Shown here piece after piece: positions 1 through 48,669 of a stretch of 48,669 nt of DNA. The translations under genes were made by a program, and so were the position numbers. The DNA comes from a virus (taxonomy: Duplodnaviria; Caudoviricetes): the IMG/VR virus record IMGVR_UViG_3300044699_000043, positions 1 to 48,669 of that record; one strand, 5' to 3'. Below the pieces are notes generated by a model. The model ran no database searches, was not told the DNA's origin, and was given only the letters and a program-made list of their open reading frames with translations. Within the stretch, counting starts at the first letter, position 1, and each line of letters begins with the position of its first letter.

Positions 1-3000
1 GAGGCGAATGCGATCGTCGAAATCGATTAATCTCTGAGGGGAACTCACGGTTTTACGGGCCAATCGCGGAGGCCTGCCTCCGAATAGACGTATGTATAGG
101 AGATGCCGTCGATCGAAATATCGTTAACCCCTAGTATCGAACTCCCTCAATGCGAAAAAACACAATGCTATGCCACACAACCGCCGACGCTATCGCAATA
201 TTAGCGAAGCGGAAGAGTATTTCGGAGAAGTTTGAGTATTGACATTTCGGTAATTGACGCTAGGATCGTCAAGTAACATAGCGATCGCGGGACCGATTTG
301 ATGGCATTGCGGAAGATAAGTTACTTGAATCGTCTATCCGGGTGCGAACATGCTAGTACGAACAAAGCTGCGGCAGTCGGAAAAACATCAACGCATCGAT
401 TCTGCGGACGTCGCCAAGAGTTTCTACCACCTACAAGAAAATGAATTGACGACTCGAGCCGCGGAAAATTGATTTGCCATTTCGTTGACTTGACGGGTCG
501 ATCGGCGATTTTTTCCAGGGTAGACCAACGTAAGTGGGCAAATCTTGGCTTTACACCAAGCACGTTCGCTGGAAGGAAGGCGGATCATGGCGTGTCGTCA
601 TTCAAACGCTTTCTTAGCGCGACTCCCGGCGGCCTTCTTACAAGCTCGCTGTGGTCTTCCCGTTGCGACTTCCAAAAGCGTTCTTCTTGAAGGGACATAG
701 AGGAGTCGAATTTCGATGACCTGTCAGCGATGCAGTCCTGCTGCGAGTTGCATAGACTGTTAGATCCTGCAGATCATGATGGACTACGTGTTGGACGCAA
801 AATTATAGCGTGGAAGATCGATTCGCGCGCTCGGCATCGGGGAAGGGGAACTTTCGATTCTACCATACTCAAGCTTCACGAAAGAGACGAGGTGAAATCG
901 CTAGAGTATTCGCTGGGAACGGCGGCGTCGGATCGATCATATGTATCCTCTACTTTGAACGTTGATCTCACTCGGTCTTTGATATGGTCTCAGTTCCTTG
1001 GAGTGATAACAGATTTCGCGGTGGATCAAAGAGCAGCGAACTCGCATGTAGCTGTAAAGTCTTGTGTTTTAGTCGAGGATCGGCTCGAGGAAGGCGTCCA
1101 TGTTTGTAGATCGTCTCGATCATGAAGTTGATCTGGACAACACTAGTGAAGCAGTAGTACTGCACACGGAAGATGAAGTGCATCAATGAGTCACACGAAG
1201 GTCATACTCGTCGCCGAGATTAGGAATTTTGATACATTTCGAATGTTTGCCTCATCGCCCACCTATGAGTCCGAGGGAAAGACGGGTGTTGAGATTTGAA
1301 TCGACAATGCGGGAATTGTTGTTTGCATAGATTCGACGTTTCTGCTGCTGGTTTTTAATTTTCTGATTGCAACGAATGCGACGACCCCGGTCGTCGAATC
1401 GGATTCCACATTCAAGGTGGACATGTCCCATCAGACTGGAATCTTCAGAGAGGATACAATCCGGAAGCCTCTAGTATCGGGGTATATTCCGTATCCAATA
1501 TCGATGACTGAGTCGGGGTGGACATCAACGACCTCGAACCACCACGCCGCGTGCAGAAGCATCCATTTGAGTCGTAGCTCAACAGAACACTAACGACTTG
1601 CTTGGTGTGGAATAGGGAAGGCGCCGACCAATCCCAATAAATAGATCTGGACTTAAGAAATCACCGCACAGTAGACCGAACCAAGACTCGAACCAATTCG
1701 ATTGTGCCCACCCAAGTCTACGCAGGCGATTACCGACTCTGTTCGGCGGACCGTAGAAACGCGGTTTCGAAATCCGTAAGTCAAGCGATGTATGGAGTTC
1801 GGTTCCGGCTTACGCATCGAGAGCGGCTTGAAGCGGTAATGATCGAGATCGATGAGTAAGGCTAGACGGCGATTTGGTCGAGCCAGCTGTCAAGCTATCC
1901 GAGACATATGCGATTGACTGCGTACTGACTAGTCGCGGCTTTACGTAAATTATGAAGTACGGTCCGTTCGCCCACGACATGAGAGAGACCAAGCAGAGCG
2001 ACAACGTCGCCAGCGGACGGCAAGCCCATTACGATTCGATGCAACCGAACGTCAACCAACGATTGTTGGTTTGATAGTGAAAGCAACCGTAATGACCGTA
2101 GGATCCCGAGTCGTAAGCTCTCACCACTCCGCAATCCTATCAGTCAATTGCCGCCGCATAGACAGGAAGCCCGTATAGACATTCGGAACGGAAGATCCCT
2201 TGGCGATCATTCGAACTGAACTGACGCCGGCGAACTCCTCGGAAGAAAGAAGTCGGAATTCTTACGGCGGCCTTGCGACGCATCACTTAAGAGCCGGTAC
2301 GTTCGGAAGGTGCGTCGCGCGAGATAGCATTGGCAAGCCCCTGCAGACGCTCAACTAGGATCGAGCAATCACTCCGTCGTACCGATCGAATTCTCGGCGG
2401 TAAATGTGATTCGACGGTTGGGATAGAGCCCTGGGCTTGCTGAAGTCGCTGTCGATCGAACTCGTAAGTCGAAACACCAGGGCATCTAACCATACCACTG
2501 AAATGCAGCCATTTGACGAGCAGTCCGCCTGACGGCCAAGTGAAGTTGCGAGATGCTGATAGTGGATTGACGGACCGCATCGTTGATTTTGCATGATGAA
2601 GTCGCCGGAAATGCCGGGTCGTCTTGCTTTGAGCAAGAAGCGAGAGGCATCGTGCGATCTCAGACCTTGAGGAAAGTCGTCGATTCGTGGCCTCATCAGC
2701 GGTACAGACCGACTAACGAAGAGACCGGGTACTTAAACAGAATTGAGCAGCTAGTCGTTAGTGAGTGCCACGTAATCCAGCTGGCAGACTACTCCGCCCG
2801 GGCCAGTAGTGGCCGTCATGCCCATGAGACCGATAGGGAACCCGTCGGCAGCACTCTACGGTGAGTGCTCGCCCCAGGCCCCCCCCCTGCCCCCCGCGGG
2901 AATTCACTGCCTTCGGGTACAGTTGGATCCCGTAGAGAGGTCTAGCCACACGGTCGTATCCCCGTCGGCATTGACAGCGGCCCAGGATAGAGCGGGTGAG

Positions 3001-3050
3001 AAATGTTCGGATCTGCTCGGCCTCCCGACCGCAAACTGACACCATCCTTG
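1..3050 (-). repeat. Degraded inverted copy of ~5,800-9,100 (fold-back; probable read artefact)
   Basis: 1-165 aligns by eye to the reverse complement of ~8,935-9,103. 2,761-2,815 (GTGAGTGCCACGT...GGGCCAGTAGTGGCC) matches the reverse complement of ~6,075-6,130. ~2,890-2,950 matches the reverse complement of ~5,940-6,010. Many indels and substitutions throughout. Confidence 0.9.
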
Positions 3051-4750
3051 TGCAGCGTGTAGAATAGCCTCACTACTTCATCTCGTACCTTCCCTTGTAA
3101 GGAAGACTCCACCTAGTCGAATGGTACCTATCCATTATGTGGTGACACGAATACCATATCATCGAATGAGTTCCACGATAGAGTTCTTAGTCTCAATAGT
3201 CCTTCCACATACTCGATTGAACGTTCATGAAATACTGAAGTGTCATATACGACCATAGCGCATTGCCTATCCTACAAGAACAACCAGCACATTTGTCATA
3301 AAACTCACACTTCATCCCAACTGTACCACACTAATAACATTTCAACCCTCTCTACTCCCCACTAATGCCCCATACTCTCGAGTCATCCTTTCTTATTCTC
3401 CACACCTAACATCTCTTCGACTCCCCCATCTTCTCATACCACAGTAAAGCCCTTCAACTTCATATGATCAACCTCCTCTTTCTTCAACTCACTACTTTAT
3501 ACTCCAATCCTAATCTTCAAATTCTAATCTATTAATCTGAACCCCACCTTACTAAACCAAGTAACTACAACCAACTCCTCCAATCAACCACAAACCCTTT
3601 CAATATTCACCATTCCACCGCTGAATAACTTAAAACCCCCCCCTCCACTCAAACCACTATCAAATCTAAGTATTTATAACTGATATAATATCTCACCCTC
3701 CCAAATTTACTCTATCAATCATATATACTATTCAATAACCTATACTCTATTCAACATATCATGACCCCTCCTACTCACTGCAAAACTACACCTCAACCCC
3801 ACTCACACATGTATTTCAATCTTTCAAAATTACTTACGCTGCCTTCTCAAAAACCTATCATCACCCATAATTAACCACCCACATACTGTAATCTCCTTCA
3901 CATCTAAACTCCAATCTCACCTGCCTCTTAAACTCGAACTTACCTAATCCCCACTTCCCTACTTCACATAACCACAATTACTACATACATGTTCCCAATT
4001 AAACTTTACATCGTCTCAACATCTCTCTCCACTCCATCCTTCCATAGCAACTCTATATCTGACAATACTCCTCACCCCTCTAACACTCAATTAACAACTC
4101 TCTCCAACTAAATCAATCTTTCTAATACTCAACGTTCACATCCTCACCGCTCTACCTCACGATCTATCATCCAATATTCTTAAGCCTTACAACTTTAATA
4201 AGTCTCTTATTCCTCAACTCATTATCAAAACAAACAACTATAATACTCTTCTGACTAATGTCTAAACCCCAAACTCACTCTGTAATTAAACATGTTCACG
4301 TCCCAAAATATCAACCTAAACCATTCAAACTTTTCTTCCTCCTCCACCCTATTGCCAACCACGTTTACTAGAATTTCAACACAAAACCACCACCACCTAA
4401 TATTTATATATCTATGCACCCCCCACTTTCATGTCAAATCATCAAAGAAAATCAACTTTTCCCTTCCCTTCCATTAGACCTTCATTTCAACTGCAGACAG
4501 GGCAATCTACATTTCCCACAACCTCTCTTTACCCACACTACCACTTCGACCACACAGCAGAACTCTAGCCACTCCACAACTACGAAGCTTGACCTCGTGT
4601 CCAACACAGCAACTTACTTCTAATCCACGTACATACCACCGCCCACAATCCTTATTCCAACGATGTTCACTCATCGTGCACCTGCGCCACACTCCGAGCT
4701 ATGAACATTCTTACCCATGTTCTCACACCATATTTGCTGTCATAGGTACT
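3050..4750. other. G-depleted C/A/T low-complexity tract around the fold-back centre (probable basecalling noise)
   Basis: Almost no G and no credible ORFs. Spans the symmetry axis (~4,450) of the inverted copy. Confidence 0.75.
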
Positions 4751-4778
4751 AATCACATTAATCTCGTCCATATCGCTC

Positions 4779-4859
4779 GATGCCTTGAATGCGATGCGCG
4801 GCTATAGTGGCGCCGAAGACTCCGAAACAGATTCGCAGTACGATGACTACCAAGATTAG
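4779..4859 (+). CDS. 3' remnant of a gene upstream of the HNH nuclease (5' part lost in degraded sequence)
   Basis: Reads DALNAMRGYSGAEDSETDSQYDDYQD* and overlaps the HNH start. Confidence 0.45.
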   Translation, partial: DALNAMRGYSGAEDSETDSQYDDYQD

Positions 4860-5259
4860 GACATATTCCGAGCTGTCCGAGTTGGAAACTTTCGAGGAAC
4901 GGTTCGAATACCTTGCTTTGCAAGGCGAAGTCGGCCATGAGACCTTCGGCTTCGACAGATGGATTAACCAACAGTTTTATCAGTCTCGACAATGGCGCCT
5001 TCTTCGACGAGACATAATTGCGCGAGACAACGCATGTGATCTAGGGGTGATCGGATACGAAATTCACGTTCGTCTGATTGTTCATCACATGAATCCTCTT
5101 CGACAAGGGGATATTGTCCACGGAACTCAGCATGCACTCGACCCAGAGTTCTTGATCTGCACAACACACGACACCCACAACGCAATTCACTATGGAGATG
5201 CGAGTCGTTTGGTAAAACCTTACGAACCGCGTAGGCCTGGAGACACTAAGCTCTGGTAA
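4843..5259 (+). CDS. HNH endonuclease (packaging-associated type)
   Basis: RDNACDLG...IVHHMNP...LICTTHDTHNAIHYG. Start taken at MTTKIRTY. Confidence 0.85.
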   Translation: MTTKIRTYSELSELETFEERFEYLALQGEVGHETFGFDRWINQQFYQSRQWRLLRRDIIARDNACDLGVIGYEIHVRLIVHHMNPLRQGDIVHGTQHALDPEFLICTTHDTHNAIHYGDASRLVKPYEPRRPGDTKLW

Positions 5260-5268
5260 GGAGTAAGC

Positions 5269-5604
5269 ATGGCGGCTAAGGGTAAGACTAAGCCCAAGGA
5301 TTCGAGCCGGAGTGGTACCTCATACACTCAGGTGGCTCAGGAAGTCCTCAACGGCAAGTGGGGCGACAACCCGGAGCGTGCTGATCGCCTCTCTGCTGAA
5401 GGCTACGATCCGGATGCCGTTCAAACAGAGGTAAATCGCCGTCTGGGTGGCGGAGCTCCGGCGGCATATCGGGATGATGTCGCCACCGTCGCTCTGCAGG
5501 TCACTCGCGGACAGTGGGGCGAGGATGCTGAGTGTCGACGTCGTCTGGAAGGCGCCGGTTACAACTTGTTCGAAGTTCAGGCCGAGATCGAAAAACGAGC
5601 ATGA
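5269..5604 (+). CDS. Stand-alone Cpl-7 (CW_7) cell-wall-binding repeat protein
   Basis: Two repeats, VAQEVLNGKWGDNPERADRLSAEGYD..VQ.EVN and VALQVTRGQWGEDAECRRRLEGAGYN..VQ.EI. RBS AAGGAG. Confidence 0.8.
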   Translation: MAAKGKTKPKDSSRSGTSYTQVAQEVLNGKWGDNPERADRLSAEGYDPDAVQTEVNRRLGGGAPAAYRDDVATVALQVTRGQWGEDAECRRRLEGAGYNLFEVQAEIEKRA

Positions 5605-5630
5605 TCTGGGAATAACTATAAGGAATCGCC

Positions 5631-6386
5631 ATGCGCACGATGTACGACTCGGTCACACCGACAAACATCCCGACGAATGCTGAGATGGTTGCCGGCTACA
5701 TCGACAAAGAACTCTATCGTTGGACTCAGCGAGACTGGGATCGTTTCCCCCACGCAGTCAAGGTCCGCATCGCAAGGTTGGCGACAACCAACGATGGGCA
5801 TGTGCTCGATGTCGAAGATCGGCTGGCAACTCCGGCTCAGGCACCGGGCTGGATTCGAATGCGTCGTGCTGCCGGCGCCGATCCGACCATTTACTGCAAC
5901 CGCTCAACCTGGCCGCAGGTCAATGCGGCCTGTGATGCTGCCGGTGTGGCAAGACCACACTACTGGATCGCAACTGGTACCCGTCAGGCAGTAATTCCCG
6001 CGGGGGCAGTGGCTGCGCAACACACGCTCGATTTCAAGCCGGCCGGGTTCCCCGGTACGGTCGACATTTCAATCGTGGCCGACTACTGGCCCGGCGTAGA
6101 TTCTGCACAGGAGGAAGACGTGGCACTCACAAACGACGATCTGCTCAAGTTCTGGTATCAGTACCCTGTCTCAACGATCGACGGTCAGTCGCTGAATGCT
6201 GGCCAGCTGATCGAGTCGACCTTCCTCAAGGTCGGTGCGATCTCGGATGCTCTCGCTGTCTTGCTCGAGAAGGCAACGGACGACCCGGGCATTACCGCGG
6301 ACTTCATCAAGCAGACAATCAACGAAGCGGTCGTCAACCACATCAGCATCACGGGCGAACTTCACGTTGGTCCCGTCGAGGGCTGA
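5631..6386 (+). CDS. Endolysin, GH25-like glycoside hydrolase with C-terminal extension
   Basis: MYDSVTP, VAGYID, VLDVE, PTIYCNRSTW, YWIA and VDISIV pattern. Adjacent to the Cpl-7 gene. Confidence 0.65.
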   Translation: MRTMYDSVTPTNIPTNAEMVAGYIDKELYRWTQRDWDRFPHAVKVRIARLATTNDGHVLDVEDRLATPAQAPGWIRMRRAAGADPTIYCNRSTWPQVNAACDAAGVARPHYWIATGTRQAVIPAGAVAAQHTLDFKPAGFPGTVDISIVADYWPGVDSAQEEDVALTNDDLLKFWYQYPVSTIDGQSLNAGQLIESTFLKVGAISDALAVLLEKATDDPGITADFIKQTINEAVVNHISITGELHVGPVEG

Positions 6387-6426
6387 CTGTCCGTCAAAAT
6401 GGCAGCATTTCAAGGAGGTGGGTTAG

Positions 6427-7734
6427 ATGCCCCTGGGTTCGGCGCTTACGAGTACGATCGACATCGACTTCAGCAGAGCCCAGGGCTCTAACCCAACCGG
6501 TCGCATCACATTTGAGCCGCCGAGAATTCGCATCGGTACGACGATGATCGCTCGATCCAAGGTTGAAGCGGTCTTGGCGAGTGGCTTGGCCACCATCAAT
6601 CTCGCGCGACTTCCTTCCGGAACGTACCGGGCTCGAGAAGAGATCGACGGCAAGGCTCCGTACGAATTCGACTTCTTTCTTCCGATGAGTTCGCCGGCGA
6701 CAGTTCAGTACGAAGAGATCGCCAAGGTTTCTTCCGTTCCGAATGTCTACACGGTTGTGCGTTCCGTCAATGGCGTTCTTCCCAATCCGATCACGGGCGA
6801 TGTTGCTGTGGCTGGAGGTGGTGGAGGAGCTACGACTCTGGATGCGCTGACGGACGTAACGGTTGCTTCGCCAATCAACGCACAATCGTTGGTTTACGAT
6901 TCGTTGGCATCTCAATGGCGTAATTTGCAGCTGACCGCTGGCGACGTTGGTGCCTCTGCGGTTGGTCACACACATTCGATTGCGAACGTGACCGGTCTTC
7001 AGACGGAACTTGACGGAAAAGCCGCGACTAGTCATACGCATTCAATCGCCAATGTCACGGGATTGCAGACAGCTCTCGACGCAAAGGCTCCGTCTAGCCA
7101 TACGCATACGATCTCGAACATTACCGGGCTTCAAGCCGCTCTCGATGCGAAAGCCGGAACCGAACACACGCATACATCGGCTGACATTACGGATTTCGAA
7201 ACCGCGGTTTCTACTGTCGCCGAAACGATTGCGGAAATCGTCGCTGGCGATCGAATGTTGGCCCCTCGAATTGTTCGAGTCAAGGATCGTTCGAAGCAGG
7301 GTGCTGGAGATTTCTATAGTCTTCCCGATACAGGAAGTTCTTGGACATTGTCCGGCGCCTTACCCGAATACACGATCCAAGCAAACGTCGGTGATGATAT
7401 CGAGTTGGACTACGACTTCCAAATGGATCAACATGCTACGGCGGTCGTGGATTTCGCTGTCGTTACTGGGTCCACCCCGACTCTTCATCGATATTTTGGA
7501 AGCGGAGATAGTACCCCAACCTACGATGGGCTTCCGGGAATTTATCCAGCCAGTGAGAGATTCCAGGGTCTGAATGGATCCACCGGGTTGACTGTGGAAT
7601 CCGGAGATCTCGACTCTGGGTTCGTTCGCATTCGTTGGGCAATCAAAACCAGCGCAGATAACGGTCGAATCTATGCGAACAACAATTCCCCATTGACGAT
7701 TCATATCGTCAACACCCGACTTTCCGGGCTCTGA
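6427..7734 (+). CDS. Fibre-like virion protein with HxH phage-tail repeats
   Basis: Repeats HTHSIANVTGLQxxLDxKA, VRSVNG motif and Gly linker. RBS AAGGAGG. Confidence 0.75.
   Translation: MPLGSALTSTIDIDFSRAQGSNPTGRITFEPPRIRIGTTMIARSKVEAVLASGLATINLARLPSGTYRAREEIDGKAPYEFDFFLPMSSPATVQYEEIAKVSSVPNVYTVVRSVNGVLPNPITGDVAVAGGGGGATTLDALTDVTVASPINAQSLVYDSLASQWRNLQLTAGDVGASAVGHTHSIANVTGLQTELDGKAATSHTHSIANVTGLQTALDAKAPSSHTHTISNITGLQAALDAKAGTEHTHTSADITDFETAVSTVAETIAEIVAGDRMLAPRIVRVKDRSKQGAGDFYSLPDTGSSWTLSGALPEYTIQANVGDDIELDYDFQMDQHATAVVDFAVVTGSTPTLHRYFGSGDSTPTYDGLPGIYPASERFQGLNGSTGLTVESGDLDSGFVRIRWAIKTSADNGRIYANNNSPLTIHIVNTRLSGL
6967..7200 (+). repeat. Coding tandem repeat, 66-nt (22-aa) period, ~3.5 copies
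   Basis: HTHSIANVTGLQTELDGKAATS / HTHSIANVTGLQTALDAKAPSS / HTHTISNITGLQAALDAKAGTE / HTHTSADITDF. Confidence 0.85.
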
Positions 7735-7752
7735 CTCCAGAGGAGGTGGGCG

Positions 7753-8133
7753 ATGAGCGAAAGCATTCTGAAAAGTATCAAGAAGGTTCTGAATCTCGGC
7801 GACGATTATGACGTCTTCGATGTGGACACGTTGATGCACATCAACTCCGTGTTCAGTACACTGCATCAGCTAGGTGTTGGTCCCGATCAAGGCTTCATGA
7901 TCGAGGACGATCTACAAACATGGGACGCCTTCCTCGGAGCCGATCCTCGACTGAACAACATCAAGACTTACATCTATCTGCGAGTTCGTCTGCTCTTTGA
8001 TCCTCCTCAAACTGGTTATCACACCAAGGCACTGGAGGACCAAATCAAAGAGCTCGAGTGGAGGATCAACGTTCACAGAGAGGATACGAAATGGATCGAT
8101 CCGACGCCTCCGGTGGTCCCGATCGAGGAGTGA
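7753..8133 (+). CDS. Putative head-to-tail adaptor/connector
   Basis: SILKSIKKVL...HINSVFSTLHQLGVGP...YIYLRVRLLFDPP...ELEWRI, a conserved siphovirus family. RBS AGGAGG. Confidence 0.6.
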   Translation: MSESILKSIKKVLNLGDDYDVFDVDTLMHINSVFSTLHQLGVGPDQGFMIEDDLQTWDAFLGADPRLNNIKTYIYLRVRLLFDPPQTGYHTKALEDQIKELEWRINVHREDTKWIDPTPPVVPIEE

Positions 8134-8465
8134 CGTCGGTCGTCGATTTCCTCGAGCACTATGGCGTGAAGGGCATGAAGTGGGGTAAACGAAAGAATGC
8201 CCCATCCGCCGATGCTGCGGCTGCGAATTCGATTCGAACCACGGCGAAAAAGAAGGGCGTCCACACAGTATCCAACAAGGATCTGCAGGATGCTATCAGG
8301 CGAATGCAACTCCAGCAGGACTTCAAGCGGCTGACGGTCAACGAGAAATCGCCGGTCGCTCGATGGATCGCTTCAACGCTGTTGGAAGTCGGCAAGCGGG
8401 AAGTCCAGCAGCGAGCTGTGAAGAAGGCCGCCGGATTCGCGGCTAAGAAAGCGGTGGGTGCATGA
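8130..8465 (+). CDS. Small basic protein with N-terminal LEHYGVKGMKWG motif
   Basis: GTG start overlaps the previous stop (GTGA). HYGVKGMKWG motif. Confidence 0.75.
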   Translation: MTSVVDFLEHYGVKGMKWGKRKNAPSADAAAANSIRTTAKKKGVHTVSNKDLQDAIRRMQLQQDFKRLTVNEKSPVARWIASTLLEVGKREVQQRAVKKAAGFAAKKAVGA

Positions 8466-8965
8466 GCGACTCGGCCATGATCGCCTTCCTTCCCACGAAC
8501 GGGTCTTGGTGTAAGCAAGATTTCCCGCACATGACGTTGGTCTACGCCGGAAAAATCGCCGATCGACCCCTGTCCGAGTTCAACGAAATGGCCAAGGATG
8601 CAATTTCCGCGGCTCGAGTCGTCAAATCATTTTCGTTGAATGTGGTGGGGGTCGAAACTCTTGGCGACGTCGGCGAAGAAGTCGATGCGTTGATGTTGTT
8701 CCCGACTCCGCAGCTTTTGGTTGCGTACAACATGGTGTCGGCACGCTGGGATAAGAGCGAGTTCAAGGGAAACTATCTTCCGCATGCCACAATCGGTCCC
8801 GCGGGATCGGCGTATGTACAAGACGATCCTCTCGTCAATACCGACGAAGTCAGCTACTCACAACGTCGTCGAAATACTCTTCCAGCTTCGCTATATTTCG
8901 ATCGTCTTGCGGTTTGTTGGGGCGATAGCAAGATGTTTTTCGCATTGAGTGAGTTCGATTACTAG
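8462..8965 (+). CDS. 2H phosphoesterase (2'-5' RNA ligase-like / Acb1-like)
   Basis: Two HxT motifs, PHMTLVY and PHATIG, ~85 aa apart. Confidence 0.8.
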   Translation: MSDSAMIAFLPTNGSWCKQDFPHMTLVYAGKIADRPLSEFNEMAKDAISAARVVKSFSLNVVGVETLGDVGEEVDALMLFPTPQLLVAYNMVSARWDKSEFKGNYLPHATIGPAGSAYVQDDPLVNTDEVSYSQRRRNTLPASLYFDRLAVCWGDSKMFFALSEFDY

Positions 8966-8975
8966 GGGGTGAACG

Positions 8976-10721
8976 ATGACTTTGTCGAACACGGCAACTC
9001 CGTATTACTACGGTCAATTTCGGGAGGCAGTCCTCCGGGGCGATATTCCGGTAAACCGTGAGATCTCCGCGGAGATGAATCGAATCGACGATCTCATCGC
9101 CAACCCGAACATCTACTACGATTCCAAAGCGGTCGAAGGCTTCGTTCTCTATTGTGAGGGCGAATTGACTTTGACGGATGGTACCGACCTCCATCTGTTA
9201 CCTACATTCAAGTTGTGGGCGGAACAGATATTCGGTTGGTTCTTTTACGTCGATCGATCTGTTTGGACTCCGAACGAAGACGGTAAGGGCGGCTCTTACG
9301 TAACCAAAACGATTAAGAAAAGGTTGACTAACAAGCAGTTTCTGATCGTTGCTCGTGGCGCTGCCAAATCCATGTACGCCCAGTGCATCCAAGCGTTCTT
9401 CTTGAACGTCGATACATCTACGACTCATCAAATCACAACAGCGCCAACGATGAAGCAGGCCGAAGAAGTGATGGCTCCTTTCAGAACGGCCATCACAAGA
9501 TCTAAAGGTCCGCTGTTCAAATTCTTGACTCAAGGGTCGATGCAGAATACGACGGGAAACAGATTTCTTCGTCAGAAACTCGCGGCGACTAAGAAGGGTA
9601 TTGAGAACTTCCTAACGGGAAGCCTTCTCGAGATCCGACCGATGTCGATTGCGAAGCTTCAAGGTCTTCGCCCGAAAGTTTCCTCTATCGACGAGTGGCT
9701 TTCCGGCGATATTCGAGAAGACGTCGTTGGTGCTATCGAACAGGGCGCCTCAAAGCTTGATGACTGGTTGATCGTCGCCATCAGTTCTGAGGGTACTGTT
9801 CGAAATGGGTCCGGCGATACCATCAAGATGGAGTTGGCAGAGATTTTGAAGGGCGAGTATCAGGCGCCTCACGTTTCTATCTGGCATTACAAGCTCGATG
9901 AGCTGGAAGAAGTAGCCGATCCCGAAATGTGGGTGAAGGCTCAGCCGAACATTGGGCGAACCGTAACTTACGAGACTTATCAGCTCGATGTGGAACGGGC
10001 CGAGAAGGCCCCGGCCGCTCGAAACGATATCTTGGCGAAGCGATTCGGGATTCCGATGGAAGGCTACACTTACTTCTTTACGTACGAAGAAACACTCGCG
10101 CACAACCGCGTAAACTTCTGGGAAATGCCGTGTGCTTTGGGCGCGGACCTTTCGCAGGGCGACGACTTCTGTGCTTTCACATTCCTATTCCCGATGTCTC
10201 GCGGTCGTTTCGGAATCAAGACGCGAAGTTATATTACGTCGCTGACGCTGATGAAGCTTTCCGGAGCTTTGCGTCACAAATACGATGAATTCAGGCGCGA
10301 GAATAGTTTGCATGTGTTTGAGGGAACCGTCTTGGACATGATGGAAGTCTACGACGATCTCGACAATCACATGCAGGAGATGCGCTACGACGTTCGTGCT
10401 TTTGGGTACGACCCGTACAACGCAAAAGAATTCGTAACTCGATACGAAGCCGAGAACGGTCCGTTCGGAATTGAGAAAGTTCCACAGGGAGCTCGGACAG
10501 AATCGGTTCCCCTCGGGGAATTGAAGAAGCTGGCCGAGGAACGGTTGCTCATATTCGATGAGGGTCTAATGACTTTCACAATGGGCAATGCTATCACTCT
10601 CGAAGACACGAATGGTAACCGCAAGCTTCTGAAGAAACGAACTGAGGAAAAAATCGACAACGTGGCGGCCCTGATGGACGCCTATGTGGCCTACAAAGCA
10701 AACAAGGAGGCGTTTGAGTGA
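8976..10721 (+). CDS. terL: Terminase large subunit
   Basis: Walker A-like VARGAAKS, Walker B SIDEW, nuclease motifs GADLS..DD, GYDPYN and KIDNVAALMDA. Confidence 0.93.
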   Translation: MTLSNTATPYYYGQFREAVLRGDIPVNREISAEMNRIDDLIANPNIYYDSKAVEGFVLYCEGELTLTDGTDLHLLPTFKLWAEQIFGWFFYVDRSVWTPNEDGKGGSYVTKTIKKRLTNKQFLIVARGAAKSMYAQCIQAFFLNVDTSTTHQITTAPTMKQAEEVMAPFRTAITRSKGPLFKFLTQGSMQNTTGNRFLRQKLAATKKGIENFLTGSLLEIRPMSIAKLQGLRPKVSSIDEWLSGDIREDVVGAIEQGASKLDDWLIVAISSEGTVRNGSGDTIKMELAEILKGEYQAPHVSIWHYKLDELEEVADPEMWVKAQPNIGRTVTYETYQLDVERAEKAPAARNDILAKRFGIPMEGYTYFFTYEETLAHNRVNFWEMPCALGADLSQGDDFCAFTFLFPMSRGRFGIKTRSYITSLTLMKLSGALRHKYDEFRRENSLHVFEGTVLDMMEVYDDLDNHMQEMRYDVRAFGYDPYNAKEFVTRYEAENGPFGIEKVPQGARTESVPLGELKKLAEERLLIFDEGLMTFTMGNAITLEDTNGNRKLLKKRTEEKIDNVAALMDAYVAYKANKEAFE

Positions 10722-10737
10722 CGAGAGGAGGTAGCGG

Positions 10738-11991
10738 GTGACTATCAAAGACCGTTTGATCCATGCCTGGAACGCTTTTGTAAATCTGGATCAACATTCG
10801 CCGTTCCAAACAGCAGGAACGTCTTATGGATCTCGTCCGGATCGAACTCGCCTCAGGTTCGCGAACGAACGCTCGATCATTTCTGCCATTTACAATCGTA
10901 TCGCGATTGATGTGGCTGATTTATCGATCAAGCATGTTCGTCTCGATGATGAAGATCGCTTCTCGGAAGTAATCAAAAGCGGTTTGAATGAATGCCTCAA
11001 CACCGAGGCGAATATCGACCAAGCGGCGCGAGCATTTCGTCAAGACATCGTGATGACATTGTTCGACGAAGGAACAATTGCGATCGTTCCTGTCGATACG
11101 ACACTGAACCCGAATGTGTCGGGAAGCTTCGACATCAAAACAATGCGCGTCGGAAAGATCATCAAGTGGGAACCGGAGCACGTCGGCGTTTCCCTCTACA
11201 ACGAGCAAATTGGACGGCGCGAAGATGTCACCGTCGGCAAGGGTTTTACGGCCATTGTCGAAAATCCTCTCTACGCCGTAATGAATGAGCCGAACTCCAC
11301 ATTGCAGCGCCTCATTCGGAAGTTGAACCTTCTGGATGCGGTCGATGAGCAGTCGAGTTCTGGCAAGTTGGACATGATCATTCAGCTGCCGTATGTGATT
11401 AAGTCGGATAGCCGACGAAAGCAGGCGGAGCAGCGAAGGAAAGACATTGAGTTCCAGCTGAAGGGTAGTCAATACGGAATCGCCTACACGGACGGTACCG
11501 AAAAGATTACTCAGCTGAACCGACCGGCAGAAAACAACCTTCTGAAGCAGGTTGAGTATCTTACTCAACTTCTGTACAGCCAGTTGGGTATCACCGAGGA
11601 TGTCATGAACGGTACGGCATCGGCCGAAGTGATGCAGAATTACTACAACCGAACTTTGAAGCCAATCATCGAAGCAATTGTCGAAGCGATGCGGCGAACC
11701 TTCTTGACCAAGACGGCTCGAGCTCAAGGTCAAAGTATCGTTTACTTCTACGACCCATTCAGCATCATCCCTGTGAAGGAATTGGCCGAGATCGCTGATA
11801 AATTCGCACGGAACGAAATCTTGACGTCGAACGAATTCCGTCAAATCGTGGGTCGACCTCCGGCTAAGGACAAGAAGGCCGATCAACTCCGCAACAGCAA
11901 TATGCCAAATGATAAACTCGGCTTGGAACCAAAACCGCCCACCATCAAGGTTCCTTCTGCTCGAGTCGAACAGCCAGCGATAGAGCCGTGA
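10738..11991 (+). CDS. Portal protein
   Basis: Follows terL, 417 aa, IAIDVA, EANIDQ and LTSNEFRQIVG (HK97-type portal). Confidence 0.9.
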   Translation: MTIKDRLIHAWNAFVNLDQHSPFQTAGTSYGSRPDRTRLRFANERSIISAIYNRIAIDVADLSIKHVRLDDEDRFSEVIKSGLNECLNTEANIDQAARAFRQDIVMTLFDEGTIAIVPVDTTLNPNVSGSFDIKTMRVGKIIKWEPEHVGVSLYNEQIGRREDVTVGKGFTAIVENPLYAVMNEPNSTLQRLIRKLNLLDAVDEQSSSGKLDMIIQLPYVIKSDSRRKQAEQRRKDIEFQLKGSQYGIAYTDGTEKITQLNRPAENNLLKQVEYLTQLLYSQLGITEDVMNGTASAEVMQNYYNRTLKPIIEAIVEAMRRTFLTKTARAQGQSIVYFYDPFSIIPVKELAEIADKFARNEILTSNEFRQIVGRPPAKDKKADQLRNSNMPNDKLGLEPKPPTIKVPSARVEQPAIEP

Positions 11992-12026
11992 GCGTGAACT
12001 CGCTCTGAACATGAAAGGAGACAGCC

Positions 12027-14030
12027 GTGGATGACCACGATTTCGGTGGTTACGCGACCAAGGTTGGTCTCAAGTGCTCGGACGGGCGAACGATCACGTC
12101 CGATGCTTTCAAGCACATGGACGGGCAGGAGATTCCTCTCGTCTGGCAGCACGTACACGACACCCCCGACAACATCCTCGGTCACGCGAAACTCGAACAT
12201 CGCGAGAACGATGGGACCTACGCATTCTGCTACTTCAACGACACTCCGTCGGCGAAGAATGCCAAGCTGCTGGTCGAACACAAGGACGTCAAGGCTCTTT
12301 CGATCTATGCCAATCAGCTGGTCGAGAAGAACAAGAAGGTCCTGCATGGTGAGCTGTGCGAAGTCAGTCTCGTTCTGAAGGGCGCGAATCCCGGAGCGAA
12401 GATCGACTATGTTCGCGTGGCTCACGGCGATGACGTAGAAGTCCTCGCCGACGAAGCCGTTATCTACACGGACACCGGTCTCGAACTTCGTCATGCCGGC
12501 GACAAGAAGACGTATCAGGACGTCTACGAGACGCTGGACACGGACCAGCAGGAACTCTTCGACTTCATGCTGAAGCAGGCTCTCGGCGACAGCGGGGCCG
12601 CGAAGCATTCGTCGGAAGGCGACAAGCCAGAAGACGAGAATGACGAAGAAGGCACGAAAGCCGGCGAGGATGACAAGCCGGATGAGGATGACAAGAACGA
12701 AGAGACCGTGGACGACCCGGCTCTCGAGCACAAGGAGAACGACGAGATGACGCGCAACGTCTTCGAGAACAACAAGGATGGCAAGGGCGGCCCCGGCGAA
12801 GTCAAGCGCGGCGGAACGCTGACCCACTCGCAGATTCAGACCCTGGTCGACGACGGGCACAAGCTGGGCTCCTTCAAGGAGGCCGTTCTCGCGCACGCGG
12901 AAGACTACGGCATCACCAACATCGAGATGCTTTTTCCTGACGCGCAGGCCATCGACAACAAGCCCGAGTGGATCACTCGGCGCATGGAGTGGGTCGAGGG
13001 CGTTCTCAATGGCACTCGGAAGCTCCCCTGGTCCAAGATCAAGTCGATGTCTGCGGATCTGACCCACGAAGACGCGCGCGCCAAGGGCTACATCAAGGCC
13101 ACCATGAAGAAGGAGCAGTTCTTCACGATCGCCAAGCGTGAAACCACGCCCAAGACGATCTACAAGAAGCAGAAGCTCGACCGCGACGACATCATCGACA
13201 TCACCGACTTCGATGTCGTGGCCTGGCTCTGGGTCGAGATGTACTTCATGCTTCGCGAGGAGATCGCCCGCGCCATCCTGGTCGGTGACGGACGTGAGAT
13301 CGACGACGAGGACAAGATCGACGAGACCAAGATCCGTCCGATCGCCTTCGACGACCCGTTCTACACCGATGTCATCAATGTCCCCGCCAACGTCGCTTCG
13401 GGCGATCTGATCGAGGCCGTTCTCCGCGGGCGGAACAGGTACAGGGGTACCGCACCAAAGGCGTACATGACCAACGCGGTCATGGTCGACATGCTCCTCT
13501 CCAAGGACAGCCTGGGTCGCCGGTTCTACAACACCACGGCCGATCTCGCCGCTGCTCTGGGCGTTTCCGAGATCGTCGAGGTTCCGGTTCTCGAGGGCGT
13601 TCAGCGTGACGGCGCCGAAGTTCTGATGATCATCGTCAATCTCGGCGACTATGCAGTCGGTTCGACCCGTGGTGGCGAAATCACCAAGTTCGACGACTTC
13701 GACATCGACTACAACCAGAACAAGTACCTGATCGAAGGCCGGATGTCCGGCGCACTGCAGAACTACAAGCGTGCGCAGATCGTTCTCCGCGGTTCGGGCA
13801 CTCTGGCCACTCCGACGGCTCCGACCTTCGTCACGAGCACCGGTGTCGCAACCATCCCGACTGTCACCGGCGTCACCTACAAGAACCAGACGACCGGCGC
13901 GACCCTTTCGTCCGGCGCGCAGACCGCCATCGCCGCGGGTGCTTCGATCTCCATCGTGGCTGTTCCCAACACCGGCTACTACTTCCCGCACAACTTCGAC
14001 GCGGACTGGACCTTCACCCGCGATCTGTAA
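12027..14030 (+). CDS. Prohead protease-scaffold-major capsid fusion
   Basis: N-terminal HK97-type protease (PLVWQH, LSIYA, EVSLVLKGANPGA), an acidic linker, a capsid domain (EEIARAILVGDG) and a Thr-rich C-terminal domain. Confidence 0.9.
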   Translation: MDDHDFGGYATKVGLKCSDGRTITSDAFKHMDGQEIPLVWQHVHDTPDNILGHAKLEHRENDGTYAFCYFNDTPSAKNAKLLVEHKDVKALSIYANQLVEKNKKVLHGELCEVSLVLKGANPGAKIDYVRVAHGDDVEVLADEAVIYTDTGLELRHAGDKKTYQDVYETLDTDQQELFDFMLKQALGDSGAAKHSSEGDKPEDENDEEGTKAGEDDKPDEDDKNEETVDDPALEHKENDEMTRNVFENNKDGKGGPGEVKRGGTLTHSQIQTLVDDGHKLGSFKEAVLAHAEDYGITNIEMLFPDAQAIDNKPEWITRRMEWVEGVLNGTRKLPWSKIKSMSADLTHEDARAKGYIKATMKKEQFFTIAKRETTPKTIYKKQKLDRDDIIDITDFDVVAWLWVEMYFMLREEIARAILVGDGREIDDEDKIDETKIRPIAFDDPFYTDVINVPANVASGDLIEAVLRGRNRYRGTAPKAYMTNAVMVDMLLSKDSLGRRFYNTTADLAAALGVSEIVEVPVLEGVQRDGAEVLMIIVNLGDYAVGSTRGGEITKFDDFDIDYNQNKYLIEGRMSGALQNYKRAQIVLRGSGTLATPTAPTFVTSTGVATIPTVTGVTYKNQTTGATLSSGAQTAIAAGASISIVAVPNTGYYFPHNFDADWTFTRDL

Positions 14031-14041
14031 GGAGTGACGGA

Positions 14042-14365
14042 ATGGCAAGGTTTTATGGGAAGGTCGGGTACGGCGAAGACGTCAATCAGGGCAATGGTGT
14101 CTGGAAGACGGTAATCACCGAAAAAATCTACTCTGGTGATATCGTTCGCGACTACCGAAGGTCGGTTCAGGGTGAGAAAGTGAACAACGACCTCACCACA
14201 TCAACCGCGGTCTCGATCGTCTCCGATTCGTACGCGAACAATCATTTCTTTGCCATTCGGTACGTGGAGTGGGCGGGGGTGCTCTGGGAAGTGACTGGTG
14301 TCGACCAAGCGCACCCCCGTCTTGTTCTGCAGTTGGGAGGGAAATACAATGGCCCTACGGTCTGA
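14042..14365 (+). CDS. Head-to-tail stopper (putative)
   Basis: Position after the capsid gene. RYVEWAGVLWEVT..PRLVL.LGG.YNG. Confidence 0.65.
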   Translation: MARFYGKVGYGEDVNQGNGVWKTVITEKIYSGDIVRDYRRSVQGEKVNNDLTTSTAVSIVSDSYANNHFFAIRYVEWAGVLWEVTGVDQAHPRLVLQLGGKYNGPTV

Positions 14366-14648
14366 GCTTCAAGCGAAGCTCCAAGCCATCTGTCCAAATG
14401 TATATTTCCAACCACCCGCCACTGTACAAATGGCGTACCCCGCAATCGTGTATGAGCGGTCTCGTGCGGATTCTAAATTTGCCGATGACTTCGCATACCT
14501 CATCACAAAACAATACAGCCTGAAGTTGATAAGCCAGAATCCGGACGAAAGCATGTTCGAAGCGGTCGCCGCCCTTCCGATGTGCGCTCACCAACGGTTC
14601 TTTGTCGTGGATAATCTGAATCACGACGTGTTCAACATCTACTTCTGA
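14349..14648 (+). CDS. Tail terminator (putative)
   Basis: NVYFQPP...YPAIVYER...DNLNHDVFNIYF. Precedes the major tail gene. Confidence 0.65.
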   Translation: MALRSELQAKLQAICPNVYFQPPATVQMAYPAIVYERSRADSKFADDFAYLITKQYSLKLISQNPDESMFEAVAALPMCAHQRFFVVDNLNHDVFNIYF

Positions 14649-14661
14649 AAGGAAAGTCCAC

Positions 14662-15546
14662 ATGACGAAGATCACGTGGGACAACACGGGCGAGCGCACG
14701 TACGAAACCGGTGTCGATCACGGTGTGCTGTACGAGCGCGATGAAGCCGGTGAGTACTCGACTGGTGTGGCATGGAACGGTTTGACCACCGTCACCGAGT
14801 CTCCCGCGGGCGCGGAAGCAACCCCGACGTACGCGGACAACATCAAGTACCTGAACCTCGTTTCGGTCGAGACTTTCGGCGCGACGATCGAGGCGTACAC
14901 GTACCCGCCCGAGTTCGAGAAGTACGACGGCAACGCGACGCCGACTCCTGGCGTCAGCATCGGGCAGCAGACCCGAAAGCCATTCGGTTTCTGCTACCGC
15001 ACTCGCAAGGGAAACGATGTCGAAGCCACCGACTTCGGCTACAAGCTGCACATGGTCTACGGCGCTCTGGCTGCTCCGTCGGAGAAGGCGTACGCCACGA
15101 TCAGCGATTCCCCTGAGGCAATCACCTTCTCCTGGGAGGTCACAACCAACCCGGTCTCGGTCGGAACGGTGGGTGGGGTCGACTACGCCCCCACGGCCAG
15201 CATCACCATCGACAGCACCAAGGTCGACCCGGCCAAGCTCGCCATTCTGGAGACTCAGTTGTACGGCGATGCTTCCAACGACCCGTCGATGCCGATGCCG
15301 GCTGATGTGATCACCATGATGACGACGACCACCACTCTGGCCACCCCGACGGAGCCGGCATACAACGCTGGTACCCACACGATCACCATCCCGACTGTCA
15401 CCGGCGTCAAGTACACCGTCGGTGGAGTCACCAAGCCGCCGGGTGCCCTGGTCATCACCACGGACACGCTCGTCAAGGCGTACCCGCTGGCCGGATACCA
15501 CTTCCCGGCCGTCGTGGATGACGACTGGTTCTACTCCTACAGCTAG
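14662..15546 (+). CDS. Major tail protein
   Basis: YETGVDHGVLY, WNGLTTVTESP, YADNIKY, IEAYTYP. Highly biased codon usage. Confidence 0.88.
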   Translation: MTKITWDNTGERTYETGVDHGVLYERDEAGEYSTGVAWNGLTTVTESPAGAEATPTYADNIKYLNLVSVETFGATIEAYTYPPEFEKYDGNATPTPGVSIGQQTRKPFGFCYRTRKGNDVEATDFGYKLHMVYGALAAPSEKAYATISDSPEAITFSWEVTTNPVSVGTVGGVDYAPTASITIDSTKVDPAKLAILETQLYGDASNDPSMPMPADVITMMTTTTTLATPTEPAYNAGTHTITIPTVTGVKYTVGGVTKPPGALVITTDTLVKAYPLAGYHFPAVVDDDWFYSYS

Positions 15547-15566
15547 TGAACGAAGGAGGGCAGAGA

Positions 15567-16097
15567 ATGCTCGAGATTAACGTGGTTTTGCAGGATTCCT
15601 ACGACGAAACCACGGAAACATTCGTCAAAACCAAGACTGTCAAAGTCACTCTCGAGCATTCTCTGTTCACCGTGTCAAAATGGGAGTCTGTTTGGGAAGA
15701 ACCTTTCCTAAGCAATAAAGACAAAACCCAGAAACAGACACTTTCATACATCGAAATGATGATCGTCGACGAAGAACTTCCTCCGGGGGTTTTCCAGAAA
15801 CTCGTTAGTGATCATCTAGAAGAAGTAATGGCTTATGTGCAGGCTCCGATGACTGCCAAGGTCATTGCTAAAGATCCTCGAGCTACTCCGTCTAGGGAAA
15901 TCGTCACTTCGGAGTTGATCTATTACTGGATGATCTCCATGAACATTCCAGTACAGTTCGAACATTGGCATTTGAATCGGTTGATGAATCTCATTCAAGT
16001 GTTCAACCTGAAGAACTCTCCGAAAAGGAAGATGACCGCTAAGGAGCGGCAAGATCTGAATCGACAAAGACTGAAGCAGCACAACACCAGGGGCTAA
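15567..16097 (+). CDS. Tail assembly chaperone (putative)
   Basis: Follows the major tail gene. LEHSL..SKWES, TSELIYYWM, WHLNRL. RBS AAGGAGG. Confidence 0.55.
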   Translation: MLEINVVLQDSYDETTETFVKTKTVKVTLEHSLFTVSKWESVWEEPFLSNKDKTQKQTLSYIEMMIVDEELPPGVFQKLVSDHLEEVMAYVQAPMTAKVIAKDPRATPSREIVTSELIYYWMISMNIPVQFEHWHLNRLMNLIQVFNLKNSPKRKMTAKERQDLNRQRLKQHNTRG

Positions 16098-16106
16098 GGA
16101 GGTGTG

Positions 16107-16856
16107 ATGGCAAGAATCAATTGGTCCAAGAGTGGGGATCGCACCTTCGAAGCGGGGATAGATCACGGAGTGCTTTATGTGTCCGGCATTGCTGGTGTTC
16201 CGTGGATCGGCTTGATAGACGTTACCCATGCCCAGAGTGGCGGTGAGGTAAAGCCTCGATGGTTGGACGGCATCAAGATCGGAAACCGTACATCTCCTGA
16301 ACAATTCGAAGCGACAATCGAGGCGTATACCTATCCGCTGGAGTTTGAGCGCTGCGATGGAACTTACCGAGGAGAAAACGGCCTTCGACTCACACAACAA
16401 AGGCGTAAGCCTTTCGGAATGGTGTATCGATCTCAGGTTGGGGACGAACTAAAGGGTTTGTCTCTGGGCTACAAGCTTCATATCATGTACAACCTGAAAG
16501 CCGAACCATCTGAGCATGGGTACAAGTCGCTTACCGATCAAACCGAACCGCTTACGTTTAGTTGGAAGGTAACTTCTCGAGCGGTGCAGGTTACGGGGTT
16601 CCGTCCCACCGCCCACTTCATTGTAGACTCGAGGGATGTTCCCGCTGAGCTCCTACAAGAGTTGGAAGATACTCTTTTCGGAACCGAGGACACGGATCCC
16701 ACTCTCCCCACGCCTGGGGAACTGATGTTCTTGTTCGATTCATACGACGATCTCGTTTATGACGCGGGAACGCCATACACCCCCGTCTTTGAGACCTATG
16801 ACGCGGGAACACCCAGTACTCCGGTCACAAGCACTATTGATGGAGGTGCGCTGTAA
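16107..16856 (+). CDS. Second major-tail-protein paralog
   Basis: FEAGIDHGVLY, IEAYTYP, QQRRKPFG, GYKLHIMY and TFSW shared with 14662..15546. Confidence 0.8.
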   Translation: MARINWSKSGDRTFEAGIDHGVLYVSGIAGVPWIGLIDVTHAQSGGEVKPRWLDGIKIGNRTSPEQFEATIEAYTYPLEFERCDGTYRGENGLRLTQQRRKPFGMVYRSQVGDELKGLSLGYKLHIMYNLKAEPSEHGYKSLTDQTEPLTFSWKVTSRAVQVTGFRPTAHFIVDSRDVPAELLQELEDTLFGTEDTDPTLPTPGELMFLFDSYDDLVYDAGTPYTPVFETYDAGTPSTPVTSTIDGGAL

Positions 16857-18004
16857 TGGCAGTAGGCACACGAATGCAGCAACGGCGCGCCACTGCTGCC
16901 GACTGGAACACGTCCGACTACTTGTTAGCTGCTGGGGAACTCGGAATCACTCTCGATACCGGCATCATCAAAATCGGCGATGGAGTAAACACGTGGACTG
17001 AGCTCCCGATCGCTTTCGATGCTCAGTATCTCCCATTGCTGGGCAAGGCCGCGGATTCAGAGCTGATTGACGGCGTAAGTGTTGAGTCCCTCGTCAAGGT
17101 TGCCGACACGGACGTAAATGCCACGAACAACACCTACGTCAAGAGAACTGCCGACGGCGGTGTCAAAGGTACGGATGCCACCGAATCGAGTGAACTGACA
17201 ACTCTGTCGCAGGTAAACGCAGTTGCGCTTGCGGCAAAGCAATTGTCGATCGTTCGTACAGTTACGGCGAATACCACGCTTGACATTAACGACGTCGGCA
17301 AGATGGTTATGGTGAACCATTCGTCATTGACGGCGCAGGTCACAGTGACTATCCCGTTGAACGCTTCTGTTCCATATCCCCTCGGTACACAGATCACCAT
17401 CTGCGCAAATGGCGCTGGTGGCGCAAAAATCGGTGGTTCTGGAATCACCATGCGCGGTAAGTACAACGTCATGCCTGGATACGGCACGATCATACTCACC
17501 AAGATCAACACCGACACTTGGCTGGGTGAGGAAAGCAAGCAAGGACGCTTTCCGAGGATCAAAGTCGTTCGAACCGGTAGCGGTCAGTCTTACGGTGCCG
17601 CATATGCTTTCGTTCCCTTCAATTCGGTGGATTCGACCGAAACGTACAACCCCGATGACGAATGGTTCAGCATTCCGGGTACCGGGTTGAGTACTGCTCG
17701 TCGAATCATCATCAACAAAGACGGCGAATATCAATTCAACGTAAGTCTCGCCATGCAGGGAACTTCTGCTATCACATATGCACGTATTGCGAAGATGACG
17801 GCCGACAACAGTACAAGCGGAATGAAGATCAAGGGCGTTGACAGCATGCAGGCCGTTTGCTGCTTCGCCAAAACATTTCGCGTTACCGCTGGCGAATCTT
17901 TTGGTATTCATCACGGCTTTGCAACCGGTTGCACTGACAAAGCCGACGATGAAGCTGCCGGAAACGACCCGCATCACTTCTCGATTATGCGCGTCGGCGA
18001 CTGA
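16856..18004 (+). CDS. Minor tail/fibre protein with Mtd-N/hyaluronidase-like N-terminus
   Basis: QQRRATAADW...LAAGELGITLDT..KIGDG..W.ELP. Confidence 0.7.
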   Translation: MAVGTRMQQRRATAADWNTSDYLLAAGELGITLDTGIIKIGDGVNTWTELPIAFDAQYLPLLGKAADSELIDGVSVESLVKVADTDVNATNNTYVKRTADGGVKGTDATESSELTTLSQVNAVALAAKQLSIVRTVTANTTLDINDVGKMVMVNHSSLTAQVTVTIPLNASVPYPLGTQITICANGAGGAKIGGSGITMRGKYNVMPGYGTIILTKINTDTWLGEESKQGRFPRIKVVRTGSGQSYGAAYAFVPFNSVDSTETYNPDDEWFSIPGTGLSTARRIIINKDGEYQFNVSLAMQGTSAITYARIAKMTADNSTSGMKIKGVDSMQAVCCFAKTFRVTAGESFGIHHGFATGCTDKADDEAAGNDPHHFSIMRVGD

Positions 18005-18016
18005 TCTGGAGGACTA

Positions 18017-18394
18017 ATGGTCTCCATCTCGTCCGAGGGCTCGTTTGATAGGACCGAGAAGTTTTTGCAAGCCATGGTTAAGCTGGATATAGGTCGTATC
18101 TTGGATGCGGAAGCTCAGAAAGGTGTAGCAGCCCTTTCGAAAGCCACCCCCCAGGATTCCGGGCGTGCCGCCACCTCATGGGGGTACAAGATCGAGAAGA
18201 CCAACAGCTCAGTGACCATTGGTTGGACGAACTCGGACGTAGAGAATGGTTTTCCCGTCGCTCTGATGATTCAGTACGGTCACGGTACGGGAACCGGCGG
18301 CTATATCCAAGGACGAGACTACATTAACCCGGCGATGCGACCTATATTTGATCAGATCGCAGAAACTGTATGGAAGGCGGTGACCTCTGCATGA
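18017..18394 (+). CDS. HK97 gp10-like tail/neck component
   Basis: ATPQDSG..A.SW, IQYGHGT..GGYIQGRDYINPA. Confidence 0.7.
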   Translation: MVSISSEGSFDRTEKFLQAMVKLDIGRILDAEAQKGVAALSKATPQDSGRAATSWGYKIEKTNSSVTIGWTNSDVENGFPVALMIQYGHGTGTGGYIQGRDYINPAMRPIFDQIAETVWKAVTSA

Positions 18395-21300
18395 GCAGCA
18401 TTGACGAACGCATTGTTCGAATGAAATTCGACAATGCTCAATTCAGTCAGGGCGCGAGTTCTACCCTGAAAATGCTGGATCAGCTAAAAGCGGCTCTGAA
18501 ATTTGAGGGCGCTGCCAATGGACTGAACGAAGCCAGTGCCGCGGTGGGTCGCTTCTCTACCGCGGGAGCACAAGAGCAGGTTTCCGGTCTATCGCAGAAA
18601 TTCAGCGCTCTACAGGTTGCTGCGATCACGGCCTTGGCGAATATCACGAGCAAAGCGGTGGATGCTGGCCTTTCGCTGGCCAAATCGCTCACGCTCGAAC
18701 CAATCATGTCCGGGTTCCACGAATATGAGACAAATCTTAATTCGATCCAGACGATTCTGGCGAACACAGGGCTGAAAGGTGCCGAGGGACTTCAGAAAGT
18801 TAATTCAGCCCTCGACGAACTGAATCACTATGCCGATCAAACGATCTACAACTTCTCCGAGATGGCTCGGAATATCGGTACCTTCACAGCTGCCGGTGTT
18901 ACTCTTGATGTCGCGTCAAACGCCATCAAGGGCATCGCGAATCTGGCGGCTGTTTCTGGATCGAATGCCGAGCAAGCTTCTTCGGCAATGTACCAGCTCT
19001 CCCAAGCGATCTCGGCCGGTAAGGTCACGCTGGAAGACTGGAACTCGGTCGTCAATGCCGGCATGGGCGGCAAGGTATTCCAAGATGCACTCATGGACAC
19101 GGCTCGAGTCCATGGTGTTGCGGTCGACAAGATCGTCAAGGATGAAGGATCGTTCCGACTCAGTCTGCAAAAGGGCTGGCTTACTAGTAACATTCTGACA
19201 GAGACCCTCAGTAAGTTCACAGGTGATCTGACAGCCGATCAGCTGAAGTCGATGGGTTACAACCAGCAACAAATTGCTGGTATTCTTGAAATGGGCAAGA
19301 CGGCCGTCGATGCGGCCACCAAAGTAAAGACCATGACTCAGCTGATCGACACACTGCGAGAAGCAGTCGGATCTGGCTGGGCAAAGACTTGGCAGATTGT
19401 CTTTGGCGATTTCGACGAAGCCAAGGGTCTGTTCACCGAAGTCAACAATGTTCTCGGTGGGATGATCCAAAAGTCCGCCGAAGCCCGAAACAATCTACTT
19501 CAGGGTTGGAAAGATCTCGGTGGTCGTCAGGCTCTGATCGATGGTATATCCAACGCATTCAAAGCGTTGATGTCGATTCTGACACCGATCAAGGACGCAT
19601 TCCGAGACATATTCCCGGCGACTACCGCCCAACAGCTTTACAACATGACGACCGCATTCCGTGACTTCATGCAGAAGCTGATATTGGGTTCCGAAACCGC
19701 GGATAACCTCCGGAGGACATTCGCGGGTTTCTTTGCGATCTTGGGAATAGGCTGGGAGCTTCTTAAGGCCGGCGTCAAGTTCATATTTGATCTGCTCGGA
19801 GCTCTTACTTCAGGCTCTGGCGGATTCTTGAAGTTCACCGGAAATATCGGCGATTTCCTGGTTGCGCTCCACAAAGCAATCAAGGACGGCGATGCTTTCG
19901 GGAAGATCTTCGGCGTTCTAGGGAAAATTCTCCAGGTCCCCATCAATCTTCTCAAAGCTCTTGGAACGCTGCTCGGGAACTTGTTCTCCGGCGCAAAGGA
20001 TGGGGCGACTGCGGCCAAGGACGGTATAACCGGCTTGACCGAATCGCTTAGCCCGATGCAAAAGCTAGGCAGCGTTATCAAGTCCATTTGGGCTGGAATT
20101 CTCAGTCTCTTCACGAGTATTTCGCAGAAAGTCCAGCAGGTTGCTAAGGACTTCATTCAATGGGCATCCGGGGTCGGCGCAGCTATATCTGGCGCCCTGG
20201 GTGGAAAGCTGGACTTCAGCGCGATTCTCAAAGCTGTAAACACCGGCTTGTTCGCTACGCTGGTCGTGGCGCTGAAGAAGTTCATGTCGAGTATCGGCGA
20301 TAAAGGCCCTGGGGGTTTCCTCAACAGCCTTAAAGATTCTTTGGACGCGCTTACCGGCGCGCTGAAGGGTATGCAGAATGCTCTGAATGCCGCAGCTCTC
20401 TTGGCCATTGCTGCGGCAATCGGTATTCTGACGCTGTCCGTCATCGCTCTGTCGAAGATCGATAACGAAGGAATTACTCGAGCATCAATTGCAATCGGCG
20501 TGATGTTCGCACAACTCAGCATCGCATTCAAAGCCCTTGATGCGATCAGCACTATGGGTTCCGCTGCAAAAATCACCGTACTTTCCGCCGGTTTGATCTT
20601 GCTGGCGGTGGCCGTCCGAATTCTGACAAGCTCGGTTGAAAAACTGGCCGAGATCCCATTCTCTAGTCTGATCAAGGGCCTCGGTGCTCTGGTTGTTATA
20701 TTGCTGGCTGTCGCTGGCACGACCAGACTGATGGAATCGAATAACCCCGGCATAATAAAGACCGCGGCTGGTTTGGTTATTCTGGCCGCAGCTATCAGAT
20801 TACTCGTCACTTCTGTCGAAGCTCTCGGTGGAATGGATTGGGGCAGTCTCGCCAAGGGTTTGACTGGTGTTGCTGTCTTGCTGACTTCTCTGGCCCTCTT
20901 CACCAAGTTTGCGGAAGCAGACAAGGGTGGGATCGGCACAGGCGTTGGGCTGATTCTTCTGGCTACGGCTTTGAAGATTCTGGCTAGTGCTGTCGGAGAC
21001 TTTGCTCAGTTCAGCTGGGGTGAATTGGCCAAGGGGATGGCGTCTGTCGCCGTTGGTCTTGGTTTGATTACTGCAGCAATGAATTTGCTGCCGACGGGAT
21101 CGGTTCTCAAGGCGGCCGGTGTCGTAGTAGTGGCCGCGGCTTTGGAAATCATCGCCGATGCTGTAGGTAAAATGGGAAGTCTTTCCTGGGGTGAAATCGC
21201 CCGGGGATTGACTGTGATGGCCGCCTCGCTGTTGGCTATCTCTCTGGCTATCGGCCTACTTCCGCCCACGTCTCTGGTCAGTGCTGCCGGTATTCTTGTT

Positions 21301-22827
21301 GTGGCTGCCGCACTCGAGATCCTCGCAGATGCCATGAAGAAGATGGGAGGGATGAGCTGGGAAGAAGTCGCCAAGTCGTTGATCGTCTTGGCGGGCTCCC
21401 TGATCATTATCTCCGCGGCTTTGGTCGTCGCTTCCGGCACCCTACCGGGTGCAGCGGCCATCATTGTCATGGCAGCCGCTCTGGCCATTCTTGCCCCCGT
21501 TCTCAAGACGTTGGGCGGTATGAGCTGGAGCGACATTGCTGCCGGTCTGGTTGCTTTGGCTGGCGTCTTCGTCATCATTGGTGTTGCCGGCTTGGTACTC
21601 GGACCTCTGGTTCCGGTCATTGCTGGACTAGCGGTCTCTATTGGCCTGCTGGGTATTGCCGTTCTTGCTGCCGGCATTGGCGTGCTGGCATTCGCTACGG
21701 GTCTTACCATACTCGCAGCAGCAGGAGCAGGGGCTACGGCAGCGATAGTCGGGATTGTTTCGGGCTTGGTGGGGTTGATTCCCTACGTGATGGAGCAGAT
21801 CGCCGTCGGTTTGGTGTTGTTTGCTCAGGTAATCGCTACTGCCGGTCCGTCAATTCTAGCGGCAATTACCACAGTTCTGAATTCTCTGCTTCAAGCAATC
21901 ATCGATGTGACTCCAAAGATCATGGAGACGCTCGGCGTTCTGCTCGATGGCATGCTGAAGTTGCTCGTCTCTTCAGTGCCCAAAATGGTAGACGCTGGTT
22001 TCAAAATTCTGATCGGTTTCTTGAGAGGTATCGCCGATAACATCGGCCAAGTTGTCGATGTCGCCACAGACGTTATCGTGAACTTCTTGGATGGGATCGG
22101 CAGGAACATTGGCCGAATCATTCAGGCTGGTATTGACTTGATCTTCGATTTCCTCGATGGTCTTGCTACCGGCATTCGATCAAGTGGAAAACGACTTGCG
22201 GATGCCGGTTGGGACATCGCCAAGGCGATGATCGATGGCGTTATCGACGGCTTGAAGTCTTTGGCGGGCAGGGCGCTTGACGCTGCCTGGCAGTTCGCAA
22301 AGGACATGCTCAATAAAGCGCTCAGCGCTCTGGGCATCAAGTCGCCATCCAAGGAATTCTACTGGGCCGGACAGATGATGGTTCTGGGTGCAGCGAATGG
22401 ATTGGATGACTTCGCTCACATCGCAAACGATTCTGCCGGAGATCTCGGAAACGGTATGGTTGACGCGATGGGTAAGTCGCTCGATGGCTTGAGCAAGGTC
22501 CTCGGTAAGGACCTGATCGACTTCGACCCAACCATCACCCCGGTACTCGATTTGACGCAGATCAAGAAGGATGCCGGAGAAATCAGCAACCTTCTGAGTC
22601 TCAGCGAGTTCGATGTGAATAGCACTCTCAAGAGCGCTAAGGCTGCGGGCGCCGGTTTCGAATTGAACCGTACCGACGACAGCTCAAATACCTCCGGAGA
22701 AACTTCCGGAAATTCAACCACATTCATTCAGAACAATAGTTCGCCGAAGGAACTCAACGCGGTGGAGATCTACCGCCAGACAAACAACTTGATTTCTACC
22801 GCCAAGAAGGGAGGGACAGATGCTTAA
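18391..22827 (+). CDS. Tape measure protein
   Basis: ~1,478 aa, Ala/Gly/Leu-rich. Tape-measure domain (YADQTIYNF...QLSQAISAGKV) and LGIKSPSK motif. Confidence 0.93.
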   Translation: MSSIDERIVRMKFDNAQFSQGASSTLKMLDQLKAALKFEGAANGLNEASAAVGRFSTAGAQEQVSGLSQKFSALQVAAITALANITSKAVDAGLSLAKSLTLEPIMSGFHEYETNLNSIQTILANTGLKGAEGLQKVNSALDELNHYADQTIYNFSEMARNIGTFTAAGVTLDVASNAIKGIANLAAVSGSNAEQASSAMYQLSQAISAGKVTLEDWNSVVNAGMGGKVFQDALMDTARVHGVAVDKIVKDEGSFRLSLQKGWLTSNILTETLSKFTGDLTADQLKSMGYNQQQIAGILEMGKTAVDAATKVKTMTQLIDTLREAVGSGWAKTWQIVFGDFDEAKGLFTEVNNVLGGMIQKSAEARNNLLQGWKDLGGRQALIDGISNAFKALMSILTPIKDAFRDIFPATTAQQLYNMTTAFRDFMQKLILGSETADNLRRTFAGFFAILGIGWELLKAGVKFIFDLLGALTSGSGGFLKFTGNIGDFLVALHKAIKDGDAFGKIFGVLGKILQVPINLLKALGTLLGNLFSGAKDGATAAKDGITGLTESLSPMQKLGSVIKSIWAGILSLFTSISQKVQQVAKDFIQWASGVGAAISGALGGKLDFSAILKAVNTGLFATLVVALKKFMSSIGDKGPGGFLNSLKDSLDALTGALKGMQNALNAAALLAIAAAIGILTLSVIALSKIDNEGITRASIAIGVMFAQLSIAFKALDAISTMGSAAKITVLSAGLILLAVAVRILTSSVEKLAEIPFSSLIKGLGALVVILLAVAGTTRLMESNNPGIIKTAAGLVILAAAIRLLVTSVEALGGMDWGSLAKGLTGVAVLLTSLALFTKFAEADKGGIGTGVGLILLATALKILASAVGDFAQFSWGELAKGMASVAVGLGLITAAMNLLPTGSVLKAAGVVVVAAALEIIADAVGKMGSLSWGEIARGLTVMAASLLAISLAIGLLPPTSLVSAAGILVVAAALEILADAMKKMGGMSWEEVAKSLIVLAGSLIIISAALVVASGTLPGAAAIIVMAAALAILAPVLKTLGGMSWSDIAAGLVALAGVFVIIGVAGLVLGPLVPVIAGLAVSIGLLGIAVLAAGIGVLAFATGLTILAAAGAGATAAIVGIVSGLVGLIPYVMEQIAVGLVLFAQVIATAGPSILAAITTVLNSLLQAIIDVTPKIMETLGVLLDGMLKLLVSSVPKMVDAGFKILIGFLRGIADNIGQVVDVATDVIVNFLDGIGRNIGRIIQAGIDLIFDFLDGLATGIRSSGKRLADAGWDIAKAMIDGVIDGLKSLAGRALDAAWQFAKDMLNKALSALGIKSPSKEFYWAGQMMVLGAANGLDDFAHIANDSAGDLGNGMVDAMGKSLDGLSKVLGKDLIDFDPTITPVLDLTQIKKDAGEISNLLSLSEFDVNSTLKSAKAAGAGFELNRTDDSSNTSGETSGNSTTFIQNNSSPKELNAVEIYRQTNNLISTAKKGGTDA

Positions 22828-23644
22828 CAAGTTCGAAGTAACAAACAGTCGAGGAAATGTCCTGACCTTCGAGATGGATGAAGATCTCGCCGGAAGTTAT
22901 CAAGTTTCTGAAATCGAGGGTCTCGATCCGGTGAAGGCGACGCTCGTTTCCTCGAGCTATGCCGGATCTGATGGGGAAGAATTCCAAACAGCAAAACTCC
23001 CCGCGAGAAACATCGTCATCAAACTTGATCTTGACCCGGACTTCAACCCGAAGACATACTCGGACCTTCGCAGGGACTTGTATTCGTTCTTCATGCCAAA
23101 GGCTGCGATCAAGCTCCGGTTCTACACGACTTCGGGTCTTTACGTCGATATCAACGGTATTGTTGAGTCGATGAGCACCCCCCTGTTCGAAGAAGACCCC
23201 ACCGTAGATATTTCGGTGATGTGTCACAAACCGGATTTCATCGACAGTCGAATGATCACTGTTAGCGGTCATACAGTCGCCGACACCACGAATACCGAAA
23301 TTGATTACCCCGGTACGGTCCAAGCGGGAACGGTGTTGAATCTCCATGTCAACCGTTCCGTTGCTGGGTTCACCATTTACAACCTCGATGAGGGCGGACG
23401 ACTGTCGCAGTTGGACTTCTCGTACGCCCTAATCAATGGGGACGAACTGGTGGTCAGCTCCCTTCAAGGGAACAAGGGGATCACCCTGACCCGGGCGTCC
23501 ATTTCAAGTTCTGTGTTGTACGGACGCTCGGCCCAATCTAGCTGGATCAATTTCGTCGAAGGATTGAATCAGTTCCGGGTGTACGCCTTGGGCGACCCAA
23601 TTCCGTATGACCTGGAGTACGTCGTGAGGTATGGAGGTCTGTAG
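22820..23644 (+). CDS. Distal tail (Dit-like) minor tail protein
   Basis: Directly after the tape measure gene. IEGLDPVKA, RNIVIKL, G.NQFRV. Confidence 0.75.
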   Translation: MLNKFEVTNSRGNVLTFEMDEDLAGSYQVSEIEGLDPVKATLVSSSYAGSDGEEFQTAKLPARNIVIKLDLDPDFNPKTYSDLRRDLYSFFMPKAAIKLRFYTTSGLYVDINGIVESMSTPLFEEDPTVDISVMCHKPDFIDSRMITVSGHTVADTTNTEIDYPGTVQAGTVLNLHVNRSVAGFTIYNLDEGGRLSQLDFSYALINGDELVVSSLQGNKGITLTRASISSSVLYGRSAQSSWINFVEGLNQFRVYALGDPIPYDLEYVVRYGGL

Positions 23645-24900
23645 TGGAGATCTTCATTCTGGACGCTCTCCTTCGTCAAATCGATGTGGTGGACGAGTAT
23701 ATTTCGTTCATTTGGACCGAGCGGTACTCGGCGAAGGGTGATTTCGAGCTGATCACCCTTTCCACCATTCAAAACCGAAATCGGTTTGTCAAAGACACCT
23801 TGATCATGATCCCGAATGATTCTAAACGAATCATGCGTGTGAACACGATCGAGGACACGATGGACGAAGATAAGGGCGCCACACTCACAGTGAAGGGATT
23901 CGAGCTCGTCTCGATCCTCGAGCAGCGAGTAATGACGACGAAAGAAGTCGGTGGTGACCACGACGGGATGATTCGGGCGGTCAACTACTACAACGGTTGG
24001 CCCCCGATTGAAATCCCCGGATTCATGGTGTGGCAAGTCTGCTACCCCTCTTCGGGGTATCAGATTTTCCCTGGCGACACGATCCCGTTCCTGCAGAACA
24101 GTTCAACGCCTGGGGGTGGGATATACCCCGCTGGCAACCTGCCGCAGATGCAGACCGCGGATATTCTGTGGGAGCAAAAGGTAGCCAGTCTATATTCCGC
24201 GGTATCGGACATCTGCAAAGCGTACGATCTCGGATTCCGTCTGTACAAGGATCCCAGCCTCGCAAAGCTATATTTCGAGGCGTACGTTGGAAACGATCGA
24301 ACAAGCGCACAAGCTATATATCCCCCCGTCGTTTTCTCGAGCGACATGGCGAATTTGCAGAACACGACAGAATATATCGACAATACGAAACACTTCAACA
24401 AAATCATCGCGCTTTATCAGTACAAGAATCCCGTCGAAGGCGGGTACCCCACGGAATTGACCCTGAATGCGGTTGCGTCAGACCCCGAGCTCGCATTTTC
24501 CTCCGGGGGGCTCGATCAGAAAACCAAATTCATTTCCATCACTCAATTACCCGAGGGGATGGAACTGATTGACGTACCGGCATATTTGCAGAAGCTGGCC
24601 GACGAAGAATTGATCAAGTCTCGCCCAATCGATATTTATGACGGCGAAATCGACCAGCATGCGCAATTCTTGTACGAACGCGATTACTTTCTTGGAGATC
24701 TCGTAGAGGTCCGAGGAGATAATGGTGGCGCGGCATATATGCGGGTCGAGGAACAAATCATCAAGTACGATGCGACTGGCAAGAATTCGTATCCGTCTTT
24801 GGTGACGAAGGATTCCATTACCCCTGGCACATGGCGTTCCTGGAAGTACGATATCGACTGGAATGACATGGGTTCCGGCGAATACTGGAACAATCAGTAA
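23644..24900 (+). CDS. Minor tail/baseplate hub protein (Gp37-like siphovirus family)
   Basis: SFIWTERY...GDFEL and Y..DYFLGDLV. Confidence 0.75.
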   Translation: MEIFILDALLRQIDVVDEYISFIWTERYSAKGDFELITLSTIQNRNRFVKDTLIMIPNDSKRIMRVNTIEDTMDEDKGATLTVKGFELVSILEQRVMTTKEVGGDHDGMIRAVNYYNGWPPIEIPGFMVWQVCYPSSGYQIFPGDTIPFLQNSSTPGGGIYPAGNLPQMQTADILWEQKVASLYSAVSDICKAYDLGFRLYKDPSLAKLYFEAYVGNDRTSAQAIYPPVVFSSDMANLQNTTEYIDNTKHFNKIIALYQYKNPVEGGYPTELTLNAVASDPELAFSSGGLDQKTKFISITQLPEGMELIDVPAYLQKLADEELIKSRPIDIYDGEIDQHAQFLYERDYFLGDLVEVRGDNGGAAYMRVEEQIIKYDATGKNSYPSLVTKDSITPGTWRSWKYDIDWNDMGSGEYWNNQ

Positions 24901-24915
24901 CGAGAGGAGACTATT

Positions 24916-25154
24916 GTGGCTGTTGGAGATGCTGCGGCTGCTGCTGGGTATCCCTGGTTCCTGATTCAGGGGAAGAAGGAAAAGTAAAGTGGGGGGCTCG
25001 CGAGATCAACCGAACTCGCGATATCGCCGCAATCTTGTCCAGCCTCATCCCTCAGAGTAAGGCGGGATGGCGTACATCCGCGGGAATCACCTCCGGAACT
25101 GGAGAACCCACGGGCGGTACGGATGGGGACATCTACTTCAAGATCTTGCCGTAG
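24916..25154 (+). CDS. Small minor tail protein (absent from ORF track; one frameshift at CCC ~24,952)
   Basis: RBS GAGGAG plus GTG. Restoring one C gives MAVGDAAAAAGYPLVPDSGEEGKVKWGAREINRTRD...TGEPTGGTDGDIYFKILP*. Confidence 0.65.
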
Positions 25155-25161
25155 GTGACTC

Positions 25162-26151
25162 ATGCCTGACTACGACGAGTATATCGGCGGCTCCACAACA
25201 CTGCGGATCCGCGATACCGGCGGCTGGGTCGAATTCTGGGTCCAAACGGGCCCTTTGACTTGGAACAACCAACAGCCATATTCATTCTATGCGAACGATA
25301 CGTTTTACGGCGGTCGAACGTTCAGAATGGTCCGCGGGGGCGGATGGCAGTACGTTGACCATGTCTGGGTTGAATGGGATCAGGATGTCGAGTTCACGCT
25401 TTACGACACAGGACTCGGTTTTCCTACCCACACTTTCGAACAACATATTCAAAGGACGACGGTCCCCGAACCGCCGAACCTGGACGATGTAACAGCCATA
25501 TCCTCTTCGGCTTTCTCCGTTTCATTCTCCGATAACTCGGATGGTGGATCGGAGATTGTCGAGAGGCAAATTGGCTATGGCGCATCCTCGAATGGACCGA
25601 CATCCATTGTCGATTCCGACGGCACTTCAACAATCGGCGGTTTCTCGAGCGGTCAGAAAGTATATTTCTGGGCCCGGTGTCGAAACGACTTCGGTTGGAG
25701 TGATTGGTCGGAGCGAGGGGAAGGCGTCACTTGGCAAGTTCCTCCCGCTCCTGGCCCAGCAACATTCTACGACATCAAACAGAAATCGTTGGGCGTCTCA
25801 TTCCAATTCAAGAAACGCCCGAATGATCCCCCAAACCTTGAGAAACAGTTCAGGTACGGTAGGGACGCCACTGCGGCAGTCATCGACGGTACTGTAACTG
25901 TCGACGAATCAATAGAATATTTGACCAACTTGGACCCCGGAAAAACCTATTACTTCTGGGGTAGGGCGAGGAATTCTGTAGGCTGGGGGCCTTGGTCGGC
26001 CGTTTCGTCGACGAATCTGATCGCGGGGGCACGTGTTCTCGTTTCTGGTACGTGGCGGCGGGCAGTACCCTATGTACGAGTAGGTGGAATATGGAAGGTG
26101 GCAGAGCCATGGGTGAAGGATCAGGGGGATTGGAAGAAGACCTCCCTATAG
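25162..26151 (+). CDS. Minor tail protein with two fibronectin type III-like domains
   Basis: YFWARCRNDFGWSDWS and YYFWGRARNSVGWGPWS. C-terminal V.V.G.W repeats. Confidence 0.75.
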   Translation: MPDYDEYIGGSTTLRIRDTGGWVEFWVQTGPLTWNNQQPYSFYANDTFYGGRTFRMVRGGGWQYVDHVWVEWDQDVEFTLYDTGLGFPTHTFEQHIQRTTVPEPPNLDDVTAISSSAFSVSFSDNSDGGSEIVERQIGYGASSNGPTSIVDSDGTSTIGGFSSGQKVYFWARCRNDFGWSDWSERGEGVTWQVPPAPGPATFYDIKQKSLGVSFQFKKRPNDPPNLEKQFRYGRDATAAVIDGTVTVDESIEYLTNLDPGKTYYFWGRARNSVGWGPWSAVSSTNLIAGARVLVSGTWRRAVPYVRVGGIWKVAEPWVKDQGDWKKTSL

Positions 26152-26583
26152 CGGAGCCTCATAAGTTGTGGGGGCTTCGTCCGTGGAAACGCCACAGTAC
26201 AATCCTGATGGTTGTGGGATGTCTGTTCGTTGCGATCGGAATTGGCTATATCGTAGTACCGTCCACTGAAGGACGAAACGCGTCTTTACGGGTGATCCTG
26301 CAAGTGGCTCCAATTCAATTCTGGGGATCCATTTTCGTCTTTGCGGGCCTCCTTTCGATGCTTTCTTCGAGATGGCCCCCATGACTGAAACCTGGGGGTA
26401 TATGGTGCTGACAGGCACGTCTTCGGGATGGGCCGCGACATATCTTCTGGGATGGCTTTCTTTCACGCTCCCGCTACAAATCTCGGTCAGGCAGCTGTTT
26501 GGAGTATTTTGGCTTTCATGTGGTGGGCTATTTCTGGCTTGCCGAACCCAGAAAAGATCGTGGTGACCGATGGACGCCTCTAA
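26109..26583 (+). CDS. Multi-pass membrane protein (lysis-cassette type), split by two apparent frameshifts
   Basis: Hydrophobic segments continue across frames: ...SSRWPP / MTETWGYMVLTG.. / FHAPATNLGQAAVWSILAFMWWAISGLPNP...*. Start uncertain. Confidence 0.55.
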
Positions 26584-26944
26584 CTGGTCGGTGATCGTCG
26601 TGGCCATAATCAGCCTGATTGGGGCTGCTCTGTCCGGTAGAGCAGCAAAAAACGCAACAAAAATCACTACCGAAGCTTCGATCGCCAACTCGAAATTGTT
26701 GGCGGAAACAGAAGCGTATAACCGTGCTCGAAAGATGGATGTTGAAACGATCGAGCACAAAACCAACCAGATCAAAGAAATCAGAGCCGAACACGCAGAA
26801 ACAATTCGACAAATAAAGAAGAATAACGAAGAGCTTCGCGGAAAAGTTCGCGAACTTAAAGCGGATAACGAAAAACTACATCAAGAGAATTTGAAACTTC
26901 GAGAAAGAGTAACTCGACTCGAGCAAGGAGAATTCAGTGGATAA
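26570..26944 (+). CDS. Membrane-anchored coiled-coil protein
   Basis: N-terminal TM segment followed by a heptad-rich region. Confidence 0.75.
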   Translation: MDASNWSVIVVAIISLIGAALSGRAAKNATKITTEASIANSKLLAETEAYNRARKMDVETIEHKTNQIKEIRAEHAETIRQIKKNNEELRGKVRELKADNEKLHQENLKLRERVTRLEQGEFSG

Positions 26945-27299
26945 CACCGGTTTCATCATCCCCCCGAATCTGTACAACTTTCTGAAATTCGTTTCCCTGG
27001 TTCTTCTGCCGGCTGCGGCAGCTCTGGTGATCACTCTCGGCACGATTCTGGGCTGGGATGGTGCTACAGTCACTGCGGGTGTCATCACGGCTTTCGACAC
27101 CTTCATGGGCCTGGTCCTGGGGAAGAGTTCCAGCAACTACAAACAGAGCGAACCCGAGAATGTCGGAGATCTCGTATTCGGTACGGACGAAGACGGTGCC
27201 ACGATCATCAAGCGGGTGCAGATCAACAAGGAAAACCCGGTCTTCAACGTTGGAAGTCGACTCAATCTGAACGTCGTTCGAGAAGTTGACCATCCTTAA
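26937..27299 (+). CDS. Holin (Dp-1-like)
   Basis: LYNFLKFVSLVLLPA...DTFMGLVLGKSSSNY, two TM segments. Confidence 0.7.
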   Translation: MDNTGFIIPPNLYNFLKFVSLVLLPAAAALVITLGTILGWDGATVTAGVITAFDTFMGLVLGKSSSNYKQSEPENVGDLVFGTDEDGATIIKRVQINKENPVFNVGSRLNLNVVREVDHP

Positions 27300-27331
27300 T
27301 CGCAAGAAATACATGGCTAATAATGAGACCC
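27300..27331 (+). promoter_or_regulatory. Repeated promoter-like motif P1
   Basis: TCGCAAGAAATACATGGCTAATAATGAGACCC, followed by RBS GAAAGGA and ATG 27349. Confidence 0.8.
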
Positions 27332-27348
27332 CTCGAAAGGAATTAGCC

Positions 27349-27621
27349 ATGTTCAAGAAGGATCCTCTCAAAGCCCGAATCGACACCGAGATTCACCAGC
27401 TCCTCGACCTTATGGGTCAGGAAAACGGTTACACCGACGCTTACAAGTCGATGGCCAGCCACGTAGAAAAGCTCATGGAGTTGAAGCAAAAAGACTCCAT
27501 CAGCAAAGACACGTGGGTGACCGTCGGCACACACATCGCCGGCTTGATCGTCATCCTGAACCATGAACGAGCGCACGTGATCGCCTCGAAGGCGTTCGGA
27601 CTTTTGAAGAAGACTGTCTGA
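27349..27621 (+). CDS. Hypothetical protein (cassette 1)
   Basis: RBS GAAAGGA. MFKKDPLKARID...GLIVILNHERAHVIASKAFGLLKKTV. Confidence 0.75.
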   Translation: MFKKDPLKARIDTEIHQLLDLMGQENGYTDAYKSMASHVEKLMELKQKDSISKDTWVTVGTHIAGLIVILNHERAHVIASKAFGLLKKTV

Positions 27622-27646
27622 TCTGCTACACCCAAGAAGCCTCGAG

Positions 27647-27690
27647 CCATACGACCTGTACCCCTCCCCCGTACAGGTCGTATGGTTTTC
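27647..27690 (+). terminator. 15-bp perfect hairpin ending GGTTTTC
   Basis: CCATACGACCTGTAC (27647-61) pairs with GTACAGGTCGTATGG (27671-85), then TTTTC. Confidence 0.75.
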
Positions 27691-27708
27691 GGGGATTTAA
27701 GTTTTTGC

Positions 27709-27740
27709 TCGCAAGAATTACAAGGCCTATAATGAGACCC
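27709..27740 (+). promoter_or_regulatory. Repeated promoter-like motif P2
   Basis: TCGCAAGAATTACAAGGCCTATAATGAGACCC. Confidence 0.85.
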
Positions 27741-27758
27741 CTATGAAAGGAATACCTC

Positions 27759-27917
27759 ATGAACAAGAAAGACCTCGCCATCATCGCCGGCCCAATCGTC
27801 GGTGCTGCTGCATTCTTCGCTGTGAACCTCGCAGTCGGAGCATACATCAAGCACCGGGAGAACAAGCCCGCCAAGAAGGACGTCATCACCGAACTCATGG
27901 AAGAAGCCCAGAAGTAG
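27759..27917 (+). CDS. 52-aa membrane protein (cassette 2; absent from ORF track)
   Basis: RBS GAAAGGA. MNKKDLAIIAGPIVGAAAFFAVNLAVGAYIKHRENKPAKKDVITELMEEAQK*. Confidence 0.75.
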   Translation: MNKKDLAIIAGPIVGAAAFFAVNLAVGAYIKHRENKPAKKDVITELMEEAQK

Positions 27918-27923
27918 ATATTC

Positions 27924-27959
27924 AAACCGACAAGCCCCGCACAGGGGCTTTAGGTTTTC
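27924..27959 (+). terminator. Conserved hairpin H-a (terminator or processing site)
   Basis: AAACC-GAC-AAGCCCC-GCACA-GGGGCTT-TA-GGTTTTC. Confidence 0.65.
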
Positions 27960-27972
27960 GAAAGGGAATGAA

Positions 27973-28056
27973 ATGGAAATGAAAGTAATCACGATCGCAC
28001 TTATTGTTGCATTTCTTCTCTACGTGGCATTCATTATTTCGATTCTTGTCGCTTAA
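27973..28056 (+). CDS. 27-aa hydrophobic micropeptide
   Basis: MEMKVITIALIVAFLLYVAFIISILVA*. AAAGGG upstream. Fills the gap between H-a and P3. Confidence 0.55.
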   Translation: MEMKVITIALIVAFLLYVAFIISILVA

Positions 28057-28057
28057 A

Positions 28058-28089
28058 TCGCAGAATTTACATGGGCTATAATGAGACCC
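28058..28089 (+). promoter_or_regulatory. Repeated promoter-like motif P3
   Basis: TCGCAGAATTTACATGGGCTATAATGAGACCC. Confidence 0.85.
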
Positions 28090-28108
28090 TACTAACGAAG
28101 GAAAGCCC

Positions 28109-28340
28109 ATGTTCAAGAACAAAGCGTTCCAGATTCAGATGGTCGATGCCAAGAAGAACGCCGAAAGCGTCATCGAAGACACCCCCGTCCACACCGTAGA
28201 ACCCGCCGAGATCGCACAAGATCGCCGCGGACTATACGATTCAGACCGTGGTTGCCGTCGGTGCCGTGATCGCCGCCAACAAGGTATTGACCACCATCTG
28301 CGACATCGCCGTACTTGCAGCGAAAGCCAAACTGAAGTAG
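28109..28340 (+). CDS. Hypothetical protein (cassette 3; one apparent +1 error near 28,218)
   Basis: RBS GAAGGA. Removing one base gives ...EPAEIAxIAADYTIQTVVAVGAVIAANKVLTTICDIAVLAAKAKLK*, ending just before hairpin H-b. Confidence 0.65.
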
Positions 28341-28344
28341 TAAC

Positions 28345-28376
28345 AACCAACAAGCCCGCAAGGGCTTTAGGTTTTC
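28345..28376 (+). terminator. Conserved hairpin H-b
   Basis: AACC-AAC-AAGCCC-GCAA-GGGCTT-TA-GGTTTTC. Confidence 0.65.
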
Positions 28377-28392
28377 CAGAAAGTAGAGTCTC

Positions 28393-28515
28393 ATGAGAAA
28401 GTATCCCCGAAGAAAAATCAACTTCGCAGAATTCTGTTTGCTCTGCATTGGACTTCCCGCCATATTTTTGGCGATGTGCGCTTGCGTAATCTTCATCGTT
28501 ATTTCCCTGCACTGA
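28393..28515 (+). CDS. 40-aa Cys-rich hydrophobic micropeptide
   Basis: MRKYPRRKINFAEFCLLCIGLPAIFLAMCACVIFIVISLH*. Fills the gap between H-b and P4. Confidence 0.55.
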   Translation: MRKYPRRKINFAEFCLLCIGLPAIFLAMCACVIFIVISLH

Positions 28516-28516
28516 A

Positions 28517-28541
28517 TCGCAGGATTTACACGCCATGTAAT
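28517..28541 (+). promoter_or_regulatory. Repeated promoter-like motif P4
   Basis: TCGCAGGATTTACACGCCATGTAAT. Not followed by an RBS or ORF. Confidence 0.75.
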
Positions 28542-28543
28542 GA

Positions 28544-28670
28544 AGAGAAGAGATTCGAAAGAATTCCGAGACACGAATGCGTGGGTGAGATACCCACCCG
28601 GAGTGGCAGCACTCTAGAAGAAGCTGCTTAATGGATAGTTTTCGCTGGGCTATCACCTCTTCTCTATTTT
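28544..28670 (+). ncRNA. Candidate structured small RNA driven by P4
   Basis: Terminal 9-bp stem AGAGAAGAG/CTCTTCTCT plus ATTTT, enclosing four hairpins. Confidence 0.6.
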
Positions 28671-28695
28671 GTCCAAATCCTGGAAGGAAAGAATC

Positions 28696-29145
28696 ATGAA
28701 GTATTGGATCATCGCCATTTGCGTCACGATCGTTCTCACGGTCGTGGGCCTTTTCTTTTTCCACCCTCGATCTCCCCTGAACCGTACGGATGGTGTCGCT
28801 CCCGTCGCCGTACAGCAGGTACCAGCCGCGGAGCTGAGTCTTCCGCTCGTGGATCTCGAAGGAGACTGGCATGCCGTCGCGAATGGTATCCGGTTCGAGG
28901 CCGAAGTCACGGGCAGCATCATCAAGATCAACATGTACACCGAAAGTGGCTTGGAGGCTCTGTACTGGTTCGGCAGTTTCCACAACTCCGAAGAAGCCGG
29001 CAAGACCATCACGTCCGAGGCGGACGACAGTCGAGTCGCGCTGTCTTCGGACAAGACCAAGATCTTCGAGGTCGACAAGACCACCCTGACTTTCGAATTC
29101 CAGGCCATGGGCATCAAGAAGTCCGTGGTGATGAAGCGTGGATAA
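28696..29145 (+). CDS. Membrane-anchored/secreted beta-rich protein
   Basis: RBS GAAGGA, N-terminal TM segment, DLEGDW...LYWFGSF. Confidence 0.75.
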   Translation: MKYWIIAICVTIVLTVVGLFFFHPRSPLNRTDGVAPVAVQQVPAAELSLPLVDLEGDWHAVANGIRFEAEVTGSIIKINMYTESGLEALYWFGSFHNSEEAGKTITSEADDSRVALSSDKTKIFEVDKTTLTFEFQAMGIKKSVVMKRG

Positions 29146-29366
29146 CAACACTGCACTCGTCTTGCTGGTGGGAACCATCACTCTCGGTACCACCTTTTCG
29201 AGGCTGATCAAAGCAAAATACAAGATCGAAAAAATTGTGAAAGAAGAAACAAATGACGATGAAAACAGTTCTGAAGGTCGCCGAGAAGTTCGTGACGGAG
29301 AACTCCCCCGGGATTCTGACGGGCCTGGAGTGGCGGGGGCGGTAACAACCGCGGTCTTGGCGAGTA
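29138..29366 (+). CDS. Small membrane protein (3' end uncertain because of a frameshift)
   Basis: MDNNTALVLLVGTITLGTTFSRLIKAKYKIEK. GTG start overlaps the previous gene. Confidence 0.4.
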
Positions 29367-30018
29367 AAGCAGGATATTCGTCGGCGTTAAAAATCCAGGC
29401 CAAGGAGCATCTGCGAGTTGATCTCGACGAAGAAGCTCTCGAAACCAAGGAAAAGATCAAGCTCGTCTGGAAAAGAATTCATTCCGGCAGCTGCCGCTGG
29501 AACCGTGACGGTTGCGGCAATCATCGCTGCGAATCAGATCGGTACTCGCAGGACGGCAGCCATCGCGGCGGCTTTCAAGCTGTCCGAGCAGATCACCGAT
29601 GAGTACAAAGACAAGGTCATCAAGACCTTGGTGTGCTCAAAAGGAAGAAAAAATGCGGTCGGAACTCGCGGCCGAGAAGATGGAGCAGAATCCTCCGCCC
29701 TCGAACATGATCATCGTGACGGGCTCGGACGTTCTGTTCCTGGACGAACTGTCAGGACGGTATTTCCACAATCAGGTGGAGAACATCAAGAAGGCCGTTA
29801 ACGACATCAACCACCAGGTCAACAACAACTACTGTGCCTCGCTCACCGAGTTTCTACGAGCTGATCGGTCTCGAGGGCACGAAATTCTCCAATTCTGTCG
29901 GTTGGAACACGACGAGCTGCTCGAGGTGCAGTTCACCCCGACCATGTTCGAAGACAAGCCGGCAATCCTTCTCGGCTTCAACCACGAGCCGATTTCCGGC
30001 TACGACCGCTGCCAGTAA
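29253..30018 (+). CDS. DUF6353-like protein, broken by several single-base errors
   Basis: Pieces in successive frames: MTMKTVLKVAEKFVTENSPGILTGL / VAGAVTTAVLASKA / AAAFKLSE / LFLDELSGRYF / FYELIGL...VGWN. Confidence 0.6.
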
Positions 30019-30027
30019 GGGATATTC

Positions 30028-30569
30028 ATGTTCAAGAAGACGATAAAGTTCGAAGACTTCAACGGTCAGGAACATACGAGAGACTTCTACTTCCACCTTT
30101 CGAAGGCCGAATTGATGGCACTCGCCTCCGATGGCGAGAACTCGATGCAGTCTCGAGTCAAGCGAATCACGGAGTCGCAAGATGGAATCGCCGTCCTCAA
30201 CGAGTTCCGTGCCCTCATCGAGATGTCGGTCGGCATGCGTTCTGAGGACGGATCTCGGTTCATCAAGAATGATGCAGCGAAGAGCGAACTTCTGGACCTC
30301 TCCGGCCTTCGACGCGCTTCTGATGGAACTGATCACTGTGGAAAACGGTGGGTCGGACTTCGTCCCAGCAACTGGTCCCGGAGAAGATGATGAAGGAGAT
30401 CCTCGACCAGGCCAAGGCTGCGGGCATGCCGAAGACCGGGGTGGAAGAAGAGGACAAGCGACCGGCGTATCAGAAGGAGAATCGAGCGGCAACTCGCGCG
30501 GAGCTCGAAGCCATGAGCAAGGAAGAATTGGTTTACGCGATGGCCTGGGCCGAAAGCCGTCCGAGGTAA
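30028..30569 (+). CDS. Conserved phage protein (frameshifted near 30,290-30,365)
   Basis: MFKKTIKFEDFNG...DFYFHLSKAEL...RSEDGSRFIK / SPAFDALLMEL / LVPEKMMKE. Confidence 0.6.
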
Positions 30570-30575
30570 TTCCTG

Positions 30576-30686
30576 TGCGGATGGGGGTTTGGCGAGGATG
30601 CCGCCGTGCCAGCGGAGGGTCTCCATCCTGTACCAGACGCCAAACTTAAACGACAGCTGATGGCCGGAAATGCGCCCCCGCTCGCA
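30576..30686 (+). ncRNA. Candidate structured intergenic RNA element
   Basis: Nested pairings TGCG/CGCA, GGGG/CCCC, GTTTGGCG/CGCCAAAC, AGGATG/CATCCT and CCGC/GCGG. Confidence 0.5.
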
Positions 30687-30705
30687 ATAATTCGAAAGGA
30701 ACGAA

Positions 30706-30879
30706 ATGGTATTTTTTGACGCCGTTCTCGCCGCGAACGGAACCGTGTTGTTCAATGGGATTCAGGAAGAAGCCCAGAAGTTCATCCGTGAGAACGCTTC
30801 GGTTTTGGGGGAGGATTGCGTCGCCGTTCGAGGTAGGGATTTGGAATTCTTCTCGTTGGAGGACTACCTGAAGTTGTAA
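30706..30879 (+). CDS. 57-aa hypothetical protein (absent from ORF track)
   Basis: RBS GAAAGGA. MVFFDAVLAANGTVLFNG...LEDYLKL*. Confidence 0.7.
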   Translation: MVFFDAVLAANGTVLFNGIQEEAQKFIRENASVLGEDCVAVRGRDLEFFSLEDYLKL

Positions 30880-30880
30880 T

Positions 30881-30912
30881 TCGCAGGAATTACATGGGGT
30901 ATAATGAGACCC
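30881..30912 (+). promoter_or_regulatory. Repeated promoter-like motif P5
   Basis: TCGCAGGAATTACATGGGGTATAATGAGACCC. Confidence 0.85.
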
Positions 30913-30931
30913 CATTTGAAAGGAACCAAGC

Positions 30932-31183
30932 ATGGACAAGATTGCCGTTCTCAAGAAGACCGTGACTACCATCATTGGCTTCGGAGCCTCCAAGATCGTG
31001 AATGACATCATCGCCAACAACGTCGTGATCGAACACCCTCACCAAAAAGTGACAGTGCCCGTGACCGCCTTTGCCATCGGCGGTGCTGTCGCGAACGCAT
31101 CTTCGGAGTACACCGACAGCTTCATTGATGAGATCGTGGACGCCTGGAAGACGATCAAAGCCCGCATGAACACTGCCGAATGA
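30932..31183 (+). CDS. Hypothetical protein (cassette 5)
   Basis: RBS GAAAGGA. Lies between P5 and hairpin H-c. Confidence 0.75.
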   Translation: MDKIAVLKKTVTTIIGFGASKIVNDIIANNVVIEHPHQKVTVPVTAFAIGGAVANASSEYTDSFIDEIVDAWKTIKARMNTAE

Positions 31184-31188
31184 CAACC

Positions 31189-31220
31189 AAACCGAAAAGC
31201 CACACGGGCTTTAGGTTTTC
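31189..31220 (+). terminator. Conserved hairpin H-c
   Basis: AAACC-GAA-AAGCC-ACACG-GGCTT-TA-GGTTTTC. Confidence 0.65.
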
Positions 31221-31242
31221 CATTTTCCAGGAATAGAGGGTC

Positions 31243-31884
31243 ATGACAGCCGAATTCCCCGGTAATTCCAAGATGCCCCGCCCTCAGGCTCCGGAGAAGC
31301 CGGAGAAGAAGGTCGAGTCGGTCGTCACCAACAAGGTGGAAACACGAAAGAAACCGCTGCTGAAGCGTTTCGCCAATATCTTCATCGGTGGCGATTCGAA
31401 AAGTGTGCTGAACTACGTACTCATGGACGTGCTCGTCCCGCAAGCAAAAGACATGATCACTGAAGCGGCAAGTCAGGGCTTCGAAAGGTTGATCTATGGA
31501 GAATCACGCCCAAGCAATCGCTACCGCGGTGGCTCACGTACTGGATCCGGTCCTGTCCCGTACAACCGATATGCCGTTCGAGGTAACAATCCAATCGGAC
31601 GGTCGGCGGATTCTGATCGACGCCCGGTGGTTGGAGCAAGGACACAGCATGTTGACGAAATACTTCTTGCGACTCGAGTAGAAGGCGATCTGGTCCTCGA
31701 GCGGATGTACGATCTTCTCGAGAATTACGAGACAGTCAGTGTTGCCGATCTGAACAGTCTCGTCGATCGATCCTCCACCTACGTAGACCAGAAATGGGGT
31801 TGGACAGACCTTCAAGGTTCCGTGGTTCGTCGGGTCCGAGACGGTTACATCCTCGATCTCCCGAGGGTCGTCTCACTCGACTAG
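31243..31884 (+). CDS. Conserved hypothetical protein
   Basis: FPGNS...DVLVP..KDMI...VSVADL...KWGWTDL...GYILDLP. Confidence 0.75.
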   Translation: MTAEFPGNSKMPRPQAPEKPEKKVESVVTNKVETRKKPLLKRFANIFIGGDSKSVLNYVLMDVLVPQAKDMITEAASQGFERLIYGESRPSNRYRGGSRTGSGPVPYNRYAVRGNNPIGRSADSDRRPVVGARTQHVDEILLATRVEGDLVLERMYDLLENYETVSVADLNSLVDRSSTYVDQKWGWTDLQGSVVRRVRDGYILDLPRVVSLD

Positions 31885-31930
31885 TCATATTTCCGAAATC
31901 AAAATACAAACCCTCACTTAAAGGAAAGAA

Positions 31931-32845
31931 ATGAAACTCATTCCGACCGCTGTGTCATCCAAGTTCGGACGGCAGTTGCTCCAACTGCAGAAGTCTTCCC
32001 CACAGGTCATGTTCGTCGGGGGAGCTGTCGCCGGCGCCGCGGGTGTCGTTCTCGCCTGCAAGTCCACGCTGAAGCTGAGCGACACTCTCGGCAAGTACGA
32101 GGAGCTCCGCGACAAGGCGGCGTACCTGCACGAGCAGGGTGCTCTGCAGGACAACGGCGAGGTCTATGACGACAAGGCCTACGCCAAGGACCTGACCATC
32201 ATCAAGGTCAAGACGCTCCTGGACGTCACCAAGCTGTACGCGCCGGCAACCGGCCTGCTGGTTCTGTCGGCCGTGCTTCTGACGGGATCGCACGTCACTC
32301 TGAACCGTCGGAATGCGGGACTGACCGCGGCCTACGCTTCGGTGGACCGGGCGTTCCAGCAGTATCGTGAGCGGGTCACCGAGAAGCTGGGCGCCGATGT
32401 CGACCAGGAGATGCGCTACGGGACCCAGGAAGTCTCGGAGACCGTCGAGGGTACGGACGGCAAGAAGAAGGTCGTCAAGCACACCCGGGTCGCTGACGGG
32501 GATCCTTCGCAGTACGCGCGATTCTTCGACGAGAGTTCGGTCAACCACCAGCGGAACCCCGAGTACAACAAGATCTTCCTGCAGGCGCAGCAGTCGTACT
32601 TCAACCAGCTGCTGACGGCTCGCGGGCACGTGTTCCTGAACGAGGTCTACGACGCTCTCGGACTCCCGCGGTCCCAGGCCGGCCAGGTCGTCGGCTGGGT
32701 CATCAGCAAGAACGGCGACAACTTCGTGGACTTCGGGATCTTCGACAACATCACGAACCCGAACGTTCGCGACTTCGTCAACGGCAACGAGTACTCGATC
32801 CTGCTCGACTTCAATGTCGACGGCGTCATCTACGACAAGATTTGA
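31931..32845 (+). CDS. DUF6353-like protein
   Basis: SPQVMF..G...VVLACKST, AAYASVD..F..YRERV, GHVFLNEVYD.LG, LLDFNVDG. Strong codon bias. Confidence 0.7.
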   Translation: MKLIPTAVSSKFGRQLLQLQKSSPQVMFVGGAVAGAAGVVLACKSTLKLSDTLGKYEELRDKAAYLHEQGALQDNGEVYDDKAYAKDLTIIKVKTLLDVTKLYAPATGLLVLSAVLLTGSHVTLNRRNAGLTAAYASVDRAFQQYRERVTEKLGADVDQEMRYGTQEVSETVEGTDGKKKVVKHTRVADGDPSQYARFFDESSVNHQRNPEYNKIFLQAQQSYFNQLLTARGHVFLNEVYDALGLPRSQAGQVVGWVISKNGDNFVDFGIFDNITNPNVRDFVNGNEYSILLDFNVDGVIYDKI

Positions 32846-32852
32846 GGAGCCA

Positions 32853-33560
32853 ATGAAGGAATATACGAAGTTCCTCGGTGGCTTCATTTTAGGTACCGGC
32901 GTGGGTCTTCTGGTGGGCTACAAGACCATGGAGAAGCGCCTCGCTGATCAGTACGAAGTCCGCCTCCAGCAGGAGACTTCCGACATGAAGGAGTTCTACT
33001 CCCACACCAAGGAGCAGATCTTCAAGACTCCGGAAGAGGCCGTCGCTGCGTTGATTCCGGAGAAGGAAATGCCGGAAGAAGACCCCCGGGTCAAATCTCA
33101 GAAGATCCAGTACAACAAGATCGTCAAGGAGAATCATTACCTCGACGAGCCGTCTGTCGAAGATCTGGCCACGGACGGTAATTCCGAAACCTGCGAGATC
33201 GACGAAACGGTGCACCAGAACGTCTTCCAGGAATCCCGGAATCCTGACAAGCCGTACATCATCACCCAGGACGAGTTCATGGCGAACGAGACTGGCTACC
33301 AGCAGGCTACCCTGACTTACCACGCGAAGGGTGGTGTCCTCACAGATGATCGTGACGATCAGTTTGAGAATAGCGCGTCTGTTCTCGGTGATGAGTTCGT
33401 ATCGAATTTCGGCAAGGATTCGAGCGACCAGAACACCGTGCACGTCCGCAACGAATCTCTGCAAATGGAGTTCGAAGTCGTCAGTGTCGATCTCTCATAC
33501 GAACAGGCCGTTCTCGGGTTCGACGTCGATGAGGCGCCGCACAAGCGAGTTCGACACTAA
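32853..33560 (+). CDS. Acidic protein with N-terminal Gly-rich membrane anchor
   Basis: RBS GAGGAG. FLGGFILGTGVGLLVGY, PYIIT.DEF, VHVRNE. Confidence 0.75.
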   Translation: MKEYTKFLGGFILGTGVGLLVGYKTMEKRLADQYEVRLQQETSDMKEFYSHTKEQIFKTPEEAVAALIPEKEMPEEDPRVKSQKIQYNKIVKENHYLDEPSVEDLATDGNSETCEIDETVHQNVFQESRNPDKPYIITQDEFMANETGYQQATLTYHAKGGVLTDDRDDQFENSASVLGDEFVSNFGKDSSDQNTVHVRNESLQMEFEVVSVDLSYEQAVLGFDVDEAPHKRVRH

Positions 33561-33565
33561 GTCCG

Positions 33566-34108
33566 ATGTCTTCCGGGACGCTTGACGATCAATACCTCGG
33601 GTTTCTTTACAGCGAGGTAGCGAACCCAGGCAAGACCCGCAGAAAGACTGCAACCACATTCTGGAATTTGTTCAAGCAGCTGTTCTCTACCGAGTTCGTT
33701 TGGTTTGTTCCGAACGATGACAATCGAGCAGAGGACGGAAGAGCATTGCGATCCGAGTGGGCAGCCCTGGCTGAAGTCGAGCCAGACCCCGAGTGGCTGT
33801 CACTCGGATGTTCTTTTCTTGAAATGTTGATCGGTCTGTCACGAAGACTAAACTTCGAAACCGATGGGGGCGCCCTCGGTACCGAGAATTGGTTTTGGCA
33901 TCTGATCAATAATTTGGGTCTTACGGGCTATCACGATCGAAGCAATTTCAAAAGTGAGGATGTTGAAGACATCACATCCGCTGTGATCTGGAGGACATAT
34001 GATCGCTATGGGAATGGAGGGTTGTTCCCTCTTCGACGCAGCAGGAAAGATCAACGCCAAGTCGAAATCTGGTATCAGCTAAGTGAGTACCTACTGCAAG
34101 ATCAGTAA
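33566..34108 (+). CDS. Conserved hypothetical protein
   Basis: DDNRAEDG..LR, CSFLEMLIGLS.R, GGLFPL, EIWYQL..YL. Directly upstream of the replicase gene. Confidence 0.75.
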   Translation: MSSGTLDDQYLGFLYSEVANPGKTRRKTATTFWNLFKQLFSTEFVWFVPNDDNRAEDGRALRSEWAALAEVEPDPEWLSLGCSFLEMLIGLSRRLNFETDGGALGTENWFWHLINNLGLTGYHDRSNFKSEDVEDITSAVIWRTYDRYGNGGLFPLRRSRKDQRQVEIWYQLSEYLLQDQ

Positions 34109-34117
34109 GGGGGTTTA

Positions 34118-37100
34118 GTGGACTTCTTCACAATACAGGTCGACGAGAAGAAAGACGGCGGCCTGACCCTGACCCCCAACTTCATAGTAGGTAGATCCAA
34201 AGACCTGATGGTGCGAGGGCGCTCTTTCTATGCCATCTGGGATGAGGAAGCTGGACTTTGGTCTACGGACGAATACGACGTTGGCCGGTTGGTAGATGCT
34301 CAGCTGCGGAAATATGCAGAAGAGAATTACCCCGGCCAAAACGTCAGCATCAAGTCGATGACGAATTACAACAATAAGTCTTGGGTCAACTACCGGATGT
34401 TTGTCAGCAACATCAGCGACAGCTTCCATCAGTTGGACGAGAATCTCACTTTCGCGGACGACGTTGTAAAGCGATCGGATTATGTTAGTCGCCGTCTTCC
34501 ATATTCTCTGGAGGATGGCGATTGTTCTTCGTGGAATGAAATAATCGGTACGCTTTATTCGGTTGAGGAAAGGAGGAAGATTGAATGGGCAATTGGGTCG
34601 GTAATGTCTGGGGATTCGAAGAGGATTCAGAAATTCTTCGTTTTCTACGGTCTCGCGGGTACCGGCAAGTCGACGATCATGTCGATCATGGAGAAACTTT
34701 TCGCCGGTTACGCGACGAAATTCGAGGCGAAAGCATTAGGATCGGCGAACAATTCCTTCGCCACCGAGGCATTCAAATCGAACCCCTTAGTTGCGATCCA
34801 GCACGACGGCGATCTCTCCAGGATCGACGACAACACACTCCTGAATTCTATCGTTGCGCACGAGGAAATCAGGATGAACGAAAAGTACAAGCCCAGCTAC
34901 AATGGGCGTGTGAATGCGGTGTTGTTCATGGGTACGAACAAGCCGGTGAAAATCTCAGACGCAAAATCCGGTATTATTCGTCGACTAATCGATATTCACC
35001 CGACTGGTGTTCTCATTCCCCCAAACCAGTACAACACCCTGATGTCGAGAGCAGACTTCGAGCTTGGCGCGATAGCAACCCACTGCCTCAAGGTCTATCA
35101 GACGCTTGGTAAAAATTACTATAACGGATACCGTCCGTTGGAAATGATGCTTCAGACCGACATCATCTTCAACTTCATCGAGTACCACTACGATGTGTTC
35201 AAGATGCAAGACGGTGCTACTCTGAAGCAAGCGTACGAACTGTACAAGGAATACTGCAGCACCACAGGAATCGAAAAGCCGCTTCCTCAATACAAACTTC
35301 GCGAAGAGTTGAGGAACTACTTCGACGAGTTCAAAGACAGAGCTGAGGTGAACGGTGAATTATTACGGAGCTACTATTCTGGCTTCAGTGCCAACAAGTT
35401 CAAGCAGCCTGTTTCATCCGACGCCGTGTTCGCGCTGGTCATCGATGAACAAGTATCTCTACTTGACGAAGAACTTGCTGAGGGAAGAGCTCAGTATTCG
35501 TCGCCAGCTGGTACACCAACGTTATCGTGGTCCAATGTCGCCACGAAGCTGAACGAACTGGATACCCACCGGGAACATTACGTGATGGTCCCGGAGAATC
35601 ATATCGTGATAGATTTCGATTTAAAGGGAGAGAATGGTGGGAAGGCACTCGCTCGTAATCTCGAAGCCGCCTCCGCGTGGCCTCCTACATACGCCGAGCT
35701 ATCAAAAAGTGGCGAGGGTGTTCATCTGCATTACTATTACGACGGTGATGCTAGTCAGCTCTCTCGACTCTATTCAGAGGGAATCGAAGTCAAGGTATTC
35801 ACTGGAAAGGCTTCGCTCCGCCGGAAGCTCACAAAGTGCAATACTGTACCAATCGCCACGCTTAAGGGTGGCCTTCCCCTCAAGGAGAAGAGCAACGTGC
35901 TTTCCGCAGACACAATCAAGAGCGAAAAGGGTCTTCGAGATCTCATCGCTCGCAACTTTCGCAAGGAGATTCATCCCGGAACGAAGCCGTCGATTGACTT
36001 TATCGCAAAGATTCTCGACGACGCGTACGCGTCTGGACTCGAATACGACGTCTCGGACCTCCGGCCGAAGCTCTTCGCTTTCGCCAATAACAGTACGAAC
36101 CAGGCTCTCGCCTGCATCAAGATCGTCCAACGAATGCGTTTCTCGAGTGAGGCCGTACGTCAGGCAATGCCTGAAGCCGCAACGGTCGAGTCCTTCGACT
36201 CCGACAAACCCGTGGTTTTCTACGACGTCGAAGTTTTCCCAAACCTCTTCGTTGTCTGTTGGATGTATGAGAACTCGGATACCGTCGTCAAGATGATCAA
36301 CCCGGGGCCAACCGAAATGGAAGCCCTGTTCAAGATGAAGCTTGTCGGATTCTACAACCGTAGGTACGACAATCACATCATCTATGGTAGGTATCTCGGC
36401 TACAGCAATAAGCAGTTGTTCGAACTCAGTCAGCGGCTGATCAACGGAAACAATGCCGCATTCGCCGCGGCATACAACATTTCGTACTCGGACATATGGG
36501 ATTTCTCGAGCAAGAAGCAGTCGCTCAAGAAGTTCGAGATCGAGCTCGGAATCCCCCACATGGAATTCGAGCACCCATGGGATCAACCAGTTCCCGAAGA
36601 ACTGTGGGAGAAGGTCGCCGAGTACTGTGAGAACGATGTCCGGGCCACCAAGGCGACTTGGTACGACCGGAAGCAGGACTTCGTCGCCAGGCAGATTCTG
36701 GCGGAGCTCAGCGGTCTCACGGTCAACGACCCGACCGCCAAGCACACTGCACAGATCATTTTCGAAGGCGATCGAAACCCGCAGTCGAAGTTCGTCTATA
36801 CAGATTTGTCGAAGGAATTCGAGGGCTACGAGTTCGATGCCGGCAAGTCGACCTATCTGGGTGAGGAGGTCGGAGAAGGCGGGTATGTCTACGCCGAACC
36901 CGGTATTTACGAAGACGTCGCTCTGTTGGATGTCGCATCGATGCACCCCACATCGCTGATTCATCTCAACATGTTCGGTGAGTACACGCAGAACTTCAAG
37001 GGTCTCATGGACGCTCGCTTGGCAATCAAGCACGGCGACTATGAGACTGCTCGAGCCATGCTGAATGGGAAGTTGGCACCTTTCCTCACGGATGAAGCCG

Positions 37101-37849
37101 CGGCCAAGGCTCTCAGCTACGCCCTGAAGATCATCATCAACATTGTGTACGGGCTGACATCAGCGACGTTCGACAGTCCGTTCCGCGACAAGCGAAACAA
37201 GGACAACATCGCAGCCAAACGCGGTGCTCTGTTCATGATCGAGCTGAAGCGGTACGTGCAAGAACTCGGATACAAGGTCTGTCACATCAAGACGGATTCG
37301 ATCAAGATCGCAAATGCCGACCAGGAGATCATCGACATGGTCTTCACGTTCGGCGAGAAGTACGGCTACACCTTCGAACACGAATCGACATACGAGAAGT
37401 TCTGTCTCGTTAATGATGCCGTCTATGTCGCCAAGACTGGCGGAGACGACCCACAGTGGTCGGCGACTGGAGCGCAGTTCAAAGTCCCATACGTCTTCAA
37501 GACCCTGTTCAACGGTGAGCCGATCCTTCCGCAGGATCTCGCCGAAACCAAGCAGGTCTCGAAGGGACACATGTATCTGCAGTTCGACAGCGGACCGCAT
37601 TTCGTCGGAAGGACTGGGCGATTCATCCCGGTCACCGAGGAATCCGGTGTCGGTGGAAAGCTGGTTCGCAGATACAACGACAAGGACTACGCGGTAACCG
37701 GGACGAAGGGAAGGTTCTGGGTCGAGTCTGACGCCGCCAAGGCTCGAAACATGGAACTCGATATCGACATCGATTACTTCGAGAACCTGGTCGAAGAAGC
37801 CAAGAAGACAATCGAGAAGTTCGGATCATACGAGGAGCTTGTGGCATGA
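34118..37849 (+). CDS. Helicase-primase-DNA polymerase fusion (SF3/D5-like NTPase, AEP-like primase, family B-like polymerase)
   Basis: GLAGTGKST; VIDFDLK...ELSKSGEGVHLHY; exonuclease motifs FYDVEV, YNRRYD and YCENDV; polymerase motifs DVASMHP, KIIINIVYG and IKTDS. Confidence 0.85.
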   Translation: MDFFTIQVDEKKDGGLTLTPNFIVGRSKDLMVRGRSFYAIWDEEAGLWSTDEYDVGRLVDAQLRKYAEENYPGQNVSIKSMTNYNNKSWVNYRMFVSNISDSFHQLDENLTFADDVVKRSDYVSRRLPYSLEDGDCSSWNEIIGTLYSVEERRKIEWAIGSVMSGDSKRIQKFFVFYGLAGTGKSTIMSIMEKLFAGYATKFEAKALGSANNSFATEAFKSNPLVAIQHDGDLSRIDDNTLLNSIVAHEEIRMNEKYKPSYNGRVNAVLFMGTNKPVKISDAKSGIIRRLIDIHPTGVLIPPNQYNTLMSRADFELGAIATHCLKVYQTLGKNYYNGYRPLEMMLQTDIIFNFIEYHYDVFKMQDGATLKQAYELYKEYCSTTGIEKPLPQYKLREELRNYFDEFKDRAEVNGELLRSYYSGFSANKFKQPVSSDAVFALVIDEQVSLLDEELAEGRAQYSSPAGTPTLSWSNVATKLNELDTHREHYVMVPENHIVIDFDLKGENGGKALARNLEAASAWPPTYAELSKSGEGVHLHYYYDGDASQLSRLYSEGIEVKVFTGKASLRRKLTKCNTVPIATLKGGLPLKEKSNVLSADTIKSEKGLRDLIARNFRKEIHPGTKPSIDFIAKILDDAYASGLEYDVSDLRPKLFAFANNSTNQALACIKIVQRMRFSSEAVRQAMPEAATVESFDSDKPVVFYDVEVFPNLFVVCWMYENSDTVVKMINPGPTEMEALFKMKLVGFYNRRYDNHIIYGRYLGYSNKQLFELSQRLINGNNAAFAAAYNISYSDIWDFSSKKQSLKKFEIELGIPHMEFEHPWDQPVPEELWEKVAEYCENDVRATKATWYDRKQDFVARQILAELSGLTVNDPTAKHTAQIIFEGDRNPQSKFVYTDLSKEFEGYEFDAGKSTYLGEEVGEGGYVYAEPGIYEDVALLDVASMHPTSLIHLNMFGEYTQNFKGLMDARLAIKHGDYETARAMLNGKLAPFLTDEAAAKALSYALKIIINIVYGLTSATFDSPFRDKRNKDNIAAKRGALFMIELKRYVQELGYKVCHIKTDSIKIANADQEIIDMVFTFGEKYGYTFEHESTYEKFCLVNDAVYVAKTGGDDPQWSATGAQFKVPYVFKTLFNGEPILPQDLAETKQVSKGHMYLQFDSGPHFVGRTGRFIPVTEESGVGGKLVRRYNDKDYAVTGTKGRFWVESDAAKARNMELDIDIDYFENLVEEAKKTIEKFGSYEELVA

Positions 37850-38286
37850 TCGTCAGACCCATTGCGCGACTTCTCGGCAAGAAACGGCGAATGGAAATCG
37901 TCTTCAATTTCCTGCTCGAGCAGATGTTGGAGGACAACACGGACGACGATTGTTCGGTTGTCATCAACCTGATTGTTTGGGATCGCACAGCCAAACGTAT
38001 CGAGGTTGTGAAAAAGCAGGATGGTTGGTACGAAGCCACTCTTGGAAAGAAGCCCTGCGAAGATAAGAACTCGAATGTCTGCGTCGCCGAAGGCTGTTTC
38101 GGCGAAGCTTGTTTGAAAGATCCGCCTATCGATGATACGTGGATCGACGAACAGATGACCAAAGATGCGAAGGGGATAACGCACATGAGCGACGAAAAAG
38201 AGACGAAAGAAGCCGCCGACAAGATCAAGGACGCTGTCGAGAAGGCGGACCAGTGGGATCGGGAAGCGAAGGGCGAATCCAAGTGA
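37846..38286 (+). CDS. Hypothetical protein
   Basis: ATGA overlap with the polymerase stop. Confidence 0.55.
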   Translation: MIVRPIARLLGKKRRMEIVFNFLLEQMLEDNTDDDCSVVINLIVWDRTAKRIEVVKKQDGWYEATLGKKPCEDKNSNVCVAEGCFGEACLKDPPIDDTWIDEQMTKDAKGITHMSDEKETKEAADKIKDAVEKADQWDREAKGESK

Positions 38287-38417
38287 CCGAACCCACCGAC
38301 GACGAGCTCACCCAGCGCCTCGCTGAGGCTCTCCAAAAGGAAGAAGACGCGGTCAAGGCCGCAACCGAGAGGGCTCAGCTTGCACTCGAGCAGCAGAGGC
38401 AGGAGCAAGGTCGTTGA
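38283..38417 (+). CDS. Small hypothetical protein
   Basis: GTGA overlap. MTEPTDDELTQRLAEALQKEE. Confidence 0.5.
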   Translation: MTEPTDDELTQRLAEALQKEEDAVKAATERAQLALEQQRQEQGR

Positions 38418-38518
38418 CTCACGATCCCGAAGCAGCTCGGCAGTTGGCAGAACAACTGCTGCAGGCTGAGCTGGACGACATCAAGAAACAGGCTGAGGAA
38501 GAAGCGGCCGGTGAGTGA
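38414..38518 (+). CDS. Small hypothetical protein
   Basis: AGGAG plus TTG start overlapping the previous stop. MTHDPEAARQLAEQLLQAELDDIKKQAEEEAAGE*. Confidence 0.45.
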   Translation: MTHDPEAARQLAEQLLQAELDDIKKQAEEEAAGE

Positions 38519-38720
38519 CAAACGAATTCCCGTTTTCGTCGGCGAGGGCGACAAGCGGATCAAGATCGGTAGGGCCGAAGTCGAGGTGCTGCAGGATGGC
38601 ACCAGCATGGTCAACATCTCGATCGACAATCCGGACTGGGGACAGTGGAGCATCGGGGGCTTCGAGCCGATGCGACTCACTGGAATCATTCCCCCGGTAT
38701 ACTTGAAGTCCACCGGCTAA
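38511..38720 (+). CDS. Hypothetical protein
   Basis: Tightly packed + strand ORF. Confidence 0.55.
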   Translation: MSDKRIPVFVGEGDKRIKIGRAEVEVLQDGTSMVNISIDNPDWGQWSIGGFEPMRLTGIIPPVYLKSTG

Positions 38721-38737
38721 TGAAAGGGAGAGGACCC

Positions 38738-39172
38738 GTGTCCCAAACGAATCACGACGCGGCAATCGTAAGAGCGCTGCAGGGAATCGAAAAGCACAAC
38801 CGAGAATTGGTCAGGGTCATGGAGGCCTTGAACACCAACTTCGTGGCTTTCGGCAAGATCGTCAAGGAAGCGATGGAGCCGCTCGACGAGACTGTCGATC
38901 CGAATCAAGCCGTGCTTCCGATTGATCCCGACCCGGGTGTGAAGTTCGAAATTCAGGAATTCAACCCCGAGTTGGTGGGTGATGCTGATCCATTCAACGA
39001 GCCGTTCGTATACGGAAAACACCCGTTCGCTTGGTCGAATTCGTTCAAGACCATCGGCAGGCCGCTGCAGGTTCACGTCGACGGCGACGACAAGAAAGTG
39101 CTCCTGGATTTCAACGGTAGTACACAATGGGTTCCGATCGAAGATCTTCGAGGGGCGAACGATGGGACGTAA
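38738..39172 (+). CDS. Hypothetical protein
   Basis: RBS GAGAGGA plus GTG. Confidence 0.6.
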   Translation: MSQTNHDAAIVRALQGIEKHNRELVRVMEALNTNFVAFGKIVKEAMEPLDETVDPNQAVLPIDPDPGVKFEIQEFNPELVGDADPFNEPFVYGKHPFAWSNSFKTIGRPLQVHVDGDDKKVLLDFNGSTQWVPIEDLRGANDGT

Positions 39173-39725
39173 CGACAGAAACCTCATTCTCGAGGATGTG
39201 ACGATCGCGTTCCGGAACTTCGCGGGCAAGGAAGACACGTACAACCGTGCCGGCGACAGGAACTTCGCGATCCTGCTGGAAGAAGATCGGGCCCAGCAGA
39301 TGCTGCGGGACGGTTGGAATGTCAAGTACCTGAAGGCCCGGGATGAAGACGACATCCCCCAGGCCTACATTCAGGTGGCCGTCTCGTACAAGACCAAGCC
39401 GCCGAAGATCGGTATGGTCACCTCGAAGGGTCTGACCTACCTCGGTCAGGACGAAGTGGAAGCCCTCGACTGGGTAGACATCGAGACCGCGGATGTTACG
39501 CTCAACCCGTACGAGTGGGCGGTCAACGGTAAGTCCGGCGTAAAGGCTTATCTGCAGACGATGTACATCAAGATCCTGGAGGACTACCTTCAGCTGAAGT
39601 GGACCTCCTACGTCGAGGAGAATCGGAAGCAGATCGGTGCCGGCGAGCCTGAGAAGGACTACATCGACGCTGATTTCTACGAACACACTCACATGGCCAA
39701 GGAAATCGAGGCCGTAAGGACATGA
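39162..39725 (+). CDS. Putative single-stranded DNA-binding protein
   Basis: FRNFAGKE..YN..GDRNF, NPYEW.VNG..GVKAYL, acidic tail. Located in the replication module. Confidence 0.6.
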   Translation: MGRNDRNLILEDVTIAFRNFAGKEDTYNRAGDRNFAILLEEDRAQQMLRDGWNVKYLKARDEDDIPQAYIQVAVSYKTKPPKIGMVTSKGLTYLGQDEVEALDWVDIETADVTLNPYEWAVNGKSGVKAYLQTMYIKILEDYLQLKWTSYVEENRKQIGAGEPEKDYIDADFYEHTHMAKEIEAVRT

Positions 39726-39934
39726 GTTCCGAAGCGAGGACCCTGACGGAGAACAACGTCTGGGAGCTCGCTACGTGGTGCGGGGGAAATCCTGTTGTGG
39801 AGCACGATGCGCTCGATCACGACAAGACTTCCCCCGGCATCAACGTCCCCACAAAGGATGGGGTGGAGCGAGCTTCATTAGGTCAAACGATCATCCGGAA
39901 GAATGACGGAACGTTCGAAGTTTTCAAGGGCTAA
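39722..39934 (+). CDS. Hypothetical protein (paralog family A)
   Basis: LTENNVWELATWCGG...ASLGQTII...GTFEVF. Confidence 0.65.
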   Translation: MSSEARTLTENNVWELATWCGGNPVVEHDALDHDKTSPGINVPTKDGVERASLGQTIIRKNDGTFEVFKG

Positions 39935-39948
39935 TTAGGGGAGAACGA

Positions 39949-40236
39949 ATGTTTATCGCGACCCAGCTTCCTGATACTTTCTTCGTCGCGTACGAAGACA
40001 GTTTCGAAGTCGGAGACAAGATGTTGTTTGTCGAGCTGCAGCACGTAGGGGATCTCCCGGTGGTCGGAGAGCCTCTGAAGCAGGAGCGCTTCTACTTCCG
40101 CGTCACCTGCGGGCAGACGGTTCGTGTCGGTGCGGTCGAGTGGCATCAGGACAACGGCCCACTCACGTACAAGGAAGTCGCAAAAGCTCTCGCAATTCTC
40201 TGGAACGGCGAAGACCTCGCAATCGTCAAGCACTGA
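39949..40236 (+). CDS. Hypothetical protein
   Basis: RBS GGGGAG. Confidence 0.6.
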   Translation: MFIATQLPDTFFVAYEDSFEVGDKMLFVELQHVGDLPVVGEPLKQERFYFRVTCGQTVRVGAVEWHQDNGPLTYKEVAKALAILWNGEDLAIVKH

Positions 40237-40269
40237 ACATCACAGTACATAAACTTCGAAAGAGGAACG

Positions 40270-40629
40270 ATGGAACTCATCACGTACGATCGCAAGCCGT
40301 TCTCCGTCACCGCGGTCGAACTCTCATTCGAGAACATTCACGAAGTCGCCGAATGGTGCAAGGGCGAGGTCGGCACCGAAAGCACCAAGATCCTCGGGAC
40401 CAGTACCATGCTCCCGGTCTTGCACATCCAGGGGATGGGTGACGCCCGCGGGAAGGACTTCATCGCCCGACTGGGCTACTTCATCGTCGAACTGAACGGC
40501 AGCTTCCGGGTCTACAAGCCCAAGCAGTTCAAGGAGACCTTCAAGCGGCGCGAGCCTCTGACCTGCGTGAACGAGGAGCAGTTCGTCCCTGTCTCCGAGC
40601 GTACCGAATTCAGCAACGACGTTGCGTAG
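40270..40629 (+). CDS. Hypothetical protein (paralog family A)
   Basis: RKPFSVTAVELSFENIHEVAEWCKG...ARLGYFIV...F.ETF. Confidence 0.7.
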   Translation: MELITYDRKPFSVTAVELSFENIHEVAEWCKGEVGTESTKILGTSTMLPVLHIQGMGDARGKDFIARLGYFIVELNGSFRVYKPKQFKETFKRREPLTCVNEEQFVPVSERTEFSNDVA

Positions 40630-40690
40630 TCAGCGCTTTTCCCTCGGAAAACACCAAATCTCTCTTCACTGGAATCGGAAAGAGGAAGTA

Positions 40691-41176
40691 ATGAGCGGGT
40701 TCTTCGCCAAGGACATCAACCTGTTCCACTTCGAAATGCGGGACTGCAGTTATCCGCCGAAGGACATCCACACGATGGCCCTCGAGGTGACTGTCGAGAA
40801 TATCGGCGCACTTTCGCTGGAATTCGAAACGGAACTGATGTACCACGCCGGGATGCCTTTCTTCCCGGTATCTCTGGCCCGCAAGCCGAAGGGTGAGGAC
40901 AAGGAAGGTTCGGTCAGGCCTCGACAGATTCGTCTGGGTGACTGGCTCGTCGTGCTGTGGGACGAGATCCACGTCTTCCGCGACACCGAGTTCAAGTACA
41001 CCTTCCGAGTGGACACGCCTGCACCGCACACTCGGATGTACAACGAAGACACCCCCGCGGAGTCGACTCGCGTGGACATTCCGGTCGAGGTCGCGAAGTC
41101 CGAGCCGTCGTCCTGGTTGCCCAAGAACGATGGCGACGAAAACAAGACTTCGGGGTTCCTCAACGAGTACCACTAA
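40691..41176 (+). CDS. Hypothetical protein (paralog family A)
   Basis: ALEVTVENIGAL...IRLGDWLV...F.YTF. RBS GAGGA. Confidence 0.65.
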   Translation: MSGFFAKDINLFHFEMRDCSYPPKDIHTMALEVTVENIGALSLEFETELMYHAGMPFFPVSLARKPKGEDKEGSVRPRQIRLGDWLVVLWDEIHVFRDTEFKYTFRVDTPAPHTRMYNEDTPAESTRVDIPVEVAKSEPSSWLPKNDGDENKTSGFLNEYH

Positions 41177-41291
41177 CAAATCTTGGAAGACGACAGTTTT
41201 CTGATACCTTACCTCCCCCTCGGGATGGAGTCGTCGAGCAGGTATGGGGTTAGGCCTGCGCATAATGAGGGCAGCAAGAAAGAAGGACCCT

Positions 41292-41822
41292 GTGGCAGAT
41301 CATTTGGATGATGTAATACAAAATTCAGAGCCATGGCGTCACAGCTTGATCTGCACGAAGTGCGGGCAAGTGATCAGAGCCGCCACCCCAATTGGCGTTC
41401 GCTTAGCGATGCGAGTACATAGAAATCGTAAGTGCAGGAAGAATGTACGGAAGGCGGAAGTAATGTCGACAGCACAAGAAATGGGCGCACGCCTACAGGC
41501 AATAGGTGACGAAGTCCTCAAGACGATGAACGCTCGCAGGACTGCCATTGCCGAAGACATGAACGCAATGCTCGAGCAGATGTCTGGTTGCAAACAGACA
41601 ATCGAAAAGCCTACGGACGAGGTCGCCAGAATGCTTGGCGAGAATCATCGCGGAATGACCGCAATCATCAATTCCACTTCAGAGGTGGACGAACGACTTG
41701 ACCAGATCTACCGGGCAGCTTTATTGGTCGTCAGGGAGTTGGAGACCCTCCCGAGTGCCGTCGACACTCTATCCATCACGTACATGAATGTAGGAGCCGC
41801 TGTAGCTGGCGGAAACCTCTAG
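41292..41822 (+). CDS. Hypothetical protein with N-terminal CxxC...HxxxxC zinc finger
   Basis: CTKC...HRNRKC. Start uncertain (GTG 41292 or ATG 41463). Confidence 0.5.
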   Translation: MADHLDDVIQNSEPWRHSLICTKCGQVIRAATPIGVRLAMRVHRNRKCRKNVRKAEVMSTAQEMGARLQAIGDEVLKTMNARRTAIAEDMNAMLEQMSGCKQTIEKPTDEVARMLGENHRGMTAIINSTSEVDERLDQIYRAALLVVRELETLPSAVDTLSITYMNVGAAVAGGNL

Positions 41823-41829
41823 GTCTAGT

Positions 41830-41867
41830 GGCAGGGGGCTCTCTAACCGAGGGTCCTCTGTCGCTTT
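41830..41867 (+). terminator. Intergenic hairpin, possible terminator
   Basis: GGCAGGGGGCTCTC-TAACC-GAGGGTCCTCTGTC followed by GCTTT. Confidence 0.5.
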
Positions 41868-41892
41868 CCTGGATTATGTTTAAGGAGGAAAG

Positions 41893-42096
41893 ATGTTTGA
41901 GTTTAGCGGTCCATCTGTCGTCTACTTGTGTATGAATAAGGAGTGCGCGGTCTACTTGTTCGACGGAACAGAAACAGACGTTTGTCCCCATTGTTCCCTA
42001 AAACCAAACGGAAAAGTGGAGGATTTGCAATTCTATGTCAGGAAAGTCGATATCGGTCTCTTTGAGAACCCCGAAAAGTATGGGTGGCGTTTGTAA
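41893..42096 (+). CDS. Small zinc-ribbon protein
   Basis: CMNKEC...CPHC. RBS AAGGAGG. Confidence 0.65.
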   Translation: MFEFSGPSVVYLCMNKECAVYLFDGTETDVCPHCSLKPNGKVEDLQFYVRKVDIGLFENPEKYGWRL

Positions 42097-42272
42097 TGTT
42101 CAAATACGTTCGCAAGATGAAAAACCCAGTTCCGGTCCGTTTCTGTACGACCAAAGACTGCGATACCATCCTGTTTAAAGCCGATTTGTCCAACGTATGC
42201 CCCGATTGCGGTGAAGTATCCATCTATAAAGTTACCGATGTGAAGTTCACTTGCGAAGAGAGTGGCTCGTGA
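42096..42272 (+). CDS. Small zinc-ribbon protein
   Basis: CTTKDC...CPDC. TAATG overlap. Confidence 0.6.
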   Translation: MFKYVRKMKNPVPVRFCTTKDCDTILFKADLSNVCPDCGEVSIYKVTDVKFTCEESGS

Positions 42273-43421
42273 ATGGTCCAGCTGAGACCCCATCAGAAGG
42301 AAGCCCTGGGGAAGCTGAAAAACGGATCGATCCTGTGCGGCGGTGTCGGTTCTGGGAAGTCAATGGTTGCGGTATCTCATTATGTCCAGGAGTATCCGAA
42401 CCGGGACGTTATTGTGATCACGACGGCCAAGAAACGGGACAGTCTAGACTGGAACCGGGAGTTCGCCAGGTATGGAGTCAGTACGGAAGTATCCGCGGCT
42501 GGTTCCCTGCGCATTGACTCGTGGAACAACATCCACAAGTACGAAGGGATCAAGGATGCGTTCTTTATCTTCGACGAGCAACGTTTGGTTGGTTCAGGTG
42601 GGTGGGTCAAGAGTTTCCTACGAATTGTCAAGAGCAACACTTGGATCATGCTGTCCGCTACACCGGGAGATTCTTGGCTTGACTTCATTCCCGTGTTCAT
42701 CGCTAATGGATTCTACAAGAACAGAACGGAATTCAAAGCTCGGCACGTCATTTACAAATCTTATACGAGGTTCCCAGCGGTCGATCGGTATGTTGAAGTA
42801 GGGAAACTTGTACGACATCGCAATCAGATCTTGGTTAAGATGCCGTACGAGCGACACACTACGAGACACACGATTGTCTTGCCAGTGGATCACGATACTG
42901 ACTTGATGAAGCGGGCAATGAAGGATCGGTGGAATCCGTTCGAGGAGCGACCGATCCGGCAGAGTGCTGAGTTATTCTCTGTGATGCGCAAGATTGTAAG
43001 TACGCATCCGAGCCGTCTCGAGGCTCTTCGTGAAACGATGAAAAAACACCCCCGTCTGATAGTTTTCTACAACTTCGATTACGAATTGGAGATCCTTCGA
43101 GGGGTCGAAGGAGTGGAAATTCGGGAGTGGAATGGGCATCGACACCAAGAAATTCCCGATTCTGAGCGATGGTTGTACCTTGTTCAGTACATGGCGGGTG
43201 CCGAGGGTTGGGAGTGCATTGAGACAAATGCGACATTCTTCTGGTCGCAAGACTACTCGTACAAGAGGACCGAACAGGCGTACGGTCGGATCGATCGACT
43301 CAACACGGGCTTCATGAACCTGTTTTACTACATACCTTTGTCGAACTCTTACATCGATAAGGCCGTTCGGAAGTCGATTCGAGAAAAAAGAGACTTCAAC
43401 GAGTCCGAGATGTCCGTTTAG
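42273..43421 (+). CDS. SF2 DNA helicase
   Basis: LRPHQ, GGVGSGKS, FDEQR, SATP, QAYGRIDR. Confidence 0.85.
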   Translation: MVQLRPHQKEALGKLKNGSILCGGVGSGKSMVAVSHYVQEYPNRDVIVITTAKKRDSLDWNREFARYGVSTEVSAAGSLRIDSWNNIHKYEGIKDAFFIFDEQRLVGSGGWVKSFLRIVKSNTWIMLSATPGDSWLDFIPVFIANGFYKNRTEFKARHVIYKSYTRFPAVDRYVEVGKLVRHRNQILVKMPYERHTTRHTIVLPVDHDTDLMKRAMKDRWNPFEERPIRQSAELFSVMRKIVSTHPSRLEALRETMKKHPRLIVFYNFDYELEILRGVEGVEIREWNGHRHQEIPDSERWLYLVQYMAGAEGWECIETNATFFWSQDYSYKRTEQAYGRIDRLNTGFMNLFYYIPLSNSYIDKAVRKSIREKRDFNESEMSV

Positions 43422-43428
43422 TCGGACC

Positions 43429-43543
43429 TTGCCAAGATTTTTCCAAAAAACTTTTTTATAATTACGTAATATCTATACTCTTTACGCGCGTAGTAGATAA
43501 TATACATAAATTATAGAAAAGTTTTTGCGAAAAATCTTGGCAA
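43429..43543. repeat. 115-bp AT-rich imperfect palindrome (candidate replication origin)
   Basis: TTGCCAAGATTTTTCCAAAAAACTTTTTTATAATT ... AATTATAGAAAAGTTTTTGCGAAAAATCTTGGCAA, with central TACGCGCGTA. Confidence 0.8.
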
Positions 43544-43598
43544 AGATGATCATGGAATTTCACGGGTCGAGAGCCCGATTCGAGGCCTCAACATCAAC

Positions 43599-43623
43599 TC
43601 GCAAGAAAAACATGGATTATAAT
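43599..43623 (+). promoter_or_regulatory. Repeated promoter-like motif P6
   Basis: TCGCAAGAAAAACATGGATTATAAT upstream of the nuclease-nuclease-polymerase operon. Confidence 0.8.
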
Positions 43624-43675
43624 AGAAGGGACAAGATGCGGTCGTTTACATCCCCTTTGATTTTAAGGAGGTGCT

Positions 43676-43981
43676 GTGGGAAAACTTGAGAACGAGTACA
43701 AAAGAGGGTTGAAGAAACGCATCGAGGCTCGCTTTCCCAAATGCATCATCTTGAAGAATGATGAGCAGATGCTACAAGGCATCCCCGACATGACGATTCT
43801 ATGGGGATCTTGTTATGCAGTGCTCGAGGTGAAGCGAAGTGTGGATGCTCCGTTCCGACCCAACCAGGAATGGTATCTGGACGAGGTCGCAATGATGGGC
43901 GGTATCTCCTTCGTCATTTACCCTGAGATCGAAGAAGAGGTTCTCGATGCGGTTCAACAATCATTCGAAGCTCGCGGGTAG
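43676..43981 (+). CDS. VRR-NUC-like nuclease / putative resolvase
   Basis: LENEY, GIPD...LEVK, RPNQEWY. Confidence 0.8.
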   Translation: MGKLENEYKRGLKKRIEARFPKCIILKNDEQMLQGIPDMTILWGSCYAVLEVKRSVDAPFRPNQEWYLDEVAMMGGISFVIYPEIEEEVLDAVQQSFEARG

Positions 43982-44513
43982 TCATGCGTTCATGAGCCCA
44001 AGTAGTTATCACTGGGTGAACTACGATGAACAGAAGATGGACGCAAGTATCTTTGCCTCTTTCTCTGCTCGACGTGGGACTGAGTTGCACGACCTCGCAC
44101 AGAAGGCTATTCGTCTCGGTGTCAAGTTTCCAGACACCGAGGAAACCATGTGCAAGTATGTAAACGACTGTATCGGGTTTCGAATGACTCCCGAGCAAAC
44201 CCTGTTCTACTCACAAAACTGCTTCGGTTGCGCCGATGCGATCGGCTTCAACTCCGCCAAGAAGAAACTTCGTATTTTCGATTTGAAAACCGGAATCACA
44301 AAAGTGAAGGTGACTCAGCTCGAAGTGTATGCGGCACTGTTCTGCCTGGAGTATAACTTCAAGCCGACAGAGATCGAGACAGAACTCAGAATTTACCAGA
44401 ATGATGAGGTTCAGATCTTCGAGGGCGATCCCCTTGAGATCGGTCGGATCATGTCGCAAATCGTGGTATACGATCGTCGTATTGATGAGCTGAGGATGGA
44501 GGCTTACGGATGA
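43947..44513 (+). CDS. PD-(D/E)XK / Cas4-like (DUF2800-like) exonuclease
   Basis: SPSS, RGTELH, FGCADAI, IFDLKTG, QLEVYA. Confidence 0.75.
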   Translation: MRFNNHSKLAGSHAFMSPSSYHWVNYDEQKMDASIFASFSARRGTELHDLAQKAIRLGVKFPDTEETMCKYVNDCIGFRMTPEQTLFYSQNCFGCADAIGFNSAKKKLRIFDLKTGITKVKVTQLEVYAALFCLEYNFKPTEIETELRIYQNDEVQIFEGDPLEIGRIMSQIVVYDRRIDELRMEAYG

Positions 44514-47149
44514 CAATCGTTTCTCAAGACGATTACTTTGCTCACTATGGAATTCTTCGTAAGTCCGGGCGGTATCCTTGGGGATCTGGTGGTCCCGAAA
44601 ACTCGGGTAGCGCAAACTTCTTGGGTTACGTGGCTGAGCTTCAGGGCAAGGGGTTGTCTGAATCTCAAGTTGCGGAAGGTATGGGTATCACAACCACCCA
44701 ACTTCGTGCCGCCAAATCAATCGCTAAGAATGAAGAACGCCAAGCCAATATCAATATGGCTACTCGATTGAAAGACAAAGGTATGTCTAACGTCGCTATT
44801 GGCGAACGTATGGGCATTCCCGAGTCAACCGTCCGTACACTTCTTGAGCCAAGTGCGAAAGACAAGGCGGACGTTCTTCTCAGCACATCGAACATGCTGC
44901 GAGATGAGGTCGTAGACAAGAAATACCTGGACATCGGATCTGGTGTCGAGAATCATCTTGGAATTAGCAGCACCAAATTGGCCACTGCTGTGGCCGTCCT
45001 CCAAGAGGAGGGCTATAAGATCCACTATCTGAAAGTCAGGCAACTCGGTACCGGCAAGGAAACGACTCTCAAGGTTCTCTCCGCACCGGATGTTTCTTAC
45101 TCCGAGGTATCGAAGAATCGAGCGCAGATCAAGCAGATCCAGCATTTCACCGAAGACGGTGGACGCTCATTTGTCGGAATTCAGAAGCCCTTGTCCGTGA
45201 GCAGCAAACGGGTTGGTGTAAGGTATGCCGAAGACGGCGGAACTGATTCGGATGGTGTTATTCACGTCCGCCCAGGCGTTGAAGACATCAGCCTTGGTGG
45301 GGCACGATATGCCCAGGTTCGAATTGCTGTTGATGGGACGCATTACCTCAAAGGCATGGCCATGTACAAGGACGATCTGCCTAAGGGCGTCGACCTTGTC
45401 TTCAACACGAACAAGAAAAACACGGGCAACAAGCTAGATGCCATGAAGGCTATGAAGGACGACCCAGACAATCCGTTTGGTGCCGTTGTTCGACAGAAGA
45501 TCGACCCGAAGACTGGCAAAGTCAAGTCGGCGATGAACATCGTCAACGAAGAAGGGGCCTGGGATTCTTGGTCTAAGAACCTTTCTTCTCAGCTGTTGTC
45601 GAAGCAGAGTCCTACTCTGGCCAAGCAGCAACTGGATATGACTTACGAAAGGAAGAAGCGCGAATTCGACGACATCAACAAGCTTACGAATCCTGCTGTC
45701 AAGAAGAAGCTTTTGGAATCGTTTGCTGGTGATGTTGATTCCGCAGCCGTTCACTTGAAGGCTGCCGCACTTCCTCGTCAGAGGTCGAGCGTGATTCTTC
45801 CAATCAACTCCCTGAAAGAAACTGAGATCTACGCGCCAAACTTCAGGAATGGAGAACGCGTTGCTCTCGTCCGCTATCCACACGGCGGTATCTTTGAGAT
45901 TCCAGAACTCACCGTAAACAACAACCATCCCCAAGCCAAGCGCGCACTTGGTCAGGCTCGAGATGCAGTCGGCATCCACTCGAAGGTAGCAGAAAGACTG
46001 TCTGGTGCAGACTTCGATGGCGATACGGTTCTTGTTATACCCAATAACAAGAAGCAAATCAAGACTGCCCCTGCTCTTGCAGGTCTGAAGGGGTTTGATC
46101 CACAGCGTTCGTATCCAGCATATGAGGGTATGAAACGTATGTCATCTCGAACAAAAGCCATTCAGATGGGCGAAGTATCGAATCTCATCACCGACATGAC
46201 TATTCGTGGTGCATCCACCACTGAGCTTGCTCGTGCTGTGCGCCATTCTATGGTGGTCATCGATGCTGAGAAGCACAACCTAAACTACAGGCAGTCCGCA
46301 ATAGACAATGGTATTGGGCAACTCAAGGCCAAGTACCAAGGTGGTACCAGAGCAGGCGCATCTACGCTGATCTCTCGAGCCAAATCAACTATTGATGTGG
46401 AAGAAAGGAAGGCCCGCCCTGCTGCAGAAGGTGGGGCTATAGACAGGGCCACCGGTGAGCGTAAGTTTGTACCTACTGGTGCTACTCGTGTGAACCAGAA
46501 AGGCGAGACTATACCTCGTACCATAAAGGTACGTAAGCTTGCCGAAGCAAGTAATGCACACACCCTTTCTTCTGGTACCCCAATTGAGAAGGTGTATGCA
46601 GACCATTCCAATAAGCTCAAGGCTCTGGCTAATGAAGCACGTAAGGTGTCGATCAATACCAAGACCACACCATACAGCCCGTCTGCCAAGATCGCCTACC
46701 AGAATGAGGTTAATAGCCTCCGTGCCAAATTAAACGTGGCCCTTAAGAATGCGCCCCTTGAAAGGCAGGCCCAGCTTCTAGCAAACGCCACCGTCAAGGC
46801 CAAGCGAGATGCCAATCCTGACATGGACAAAGCTGAATTGAAGAAGATTCAAGGAATGGCTTTGACTCAAGCGCGAATTCGTACTGGAGCTGGGAAGAAG
46901 AGAATCGACATCACCCCTCAAGAATGGGCGGCCATCCAGGCTGGTGCTGTCAGCAACAACACATTGACACAGATTCTTACTAATGCAGATCTTGATAAGG
47001 TTAAGGAACTGGCTACACCTAGGTCTGCTGTTCTTATGACTACTACCAAGACCAATCGTGCTAAGTCTATGGTCGCTGCTGGCTACACTCAGGCAGAGAT
47101 AGCGGACGCTCTTGGGGTATCACTGACCACACTCAAGACTGTAGTGTGA
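44510..47149 (+). CDS. Putative single-subunit two-barrel RNA polymerase with HTH domains
   Basis: SDG, QVR..KGM, LVRYP and LSGADFDGDTV. Two N-terminal HTHs and one C-terminal HTH. N-terminal FAHYG...YPWG leader. Confidence 0.75.
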   Translation: MTIVSQDDYFAHYGILRKSGRYPWGSGGPENSGSANFLGYVAELQGKGLSESQVAEGMGITTTQLRAAKSIAKNEERQANINMATRLKDKGMSNVAIGERMGIPESTVRTLLEPSAKDKADVLLSTSNMLRDEVVDKKYLDIGSGVENHLGISSTKLATAVAVLQEEGYKIHYLKVRQLGTGKETTLKVLSAPDVSYSEVSKNRAQIKQIQHFTEDGGRSFVGIQKPLSVSSKRVGVRYAEDGGTDSDGVIHVRPGVEDISLGGARYAQVRIAVDGTHYLKGMAMYKDDLPKGVDLVFNTNKKNTGNKLDAMKAMKDDPDNPFGAVVRQKIDPKTGKVKSAMNIVNEEGAWDSWSKNLSSQLLSKQSPTLAKQQLDMTYERKKREFDDINKLTNPAVKKKLLESFAGDVDSAAVHLKAAALPRQRSSVILPINSLKETEIYAPNFRNGERVALVRYPHGGIFEIPELTVNNNHPQAKRALGQARDAVGIHSKVAERLSGADFDGDTVLVIPNNKKQIKTAPALAGLKGFDPQRSYPAYEGMKRMSSRTKAIQMGEVSNLITDMTIRGASTTELARAVRHSMVVIDAEKHNLNYRQSAIDNGIGQLKAKYQGGTRAGASTLISRAKSTIDVEERKARPAAEGGAIDRATGERKFVPTGATRVNQKGETIPRTIKVRKLAEASNAHTLSSGTPIEKVYADHSNKLKALANEARKVSINTKTTPYSPSAKIAYQNEVNSLRAKLNVALKNAPLERQAQLLANATVKAKRDANPDMDKAELKKIQGMALTQARIRTGAGKKRIDITPQEWAAIQAGAVSNNTLTQILTNADLDKVKELATPRSAVLMTTTKTNRAKSMVAAGYTQAEIADALGVSLTTLKTVV

Positions 47150-47229
47150 GAGGAGGATAGCGATGCCAGTACACATGCTTCAAAGACGCTTGGTAGTAGA
47201 TTTCACGTTGCTAATTACAAGGTGTTAGT

Positions 47230-48669
<1,440 letters not shown>

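Follow-up and report, generated by a model that had tools for sequence, protein, structure and literature searches.

A candidate one-chain two-barrel RNA polymerase of tailed phages, with a fixed-spaced promoter-like element and a putative packaging leader

The locus considered here raises the question of whether a phage can combine in one protein an RNA polymerase, the means to recognise its own promoters and a tag for entry into the virion. The stretch of DNA that was analysed (48,669 nucleotides, hereafter the window) is one contig covering a nearly whole tailed-phage genome, in which the recognised genes are all on the + strand in the order HNH, terminase, portal, protease-capsid fusion, tail, holin, small-gene cassettes, primase-polymerase, helicase, VRR-Nuc, exonuclease and the 879-aa ORF in question (44510..47149, + strand). 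A matching gene order is present in Streptomyces phage RosaAsantewaa, whose polymerase shows 66% identity. The genes for the VRR-Nuc-type endonuclease and the exonuclease (43676..44513, + strand) overlap each other and run into the polymerase gene, which is placed directly ahead of the genome end and, beyond it, of the structural operon. The ends of the window are degraded (about 1-4780 and 47220-end), and relatives differ from it by single-base indels at 28.2-31.2 kb, so that the frameshifts of the window in that region (28-31 kb) are probably single-base sequence errors. The polymerase ORF itself is undamaged, as 879-aa homologs exist at 95% identity, and it is the only polymerase gene of the two-barrel type that was seen in the window.

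The first part of the question is whether the protein is a polymerase. The first-pass annotation had described in this ORF a set of two-barrel polymerase motifs, three HTH segments and a HYG leader, and all of these are confirmed at their positions and are conserved in 149 family members. The beta-like barrel motifs DG, QxR and KG are located at 45242..45358 (+ strand; viz. TDSDG aa 245-249, QVR aa 269-271 and KGM aa 281-283), and the beta-prime-like barrel motifs RxP and DFDGD at 45866..46024 (+ strand; LVRYP aa 453-457 and GADFDGD aa 499-505, nt 46004-46024). The HYG leader corresponds to aa 6-27 (44525..44590, + strand; HYG itself aa 12-14, nt 44543-44551) and is modelled with low confidence. 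It is followed by HTH1 (aa 48-66, 44651..44707, + strand), which forms three helices in the AlphaFold model and has no Pfam match, and by HTH2 (aa 91-112, 44780..44845, + strand), which is sigma-region-4-like and matched by Pfam HTH/sigma-region-4 models at about aa 86-113. The C-terminal HTH3 (aa 858-876, 47081..47137, + strand) is indicated both by Pfam models of the same type (about aa 848-877) and by the predicted structure. In the alignment of the 149 members, which are 45-82% identical to the query, the residues G249, Q269, R271, K281, G282, R455, P457, D501, D503 and D505 are kept in 149/149 sequences and D248 in 147/149. When the eight-position list given in the consulted part of PMC2919709 is placed on the window ORF by motif order, seven of the eight residues of the two-barrel active-site set (four Asp, three basic, one Pro) are therefore invariant in all 149 members, and D248 is the eighth. 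The segments of HTH1, HTH2 and HTH3 are covered in 147, 149 and 148 of the 149 sequences, respectively, with E105 of HTH2 kept in 133 and R109 in 140.

The predicted structure agrees with these motifs. The AlphaFold model, built from an 81-sequence alignment (pLDDT 86.9, pTM 0.76), begins with a leader of low confidence and the two N-terminal HTHs. Two strand-rich clusters (about aa 235-347 and 425-511) are of high pLDDT and hold the catalytic motifs, and they are followed by a helical region and by the C-terminal HTH. In a Foldseek comparison with the PDB, QDE-1 is the first match (E 4.7e-11), followed by RDR2, Thermus phage polymerases and cellular subunits; there are 31 matches at E<=0.001, and every match listed is a two-barrel polymerase. 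Among the phage enzymes, P74 gp62 and gp64 show TM 0.45 on the target and the P23-45 virion polymerase gp96 comes next. Over the whole chain, TM-scores on the query are only 0.34-0.36 (rmsd about 20); low values of this kind are expected where the appended domains differ. A pair of double-psi beta-barrels is thus predicted indirectly, through the strand clusters and the Foldseek matches, and the structure prediction and fold search proposed as a check in the first-pass annotation, together with the motif conservation, support its call of a two-barrel polymerase. Sequence comparison with the PDB gave no match for the single protein and, for a profile, HTH matches only, plus a weak match to AR9 beta-prime (E 1.8). 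The ESM Atlas holds no model of the window protein; its features return the protein's own family and, as a lead only, an RdRP cluster at 0.88. Based on the motifs and the modelling, the 879-aa protein is a well-supported candidate for a compact one-chain relative of cellular RNA polymerase.

A protein with such a core could also be something other than a transcriptase, viz. a polymerase that copies RNA, an enzyme that makes primers, or a protein that activates the host polymerase with its HTHs and has a repurposed barrel core. The labels of PHROG and RefSeq, which describe the protein as RNA-dependent, the position of QDE-1 as best structural match and the RNA amplification raised for YonO-like proteins in the consulted part of PMC2919709 would all be in accordance with this. 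However, the Pfam RdRP model (PF05183) scores 13.1 bits, below its gathering cut-off of 23.8, YonO is strictly DNA-dependent according to the sections consulted of PMC5467207, and the protein carries three DNA-binding modules in a phage that encodes its own primase-polymerase, so that we regard a role of this kind as very improbable. Catalysis on DNA by the predicted polymerase is, in turn, highly likely.

The family to which this protein belongs is already catalogued. Its membership of PHROG 4291 (E=0 over aa 4-877) is indicated by full-length homology, the terminal HTHs and the place after VRR-Nuc/exonuclease near the genome end, and PHROG 4291, Lactococcus phage 1706 ORF75 (38% identical to the window ORF across aa 3-878) and the FP_oengus putative RNA polymerase are names of one family, whose relatives in Arthrobacter, Gordonia, Streptomyces, Rhodococcus and Microbacterium phages are labelled 'HTH DNA-binding domain protein'. 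Matches are found in 250 of 50,697 phage records (249 at >=80% coverage), mainly from phages of Arthrobacter (95), Gordonia (55), Streptomyces (54) and Lactococcus (13). For most of the 60 matches listed the annotation is HTH or hypothetical protein, and for five RefSeq entries it is RNA-dependent RNA polymerase. The family comprises 927 clusters at 50% identity (E<=1e-30), and many of its members are on long bacterial contigs, where they are probably prophages. The consulted part of PMC2919709 (2010) distinguishes five YonO-like families, the phage 1706 protein being one, which have eight invariant residues and for which a two-barrel polymerase was proposed, and the portions consulted of bioRxiv 10.1101/842583 (2021) describe the DxDGD loop, an RdRP match and N- and C-terminal HTHs, and propose polymerase activity. 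As the polymerase has been proposed in two papers, it is not a new kind, and the novelty implied by the first-pass annotation was too high, given that PHROG 4291 and some RefSeq records also say RNA polymerase. The promoter and packaging aspects stand differently. In what was consulted of bioRxiv 842583 the word 'promoter' has 0 occurrences and the leader and virion packaging are likewise unmentioned; the consulted parts of PMC5513430, PMC7302621, 2022.11.23.517428, PMC5883640 and PMC5759034 do not describe the promoter or polymerase of the window; and our literature searches found neither an experiment on the family nor a mention of DUF7211. The fixed-spaced element and the packaging model described below were not found in print, and the papers on 1706 and ReqiPepy6 may cover the virion proteome or the repeats.

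The second part of the question concerns the DNA that this enzyme would read. The six-copy motif noted earlier in the window is real: a fixed-spaced element, CGCA-N5-TACA-N7-TAATGA, occurs in 5 exact copies, against 0.13 expected from shuffled sequences, plus one variant with 3 mismatches at 43600. Its three boxes (CGCA, [TA]ACA and ATG[AG]) are roughly one helical turn apart. The copies, all on the + strand, lie in front of the small-gene cassettes, of the replication block and of the operon that includes the polymerase gene itself: P1 (27301..27326) is just after the holin gene, followed by P2 (27710..27735), P3 (28059..28084) and P4 (28518..28543), P5 (30882..30907) is ahead of the replication genes, and the variant P6 (43600..43625) heads the VRR-Nuc/exonuclease/polymerase operon, where a copy recurs family-wide. 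P1-P3 and P5 are followed by a GACCC/ribosome-site/ATG pattern that is absent after P4. With regard to the sRNA of the first-pass annotation, a stretch of 217 nt downstream of P4 has a folding energy of -66 kcal/mol, a raw value without shuffle control. The same spacing is seen in Streptomyces, Arthrobacter and Rhodococcus phages and in an oral phage. The whole genome of RosaAsantewaa has 6 copies, about 50 kb each of Gordon and of the oral phage D_HF5_2C have 10 and 9, respectively, and 49.8 of the 76.8 kb of ReqiPepy6 have 15. Three lactococcal phages keep the spacing and have changed boxes, which are mostly CACA and TAGTAG in 1706 (12 sites) and CHPC971 (11) and mostly TTTA in place of CGCA in P092 (10 sites).

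A search matrix was derived from 65 sites in 8 phage loci and run on 80 of 315 independent genome_contigs loci, which include many Lachnospiraceae and Oscillospiraceae assemblies and many close kin. Sense-strand sites were present upstream of the polymerase gene in 68 of these 80 loci, over two host phyla, with totals of 103 sites upstream, 12 downstream and 2 on the reverse strand, and the usual place of one copy is about 0.9 kb before the polymerase gene. Conversely, an exact-motif scan of part of IMG/VR gave at least 139 loci, including 53 contigs of >=38 kb; among the 50 of these that were tested, 39 carry the polymerase, viz. 20 of the 21 with two or more copies and 19 of the 29 with one (the copy number being inferred from locus length for four contigs). 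Two of the three left-out contigs of >=38 kb were already known polymerase carriers. Such co-occurrence of motif and gene is expected, because the whole phage group shares ancestry, and it should be interpreted as indicating that the element belongs to the phage group, and not which protein reads it.

With regard to the reader, the host polymerase has to be considered first. The element, judged by its sequence, does not have the -35 box of a host sigma-70 promoter and is often without the -11A. No canonical -35/-10 pair (-35 box at 16-18 nt) is present in the window at 26900-31400, and when sites of the independent set were scored without the -10 positions, A was found at the place of the sigma-70 -11A in 20 of 67 distinct sites (with 7 reverse matches), the commonest hexamer being TTTTAT (29/67); the corresponding count is 53 of 65 in the training sites and 2 of 6 in the RosaAsantewaa copies. 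TATAAT is nevertheless present in many element copies, and host sigma could therefore read the element in some hosts. The latter observation is in line with the possibility that the host polymerase, alone or with a phage factor, reads the element early and that the phage enzyme, made from P6, transcribes the structural operon after the ends join. YonO itself transcribes late genes (PMC5467207, sections consulted), the polymerase gene stands immediately before that operon, and prophage-like members require a host-driven start. The structural operon is, moreover, without the element: no copy is present in it in the window, RosaAsantewaa or 1706, and a search by eye for a late promoter downstream of the polymerase gene in 14 loci yielded no motif copy; all that was seen there was a conserved element at the end of the genome, which contains inverted repeats. 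However, the low frequency of -11A, the fixed spacing without a -35 box and the conservation of the boxes over two host phyla are not what such host reading predicts, and such a role would not account for the leader, for the label in phage 1706 or for the portal fusion (see below), so that we consider this late role unlikely.

Reading of the element by the polymerase through its own HTHs is, by comparison, quite likely on the sequence evidence. Co-occurrence and position give circumstantial support to this suggestion of the first-pass annotation. In P092, HTH2 is without the conserved E105/R109 and box 1 is without both cytosines (TTTA), whereas 1706, with box 1 as CACA or looser and box 3 as TAGTAG, keeps the usual HTH2 helix. 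The covariation of HTH2 and box concerns one lineage only, viz. P092.

The third part of the question is whether the polymerase enters the virion. A leader of the form HxG..SG is found in 148 of 149 family sequences (H12 kept in 143/149, G14 in 149/149), and a protein with a related HYG leader, DUF7211, is encoded in the head-gene region of the window (8091..8465, + strand; PF23847, E=6.4e-14). DUF7211 relatives occur in 159 phage records, almost all of the same phage group, at 1-5 places each and on varied proteins. A profile of the polymerase leader only gave DUF7211-type sequences as 18 of its top 20 other matches, compared with 117 of 4255 ORFs overall, the matches being individually insignificant (E 0.07 or worse); the polymerase leader gives no Pfam match to the 25-position PF23847 model, and the first half alone is common to both. 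The prohead protease-capsid fusion of the window (12027..14030, + strand) has a linker that repeats a hydrophobic-x-His-small motif. In 39 sequences this motif occurs 168 times in 8190 aa of linker versus 18 times in 11305 aa of capsid domain, i.e. it is about 13-fold denser in the linker, for a pattern picked after seeing examples. This distribution suggests that the linker motifs are putative prohead-protease sites, and the HYG leader can be regarded as a candidate packaging or protease-cleavage tag.

The labels 'structural protein' in phage 1706 are said to come from virion mass spectrometry. They include orf75 in GenBank EU081845 and, in RefSeq, orf7, which is the sole other leader-bearing ORF; the ReqiPepy6 record repeats the structural-protein labelling. 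In the range orf22-orf76 of 1706, three ORFs are so labelled, viz. orf75 and the leaderless orf62 and orf71, the latter two being outside the structural block. Five longer homologs are also known, each of the fusions being a single sequence. In P0167 a portal domain and a long insert precede the polymerase core, and both leader and HTHs are absent; a scan with P0167 showed 11 ordinary family members; P0164 and P0271 have long extensions with a short motif common to P0167. P0272 (N-part polymerase, C-part tape measure) and P0273 (N-part DNA polymerase, C-part polymerase) were set aside as likely assembly chimeras, because each is without half of the enzyme. In two further sequences, P0130 and P0136, a 2H phosphoesterase precedes the leader.

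It could be that the enzyme reads the element and is not packaged, the first molecules coming from host polymerase leak or read-through, after which the enzyme amplifies early and middle transcription and the leader has another role. This would suit prophage induction; the virion evidence is indirect, and orf62 and orf71 suggest that the 1706 list may hold contaminants. However, a leader present in 148/149 sequences, resembling those of head-region proteins and, in a single homolog, giving way to a fusion with a portal, is difficult to reconcile with such a role, and we hold this to be rather improbable. At induction, members of the prophage kind would depend on the host to begin transcription, which leaves some probability to both this possibility and the late role considered above. 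Packing of the polymerase in the virion is itself likely as judged from the sequences; the virion injection proposed in the first-pass annotation thus has circumstantial support from the 1706 label, the likeness of the leader and the portal fusion.

Taken together, the interpretation towards which we lean, on balance, is that of a one-chain two-barrel, likely DNA-dependent RNA polymerase, which reads a phage promoter by its HTHs, is packed by its leader and starts early transcription. The leader would load the polymerase into the prohead, and the enzyme, once injected, would use its HTHs to start early transcription at P1-P6, so that the cassettes, the replication genes and the polymerase itself are expressed; a positive feedback is proposed because an element lies ahead of the polymerase's own operon. 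Transcription of the structural operon would come from read-through that begins at P6 and crosses the joined ends, from the host polymerase or from a second promoter class. As this late operon is without the motif, the self-contained transcription system envisaged earlier would apply at most to the non-structural genes, unless there is read-through over the joined ends. A stronger and more tentative proposal, to which we give somewhat less than an even chance, is that of a complete transcription machine of 97 kDa, whose three HTHs would read the three-box promoter without sigma or host factor, and which would be loaded into the head by a His-cleavage tag common to a changing cargo set and injected into actinobacterial and Firmicutes hosts. 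If true, the protein would rank with the smallest self-initiating relatives of cellular RNA polymerase, and the presence of a single phage group in more than one host phylum would be explained. The value of the case lies in a promoter and packaging model that is easy to test: the natural variant pair (P092 versus the rest) and the phages cultured on laboratory hosts make the promoter question directly testable, and the model, if true, would provide an orthogonal polymerase-promoter pair of small size, together with a candidate tag by which proteins could be loaded into the heads of phages.

Several known systems are instructive in this regard. In T4, the capsid-targeting sequence of the internal proteins is a short leader common to unrelated proteins; the HYG leader is likewise short, is found on unrelated proteins and resembles putative prohead-protease sites, whereas the two sequences are unrelated. 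Portal and MuF fusions of domains such as the 2H phosphoesterase have been read as packaged cargo (PMC5512222), the consulted part of which makes no mention of YonO, RdRP or HYG. The eukaryotic silencing polymerases QDE-1 and RDR2 share the motif order of the window protein; however, they are only 10-14% identical to it, and the window protein, in addition to its score below the Pfam cut-off, has the added DNA-binding modules. Closer in organisation are the crAss-like phi14:2 gp66 and the Thermus phage P23-45 gp64 and gp96, all one-chain two-barrel phage polymerases, as the window protein is predicted to be, with both Thermus proteins among the Foldseek matches. According to the sections consulted of bioRxiv 2022.12.01.518664, gp96 is delivered with the virion, uses a repeated AT-rich motif and transcribes pre-early genes; it is fused to the tape measure protein, whereas the window polymerase stands alone with a short leader and three HTHs. 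YonO of the Bacillus prophage SP-beta resembles the window protein in being a phage-encoded single chain of about 100 kDa with two-barrel motifs, and the 1706 family is set apart from it by the family listing in the consulted part of PMC2919709. In the sections consulted of PMC5467207, YonO, the one tested prophage member of this broad class, is described, it transcribes from one start site, and how such one-chain two-barrel polymerases find their promoters is left open, a question on which the candidate promoter described here directly bears.

In the contigs of relatives, joints are seen which end at or next to copies of the promoter-like element (CGCA-N5-TACA-N7-TAATGA), viz. at window positions 27709, 28512 and 30881. 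In one such joint window 30681-30881 is skipped, and in another position 28379 jumps to 27709. These joints suggest that cassettes have been gained and lost through recombination at the candidate promoters. The small-gene cassettes of the window end in a short hairpin with a T-rich tail, present at 27932-27961, 28352-28378 and 31200-31222, and these three hairpins resemble one another. The stretch 3' of element copy P4 (28544-28760) lacks the usual ribosome site and start, and several hairpins are predicted in it by folding of the native sequence alone. Downstream of some element copies in the related phages P092, D_HF5_2C and ReqiPepy6, a tRNA-like sequence is found.

Three homologs of the polymerase (P0164, P0167 and P0271; one sequence each) are about 1800 aa long and carry a portal or other long extension ahead of a C-terminal polymerase core; all HTHs are absent from P0164 and P0167, and HTH2 is retained in P0271. 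The polymerase search also gave two matching places in each of the records MT771347 (Arthrobacter phage Paella) and MT684600. In two further homologs (P0130 and P0136), the polymerase is fused in one protein with a 2H phosphoesterase. In the head region of the window, a 2H phosphoesterase gene (8462-8965, + strand; PF13563, both His motifs present) adjoins the DUF7211 gene, and its product is possibly a packaged enzyme directed against cyclic-nucleotide defence.

Directly 3' of the helicase gene, an AT-rich inverted repeat (43429-43543; 35-nt arms, 91% complementary) is a candidate replication origin, and a comparable stretch likewise follows the helicase in locus L081. Window 1-4780 and 47220-48669, consisting of degraded sequence and a poly-A tail, are artefactual contig ends. 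In relatives (L029, L062, L073, L250, L306 and others), a genome-end element that is strongly conserved and contains G/C inverted repeats is located 250-550 nt 3' of the polymerase gene; this element, probably the packaging site, is common to the actinophage-like and clostridial members.
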